Positions 1 through 37,785 of a stretch of 37,785 nt of DNA are shown here, piece by piece. The notes under the pieces were generated by a model, which searched no databases, had not been told where the DNA came from, and saw nothing but the letters and a program-made list of their open reading frames with translations. Origin of the DNA: Octopus bimaculoides (Eukaryota); the NCBI RefSeq assembly GCF_001194135.2, contig NC_068992.1:9152466-9190250 (forward strand), in the 5' to 3' direction. The position numbers and the translations under genes are program-made. Positions within the stretch are counted from its first letter, which is position 1, and the number at the start of each line of letters is the position of its first letter.

Positions 1-568
1 TCTACACAGTGTTTTACACCTAGTAGGCTGGGGTTTTTTTTCTGCTTTCGATAACGGGTCTTAAACTTTATATTGACCTTTAATTTGCAGTAGGACTCCA
101 ATCAATTAATTGGACCAATATATCGCAATTAATTTTTTACAACCCCTGGGTGGCACACTTGTGTAAGTTTGCCAAAAGCATTTAAGTAACCCAGAAGTAT
201 TAAATTTTTTAAAAAGTCATTAATTATAGGATGTGTTAATATATAAGGGTCAGCAGAGATAAAAAAAAACTCTTGTTTTCAACCGCCGCATTCTGTGTTG
301 GAAACAATATTTCGTTTCAGCGATGTTTTTACACATTTCCCATTTTTTAGAATTCTCCACATTTTACTATTTACTCAAATAAATAATATTGTTACACTGT
401 GAATAAGTTTTAATTTCACTATTAAGTATTTGTCTTATTTACGTGTTGCTATAAAAAAAATTATTTAGGGGTTCTATTATCCGAAAATTGCAAATATTCA
501 TAAAAAATAGTAAGTTTTGGTTATCGCTAAAATATTCGTCGTCGTTACGAAATCAGAAGAAAACCGCT

Positions 569-576
569 ACTTCCGG
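569..576 (-). promoter_or_regulatory. ETS/GABP-type motif CCGGAAGT upstream of PINK1
   Basis: acttccgg at 569-576, about 300 nt 5' of the ATG in a CpG-containing patch. Motif match only. Confidence 0.35.
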
Positions 577-877
577 TAGCCTCGCACTTTCAACACCTTA
601 CACATTATTTTAATTTTATTTGAAGCGTTATAATATTACAAGATTCATAATTAATCATAAACTTTTAAAATAAATATACTAAACACTTCATTACTCGTTT
701 TTATCAAAATTAAAATATATTGCGTAAAATAGTGACCTTATTTTGTAGACTAGCAGAGGTCACCTAAAGTTATGCACTTTACTTGATAAGAGCTGGTCTG
801 TATTTCCAGTGTGCTTCCACCTCATTAGGAGACCAAACTCTCTTTGTATATTCTGTTGAAGAGATTAGGGTGGAAAA

Positions 878-1261
878 ATGGCTTTTCGGGGCCTCTTCAG
901 ACATGTCTTAAATCTGAGAAATACTCTTCTTCATCAGAAATGCAGTTCAGTGTGGAGGTTTGGTAACTTCACACGATTAATACACCACAGACCCCTTGTG
1001 GTTTCCATCGCCTCTCAAAGCAGAACTGCTTTAACTCGATGGACACGTCGTTACTGTACCAAAAACATTGTGGCTGATCTGAGGCGTAGGGCAGCTCTGA
1101 GATTTTTGGGCCCAAATTTGGCCTCAAGATTTTCAAATGCACCTCGATTTTCTCGTCCTGGTTACCTTCCTACATTGGCTCTTGTAGGCTTCTCTTTTCT
1201 TAACAGACATCCTTATAACAACAGTCCCCAGCAATTGGGCGAAATTATCTCGGACTTACAG
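878..1261 (+). CDS. PINK1: PINK1 coding exon 1 (mitochondrial targeting sequence and TM-like segment)
   Basis: ATG at 878. Arg-rich, acid-poor N-terminus, then ADLRRRAA and PTLALVGFSF, resembling invertebrate PINK1 N-termini. Donor CAG|GTAAGT after 1261; 384 nt, ends phase 0. Confidence 0.9.
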
Positions 1262-2073
1262 GTAAGTTAAAGTTTTGTTCTTATTTTTATTTATCTATTT
1301 TGGTCCTCCTCACCGTTCAACGGGAGAAAGAGGCCGATAATCTTAATACTAATTATACCGAAAGTGTTAGCGACACTTGTTATTATAGGCTACGAGGCAG
1401 TAAATGTAAATATATTTATATATAAATGGTTATAATAATGGTATAATTTTTTTTTTCAACGTATAAGCAATCAATGAATGACATTGTTTTGGTTTCTGAT
1501 CAAAAACTGGGCGTGTAAAATATTGACACTTTACGACATTGTCAAAGATAGTCATGTCAATTAAGACAACCTCTCCTTTATTATATTTGATTGTTTTTCG
1601 AAAATTCCAATCCCCTCTCACCATGCTTTGTTTTTAATACTTTTCGAATACGTTTTAGGAGGCGATCGGATTTCCTCGTTTAAAATTCTGGAAAAAAAAA
1701 AAAAATTACCAAAATGTTGATGTAGATTGTTTACGATAATTTTGCATTTTCAATCTGCAATCATAAATCGAAAGAATTCTTTTTTAATAACCAAACTAAC
1801 GCTAATGACAAGTTTGCGGGTGAAAACGAAAGATGGGGTCCCCCCCCCCCCAAATTTCATTTATTTTTTTCTTTCCTTACAAAATTACTCCATTTCCGGA
1901 TCAAGATGTAAACATTAACGAAATACTCAGTATTTAGAAAAGGGATGAACTAGCAAACCAAAACCATAACAAGTACAGATTTTCTCGGTTAAATTAACGA
2001 TTTCAAAAAAGAAAAATTATTTTACTGCTGGGTCTCAGCCATAAGCCAGCATGTTTTGGAATATTTACACTTA

Positions 2074-2421
2074 CATCATCATCATCATCGTCGTCGTTTA
2101 ACGTCCTCTTTCCATGCTAGCATGGGTTGGACGATTTGACTGAGGACTGGTGAAACCAGATGGCTACACCAGGCTCCAATCTGATTTGGCAGAGTTTCTA
2201 CAGCTGGATGCCCTTCCTAACGCCAACCACTCAGAGAGTGTAGTGGGTGCTTTTTACGTGCCACCGGCACGAAGGTCAGTCAGGCGGTACTGGCAACAGC
2301 CATGCTCAAAATGGTGTATTTTACGTGCCAACTGCACAGGAGCCAGTTCGGCAGCACTGGCAACGATCTCGTTCAAATGTCTTTACACGTGCCAGGAAGG
2401 CGATGCTGGGCACAGGTGCCG
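2074..2421 (-). mobile_element. SINE-like family A copy 1, (GAT)n tail
   Basis: Homologous to 4281-4762 and 7760-7970; AGGAAGGGCATCC core on the minus strand and (CAT)n at 2074 on the plus strand. Confidence 0.85.
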
Positions 2422-2739
2422 TTGACGGTTTCGCTTTCCCCAAAATAAATTTTCAGAATTTTCCAAATAAAAATGACATTTGCAAAAATTGCATTTAGAA
2501 TTTGAATTCAAAGCATAAAGCCAGAAGAAATGCTGCCAAGCATTTTGTCCAACATGTCAGTGGTTCTGCCAGTCCATTATTTTCCATCAGCTTAATAATA
2601 AAGTAGTTTGGTTTCACACTTGACTGAAGCTCACAGGTAGAGTGTTTTGTTTAGAAAAAAAAAAATATGATGAAATAGATGAAGACTCATGTACTATGTA
2701 CTTTCTGTTACTATTCATTGGTGTCTTTGCTATTTGTAG

Positions 2740-2887
2740 ACATCGTATGAGAAAGAATCCTCTAAACCAGATCCATTGAAAGGAGTGAATGTTCCAAAGA
2801 GCTATTCAAACATTGAATTCTTGAAGTACATTGCTAAAGGGTGTAATGGAGCTGTATTTTCTGCTAAATGTCGTACAGAAGACAACG
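2740..2887 (+). CDS. PINK1: PINK1 coding exon 2 (Gly-rich loop)
   Basis: Acceptor tttgtag|, donor G|GTAAGT. Translates TSYEKE...YIAKGCNGAVFSAKCRTEDN, matching the PINK1 P-loop; 148 nt, phase 0 to 1. Confidence 0.92.
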
Positions 2888-2976
2888 GTAAGTATTTTTA
2901 CAATTGTTATATTATGCTTCTACTACTAAAACTTCTAGTATTTTAAAGTTCCAGTAATGAGACACAACCAACAAAT

Positions 2977-3042
2977 GACTGTTCCGTTGATTGGGTCAAC
3001 TGGAACCCTCGACGTCGTAAGCGACGGAGTGCCAACAACAGC
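2977..3042 (+). mobile_element. SINE 3' fragment
   Basis: gttccgttgattgggtcaactggaaccctcg...gacggagtgcc is homologous to 9778-9830. Confidence 0.6.
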
Positions 3043-3196
3043 AATTTTACTATAGTGTGATACTTCATTTTGAGATAGTATAATACATAATGTCAATTTA
3101 ATATAATTTCTAATGTTACTGTAGTGTAATTACATAATATTGGTTTCATGTAATTCATAATGGTCTTGTACTTTTGTAATTTTTTTTTCTTGACAG

Positions 3197-3253
3197 AAAG
3201 TGATATTTCCAACTTGAGTGAGTCTCGTTTGGATGAGAACCAAAACCAAGATG
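3197..3253 (+). CDS. PINK1: PINK1 coding exon 3 (insert-1 region, 57 nt)
   Basis: Acceptor ttttcttgacag|, donor G|GTAAGG. Open symmetric phase-1 frame ESDISNLSESRLDENQNQD. No homology support because insert 1 is variable. Confidence 0.7.
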
Positions 3254-3591
3254 GTAAGGACAGTCTTTTATACAAGATGTTTTCTTCTTTTCTCCTCTTA
3301 GCACTATGGAACTTTTCCTTATTTTTCTCAGTCCCCATTGATCTTCTTTTCACTTGCACATATACGACTGCATCCACACATACAAACAACTGTTTGTCAA
3401 AATGCCATACATACACTTAGAAAATATAATCACACACACACACACACACAAGTTGCTCTCCTGTCAATGATAATTCCTGTACTATGTGTGTGAGTGTGTG
3501 TGTATATATATGTATATATACAGCACTGTAATTGACTGTATGTACATGTGTATATCACAGTAGCTGAAAATAGAATGTTAAATTGACTCAG

Positions 3592-3690
3592 TTATAAAAA
3601 TCAGTTCCAACCATATTAAATGCAGATGTTTTTCTGAGTGTGGCAGAAAAATTTCTAGAGCAACAAAGAAGAAATGGAATTCTAATGAAG
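3592..3690 (+). CDS. PINK1: Candidate optional PINK1 insert-1 exon (start 3592 or 3661)
   Basis: Strong donor AAG|GTGAGT after 3690. Frame-preserving acceptors give 99 nt (3592) or 30 nt (3661), both open, but their polypyrimidine tracts are weak. Confidence 0.35.
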
Positions 3691-3756
3691 GTGAGTCAGA
3701 AAGTTATACAATTTATATTTGCATAACGTACTGACTCACCTTTATATAAGGTATGC

Positions 3757-3787
<31 letters not shown>

Positions 3788-4014
3788 GTCCAGTAATGAT
3801 TCAGTAATGGCAGTTGGTACTTTCTGTTATCTAGATAATGTAATCAGTGTGAATGTGTGTGTGTGTGTGTAATTTGAGTAAAGATGGTTAAATAAGAGAC
3901 CAACTGGAACATCCAGGCATGCATGAAAATGTACAACTACATACAGAGGCATATATCAACATATTGGGGTTTATTTTTGTTTTTCTTTTTACAATTTATA
4001 TTTTATATTTCTAG

Positions 4015-4171
4015 GTGCTTGTAGCCAAAACAGTCAGGAAAATGAGGAACTTGTCATCAAATGCCTGTTTAATTACTATGTGGAAAGTAATTATAATGAA
4101 CTGATAAAAAAGTTTTGGAATGAAGCTATTCCAAGTCTTCGTATCAGTGGACAAGATGATATATCTGATAG
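4015..4171 (+). CDS. PINK1: PINK1 exon with catalytic Lys and alphaC
   Basis: Acceptor tatttctag|, donor AG|GTAAAA. ELVIKCLFNYYVESNYNELIKKFWNEAIP matches the PINK1 LAIKMMFNY..QSN...E..P segment; phase 1 to 2. Confidence 0.93.
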
Positions 4172-4280
4172 GTAAAAGTTTAATCTTTTAACAATATGTG
4201 TGTGTCTGTAATGTGAAAATCACTTTTTGTCACAGTAACGAGTGTTTTCTAGACTGTTTTCTATTTGTACAATGACCTCT

Positions 4281-4762
4281 TGAGCCATACTCGATGACTG
4301 ACACCTGCGCCAGTGGAGCACTAACAGCACTGTCCGAGCGTGTTCATTGCCAGAGCACCTGTCTGGCTTCCATGCTAGTGGCCGGTAAATTGCACCATTT
4401 GAGCATAATCGTTACCAGCGTCGCCTTCTAGCACCTGTGCTGGTGGCACGTTAGGAAATCATTCGAGCGAGGTCATTGCCAGTGCCGCTGGACTGGCTCC
4501 TGTGCAGGTGGCATGTAAAAAAAACACCCTTTTGAGCATGGCCGTTGTCAGTATCATGTGACTGGCCCTCGTGCTGGTCGCACATAAAAACACCCACTAC
4601 ACTCTCAGAGTGGTTGGTGTTAGGAAGGGCATCCAGCTGTAGAAACTCTGCCAAATCAGATTGGAGCCTGGTGCAGCCTTCTGGCTTGCCAGTCCTCAGT
4701 CAAATCGTCCAACCCATGCTAGTATGGAAAGCAGACGTTAAACGATGATGATGATGATGATG
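4281..4762 (+). mobile_element. SINE-like family A copy 2 with 9-bp target site duplication
   Basis: ATGACCTCT at 4272-4280 and 4763-4771; (GAT)n tail; internal 65-nt modules. Confidence 0.88.
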
Positions 4763-5039
4763 ATGACCTCTGTATCTCTGAACAAACTAGCTGTATACCT
4801 AGTTTACTTGTATGTTATATCTTACATATAAAAATACCTCCTCATATCTGTCCCTCATTTTCATGAAAGAATGATTCATTGATTCTGAAAGAATGGAAGG
4901 CCTAACTGACTGAAGCAGAATTTGAACTTAAAACGTAGGAAATCAAATACTGTGTAGCACTTTACACCAGTGTTCTTTATTTTTTGTCAATCCAAATTCT
5001 CAGTAAGAATAAGGAAGTGAAATAAAATAATCTATTCAA

Positions 5040-5255
5040 CCCCTTAGCTTTCAGATTACTCTGTCAAATGTAATGCTTGTTTATTCTCATTCTTTTGAAT
5101 TGGCCATGGATTACCTTGAAGTTTCGAGACTTCGATGATGTGGCTGCTTATTTTTAGAATGACATTGTAGGGTAAGTGTGAGAGGCTGGATCTGTCCATT
5201 TTTAATATGAAACAGAATATTCGAGCCAGAGAAAGTTAGTTTAAATGCTAAAGGG
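5040..5255. mobile_element. MITE with CCC...GGG ends (piggyBac-type, degenerate TTAA flanks)
   Basis: Left CCCCTTAGC, right GCTAAAGGG; flanks TCAA and ATAG. Confidence 0.55.
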
Positions 5256-5299
5256 ATAGGGAAAATATTTTGACCTGAAATTCTTATTTTATTTTCCAG

Positions 5300-5476
5300 T
5301 GATCTTGTGAAAAGCAGACTACCTCCACATCCCAACATTGTGACCATATACAATGTATTCCATGGGAGTCTTCCTGACTTACCTGAATCTGTTGAGAACT
5401 TTAAATCTGCTTTGCCACAGAATCTGTATCCTGAGAGTTTCGGTCGAAGTATGACATTATGTCTGATAATGAAAAG
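5300..5476 (+). CDS. PINK1: PINK1 exon with insert 3 and hinge
   Basis: Acceptor attttccag|, donor AG|GTATTT. RLPPHPNIV...SALPQNLYPESFGRSMTLCLIMKR matches PINK1-specific insert 3; 177 nt, phase 2 to 2. Confidence 0.95.
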
Positions 5477-5710
5477 GTATTTTCATCATTTGTTTTCTAA
5501 TTAACAATTTGTAATCAAGCAAACAGGATCATTTGTGGTTTGCTCAAATTTTTTATTTGTGACTATTTATTTTCTCAACTTAAGACAGGTAAAAATTGAA
5601 TGATTTACATGTGTTACTGATAACACTTCTTTTTTTTTTTTTTTTAACTTAACTATTTCACATTTTATGTGCTTTTTATAAATCTTTAAGCCTATTATAT
5701 TGTCATTTCA

Positions 5711-5919
5711 CCCTTCTGATACCAAACTGCTTGAAAGTATCTTTGGTTCTTTAATGCAAATTCCCTGTTTTAAAGTGATTTAAATTAAAATTTCATACTA
5801 ATATATATTCTAAACATCAGCTTTATAACGACAAAGTTGTGTTATTAAATTCTTTGTTATTTTCAAAATTAATTGACACAAACACAGTGTATCTTAACAT
5901 AAATATGGTAACAAAAGGG
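5711..5919. mobile_element. MITE with CCC...GGG ends (piggyBac-type)
   Basis: CCCTTCTGATACCA versus TGGTAACAAAAGGG (12/14 inverted match); flanks TTCA and CTAA are each one change from TTAA. Confidence 0.65.
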
Positions 5920-6229
5920 CTAAACATATACAGTGTTTATTTTCCTAAACCTTATTTGAGTTTATTTTATCATAATATTTAGCACAATTTCATCACCACA
6001 ATGAATCACGAGGAAGTATCATTTAACTTACTAAAAATTGTAGCCAAATCTTCCTCAAATTGAAACTCTGAATGCTAAACGGTCAAACTGATGTTTTGCA
6101 GATGTAAATAATAAATATTTTTTGAATTATGTTCTTTCTTTAAAGATGATGTAAATAGTGTAAAAAATAACAATATTATTAACAAGAATCTATCTCAGAT
6201 CTTTTTGTTTTTTCTTCTTGACTCACCAG

Positions 6230-6408
6230 ATATGAGATGACATTGAGTGATTATCTTCAAACCAAGAATCCTTCTATGCGAGTCAGAGTGATGTTGTTTA
6301 CGCAACTCTTGGAAGGTATTCGACACATGATTAAACACCAAGTGGCACACCGTGATCTCAAACCAAATAATATTCTTTTGGAAGATGTTCCATCGGATGA
6401 TTCTTCTG
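6230..6408 (+). CDS. PINK1: PINK1 exon with catalytic loop (HRD)
   Basis: Acceptor ctcaccag|, donor G|GTGAGG. YEMTLSDYL...QLLEGIRHM...VAHRDLKPNNILLE; 179 nt, phase 2 to 1. Confidence 0.95.
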
Positions 6409-6724
6409 GTGAGGGACAAAGAATCTCTTTTATTCAGTTTGGTCTTTTTTTCCCCCATTTTCTAAAATTCTATTTTCGTTGTAACATTTCAGTTGTGAGC
6501 TTTCCTGAAATGCCAGTGTATAAGCAAAATCAAAGCACTTCAAATCAGCTGCAATGAGGTTGCTATAATTGTTTAAAATCTTAGAAAGGTGGTACTCCAG
6601 CATGGCTACAGTCCAATGAATGAAACTAACGAAAGACTGATTTCAGTTGGATTATTTTCTCTTTGTCTCTGTGAATAGAAAAAAAAAAAGCGATTTATTT
6701 TCTTCTTTTTAATTTTGTTTTTAG

Positions 6725-6843
6725 ATGCTTGTCCTCATCTTGTTATCTCGGATTTTGGTTGTTGTTTTGCTGGAAAATCTTCTGGAATGATGGTACCATA
6801 CGATTGTGCAAAGGATGGGAATGCTGCGTTCCAGGCTCCAGAG
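6725..6843 (+). CDS. PINK1: PINK1 exon with DFG to APE activation segment
   Basis: Acceptor ttttgtttttag|, donor GAG|[20 protein letters not shown]...GNAAFQAPE; DFGCC is PINK1-typical; 119 nt, phase 1 to 0. Confidence 0.95.
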
Positions 6844-6869
6844 GTTTGTTATCTCACATTTTGAATATG

Positions 6870-7090
6870 GTGTGACTGTGTGATAAAAAGTTTGCTTCCC
6901 AGTAAAAGAATTAAACAAGTAAAAGAACAAAAGAATATGTGTGTGTGTGTGACTTTTTATTTTGACATCACTTGATTGTTGTGAATGAATGCCACCATCG
7001 TGCATGTAGCATCCTTCATTCTCAATCTTCCATGAAAACACATCTGATTATGGGGAAAATATTACCTTGGAAACAAATGAGGATTGTAGA
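6870..7090 (+). mobile_element. Degraded compound SINE (family B head, (TG)n, 3' module)
   Basis: tgtgactgtgtgataaaaagtttgcttccc head, and a 3' part similar to 21050-21190. Confidence 0.5.
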
Positions 7091-7235
7091 AAATGCACTT
7101 CAACAAAATTTCCTCCAACTCAGGCAAACACGGAAAAGTGGACTTAAAAACAATAATATATATTTTACCCAATACCTATCAGAGGCTACTCTGTGTTAAA
7201 AGTAACAGTGCATTTATGATCTCTTCTTTTAAAAG

Positions 7236-7371
7236 GTATCTCATGCGAAATCTCATGAACTGATTGATTGTTCTAAAGTTGATCTTTGGGCAGCCGGAAT
7301 CTTGGCATTTGAAATCTTTGGCATTAAGGATTTGTTTGATGTGAGAACAAAAGAAAGGAAAGAATTTCCTG
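7236..7371 (+). CDS. PINK1: PINK1 exon with alphaF
   Basis: Acceptor ttcttttaaaag|, donor G|GTAAGT. LIDCSKVDLWAAGILAFEIFG matches PINK1 IDYSKADAWAVG.IAYEIFG; 136 nt, phase 0 to 1. Confidence 0.92.
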
Positions 7372-7505
7372 GTAAGTGTCTGAATTTTAAATTCTATTTA
7401 GTATTTTTGAAGTGAAAGCCTTTTTTTCTGTTTTTTTTTTTTCTATTTCACAATCCAAGCTGCCAAAAACGTCTGTCAGTTGAAACTAATCAGCAACACT
7501 ACCAT

Positions 7506-7603
7506 NNNNNNNNNNNNNNNNNNNNNNNNNNNNNNNNNNNNNNNNNNNNNNNNNNNNNNNNNNNNNNNNNNNNNNNNNNNNNNNNNNNNNNNNNNNNNNN
7601 NNN
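7506..7603. other. Assembly gap
   Basis: N run. Confidence 1.
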
Positions 7604-7654
7604 TCATCTTCACTATCATCACCATAGTTGTTGTTTTTACTACTTTCAACATAG

Positions 7655-8035
7655 GTTCAGGTATAGCTGTGTAGTTAAAAAGTTTGCTTTGTAACCACAT
7701 AGTTTTGGGTTCAGTCTCATTGTGTGACACTTAGGGCAAGTGCCTTGTATTCCAGCTCTCATCATCATCATCATCATTGTTTAACGTCCGCTTTCCATGC
7801 TAGCATGGGTTGGACGATTTGACTGAGGACTGGCGAACCAGATGGCTACACCAGGCTCCAATCTGATTTGGCAGAGTTTCTACAGCTGGATGCCCTTCCT
7901 AACGCCAACCACTCAGAGAGTGTAGTGGGTGCTTATACGTGCCACCGGCACAAAGGCCAGTCAGGCGGTACCAGCTCTGTGTGCATAAAAGACTTGTGAG
8001 AGACTCTGTTGGACAGAAGCTGAATATATATATAT
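7655..8035 (+). mobile_element. Degraded CORE-type tRNA SINE (family B) interrupted by family A copy 3
   Basis: Head gtatagctgtgtagttaaaaagtttgc and core gacacttagggcaagtg match 36896-37010; sequence resumes after the 7971-7978 duplication. Confidence 0.7.
7760..7970 (-). mobile_element. SINE-like family A copy 3, 5'-truncated, 8-bp target site duplication
   Basis: CCAGCTCT at 7752-7759 and 7971-7978; near-identical to the 3' part of copy 1. Confidence 0.88.
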
Positions 8036-8044
8036 ACACATATG

Positions 8045-8262
8045 CAGAGCTGTTTACTCATGAGACAAAATGCTTGGTGGCGTTTTTTCTGGCTCTTTAC
8101 ATTCAAAGTCCAAATACCACCAAAGGTCAACTTTATCTTTCATCCCTTTTGGGTCAATAAATCTTAGTTAAGTACTAGGTTTTCAGTGTAATCAATTTGC
8201 CCCTTACCTTCAAAATTGCTGGCCTTGTGCCAACATTAGAAGGGCTTGTACATAAGCATGCA
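8045..8262 (+). mobile_element. Degraded family C SINE
   Basis: ggtcaactttatctttcatcccttttgggtcaataaa is homologous to the core of 14321-14548. Confidence 0.6.
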
Positions 8263-8487
8263 GTTCAAAGTTTTCTTGCAGTGACCTATGCAGAAAACAT
8301 CTTAACTCCCAACCACTGCCATTACCTCAATGAAAGAACCTCTATGCAGTTGTCCCTTGACTTACCTCTATACATAATGGCCAAATTCCCTCACCACAAC
8401 CTTCCACCATCCCTCTGCCACTGCCCCCATCATTTACCTTTATTGGTGCCGTTTAATAATTGTTTCTTCTCTTTGGTCTCTTCATAG

Positions 8488-8549
8488 ATTTCATCCCACC
8501 TGTGATACAAAGAGTGATTGATGGCCTGATGATCAAAGACCCTGCTCAG
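8488..8549 (+). CDS. PINK1: PINK1 exon with alphaH
   Basis: Acceptor ctcttcatag|, donor CAG|GTAGAT. DFIPPVIQRVIDGLMIKDPAQ; 62 nt, phase 1 to 0. Confidence 0.88.
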
Positions 8550-9149
8550 GTAGATATAATCGATTACCTTATTAGTCACCTATTCATCTGTTGATATGCA
8601 GTTGTGTTCCTGTTTCTTTGTCATGGCTTAAGTTAGAAGAGGAAGTTGACCTTCCAGAACTTTTTGTAAGGATTCCCATGTTGATAGGAAACTATTATCC
8701 TCAGCTTAGGGGTCCTGACCATAATGCTTGTAACCCCACATTTAACTCAATGACAGGCTTCTCGTTTTTTTATAAAGTTCTTAATACAGATTTTATGAAG
8801 GGTTTTGACACTGGTATAACTGAGAATGGGAGAAGGGATAAAGAAATCTGGTTAGTCAAATAAGTGTTGTTGGCAGCTGATAGCAAATTCAGAAGAGCGG
8901 AGATCAGTTTGGCAACAGTATAAAAAAACGAAAGAAAATAGACATTGGACCATGTAGAGTGTTGTTGTCTAAAAGTTGTCAGATTTAATCTTTGCTGTTT
9001 GCATCTGGGGCTGCAACTGAAGCCTGAATGGGTTAAGAGGTTTATTTCACTGTCACGAGGTCCTGATTTCAATTTTAGTGCACAGCACTGGTCAAGTGTC
9101 TTCTACCATAACTCAAAACTTTGTGGGTGACATTGGCTAAATGGAAATC

Positions 9150-9468
9150 ATAATTGTCATTTGCAAATGAATATCAGTTGGTAGCCTGTACCATGCCTTC
9201 CCTAAGATTTTTAGGTGCCTATATGACTGTAAGCAGACATAGACACACTCTTGGTTCTCTCAGCCCTGACCCAGGGAGCATCCAGGATGTGACAGCTGGA
9301 GAGAGAAAGAGACAGTGTAACACCAGCATTTGGTTGTTAATCCCTTTCAGCAGAGTTGAATGGAGCAACATAAAATGAAGCGCATTTACACTAGACACTA
9401 CCTGTTCCAGGAATTGAACCAATGACTGTATAATCGCAAACCCAATACCTTAGTCACTAGGGCACATG
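9150..9468 (-). mobile_element. Degraded tRNA-derived SINE
   Basis: Minus-strand B-box-like ggttcaattcc near 9410-9420 and an A-box-like head near 9467. Confidence 0.45.
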
Positions 9469-9564
9469 TCAGTCAGCCTCTCTGCTTTGCTTTCTGAAAC
9501 TGGATTAAATTAATGTATCACTTAAAGCTTGCAAATTTAGATAAGTTTGTATGGAGGAGACAAA

Positions 9565-9830
9565 AAAAGATTATGAGTTCGATTCCTGGTAGTGCATTGT
9601 GTCATTGAACAAGACACTGTTTTTCATTGCTCCAGTTCACTCAGCTGGCAAAAAAATGAGTTGTACCCGTAATTGAGAGGGTGAGCATAGTCACATTGAC
9701 TCTCCTAAAGAACTGTGTTAAGGGTGCATGTGTCTGTGGAGTGCTCAGCCACTTGCATGTTAATTTCATGAACAGGTTGTTCCATTCATTGGATCAACTG
9801 GAACACTTGTTGTAACCAACGGAGAGCCAG
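9565..9830 (+). mobile_element. Degraded tRNA-derived SINE
   Basis: B-box gagttcgattcc, then tgtgtcattgaacaagacact; 3' end homologous to 2977-3042. Confidence 0.6.
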
Positions 9831-10216
9831 GCCAGGCCAGGATTCTTGTCTCTCTATGGAATACAGGCTTTATCCAGATTTTCAGACTCCACTAAATAAT
9901 GTTTGTTGTTGCAGATGACCACTGCTTCCTTAGACTTTAGTTTCTATAGAATACATTTATGAATGCTTTTGAACAGTGTTCAGCAAGTGTTAATCTCTGG
10001 ACAGGATGAGATCACAATAATCCCAAGATGAAGCAATTTCACTTCACTAATCCGGTTAAAGCTCTTGTGAAAGCCATGAATGTTGCAGTATTCCATTATC
10101 TTAGCAAATTTGTCCTTTGAACCGAGTGAAAAGAAGAAGAAAATTTATATCTAGGAATGTTCTGATGACTGTTACTTTGTTGACTCTGAATAGTTATTCA
10201 ATTTTCTGAATTTCAG

Positions 10217-10507
10217 CGTCTTGATGCCATCACCGCCTGCAATATATTAAACATCTATCTTTGGAACTCGTCCTGTGATATGAAGCAGCAGCCGAAATCT
10301 TTTTTACAACAATTGGCAAAAAGTGATGAACCAAAGAGTTCTCCAGTTATCACCTTAAAGGAAAACTTTGTGAAACATCTCAACATCAAACTCTTATTTG
10401 ATGCGATATCTTTTGCTTATCCCAACTTCATGTATCCTGTAGATCTGAGGGAAGTTGCACAACAGTTTCCAAATTATAACAGAGAAACACTTATTGTGTC
10501 AGATTAA
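10217..10507 (+). CDS. PINK1: PINK1 last coding exon (alphaI and C-terminal extension)
   Basis: Acceptor aatttcag|. RLDAITACNILNIYLW resembles RPSARVAANVLHLSLW; TAA ends at 10507. The ten exons sum to 1710 nt (569 aa plus stop). Confidence 0.9.
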   Translation, partial: RLDAITACNILNIYLWNSSCDMKQQPKSFLQQLAKSDEPKSSPVITLKENFVKHLNIKLLFDAISFAYPNFMYPVDLREVAQQFPNYNRETLIVSD

Positions 10508-10543
10508 TTTGGGATCAGCTTGTGTGTGACAATTGTACAAAGA

Positions 10544-10549
10544 ATTAAA
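10544..10549 (+). other. Candidate PINK1 polyadenylation signal ATTAAA
   Basis: ATTAAA 37 nt after the stop codon; no transcript evidence. Confidence 0.25.
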
Positions 10550-12370
10550 TGAATATAGAAAAGAAAGCAAACAACAACAAAAAAAAAGAGTATTTTGATG
10601 AGTTAAATTTTCTTCATAATGTATGAAAATTTAATTAGAAAATTCCAGTGGATATAAAATGAACAGGTTACCTTTGTTTTTTTTGTTTTTTTAAAATATT
10701 TTTGGTGTTTATATGAAGCATAATGAACAAGAAAATAGGGTACCAAGGAATCAAACAACTACTTCATGAATTTATATATCTATTCTAAATGTTTCATTGT
10801 GTCCATGAGAAAGATCTCTAATTCTTCATACTTTTAGTTGATTTTCAGTTTGAAAATAAGTGCCAGATTTTTCGAGTAAAGTTGCCGGTGAGAGATGAGC
10901 ATCTTATCAAGAAAGGAAGCTTTGTCTCTTTGCTTCTGTTTAATGCTACATAAAACTTTTTTTTTAATGTTAAAAGCCAGAATGATGACTCAATATTCTC
11001 CCAGGTGCTGTTCATATTCTTCCTCCTTTGGCAATTCATCTGATGTCAAAAGGTCAAGTCAGTGGCTTGACCTTTTAGAGTTAACAATCAATAAGGTAGT
11101 CAATACTTGATCTATAGATGAGACCAGTGATCCCAGTTCCTTTCTCCCTGCATCCACACAAATTGAATTCAGTTCTGCATAAACAAAAAGTCTTCATGAT
11201 TTTCCAATGCCGTTACTGCTTCCAACAGTGGATTATTTGTCTTTTTCGTACGGCCTTACAATGAGGTCAACTAAAGATGATTGAGAATTATCTTATTCGT
11301 GGACACAGTGCAGCACCAATAGCAATATATAATATCTTGATACTGTAGTTCTTTTTCTGTTATCTTATTGTCTTGGCCATGGTGTGTAGATGTATATATA
11401 TAATTTGCATGCTATTCAAAACATTAATCAAAAATTATTATGAATAAAAAAATAAAACATTTTAAAATTTTATACATAGATATATATATATATATAAACA
11501 ATATATGAGTATATGCATATATATGTACATGTATGTACATACCTTCATCTACATGTACATATAGATACATATCTGGGTACATGACGTTGCAAAAGAACAT
11601 GGACAAAATGATAAACAAGGTACAACAAACAAGCAGGCCACATAGAGAACATAATACAGTATGTAAAATGAAGCTTATGAACGAGATCTGGTCCTCCAAC
11701 TCATCTTGTTGAATCCATGCTAGCAGCATGGGAAGTGGATGGGAAAAATTGCTGATTATTCACCAAGAACCTTGTCGCTTGTCTGTCATTAGATATAGTC
11801 CAGTCTGCAACAGGTATGGCCACCAGCATTGAGAGTGACTAAAATATTAAAGTTACACTTATAACACCACCAGGTATTTAAATAAATGGTTACAGGCAGG
11901 TTACTCTTAATGAAATTATAAATTTATTTGCTTATGATTATCTAATAAAAAGTTTAATTCTCAATAAATATTTTTAAAACCTTGATGTAACAGAAAACTC
12001 ATCTAGGTTTGCTGTTTAATTCTGTTGTGATAAAATTACCTCTGTTAAATATAGGACCTGTATCCAATCCTTGTCAAATAAATGATGCATATCAAATAAA
12101 TACATATCAAAAAAATAATAAAAAAAGAAATAAAAATCATTGATTATTTTTTATGAAATTTTTACTCTTGAAATATTAATGCTTAAGAAACTCATTGCAT
12201 TGAACATGAGAATTGAGTGAGAATTGTGTTTGGTGATGACATCCCAACTAGATTAATCGTTAACTAGATTAATCGTTCATATAAGAAACATAAGGCAGCA
12301 AGCTGTCAGAATCATTAGTATGCTAGGCGAAATGCTTAGCTGCATTCTGTGTGCCCTTACGTTCATCATG

Positions 12371-12708
12371 TGGAGGCGCAATGGCCTAGTGGTTAGGGCA
12401 GTGGACTTGCGGTCATAGGATCGCAGTTTCGATTCCTAGACCGGGCGTTGTGAGTATTTATTGAGCGAAAACACCTAAAAGCTCCATGAGGCTCCGGCAG
12501 AGGATAATGGCGAACCACAACTTTCTCTCACTCTGTCTTCCTGTTTCTGTTGTGCCTGTAATTCAAAGGGCATCCCCATAACAGCAGGTAGGCAGAAGAG
12601 ATAAGTAATCCGGCTTAAAAGAAAATAAGTAGTTGGGGCAATTTTTTTTGACAATCCTTCGAAGTGGTGCTCCATCATGGCCACAGTCTAATGACTGAAA
12701 CAGATGAA
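12371..12708 (+). mobile_element. Full-length tRNA-derived SINE (family D)
   Basis: A box TGGCCTAGTGG 12382-12392, B box GTTTCGATTCC 12426-12436; 3' tail gtggtgctccatcatggccacagtctaatgactgaaac shared with 20620-20660 and 31860-31895. Confidence 0.8.
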
Positions 12709-12979
12709 ATATACTGAGAGATTCCAAAGTCTGGTTTAATAAGTAGAGGAAAATACTGAGCTACAGAATACAATCTGCAAATAGTTTTAGATGATGTTTA
12801 TTATGAGGGGGAGAGATTCACGACAAAGGACCACTAAACCTTTGAGACCAGCAGCTGTGAGCCAGAAAACAGATCTGTAAAGTGAATAAGGTTTTAATAG
12901 CTAGGCCGGTGCTCTCATGATGGTGGAATGGCAGCAGAGCCATAAAATCCCATTTCAGGGGACAGGACTGGAAGGAATA

Positions 12980-13013
<34 letters not shown>

Positions 13014-13524
13014 TAGGTAAGGTGCAAGGAATGATATCAGGTTGTTAGATGTGAAGCATATCTAGAAAGAAGAAAAGCTGAAGATGAGAGGCTTGTGGGG
13101 GTTCCGGTTTTAGGGCTGCCAGCCCACCGTGCATGCAATTGTGTGCTACCATTTGTTGGTGTGCTACAGAAGTTCAATTCTTGAGAATTACATTTGAAGA
13201 AAAACTTATACACGTCGATATCCATACTTAGATATCAGAAATGCAACAAGAATTTAAAATATACAGATTAAATGAAGGAGGGTCATGGAAAAATGACACA
13301 TGAGAGGAAATTATTGAAACGACTAAATCTAAAAGCTCAACAAAATATTCTTTATAACTCTTCACAATCAGCTGGAATGGTTCTCTTCCCGATATATTGA
13401 CGTTCGATAACACTGATTCTTTTTAGCATCAAGGATAGAATCTCACACATTTTGGCGGGAAAATGGGAATAATCGATTCCAACACTTGATTGGTTTTTTA
13501 AAAAAATAACAAAGGTAAATTTCT

Positions 13525-14283
13525 NNNNNNNNNNNNNNNNNNNNNNNNNNNNNNNNNNNNNNNNNNNNNNNNNNNNNNNNNNNNNNNNNNNNNNNNNNNN
13601 NNNNNNNNNNNNNNNNNNNNNNNNNNNNNNNNNNNNNNNNNNNNNNNNNNNNNNNNNNNNNNNNNNNNNNNNNNNNNNNNNNNNNNNNNNNNNNNNNNNN
13701 NNNNNNNNNNNNNNNNNNNNNNNNNNNNNNNNNNNNNNNNNNNNNNNNNNNNNNNNNNNNNNNNNNNNNNNNNNNNNNNNNNNNNNNNNNNNNNNNNNNN
13801 NNNNNNNNNNNNNNNNNNNNNNNNNNNNNNNNNNNNNNNNNNNNNNNNNNNNNNNNNNNNNNNNNNNNNNNNNNNNNNNNNNNNNNNNNNNNNNNNNNNN
13901 NNNNNNNNNNNNNNNNNNNNNNNNNNNNNNNNNNNNNNNNNNNNNNNNNNNNNNNNNNNNNNNNNNNNNNNNNNNNNNNNNNNNNNNNNNNNNNNNNNNN
14001 NNNNNNNNNNNNNNNNNNNNNNNNNNNNNNNNNNNNNNNNNNNNNNNNNNNNNNNNNNNNNNNNNNNNNNNNNNNNNNNNNNNNNNNNNNNNNNNNNNNN
14101 NNNNNNNNNNNNNNNNNNNNNNNNNNNNNNNNNNNNNNNNNNNNNNNNNNNNNNNNNNNNNNNNNNNNNNNNNNNNNNNNNNNNNNNNNNNNNNNNNNNN
14201 NNNNNNNNNNNNNNNNNNNNNNNNNNNNNNNNNNNNNNNNNNNNNNNNNNNNNNNNNNNNNNNNNNNNNNNNNNNNNNNNNNN
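13525..14283. other. Assembly gap
   Basis: N run. Confidence 1.
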
Positions 14284-14320
14284 TCATGAATGAGATTATA
14301 CTAGAAAAAAGGGATAATAT

Positions 14321-14548
14321 TTATTTCATTATAGCCCACAGGGGGCTAATCATAGAGGGGACAAACAAGGACAGACAAAGGGATTAAGTTGATCACATCG
14401 ACCTCAGTGCGTAACTGGTACTTAATTAATTGACCCGAAAGGATGAAAGGCAAAGTCGACCTCAGCGGAATTTGAACCCAGAACCGCCAGACAAAATATG
14501 CCAAGCATTTCGCCCGGCGCGCTCACAATTCTGCCAGCTCACCGCCCT
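14321..14548 (-). mobile_element. Near full-length family C SINE
   Basis: tRNA-like head at 14548, B-box ggttcaaattcc, core gtcgactttgcctttcatcctttcgggtcaat; related copies at 8045, 22545 and 35765. Confidence 0.8.
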
Positions 14549-14633
14549 AAAAACGAATAACATTATTAGCGATTGTGACATCCACCTTTATTAGGAGAGT
14601 GGTGTTTGAGCGAGTCGTTGAAATATTGTCGAG

Positions 14634-14658
14634 ATGGCATCTTCTGTCTCCCCGATCG
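14634..14658 (+). CDS. XPA: XPA probable first coding exon (MASSVSPI)
   Basis: Kozak gagATGG, donor G|GTATGT, ends phase 1 as exon 17036 requires; CpG-containing context. Gives 285 aa in total. Confidence 0.6.
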
Positions 14659-15215
14659 GTATGTAAACAACATTAACAATGTTTTATAGTCTCTCGTCTA
14701 CTTCGTTCAGTTTAGTGGCATTCCTTCGGTATTGATCTAGAGAGTGCTGGTGTGAGGAGAGAACGTCTTTCACTTTCTTTTTCAGTCCCTTAATCTAAGT
14801 CACGATGGAAGGCTGTATGAATGAATACAATCGAAGGATTGCCGTACTCTAAGTCTGATAGTGAATAAAATAAATATTTATCCATAATCGTTTGTCCGGC
14901 AAAATGTATATTCTGTTTTGCCGTTGGCTTACCAGGAACTTGCCTACCTCAACAACTCCGAATAACATACACACACACACTATATATATATGTAATCATT
15001 TTAACATTGTGTATAATATTATATTAATTACTGTTTGAATCCACCACGGCTTTTTACAGAAGCTAAAAATAGTGTTGTGATCCTTGTCTGTATTTATTTA
15101 TTTATATGATTTGACATTTATGTAATAAAATTCTAATTTTGTTGTTATAAAATTTCTGGTGTTCTTTAAGCGAAGGGAAACAACTTAGAATTGCTTGAAA
15201 AATAATATAAACATC

Positions 15216-15231
15216 ATGGGAGATGTGAGGG
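15216..15231 (+). CDS. XPA: XPA alternative candidate first coding exon (MGDVR)
   Basis: atcATGG, donor G|GTCAGT, phase 1 compatible; overlaps the boundary of a CRE-like fragment. Confidence 0.25.
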
Positions 15232-15492
15232 GTCAGTACTTCCGTGGCCAAACGGAACAAAATCCTTAAATGTCGGGATTTGTCAGTGAACCATTTCTTC
15301 CAACATGTGTCTTTTGAGACGTTTGGCGGAATTGGGCCTCTGACAGCGAAGTTCTTGTCATCGTTGGCGGCTCGTCTAAGCGAGGTGCCAAATGATGCCC
15401 GTGAGGGTGCTTGGCTATTCTAATGCCTTAGTCTCGCCATTGCCTGTGATAATGCCGCGAGCGTGTTGGCTTGCTTCAGTAGGTTCCATTGA
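15229..15492 (+). mobile_element. Decayed CRE-like non-LTR retrotransposon, C-terminal REL endonuclease fragment
   Basis: Single frame ...VSFETFGGIGPLTAKFLSSLAARLSEVPNDAREGAWLF*CLSLAIACDNAASVL resembles the CRE-clade C-terminus (P.A.ET.G..G...FL..L..RL......RE...LFQRLS.AI...NAASVL); one in-frame stop at 15421. Confidence 0.75.
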
Positions 15493-15545
15493 ACCTTGTG
15501 GTAAGCCACCGATTGATGCACTGAGCGTTGAATTGATGTTTTTCC

Positions 15546-15757
15546 AGTAATTTTTCAGATGAACACCCGCATGATCTTCATTAGGGTGTTAGGGTTAGGG
15601 TTTTAGGGTCAGGGCTAGGGTTACGGTTACGTTTAGGGTTTTAGAGTTAGGGTTAGGGTTTTAGTGTTTGGGTTAGGGAATTCCGTCCCTAACCGTAACC
15701 GTAGCCCTAAACACTAACCCTAACACCCTAGTGCGGGTGTTAATCTGAAAAATTACC
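15546..15757. mobile_element. Foldback MITE filled with telomeric repeats, Merlin-like ends
   Basis: 27-nt inverted repeats 15545-15571 and 15732-15758 (25/27); GTTTTTCC direct repeat at 15538-15545 and 15758-15765; TTAGGG arm then CCCTAA arm. Confidence 0.75.
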
Positions 15758-16075
15758 GTTTTTCCTTTCTCGGTGTTGGATTTGTATTTTTATGTGGTTT
15801 TGTATTGCCTGTGGCGGAAGTAAAACGCGTGCATCCCTCCCAACCATTTACGTTCGCTGATATATCATATATATACATGTTAAATATGTAAACAATCACC
15901 GGTGGGGGTGGGGGTGGGTTTCCATCAGTCATTCAATGAACAGAATTACTTGCACCTGAATTAAGGTGAGTATCTCACAGACATGTGTTCCATTAACGTA
16001 ATTCTCGGGCAGAATAAACGTGAGATAATGTGCGACAAGGCTTTTTGAATTACAGGTACAAGGTACTACTAAAGC

Positions 16076-16234
16076 AGCGCGGACCCAAACGCGCAGTCGC
16101 GCGTCCGCGCTAGCTAGTCGTGAGTGGTCGATCCTAACCCTAACCCTATTCCTAATCCTAACCCTAACCCTAAACACGTATTCATTTGCACACGCGGGTT
16201 AGGGATAGGGTTAGGGTTAGGGTTAGGGAGATAG
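16076..16234. repeat. GC-rich hairpin followed by (CCCTAA)n / (TTAGGG)n inverted array, running into a gap
   Basis: AGCGCGGAC 16076-16084 pairs with GTCCGCGCT 16103-16111; CCCTAA units about 16133-16173, TTAGGG units about 16197-16228. Confidence 0.75.
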
Positions 16235-16787
16235 NNNNNNNNNNNNNNNNNNNNNNNNNNNNNNNNNNNNNNNNNNNNNNNNNNNNNNNNNNNNNNNNNN
16301 NNNNNNNNNNNNNNNNNNNNNNNNNNNNNNNNNNNNNNNNNNNNNNNNNNNNNNNNNNNNNNNNNNNNNNNNNNNNNNNNNNNNNNNNNNNNNNNNNNNN
16401 NNNNNNNNNNNNNNNNNNNNNNNNNNNNNNNNNNNNNNNNNNNNNNNNNNNNNNNNNNNNNNNNNNNNNNNNNNNNNNNNNNNNNNNNNNNNNNNNNNNN
16501 NNNNNNNNNNNNNNNNNNNNNNNNNNNNNNNNNNNNNNNNNNNNNNNNNNNNNNNNNNNNNNNNNNNNNNNNNNNNNNNNNNNNNNNNNNNNNNNNNNNN
16601 NNNNNNNNNNNNNNNNNNNNNNNNNNNNNNNNNNNNNNNNNNNNNNNNNNNNNNNNNNNNNNNNNNNNNNNNNNNNNNNNNNNNNNNNNNNNNNNNNNNN
16701 NNNNNNNNNNNNNNNNNNNNNNNNNNNNNNNNNNNNNNNNNNNNNNNNNNNNNNNNNNNNNNNNNNNNNNNNNNNNNNNNNNNNNNN
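16235..16787. other. Assembly gap
   Basis: N run. Confidence 1.
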
Positions 16788-16912
16788 CAAACATGGGAAA
16801 AAAAATAGTGTAATAGGTGTAAAACAACATGTAGTAAACGAATATGAAAAAAAAAATGTGTGCGAGTGCACGGTGGGGGGGGGCGGTTGAGAGAAGACTC
16901 GGAAAATTCACT

Positions 16913-16975
16913 TGCTCAAGGTGCCATGCAGTGGGACTGAACCCGGAACCGTGTGGTTGGGAAGAATATCCATTT
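16913..16975 (-). mobile_element. Family B SINE fragment
   Basis: Minus strand reads ttcccaaccacacggttccgggttcagtcccactgcatggcaccttgagcaag, matching 36896-37010. Confidence 0.7.
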
Positions 16976-17035
16976 TCTTTAGGGAAAAAAAAAAAATCAA
17001 ATTTTATTTTCTATTTTTATTTCATGTCATTTTAG

Positions 17036-17207
17036 CCTCTGAAGAAGCCGAAGAAGATTTCCCAGATGACAACATTCCAGATGAAGTTCTTGTGGAGCAT
17101 TCTGAAAAGCCATTATCTGCTGCTATGAGAGCTAGGATTGAACGCAACCGACAGAGAGCACTGATGCTTAGACAAGCACGACTGAACAGTAAACCCTACT
17201 CAAAACC
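17036..17207 (+). CDS. XPA: XPA exon 2 (N-terminal basic region)
   Basis: Acceptor cattttag|, donor CC|GTTAGT. LSAAMRARIERNRQRALMLRQARL matches the XPA N-terminus; phase 1 to 2. Confidence 0.93.
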
Positions 17208-17216
17208 GTTAGTAAT

Positions 17217-17245
17217 AATTATCATTATTATCATTATTATTATTA

Positions 17246-17288
<43 letters not shown>

Positions 17289-17295
17289 CATTATT
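17217..17295. repeat. (ATT)n microsatellite
   Basis: Direct reading. Confidence 0.95.
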
Positions 17296-17742
17296 GAGTG
17301 AGAGAGCAGTGCATGCCATCAAAGTGACACTGGGGTAAAATATACGAAGCCCAATATACCCATCATGACTACCCGTCTGATAAGGGTACACCAGGCACAT
17401 GCATCACAACCATATGTGTGCAACATGGTGATCTCATATCAAGATAAACAGCGCATGACCTCGCAGGTGGGGCCCAGTTAGAATGGTCCTTGAATAAGGG
17501 TTGTTTAAGGACGTTGAATGAAACATCCATATTTCCAGAGGTGAATTATTCAAACCCTAAAGAATTCCTCTCAACACATGGCTATGATGCTCCCCCACTA
17601 CTTCTGTTCGTGATCAGAGATGCACATATCGTCAGCCACCAAGGGACATGCTCAACTGGTTAAGGTCAAACAACTGACAAGCAAATCTGCGGTATTGAGC
17701 AGAATATTTGCTGTAGCTCATCTTTTATACCAAGGCAAAACA
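17296..17742 (-). mobile_element. About 447-bp non-coding interspersed element between two (TAA)n arrays
   Basis: Complex sequence bounded sharply by ATT arrays on both sides; no ORF or Pol III boxes seen. Orientation is inferred from the assumed TAA tail. Confidence 0.55.

Positions 17743-17797
<55 letters not shown>
17743..17797. repeat. (ATT)n microsatellite, tail of the adjacent non-LTR fragment
   Basis: Direct reading. Confidence 0.95.
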
Positions 17798-17802
<5 letters not shown>

Positions 17803-18400
17803 GGTTTTGTTGTAACTCCTGGAGTCTTTCATGTGTAGTGGGTTTACCACCTGCAGCCAATGGTAACCATATTATCTGATACTTTCCTTATTATTCTGAC
17901 TGTGCCAAGGAGGCAAACTTTTTGTAACAACCCTACTGGGCACTCTATTCTGATTTTCTTTATATTCCTCTTGGTGCCTCTTGATACTGTCCCCAAGGAC
18001 CCACCAATAATTGGGACTGTCTTCACCTTCTTCATTTTCTGGGCTATTTTGTACTTAAAAGGATTGTACATGTCTATATTTTTGCCTTCCTTCTTGACTA
18101 TTTGTTGGTCAAAGGGGCATGCAACATCAACTATATAGCATGTGATGCACCTTGCTGCATTACCCCTTGGCCTGATATAGCACCTGATCTGTTTGGATTT
18201 GGTAGTCTCACAGGATTTTGCAGGTCTCCAACTCCACCCCTCTGCAGTTTGTGCTCATGCCACATCTTGCCTCTCTCTAGACCCCATCCCCTTTCCACAC
18301 AGTTTTCAATAAAGTACTTTCGCTACCTCATCATGTCACCACAACTTACAGTTGGTTTTGGCCAAGTGTAGGGCATTCATTCATGATATGAGCCGTAGTT
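17798..18400 (-). mobile_element. Decayed 5'-truncated R4/Dong-like non-LTR retrotransposon (REL domain)
   Basis: Frameshifted translation HIMNECPTLGQ / HDEVAKVLY* / KIL*DYQIQTD / YIVDVACPFD...VPIIGGSLGTV...LLQKVCLLGTVRIIRKV, then a short 3' UTR and (TAA)n. Confidence 0.8.
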
Positions 18401-18445
18401 TCGTCAACTCTCTTATAGATTTGTACCATTTTTACCATATTACAG

Positions 18446-18561
18446 CAATGGCCAGAGTATAATGAAGGTTTGCCGCAGTGAAATCGATACAGGAGCAGGA
18501 TTTTTCTTAGATGAAGACCAAGAAAAAGATCTGAAGAACCAAAAAGTAATTTATGAAGAAG
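18446..18561 (+). CDS. XPA: XPA exon 3 (ERCC1-binding motif)
   Basis: Acceptor catattacag|, donor G|GTAAAG. IDTGAGFFLDE versus human IDTGGGFILE; phase 2 to 1. Confidence 0.93.
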
Positions 18562-18629
18562 GTAAAGACCAAACCGTAGTGGAATGGTTTTACTGTGTGT
18601 TTATCTATTTGTTTTCCAATTCTCTACTC

Positions 18630-18870
18630 ATACATGTGTCACACTGTCCTCTTCCAACCCTTCTCCCCACGTGTGTCACTCTGTTCTCTTCCTGTCCCCT
18701 TCATACATGTGTCAACCTGTCATCTTTCTGTCTCTTATGTTACCCTCTTCTCTTCCTATCTCCTTTCCCACATGTGTCACCCTGTCCACTTCCTGTCTCC
18801 TTCTTGCACGTGTCAGTCTACATGTGCATCCCTGTCCTCTTTTATCTCCTTCCCACATGTGTCATTCCAA
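18630..18870. repeat. Pyrimidine-rich degenerate minisatellite, about 35-nt unit
   Basis: Recurrent cacatgtgtcaccctgtcctcttcc-like units, about 7-8 copies. Confidence 0.7.
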
Positions 18871-19244
18871 TCCCCACACTAAACCGAGACAAGGGGCTCA
18901 AATCTTTCCAATAAAGGGAGACCACTCTTCTCTCAGCTATAAACCCAGACGACCACTTCTCAGTCATTTCTCGTTGTTTTGCTTTTATTAAGGATCACCT
19001 TTACTTTTCTCAACTACTTCCGTACAGTTTCTGTCAATGAAGTTTCACAATAACAATGTTTTGGATTATTGTAACTGATTTGGTAAACTTGATGGATTTC
19101 ATTCTGTTATACATTCTGTTATACATTCTGTTATACATTACATCACATGCAACTGAGCACTGCATATCAGAGAGTGATATTAATATAGTATAACATATCA
19201 CATCGTATTGCATAGCTGACCGATTGATTTGCTGCAGGATAACT

Positions 19245-19495
19245 AAGCTACATGGTAGAGATACCAGACCAGACAACATGGTGTAGGATATTAGACTACA
19301 CGACGTACGATATTTGACTACATGGTGTAAGATACCAGACCACATGGTGTAAGATATCTGACTACATGGTGTAGGCTATCACACCACTTGGTGTAGGATA
19401 CCTACCCTCATGGTTTAAAATATCAAACCACAGGTATTGGATATCAGACCAGTTGTTGTAGGATACTAGGATATCACATGATGTAGGATAACCTA
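19245..19495. repeat. 22-nt minisatellite
   Basis: About 11 degenerate copies of gactacatggtgtaagatacca; a 12-nt x3 repeat (cattctgttata) lies just upstream at about 19100-19137. Confidence 0.8.
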
Positions 19496-19528
19496 TTGAT
19501 TGAAATAAACCATTTCTATTCCTTGCAG

Positions 19529-19634
19529 CTCCTTCTTTGCTAATTGATTCCTGTAACTGTGAAAATTGTGACCAAAAGTTTACAGAGTCTTATTTGCTGA
19601 AGAACTTTGAATGTTTTGTCTGTGATTCTTGCCG
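19529..19634 (+). CDS. XPA: XPA exon 4 (C4 zinc finger)
   Basis: Acceptor ccttgcag|, donor CG|GTGAGA. CENC-x17-CDSC; phase 1 to 2. Confidence 0.95.
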
Positions 19635-20097
19635 GTGAGATTTATTTTATTTGCTAAGAGGCTAGTCATTGATTTGGTGAGAATGACAAGAGAGCATTTA
19701 TAATTCAACGTAAACTAACTTAACATGGATGATAATTTATAAATTTTACTCTAAAAATGGATTTATCAGCTTTAACAATGAATTGATAAAAAAAGTAATA
19801 AAGCGAAAGTTGTAAATTTACTTTATACATTGTAAGTTAATGATTTCACTGTGTTTGATAAAATCTCATTTTCTTTTAATAACCATTACAAGTTTTATCA
19901 TATATCATATGATATATCGTACAGGTAAAATTTAGTTTGCTAATTATGTTACCTCACTACCCCCCGCCACTGCTATTAAAGCTTAATGTCCCTTTCAACA
20001 TGCCCAGTGTTCCTTTGGGGGCAGTACTGTCCACATTGAGAACCTTCGGTCCATATAAATACATGTTTTCGCGACAATTATGTTTATAATTATTCAG

Positions 20098-20266
20098 GGA
20101 AGAAAACAACGAAAAATACAACCTAATTACTAAAACGGATGCAAAGACGAAATATTTACTTAACGATGTTGATCTGGACAAACGAGAACCGAAGCTGAAA
20201 TTCATTGTAAGAAAGAACCCACACAACCCGAGATGGGGTGACATGAAATTATATTTAGAGTCTCAG
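20098..20266 (+). CDS. XPA: XPA exon 5 (DNA-binding domain)
   Basis: Acceptor attattcag|, donor CAG|[51 protein letters not shown]; phase 2 to 0. Confidence 0.96.
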
Positions 20267-20499
20267 GTAAGAAGCACATGATGTTATCCCTCCCCTTCCC
20301 CTATAAAAGGACCACCCCACTCCTCATCTCATTCCCCTCAGACATTTCTGTCGTTTCCATCAATTCTCAATCCATGGCTTTTAGCCTCTGTAATTGCAAT
20401 TCCTCTGCAACCTCCATAATTCCCTCACCTGCCATTTCTTACTTTCTCTCATTACAACAGCAAACGGGAGGTTCTTCTATGCTGTTAATTGATTTACTA

Positions 20500-20675
20500 G
20501 AAATAGCAGTCGTTTGTCAATCATACCAAGCCTAGTGGCTATGTGGCAAAAGAGACCGATAGAATAAGTACTAGGCATCCAAAGAATAAGTCCTGGGGTC
20601 GATTTTCTCGACTAAAGGTGGTGCTCCAGCATGGCCGCAGTCAAATTACTGAAACAAGTAAAAGAGTAAAAGAGA
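20500..20675 (+). mobile_element. SINE 3' part
   Basis: agtactaggc...aaagaataagtcctggggtcgat...gctccagcatggccgcagtcaaa is shared with 31731-31910. Confidence 0.75.
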
Positions 20676-20715
20676 GAAAAGTATATGATTTCACAATGGT
20701 TTTTGTTTCTTACAG

Positions 20716-20833
20716 GTGAAGCGTCGAGCCATTGATGTCTGGGAATCAGAAGAAAAGATTGAAGCAGCCAAAGAAGCTAAAACAGAGAAAAGAGTAAACA
20801 TGAAGAAGAAAAAGTTTAACAAGAAAATGAAAG
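20716..20833 (+). CDS. XPA: XPA exon 6 (long helix)
   Basis: Acceptor tttcttacag|, donor G|GTTGTA. VKRRAIDVWESEEKIE...KKKKFNKKMK; phase 0 to 1. Confidence 0.93.
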
Positions 20834-20884
20834 GTTGTACTTCATTGTACTTCGTTTGCCATCTTGGTTTTGATTTGTCTTTAG

Positions 20885-21307
20885 ATGTAGGTGTAGATGT
20901 GAGCTTAGAAGTTTGCTTCCCCACCATGCGCGGGCAAGTATCTCCTGCTATAGCCCTGGGCTGACCAAAGCCTTGTCAGTGGATTTCGTCGATGGAAACT
21001 GGAGGAAGCCCATCGTATATGAATATATGTAAATGTGTGTGTGTGTGTGTGGTTGCGTCTCCTTGTCTTGACATCATGTGATAATTGTAAATGAGTGTCT
21101 CTGTCAAAGAAGCAGTGTGTCATTCATTCCTAGTATTCTGCAAAAACATGTCTGGCTGTGGGTAAATTTTACCTTACTTGGAAACAGGTAAGTGTTGGCG
21201 ACAGGAAGGGCATCCAGCCAGAGAAAATCCACCTCTGTAAAAACCCTGTCTGACCCATGCAAGGATGGAGAGGTGGCTATCAAAATGATGGCGATGGTAA
21301 TGATGAT
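20885..21307 (+). mobile_element. Compound SINE: family B head/core, (TG)n, family A-type core, (GAT)n-like tail
   Basis: gggcaagtatctcctgctatagccctgggctgaccaaagcc; (TG)n at about 21034-21050; ggcgacaggaagggcatccagc at about 21197-21219; gatg-rich tail. Confidence 0.7.
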
Positions 21308-21394
21308 TTCTTATAAGAAATCTGATATAATAAGGATAGCCAGGACGATTAGATATTGAGTTTCTTATTATTTCCATTTACCTATTCCATTTTC

Positions 21395-21492
21395 AAAGCT
21401 TTGGCTGGTCTGGAGCTATAGGCGCTACACAGTGGGACTGAACTTAAAACCATGTAGCTGCGAAGTGAATTTCTTAACCCCTAGTCACGCCC
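21395..21492 (-). mobile_element. Degraded family B SINE fragment
   Basis: cacagtgggactgaacttaaaaccatgtag is the reverse complement of the family B head. Confidence 0.6.
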
Positions 21493-21576
21493 ATTGAGTA
21501 ATGCTGTCAATGACTTGACAAGCATCCTGCTTATTGTAAGTTATTGACATGGTGTTTTAAAATTTATTGTTTACAG

Positions 21577-21728
21577 AACTGAGAATGTCAGTGCGGAGCA
21601 ATTTGTGGCAGAAACAGACTTCAACACATCAACATAGTTATGGCGAAGAGAGTTACGATGAAGAAGAAGACATGTATTCAAAGACTTGCACAACTTGTGG
21701 AAATGTGATGACATATGAGAAGATGTAA
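21577..21728 (+). CDS. XPA: XPA last exon (TFIIH-interacting C-terminus)
   Basis: Acceptor ttgtttacag|. ELRMSVRSNLW...HQHSYG...DMYSKTCTTCGNVMTYEKM-stop matches the XPA C-terminus; TAA ends at 21728. Confidence 0.96.
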
Positions 21729-22465
21729 CGAGGGCACTTGTGTATCAGGGTCCAGAGATATAGCTGGGTCCATTACTGTCACTGAAGCATTAATGGATCT
21801 AGACCTGTAACAAAGTCAAGGGGTCAAAGTTGAGATGAAAAGCAAGTGAATGAAAGAACTGTGTCAGTGATACACTGATACAAATAATGTTATAGTATTC
21901 ACTACTTAACCCATTACCTCCCATAATTCTATTAACTGGAATTTTTTTTATGAAACTTTGATTTCTAGCATAAAACAGCTTTAGAAACACGCTGGAATGA
22001 TCAAAATAACATTTCAAAGTAACATTTCAAAATAACATTTTAAATAGAAATAAGCGAGATATTGGGTGAAAAATTAGCAAACCTCATTTGAATATCAGAA
22101 ATATACCTAATAGATATAGCAAAAAGGTTAGATATGTGTAAATATTGACAGATAATTACGAAATTTGTAATTTTTAAGTGATCTCATACGAGATCACTGG
22201 TAGGTAATGGGTTAAGCAGTCTAGTGACATGATAAAGATAATGGTATAAAGCATGTACTGGTGTAACCCCTTGATATGAAAAGTTTAATTAAATCTGGTG
22301 TAACTGGATTAACGGTGTAATTAGACCAATGATGAGATGACATTAGAAATATATCTTCCATCAATTCTCATTTATTTGGTTATGAAAAATTGTTTTTCTT
22401 CTTTCTTTGTTTTTGCACTTTGTAAGGCTGGGTGGGATTTTTATATCTTGGAGACGTGATTCTTA

Positions 22466-22471
22466 AATAAA
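22466..22471 (+). other. Candidate XPA polyadenylation signal AATAAA
   Basis: AATAAA followed by a T-rich tract about 740 nt after the stop; no transcript evidence. Confidence 0.25.
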
Positions 22472-22544
22472 GTTATTTTTTTAGAATACTTTACCATTTG
22501 TGCAACTTCAAAATGTTACTGTTAATATTTCGATACGACAATAT

Positions 22545-22760
22545 TAGGTGGTAAGCTTGTTGAATTGTTAATATGCGAGACAAAACGCTTCACAGCATTT
22601 CTTTGGCTTTATATTCTGAGTTCAAATGCTGCTGAGATCAGCTTTGCCTTTCATCCTTTTGGGGGCCAATAAAATAAATATCAACTGAGCACTGGGGCTG
22701 GATGTAATCAACTAGCTCCCTCCCCTAAAATTTCAGGCCTTGTGCCTCTAGTAGAAAAGT
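22545..22760 (+). mobile_element. Degraded family C SINE
   Basis: ttctgagttcaaatgctgctgagatcagctttgcctttcatccttttggggg matches 14321-14548. Confidence 0.7.
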
Positions 22761-24297
22761 AGAAAGGGATTTCAATACAACATTATTTTTCATAACATCT
22801 CGTGGTCAAATTAGCTGTTTTTCCAAAGTTTCTTCTCTCATTTTAATCGTATTCATTTCAACTCTGCAAGATAACGAAACACTTGTCAAATTCATAGTTG
22901 TGAAGCTTCCACTGCCTACCAATAACAAACCCTATTTTATCTTGAGACCTTGTTTTAGGGGGTGGTGGAAGAAAAAAACCCTCACCATTCAGAAAGTTAG
23001 TCATATCTTAGCTGCAAATACATTTTGCAACTCTAAAACCTGATCTCTTTCTTTTGTCATTTGTATCTACATGTTAGCTAGATTTTTCTCTTTCGTTTTT
23101 CCATCTTACTTATTGCCAGCTGGGGTCACTCAGAGATTCAGTGTTGCTAGAAGACAAACCTTTTTAACAGTGCTACTTTGGGAACCTTCAAAATATCCAA
23201 AATCCTCTGTAATCAAATAAAATATTAAACTTATAGGAGAAGGTATTGCTGTTGTTGTTGCTCAGCCTTGCTCCAGCATCTGGTTCCATCTTTGGCAATC
23301 TGTCTTTTTTTAGATCCAATGACTCTTCCTTTTTTTTTAAGATAGTAGGATGGGGTTTGAATCAGGAAATTTGACTGCTGTTTCTAGCAGGATGAGTTAC
23401 TACATAGAGGCTCTCTCTCTCTCTCATTATCTCAGCGTTGTAGTTGATGGATGTGTTATTTCAATTATTTTCTGAATCAGATCAAGTTTATCAAGGCTAT
23501 TTCCACAAATAATTTTGCTTAATCTGTTGTAAGTCAATGATTTCAAGAAGAGAGAGAGAGAGGGAGAGAATTCCGGAGGGTTGGTGTTATAAGGAAAAAG
23601 GACAGAATGAAGTAATTAGTGCAGTGACCTTGGAGTTAGATACAGTTTAGGTAATGGGAGGAGAAGAGAGGGGTGAATTAGGTGTACTTAATAATATCTA
23701 ATTTGTGTAAGTCAGGAGTTGATCCTATCCATTAGACTACTATTCAGGTAATATAGCTTGTAGATTAAAGGGACACCAGAATGGATGCAACGTATCAAGT
23801 GTCAGAAATTATTATGTACCACAAGGAACATCAGGCCAAGAAACTCAGCCCTTCGCATTGCGGTAAGTCGCCATTTAAAGTGTCGACAGTCTTTGTCCTG
23901 TATCGTTAACGAAGATGTGCAAGGGAGATAACTCGCTACTTCTAAAGAATCCTAAAACGTTAGAACATCACACCAAACATATACCGTTTTAAGCGAGTGA
24001 CTTTATGCTAGTTGAGTGTCCTTTCTCTGGACACTATCTGGAATGTTTGCTTTACTGTTTTAAATGTGAGTTTTACCTGGTCTTTTTGGGGGACCATAAT
24101 GTGTGGGAAGGGCCAGATTAGTCACGCCAGGATCTATTTAAAAAAAAACAACACTCATAAATTAGAAAACCTGAAATACATTTAAATATCATAAAACATC
24201 ATTGTGGGGTGAACTAAGAATGTCAAGAATGAAACACGTTTTTTCTTTACTATTGATGTACAGCATAATAGCTTAGGAAGAATGTGTTTACCATTTT

Positions 24298-24812
24298 TTT
24301 CTCCAGCATGCAAGTTGATGTCGTACATAATGTAAATATTCAGACATCGTTACCAATCTTTCCAAATTCTTTTACATGGAATGTTTGCTTCTCCAAAACC
24401 ATCTTGGTACATCAGTCAACCTACCTTTTTTTAATTGTAAATTTTAGTCTGAAAAATTTGACTTGTGTGCTAGAAAATATGGTATGTTTTTTTTTTTTTA
24501 TCCACTGTGAAGTTTTGTTGTGTATAAATTTACGTCAGATGGCTGACTACACAGGATATTTTTTTTATTTGAAAAAATTCAGGTTTTTGGTTTTTCTCAC
24601 TGTTGTTTACACTTTTCATATCTTTCTTAAGCAACGTCTCAGTAATACTATTTCTTCCAGCATACAGATGGAAATTCATAGCAAAAAATAGGTAGGTTGA
24701 CTTACCAGAATGACTTTGGAGGATCCAAAATTCCACATGAAATGCAACGGGATTTGGGAAGCTAGTGACAATGTTTGAATGTTTATACAATGTCATCTTG
24801 TATACTGGAAAA
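24298..24812. repeat. Degraded long inverted repeat (foldback)
   Basis: Arms about 24298-24445 and 24670-24812, roughly 70-75% identical by hand alignment, with a perfect 13-mer at 24414-24426 / 24690-24702. Confidence 0.7.
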
Positions 24813-24967
24813 CACAGGATCAGTTAAATCACTTTTCTAGACATACTTGGATTAATTTGTAACATATTGTTGTCATATTTTCTAACAATACATTATATGC
24901 AATAAAGTATTTATATAAAATTTCCTAAAACTTTGTGGTTAAATTTTCTAGATATTCATTAGTTATA

Positions 24968-25085
24968 TAGCATGGCTGTGTGGTAAGAAGTTTGCTTTCC
25001 AATCACATGGTTCTAGGTTCATTCCTTCTGTGTGGCATCTAGGGCAAGTGTCTTATACTATAGCCTTGGGCAACCCAAAACCTCG
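24968..25085 (+). mobile_element. Family B (CORE-type) SINE, 5' part
   Basis: catggctgtgtggtaagaagtttgc...gtggcatctagggcaagtgtc matches 36896-37010. Confidence 0.8.
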
Positions 25086-25086
25086 T

Positions 25087-25596
25087 TAATGGCAAGGGAA
25101 GTACAACAGGTCGATTGAACAATTTTTCTAGATTTCTACAGGCACCATTTACTTGAGCTGTGTTGCTTGCTGTCGTATCACAGCAAAGTGCCTGAATTTT
25201 GTTGGTTATACTCCACTTTTCCACTGTTTGGTAAACAGCCATGGCTTGCTATTCTTATGATGTTAGAATTTTAGGGACACCCAACAATAGCTCCTTGCCT
25301 TGAAAACTTACTATTATTACCATTCTATCAACCTTTTCAATGCCTGTGAGTACTGGGAGCAGCTTTCCCTCTCAATGCAACACTAATTCTTGACAGTCGT
25401 TTAGGTTGAATTTGTGCTGTGTTTCTGTGTGTCTTGTTTCTCTAAATTGTTTTCTAAGGCATTGAAAAGAAATGTGATTTATTACCAGGTTTTCAATATC
25501 ACGCCCAAAAGCCTTTGCAGCAGCCATTAATATTTAAACCCCATTTTTGACAGTGATTTTGCACCTATCAAAAACTTCAGAGAAACGGGGAGTAAA
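25087..25596 (-). pseudogene. Decayed DDE DNA-transposase (hAT-related) fragment
   Basis: One continuous frame with four stops: LVLH*EGKLLP...VDRMVIIVSFQG...LLGVPKI...AVYQTVEKWSI..KIQALCCDTTASNTAQVNGAC..LEKLFNR. Confidence 0.8.
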
Positions 25597-26124
25597 AAAC
25601 TGCAATGTACCTACCTTGAGTGTGGCAGCAGGATTCATTCAGTTCCTTACCAAACCTCTAGAATGAGCCAGAAGTGATTGTCAAAGAATAGATTTAGCTT
25701 TTATTTCTAGCAGAATTCATGACAACATAGAGGCACTTTCACTGGCTCACTGGAATTATTATTATTGAGGTTATTGTTATTGTAGTTGTTAAGGCATTGT
25801 AAACAGAGAATTAGCTGAATGTAATAGAAAGTAGGACTAAATAACTTATAGTTTATCAATAAAATCAATATCTGGCATATAACTAGTATTGATTCAATCG
25901 ATTATATCTTTTCACTACAAGTTTGTGACCTTGTTTTAAAGGAAGAAATCATTATTAGAGCAGTAGAATGGATTAAGCAATAGAAACATAAAATGACTAA
26001 TGCTATTGCAAAACGTATGAAGGCCACAACATCCCTGCTGGCATGTATAATGTTATCCTACATGTTTATAATGTGTTTTCCTGTAACATGTTTAACAAGT
26101 ATATCTCTGGAATGAAAATAAAGA

Positions 26125-26590
26125 TATAAGTGAAATTTTAACGTAATGAAACAAAATGGAAATGTTAGTTAAATTATTAAAATCTTAACTATGGAACAAA
26201 ATTTAAGACATAATCAAAATTTTAACTTACAACAAGTTCAAGTGATATGTTTTGAAACACCTTAACTATTGAAAGAAATTTAAAATATAATCGAAATTTT
26301 AATGTAAAGAAACAAGTTGAAGTGTTACACTCTTAAAAGCTTTCATGATGCAGCGAAATTTAAGACATAATACAAATCTTAACGTAATAAAACAAGTCTA
26401 AGCGTTATGATCTTAAAATCTTCAATTATGGAACAAAATTTAAGACATAATTGAAATTCTAACATAATGAAACAAGCTCATAATCAATATGTTTAATACA
26501 ATTAAATAAGGTCAGGTGTTACACTCTTACAAACCTAAACTATGGAGCAAAATTTAAGATGTAATCATAATCTTAACATGAAGAAACAAT
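26125..26590. repeat. AT-rich minisatellite, about 80-nt unit
   Basis: Anchor atttaa(g/a)a(c/t)ataat at 26201, 26278, 26358, 26438 and 26552. Confidence 0.8.
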
Positions 26591-26789
26591 GTTATGAAGA
26601 TGCATAAATTTATACATCAAAATCGGAAATAGGAATATTTATAAAAATAAGAATTTCCAGAACTTCCAGAAGCTATAATCATATATTTAAATCCATGCAT
26701 TTATTTACAACCAACAATAAAAACTCAGGAATTTCTGCAACTAAATTCCCTCACAAGGTAATAGTCAACTTGGAACTTTAGTAGAAGAT

Positions 26790-26872
26790 ACATGCTCAAG
26801 TTGCTCTTCAGCAGATTGAACTTAAAACCATGTGTTTGCAAAGTGACTTCTTAAGCGCACAGCCATGCCTCT
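26790..26872 (-). mobile_element. Degraded family B SINE head
   Basis: gaacttaaaaccatgtgtttgc...gcacagccatgcct. Confidence 0.55.
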
Positions 26873-27139
26873 GCTATTAGATTAGTTGTGAATTCTATCC
26901 ATCCATTTTCTCCACCTACTGGAAGGTGTCGTGTGGACATGGTCTTTAGGTACCTTCTCCATACGGTCCAATCAGAAGATTACAAATGCAGATAGATTTA
27001 TAATCATGACCAACTGAGACTATGGATTTTATTGTGCCATCTCATTCTTGGCCTACCCTTGCGTCACCTGCCAGTTGGCTCAGCTTCACGATTCCATCTT
27101 GGAATTCTTCCTTGTAACATTCTCGTCGCATATTCATAG

Positions 27140-27143
27140 TAGC

Positions 27144-27175
<32 letters not shown>

Positions 27176-27245
27176 TCACATCTGAATATATGTGTATGTA
27201 CATGTATGTATATATATATATGTGTGTGTGTGGGAATATATATGC

Positions 27246-27294
<49 letters not shown>

Positions 27295-27365
27295 CATATA
27301 TATATTTGTATACACATACACATAACATATATATACTCACACATACACACACACACGCACATACA
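27140..27365. repeat. Mixed (AT)n/(AC)n microsatellite block
   Basis: Direct reading. Confidence 0.9.
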
Positions 27366-27854
27366 TTAAAACTGTTCAATGCATTTAACATGAACAATTT
27401 TCCTTTCTTTGCTCTGCCATTCATCTAATTAGGAAAACAGCAACGAAACAACCTGAAAATGACTTCCATATAAGTTTTTACTGTTTGACAGTAATTTTCA
27501 TGTATTAAAAGCTTCCTACATAGATGTTTATTATGTCTATGTATGTTTTAAACATGCAAAATCAACTGCTGCTCAGTTTGACAAATTCTAAATTACGATA
27601 TAAGCTATTTACTTGTCATGTACCCTCAGAAGAGGAGCAGCTATTTTGGCAATGAATTTAACAAGTCAGAATTTTTGTAGAAAGAAATCACAAATTCTTT
27701 TGCTTCTTATATGTTTATATGGAGTACACAGACACAAATACAGGCAGAAACATACATTTGACATATATGCTCTGACAAATAGACAACGCACACAAACACA
27801 CGCATGCATGCACCCACCCCCACATTCTTATATACGCCCGTACTTATAGACACA

Positions 27855-27907
27855 CTGACACATATACATATACATATGTATGTGTATGTGTGTGTATACA
27901 TACATAC

Positions 27908-27960
<53 letters not shown>

Positions 27961-28923
27961 NNNNNNNNNNNNNNNNNNNNNNNNNNNNNNNNNNNNNNNN
28001 NNNNNNNNNNNNNNNNNNNNNNNNNNNNNNNNNNNNNNNNNNNNNNNNNNNNNNNNNNNNNNNNNNNNNNNNNNNNNNNNNNNNNNNNNNNNNNNNNNNN
28101 NNNNNNNNNNNNNNNNNNNNNNNNNNNNNNNNNNNNNNNNNNNNNNNNNNNNNNNNNNNNNNNNNNNNNNNNNNNNNNNNNNNNNNNNNNNNNNNNNNNN
28201 NNNNNNNNNNNNNNNNNNNNNNNNNNNNNNNNNNNNNNNNNNNNNNNNNNNNNNNNNNNNNNNNNNNNNNNNNNNNNNNNNNNNNNNNNNNNNNNNNNNN
28301 NNNNNNNNNNNNNNNNNNNNNNNNNNNNNNNNNNNNNNNNNNNNNNNNNNNNNNNNNNNNNNNNNNNNNNNNNNNNNNNNNNNNNNNNNNNNNNNNNNNN
28401 NNNNNNNNNNNNNNNNNNNNNNNNNNNNNNNNNNNNNNNNNNNNNNNNNNNNNNNNNNNNNNNNNNNNNNNNNNNNNNNNNNNNNNNNNNNNNNNNNNNN
28501 NNNNNNNNNNNNNNNNNNNNNNNNNNNNNNNNNNNNNNNNNNNNNNNNNNNNNNNNNNNNNNNNNNNNNNNNNNNNNNNNNNNNNNNNNNNNNNNNNNNN
28601 NNNNNNNNNNNNNNNNNNNNNNNNNNNNNNNNNNNNNNNNNNNNNNNNNNNNNNNNNNNNNNNNNNNNNNNNNNNNNNNNNNNNNNNNNNNNNNNNNNNN
28701 NNNNNNNNNNNNNNNNNNNNNNNNNNNNNNNNNNNNNNNNNNNNNNNNNNNNNNNNNNNNNNNNNNNNNNNNNNNNNNNNNNNNNNNNNNNNNNNNNNNN
28801 NNNNNNNNNNNNNNNNNNNNNNNNNNNNNNNNNNNNNNNNNNNNNNNNNNNNNNNNNNNNNNNNNNNNNNNNNNNNNNNNNNNNNNNNNNNNNNNNNNNN
28901 NNNNNNNNNNNNNNNNNNNNNNN

Positions 28924-28958
<35 letters not shown>

Positions 28959-29194
28959 TACATACACATACACTCATAAATATTTATATATATATATATA
29001 TACACATATGCATGTCTCTTCTGTATGTGTATATATATATATATATGCTTATATATATACTTATATATATGTATATAACAATTTATTATATATACTTATA
29101 CATACATACATACATACATACATACACACATACACACACTAACACATATTTTACAAAAAAAAAAAATTATTTTTCCTGTCTTACTTTGATTTAC

Positions 29195-29244
<50 letters not shown>

Positions 29245-29260
29245 CTATTACTTATACTAT
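27855..29260. repeat. (AT)n/(AC)n/(ATT)n block spanning an assembly gap
   Basis: (AT)n on both sides of the gap 27961-28923; (ATT)n about 29190-29260. Confidence 0.9.
27961..28923. other. Assembly gap
   Basis: N run. Confidence 1.
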
Positions 29261-29542
29261 TTAAGGTTTAAAACTATAAACGAAAATAAATAAATGAATT
29301 TCAAGTTAAAAAACAAACCATTTCCAATTTTCTAAATGCAGACAGACCAAACACTTTAATCTTGCTTGCAGTAAATTTAAGCTACGGCAGCTGTTTTGTA
29401 ACTTCAGGTAAACTAGAAAATAAATACGCGGAGAAGAATAATGGCGGAAGAAAGAAAGAAAGAAAGGAAGAAAACAGATTGTACGCCGAAAAAGAACTAC
29501 ACTTTCATTTTAGTACCTTTATCGATATTGCTGTAGTTGTGG

Positions 29543-29720
<178 letters not shown>

Positions 29721-30349
29721 TTTATTATTCTTATTATTTAAAAAAAATATTATCGTCATCATTTTCGTCGTCATCGTTGATGCTGGGTTGTGTGGCTGTC
29801 GTTGTTATTATAATTATTACTGTTGCTGTTTTGCTTGTGTGTGTACGTACACACACACACACACACACCATATAATCTATTTCTTTTCCTATAATTTTAT
29901 GATCTCCTTTTATTCTTTTGGGGGAAATTCTATTCCATTTCTTTTACCTTTCTTTCCGCAAAAGTTCATTTATTCATTACTTTCTTTTTTTTTTTCCCTT
30001 TTATTTTTACTTTCTTTCAAAGACTTTTCTTCGTTCTTCATCTTTAGTGGATCTACATAAATATTTAAATAGAAATACGGTATATCTATCTTACCACCCA
30101 CCCCAATCACCGCCACCACCACCACCAACACCACCACCGCCTACATCATTCAACAAACCTAAAGAAATGATTTCATCGGTTGGTTTATCAGCAGAAAACC
30201 ATAACCGTAAAGGCATTCAGTTGAGCATGAAGAGAAAGCCAGAGAGCTGGAAAGAATCGGTTCCGACAGGCAACTTAGCCGTCTATCATAGGATTATTGA
30301 CTGAATATTGCTGATGTTCCTGTTGCTTTTCTTCTCGCTTGTCAATGCT

Positions 30350-30356
30350 ACGCACG

Positions 30357-30420
<64 letters not shown>

Positions 30421-30854
30421 TATACACATTTACACAAATAGACACACACACACACACACATATACATAAATACATACATTCATGAACATATACACACATA
30501 CGTATATATTTATGTATGTATATGTATATATATATATGTAGATAAATATATGTATATGTATATATATACATATACATATACATATATATGTATATATGTA
30601 TATATGTATATATATAAAGATATTTATATACACATATATATGTATGCAAATATGCATATACATACATATACATAAAAATACACATACAAATACATATAAA
30701 TACACGTATATGATATATAAATAAATATAATATATATGTGTCTATATATATGTATTATGTATGCATTTATGTTTGCATATATGTGTATGTACATACGAGT
30801 GTTTAAAGAGAATTGCACAGAAATACACACTATACATACATTTATGTATGTATG
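30350..30854. repeat. (AC)n and degenerate (AT)n block
   Basis: Direct reading. Confidence 0.9.

Positions 30855-37785: not shown

What the first reader, a model, noticed from the sequence alone, without database searches (positions are those of the whole stretch)
6230..6843. PINK1 with a non-canonical catalytic loop and a shortened activation segment
Seen: HRDLKPNN, and [31 protein letters not shown] (31 aa from DFG to APE). Known: human and insect PINK1 have HRDLKSDN, and the human segment is 34 aa with S401/S402, RGGN (407-410) and LMAPE. Here S365/D366 become P/N, the S402 region is deleted or replaced, G408 is D and M414 is Q. The catalytic Lys, alphaC Glu, HRD, DFG, the S228-equivalent (VES-N) and insert 3 are retained. 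Inference: an active but rewired kinase with altered ubiquitin/Parkin recognition or activation, or a fast-evolving paralog.
Basis: partly seen in the sequence, partly recalled or inferred. Interest (0 to 1): 0.7.

Follow-up and report, generated by a model that had tools for sequence, protein, structure and literature searches.

The report
Divergent octopus PINK1 kinase exons
These are exons 6 and 7 of the octopus PINK1 gene; the odd catalytic-loop and activation-segment residues are real, are largely shared by octopus, squid and cuttlefish PINK1 and are kept by selection, so this is a divergent but apparently working ortholog, not a broken or duplicated gene.

Summary
Window 6230-6843 is exon 6, intron 6 and exon 7 of the 10-exon Octopus bimaculoides PINK1 gene (XP_014780946.1). 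It encodes HRDLKPNN and a 31-residue DFG..APE segment.

It is a single-copy ortholog, not a paralog or an artefact. O. sinensis and Argonauta have the same exon structure, and RNA-derived squid/cuttlefish contigs carry related changes.

D366N, G408D/E, L413F/H, M414Q/R and loss of D406 are shared by all coleoids sampled. So are changes outside the flagged region: Ins3 R302 and G307, Y444F, N451/P452. The 3-residue T-loop deletion is octopod-specific, and S365P is Octopus-specific. Gastropods and bivalves are canonical.

dN/dS is 0.05-0.2, so the derived state is under purifying selection. All catalytic residues, the S228 equivalent, Ins3 and the C-terminal extension are kept.

An even sample of PINK1 diversity tempers the claim. 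Only 54% of clusters have a 34-residue segment. Pro365 (3%), Asn366 (11%) and non-Gly408 (8%) occur elsewhere. HRDLKPNN is the mainstream kinase loop (identical in CDK7).

Cephalopods are still among the most divergent ~5-7% of PINK1s. Most likely this is an active ubiquitin/Parkin kinase with a re-wired substrate groove, but that is not tested. Interest is modest.

The parts
878..10507 (+). Complete PINK1 coding region. Ten exons: 878-1261, 2740-2887, 3197-3253, 4015-4171, 5300-5476, 6230-6408, 6725-6843, 7236-7371, 8488-8549, 10217-10507 (stop included). Protein of 569 aa.
   Evidence: An exact spliced mapping reproduces XP_014780946.1 residue for residue. All introns are GT..AG. phmmer against PDB gives PINK1 at E=7.5e-61, versus 2e-8 for the best other kinase.
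6230..6408 (+). Exon 6: alphaD-alphaE, catalytic loop and beta7 (YEMTLSDYL...HRDLKPNNILLEDVPSDDSS).
   Evidence: The exon is the same 179 nt in O. sinensis and Argonauta.
6348..6371 (+). Catalytic loop HRDLKPNN (H348-N355). Pro353 is CCA at 6363-6365 (human S365). Asn354 is AAT at 6366-6368 (human D366).
   Evidence: Octopus has P, Argonauta L, decapodiforms S at position 365, and all have N at 366. CDK7 has an identical loop.
6409..6724 (+). Intron 6 (316 nt, GTGAGG..TTTTAG).
   Evidence: There is no alternative exon encoding a canonical segment anywhere in the window (tblastn).
6725..6843 (+). Exon 7: beta8 plus the whole activation segment.
   Evidence: The exon is 119 nt in both Octopus species and 125 nt in Argonauta.
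6751..6843 (+). Activation segment [31 protein letters not shown] (D377-E407, 31 aa). The 3-residue gap relative to canonical PINK1 lies between D394 (6802-6804) and K397 (6811-6813). D398 is GAT at 6814-6816 (human G408). F403 and Q404 are at 6829-6834 (human L413 and M414).
5403..5450 (+). Ins3 (the ubiquitin-binding loop) in exon 5. It carries cephalopod-wide replacements K284 (human P296), N290 (R302) and S295 (G307), plus the octopod-specific S299. G297 (human G309) and R298 are retained.
   Evidence: R302, G307 and G309 are named as key conserved Ins3 residues in bioRxiv 10.1101/2023.03.31.534916.
4053..4124 (+). N-lobe catalytic elements in exon 4: V210-I-K212 (human A217-I-K219), S221 (the S228 autophosphorylation site equivalent) and E233 (alphaC Glu, human E240).
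7269..7334 (+). Exon 8 positions changed in cephalopods: C419 (human Y431, octopods only), F432 (human Y444, TcPINK1 Y429), D439 and L440 (human N451 and P452).
   Evidence: Tc Y429 holds the Asn that contacts ubiquitin (PMC6039469).

Best explanation
The region is exons 6-7 of the single-copy PINK1 ortholog of Octopus bimaculoides.

The unusual residues are genuine genomic states that arose in three layers:
1. In the coleoid stem: D366N, loss of the Asp before K/R407, G408D/E, L413F/H, M414Q/R. Outside this region: A217V, M237F, Ins3 P296/R302/G307, Y444F, N451/P452.
2. In octopods: a 3-residue deletion in the T-loop between PY and K, D391G, an Ins3 Asn->Ser change, Y431C.
3. In Octopus: S365P.

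Purifying selection has held these states since. [quoted passage not shown]

Inference: it is an active Ser/Thr kinase that is still activated by trans-autophosphorylation and still phosphorylates Ser65 of ubiquitin and the Parkin Ubl. It would do so through a substrate groove (Ins3, P+1 loop, alphaF Tyr) whose contacts have been re-made. One possibility is that the acidic residue at position 408 takes over part of the role of the lost Asp406.

Shown: identity, orthology, clade distribution, selective constraint, retained catalytic residues and a confident PINK1 fold.
Inferred: catalytic activity, retained ubiquitin specificity and any compensation.
For: Identity:
- 100% match to XP_014780946.1.
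- PDB best hits are all PINK1.
- The AF2 model has pLDDT above 90 in the kinase core and 83-95 across the activation segment. Its 24 best Foldseek hits are all PINK1, including ubiquitin-bound 6EQI at TM 0.82.

Not an artefact:
- O. sinensis carries identical motifs and Argonauta related ones in independent genome assemblies, both with the same 10 exons.
- Four RNA-derived decapodiform contigs carry HRDLKSNN and ..GKEGN..HRAPE.

Clade pattern:
- Gastropods (Nucella, Batillaria, Pomacea, Elysia) and bivalves (Pinctada, Mytilus) have canonical 34-residue ..GGN..LM[AP]PE segments.
- 18 of 76 columns that are at least 93% conserved in 249 other PINK1s are replaced in all 7 cephalopods.

Constraint:
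- NG86 dN/dS is 0.05-0.21 in the kinase core, 0.06-0.11 in exons 6-7 and 0.07-0.25 in DFG..APE.

Catalytic residues:
- K212, E233, D350, N355, D377, E407, S221 and C163 lie in invariant or nearly invariant columns.

Tolerance of individual changes:
- The loop is identical to CDK7.
- Tc D341 (= D366) only H-bonds a Mg-bound water (PMC6039469).
- The S402 equivalent is dispensable in TcPINK1 (PMC5679756).
- Ala at 411 and at 412 increases ubiquitin phosphorylation in human PINK1 (PMC10262784; bioRxiv 2023.03.31.534916).
- Pro365, Asn366, non-Gly408, Arg414 and Phe444 all occur in other PINK1 lineages.
Against: - No activity data exist for any cephalopod PINK1.
- Several replaced residues matter experimentally in insect or human PINK1. 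Tc D381A and D381R (= human D406, which contacts Ub His68 and the HRD Arg) reduce activity significantly (D381A) or drastically (D381R). Tc Y429A abolishes it, although Phe was not tested. R302 and G307 are called key Ins3 residues.
- The back half of the T-loop (P399..N410) is 12 residues in 135/146 PINK1 clusters but 9 in octopods.
- Gln at 414 was seen nowhere else.
- The proposed 406-to-408 'acid shift' has no statistical support (Fisher p=1.0).
- Whether cephalopods keep Parkin, or whether its Ubl has co-evolved, was not examined.
Confidence: 0.6

Rival explanations
1. Changed specificity. Coleoid PINK1 is an active kinase that has lost or strongly weakened ubiquitin Ser65 phosphorylation. 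It would now act mainly on another substrate, such as a co-evolved Parkin Ubl or non-ubiquitin targets, or it would bind ubiquitin in a different pose.
For: - Replacements cluster in the three elements that hold ubiquitin: Ins3 (P296, R302, G307), the P+1 loop (G408, L413, M414) and the alphaF Tyr that positions N410.
- Tc D381 and Y429 mutants lose ubiquitin kinase activity.
- Cephalopods rank 6th, 8th and 10th of 147 PINK1 representatives in deviation at family-conserved columns.
- The relative-rate test gives about 86 versus 45 unique changes against other molluscs (p about 1e-3 to 1e-4).
Against: - Ubiquitin is essentially invariant in animals (established knowledge), and N410, G409, G309, C166 and S228 equivalents that touch or organise the ubiquitin site are retained.
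- Each change has precedents in other PINK1 lineages.
- Strong purifying selection fits retention of the ancestral, essential function as well as it fits a new one.
Confidence: 0.22
2. Restorative RNA editing. A-to-I recoding in cephalopod mRNA converts some derived codons back to canonical residues: AAT 6366 N->D (D366), GAT 6815 D->G (G408), AGT 5436 S->G (G307). The protein made would then be more canonical than the genome suggests.
For: - All three codons are one A-to-G step from the canonical residue.
- Coleoids recode extensively (PMC8382921).
- An inverted SINE-like pair (4559-4763 and 7759-7963, 92% complementary) brackets exons 5-8 and could form dsRNA.
Against: - Four RNA-derived decapodiform contigs from separate runs read AGC, AAY and GAR at these codons, so there is no majority editing there.
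- Pro365, Phe413, Gln414 and the 3-residue deletion cannot be reversed by A-to-I.
- One-step distance is what ordinary G-to-A transitions produce.
- No PINK1 entry was found in the supplementary files that could be searched.
Confidence: 0.05
3. Fast-evolving paralog: a duplicated PINK1 freed from constraint, with a canonical copy elsewhere in the genome.
For: High divergence from other mollusc PINK1s.
Against: - There is only one PINK1 per species among the hits for O. bimaculoides, O. sinensis and Argonauta.
- A search with a canonical mollusc profile listed Pomacea, Mytilus, Dreissena and Elysia but no cephalopod protein.
- The same derived states are shared across a split of roughly 270 million years or more (established knowledge), as expected of an ortholog.
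- dN/dS is 0.05-0.2.
Confidence: 0.03
4. Decaying gene or pseudokinase, or a mis-assembled or mis-annotated locus.
For: There is an assembly gap in intron 8 (7506-7603). The Acanthosepion genome models P0007 and P0008 lack the activation-segment exons.
Against: - The ORF is intact across 10 exons with consensus splice sites.
- Three assemblies and four transcriptomes agree.
- All catalytic residues are present.
- Purifying selection is seen.
- The fold is confidently predicted.
Confidence: 0.02

Closest known systems
Insect and human PINK1 (PhPINK1 6EQI/7T4K, TcPINK1 5OAT/5YJ9/7MP8, human 9EIH)
   Same: - Same fold (Foldseek TM 0.71-0.82) and best sequence matches (E about 1e-61).
- Same catalytic residues, the DFGCC motif and the P-loop Cys.
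- S228-type site in YVES-N, Ins3 of the same length, G309, G409-N410 and APE.
- N-terminal targeting/TM-like segment and a helical C-terminal extension.
   Different: - HRDLKPNN instead of HRDLKSDN.
- 31 instead of 34 residues from DFG to APE, through a 3-residue loss that removes the S401/S402 region.
- D391G, D406A, G408D, L413F, M414Q.
- Ins3 P296K, R302N, G307S.
- A217V, M237F, Y431C, Y444F, N451D, P452L.
Decapodiform cephalopod PINK1 (RNA-derived contigs P0003-P0006; Acanthosepion pharaonis)
   Same: Shares D366N, loss of D406, an acidic residue at 408 (Glu), non-Leu/Met at 413/414 (His-Arg), Y444F, G307S, A217V, M237F and changes at N451/P452.
   Different: Keeps Ser365 and the full-length back half of the T-loop. 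It instead lacks 2 residues in the front half (32 aa). It has a very long acidic Ins1, giving proteins of about 740 aa.
Other short-loop or variant PINK1 lineages (unnamed 50%-identity cluster representatives)
   Same: - Segments of 30-33 residues are common (52 of 142, counting the two cephalopod representatives).
- HRDLKPDN or HRDLKPEN occurs in 5 clusters, xNN in 16, RQGN/RDGN/KEGN in about 10, and ..LRAPE in 7.
- The annelid Owenia has IAKEGN.
   Different: Their length changes lie between DFG and P399. The P399..N410 stretch is 12 residues in 135/146. None combines as many changes, and none has Gln414.
CDK7 and the generic Ser/Thr kinase catalytic loop (HRDLKPxN)
   Same: The octopus loop HRDLKPNN is letter for letter the CDK7 loop and one residue from the CDPK/AMPK loop HRDLKPEN.
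   Different: There is no relationship beyond the kinase superfamily. This only shows that the 'non-canonical' loop is compatible with full activity.

Membership tests
PINK1 (PTEN-induced kinase 1) | Eukaryotic protein kinase domain with a complete catalytic set: beta3 Lys, alphaC Glu, HRD Asp, catalytic-loop Asn, DFG Asp, APE Glu. | tested here: met
   K212, E233, D350, N355, D377 and E407 lie in invariant columns. Pfam Pkinase E=3.2e-20.
PINK1 (PTEN-induced kinase 1) | Closest sequence and fold relatives are PINK1 proteins, well separated from other kinases. | tested here: met
   PDB phmmer gives PINK1 at 7.5e-61 against 2.3e-8 for the next kinase. In Foldseek the top 24 hits are PINK1 at 1e-31 to 1e-24, and the next family is at 8e-14. 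RefSeq names it Pink1.
PINK1 (PTEN-induced kinase 1) | N-lobe autophosphorylation site equivalent to human Ser228 (Ph S202, Tc S205). | tested here: met
   S221 in YYVESNY. The column is invariant in A1 and A2 and is Ser in 123/142 representatives. Phosphorylation itself cannot be tested here.
PINK1 (PTEN-induced kinase 1) | Insertion 3 (substrate-binding loop) with conserved R302, G307 and G309. | tested here: inconclusive
   The loop is present with no indel, and G309 and the following Arg are kept. R302 is Asn and G307 is Ser in octopus, and both are replaced in all cephalopods.
PINK1 (PTEN-induced kinase 1) | C-terminal helical extension packed on the C-lobe, and an N-terminal helix (NTE). 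| tested here: met
   The AF2 model has helices at 117-134 and at 457-566 with pLDDT mostly 84-97. The Foldseek alignments cover 420-470 columns of insect PINK1 cytosolic domains.
PINK1 (PTEN-induced kinase 1) | N-terminal mitochondrial targeting sequence followed by a hydrophobic (TM) segment. | tested here: inconclusive
   The basic N-terminus MAFRGLFRHVLNLRN... and the hydrophobic LPTLALVGFSFL align to the consensus LPT.AF.GLS. No targeting predictor was available.
PINK1 (PTEN-induced kinase 1) | Activation segment of the human/insect type: 34 residues, D-[KR]-G-G-N, L-M-[APS]-P-E. | tested here: not met
   Octopus has 31 residues, AKDGN and FQAPE. This is a majority trait, not a defining one: only 76/142 cluster representatives have 34 residues, and D406 is Asp in only 66/146.
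PINK1 (PTEN-induced kinase 1) | Phosphorylates Ser65 of ubiquitin and of the Parkin Ubl. | not testable with these tools
   Needs an enzyme assay. Complex modelling was not possible because only single window-derived or retrieved proteins can be submitted for structure prediction.

The most novel reading that the evidence does not exclude
In the coleoid cephalopod stem lineage PINK1 re-made its substrate groove: Ins3 R302/G307, the P+1 loop at 408/413/414, the alphaF Tyr, and in octopods a shortened T-loop. As a result it either binds ubiquitin in a pose different from 6EQI or has shifted its main substrate. That would make it a natural, selection-tested alternative solution to ubiquitin Ser65 recognition.
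Probability: 0.2. Interest if true: 0.65.

Novelty: new member of a known kind. Interest (0 to 1): 0.3.

Why it matters

Coleoid PINK1 is a natural mutagenesis series held by selection. It replaces residues that are reported as essential or key in insect and human enzymes (Tc D381, Tc Y429, human R302 and G307). It also carries Ala at positions 411 and 412, which raise activity in human PINK1.

If it is a normal ubiquitin kinase, it shows which contacts are dispensable or can be compensated, which helps in interpreting human variants at these positions. If it is not, it points to a lineage-specific change in mitochondrial quality control.

Either way the result cautions against calling positions 'invariant' from insect- and vertebrate-rich alignments. 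An even sample of the family shows much more freedom, for example in segment length, D406 and S365.

Tried and rejected
1. Alternative or mutually exclusive exon restoring canonical motifs. tblastn of canonical mollusc exon 6 and 7 peptides against the whole window found only the annotated exons.
2. Second PINK1 copy. None appeared among the hits to the octopus query or to a canonical mollusc profile. A whole-genome tblastn was not possible.
3. Nautilus or other basal cephalopod PINK1, to date the change. None could be identified. The representative library has no names.
4. RNA-editing tables. The Liscovitch-Brauer 2017 paper was not found under the PMC id tried, recalled from memory. The supplements of PMC8382921 and PMC9068888 have no PINK1 entry.
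5. Schubert 2017 (the 6EQI paper) was not found under the PMC id tried, recalled from memory. Contacts were taken from Okatsu 2018 instead.
6. 'Acid shift' covariation between positions 406 and 408 across PINK1 clusters was not significant (Fisher p=1.0).
7. My first 'invariance' surveys were insect-heavy and overstated how exceptional the length and the D406 change are. The balanced set corrected this. In some searches, three decapodiform duplicates (P0122-P0124) were wrongly counted as non-cephalopods. This was fixed.
8. The Rfam scan of the window found nothing.
9. The literature searches that could have covered cephalopod PINK1/Parkin found nothing relevant.

Full report
WHAT IS THERE

The window is Octopus bimaculoides genomic DNA. 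On the + strand I built a 10-exon gene by hand: 878-1261, 2740-2887, 3197-3253, 4015-4171, 5300-5476, 6230-6408, 6725-6843, 7236-7371, 8488-8549, 10217-10507. All introns are GT..AG. Its 569-aa translation is identical to RefSeq XP_014780946.1, 'serine/threonine-protein kinase Pink1, mitochondrial'.

The finding's coordinates are exactly the exon 6 acceptor (6230) and the exon 7 donor (6843).
- Exon 6 encodes HRDLKPNN at 6348-6371.
- Exon 7 encodes [31 protein letters not shown] at 6751-6843, 31 residues.
- Both motifs lie inside exons, so splice-site choice cannot alter them.
- No alternative exon with a canonical segment exists in the window.

IS IT PINK1, AND THE ORTHOLOG?

- Against PDB sequences the protein hits PINK1 at E=7.5e-61, and the next kinase family at 2e-8.
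- An AlphaFold2 model built with an 82-sequence alignment has pTM 0.74, pLDDT above 90 in the kinase core and 83-95 across residues 371-410.
- Its 24 best Foldseek hits are all PINK1 structures, with ubiquitin-bound 6EQI second at TM 0.82.
- O. sinensis (P0121, 94% identical) and Argonauta hians (P0002, 68%) have one PINK1 each, with the same 10 exons.
- Neither the octopus query nor a canonical mollusc profile recovered a second cephalopod PINK1. The profile search did list Pomacea, Mytilus, Dreissena and Elysia.

The paralog reading is therefore not supported. A whole-genome tblastn remains to be done.

WHO SHARES THE CHANGES?

The aligned cephalopod segments are:

| Lineage | Catalytic loop | Activation segment | Length |
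|---|---|---|---|
| Octopus (2 species) | HRDLKPNN | ...[10 protein letters not shown][AV]FQAPE | 31 |
| Argonauta | HRDLKLNN | ...PYH---WAKDGNGLFQAPE | 33 (2-residue insertion further upstream) |
| Four decapodiform RNA-derived contigs | HRDLKSNN | DFGCCL--EDT..IPY[QF]IDGYGKEGN[VI]EHRAPE | 32 |

This sorts the changes into three levels:
- Coleoid-wide: D366N, loss of Asp406, an acidic residue at 408, non-Leu/Met at 413/414.
- Octopod-specific: the 3-residue T-loop loss, D391G.
- Octopus-specific: S365P.

Gastropods (Nucella, Batillaria, Pomacea, Elysia) and bivalves (Pinctada, Mytilus) keep 34 residues with GGN and LM[AP]PE. Pinctada alone has HRDLKSNN.

This is a clade trait of coleoids, not of molluscs, and not a peculiarity of this gene copy.

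THE DIVERGENCE IS NOT CONFINED TO THESE EXONS

Among 249 non-cephalopod PINK1s, 76 alignment columns are at least 93% conserved. Eighteen of them are replaced in all seven cephalopod sequences. In human numbering these are A217V, M220C/Y, M221L, M237F, P296K/R/E, R302N/H/D, G307S, D366N, L396M/-, G408D/E, L413F/H, M414Q/R, Y444F, N451D/H, P452L/H, L461 deleted, Y466 and L471.

I recalled the human fragment from memory and used it only as a ruler. It is 88-92% identical to mammalian PINK1s in the database and reproduces the known residue numbers.

Tajima relative-rate tests give about 86 octopus-specific versus about 45 gastropod- or bivalve-specific changes (p about 1e-3 to 1e-4).

FUNCTIONAL MEANING OF THE CHANGED POSITIONS (FROM PAPERS)

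- Tc D381 (= human D406) salt-bridges the HRD Arg and an alphaC Arg as a phospho-mimic. D381A significantly lowers ubiquitin phosphorylation (PMC5679756).
- The equivalent Ph D379 contacts Ub His68, and D381R is nearly dead.
- Tc N385 (= N410, retained in octopus) contacts the Ub Val66 backbone and is held by Tc Y429 (= Y444, which is Phe in all cephalopods). Y429A is nearly dead (PMC6039469).
- Tc D341 (= D366) H-bonds a Mg-bound water, a role Asn can fill.
- The P+1 loop, with C412 facing Ub Glu64, determines substrate fit, and C412A is more active (bioRxiv 10.1101/2023.03.31.534916).
- G411A is hyperactive (PMC10262784). Octopus has Ala at both 411 and 412.
- R302, G307 and G309 are described as key conserved Ins3 residues, and Ins3 as intolerant of indels. 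Cephalopods keep the loop length and G309 but replace R302 and G307.
- The S402 equivalent is dispensable in TcPINK1.

SELECTION

Pairwise Nei-Gojobori dN/dS was computed among three octopods and four decapodiforms. The CDSs were extracted from the loci and each translates exactly to the database protein.

| Region | dN/dS |
|---|---|
| Kinase core | 0.05-0.21 |
| Exons 6-7 | 0.06-0.11 for the informative pairs |
| DFG..APE alone | 0.07-0.25 |

The derived sequence is being conserved, which excludes decay.

HOW EXCEPTIONAL IS IT REALLY?

My first surveys were dominated by insects and suggested near-invariance: 34 residues in 243/248 and LM[APS]PE in 248/248. A profile search of one representative per 50%-identity cluster gives a more even sample and a different picture.

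- Segment length is 34 in only 76/142 (30 in 24, 32 in 16, 31 in 7, 35 in 7).
- Position 365 is S 87, T 24, A 15, P 5, C 4, L 4, N 3.
- Position 366 is Asn in 16/146.
- Position 406 is Asp in only 66/146.
- Position 408 is not Gly in 11 (Q, D, E, V).
- Position 414 is Arg in 7 and never Gln.
- Position 444 is Phe in 5.

The catalytic-loop peptide matches generic Ser/Thr kinases best and is identical to the CDK7 loop. 'Non-canonical' therefore holds only relative to human and insect PINK1.

Two features remain unusual:
- Family-wide length variation sits between DFG and P399. The P399..N410 stretch is 12 residues in 135/146 clusters but 9 in octopods.
- At 58 family-conserved columns cephalopods deviate at 24-28%, against a median of 5% and a 90th percentile of 15%. 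They rank 6th, 8th and 10th of 147, and several of the higher ranks are fragments.

RNA EDITING

Three derived codons are one A-to-G step from the canonical residue: AAT 6366-6368 (N to D), GAT 6814-6816 (D to G) and AGT 5436-5438 (S to G).

The RNA-derived decapodiform contigs nevertheless read AAY, GAR and AGC at these sites. Majority restorative editing is therefore excluded for decapodiforms. It is untested for octopus. Pro365, Phe413, Gln414 and the deletion cannot be edited back in any case.

CONCLUSION

This is a real, clade-wide, selectively maintained divergence of the single PINK1 ortholog. It is most likely an active kinase that still serves the ubiquitin/Parkin pathway through re-made contacts (about 0.6). 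A genuine shift in substrate recognition is the main rival (about 0.2).

I tested one specific compensation idea, that the acidic residue moved from 406 to 408. It has no statistical support.

No paper found in the searchable literature mentions cephalopod PINK1. A 2026 preprint on PINK1 evolution does not discuss cephalopods or evolutionary divergence of the activation segment.

Interest is modest. The result is useful as a natural structure-function series, but it lies within the range of variation the family shows once it is sampled evenly.

Noticed in passing
window ~17040-20830, + strand: The next gene downstream is an XPA (nucleotide-excision repair) homolog. Exon fragments encode ..RARIERNRQRALMLRQARL.., EIDTGAGFFLDEDQE.. 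and KRRAIDVWESEEKIEAAKE..KKKKFNKKMK. The concatenated fragments hit human XPA in the PDB at E=7.5e-19. The full gene model was not built.
   Followed up: partly
window 2076-2254 (+), 4559-4763 (-), 7759-7963 (+): Three copies of a SINE-like interspersed repeat lie in PINK1 introns 1, 4 and 8. The copies in introns 4 and 8 are inverted, 92% complementary over 205 nt, and bracket exons 5-8. Such a pair could form pre-mRNA dsRNA, which would be an ADAR substrate or could promote back-splicing. There was no Rfam match.
   Followed up: no
window exons 7+8 (6725-6843, 7236-7371); proteins P0007/P0008: The genome-based Acanthosepion pharaonis PINK1 models jump from ..TTDNS straight to DTVPIII.., omitting the activation-segment and alphaF exons. 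The transcript contig P0004 from the same species group contains them. In octopus, exons 7+8 total 255 nt, so skipping both would stay in frame and give a kinase-dead isoform. Whether this is an annotation error or a real isoform is unknown.
   Followed up: no
window 7506-7603, 13525-14283, 16235-16787, 27961-28923, 30855-31540, 34564-35238: There are six assembly gaps (N runs, 3734 N in all). The first lies inside PINK1 intron 8. The region 27-35 kb is AT/CA microsatellite-rich low complexity, with a roughly 80-nt tandem unit at 26218-26589.
   Followed up: no
protein P0125 (Owenia fusiformis, annelid): Owenia PINK1 reads ..NIAKEGNPALMAPE. It has the same Asp406 loss and acidic residue at 408 as cephalopods, but a normal 34-residue segment and LMAPE. 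It also deviates at 19 of 100 conserved columns, the highest among non-cephalopods in the first survey.
   Followed up: partly
proteins P0003-P0006 (decapodiform PINK1): Squid and cuttlefish PINK1 carries a very long acidic, Ser/Glu/Asp-rich Ins1 of about 200 residues between the P-loop strands and beta3, giving proteins of about 740 aa. The same insert is only about 30 residues in octopods, encoded by exon 3 plus the start of exon 4.
   Followed up: no
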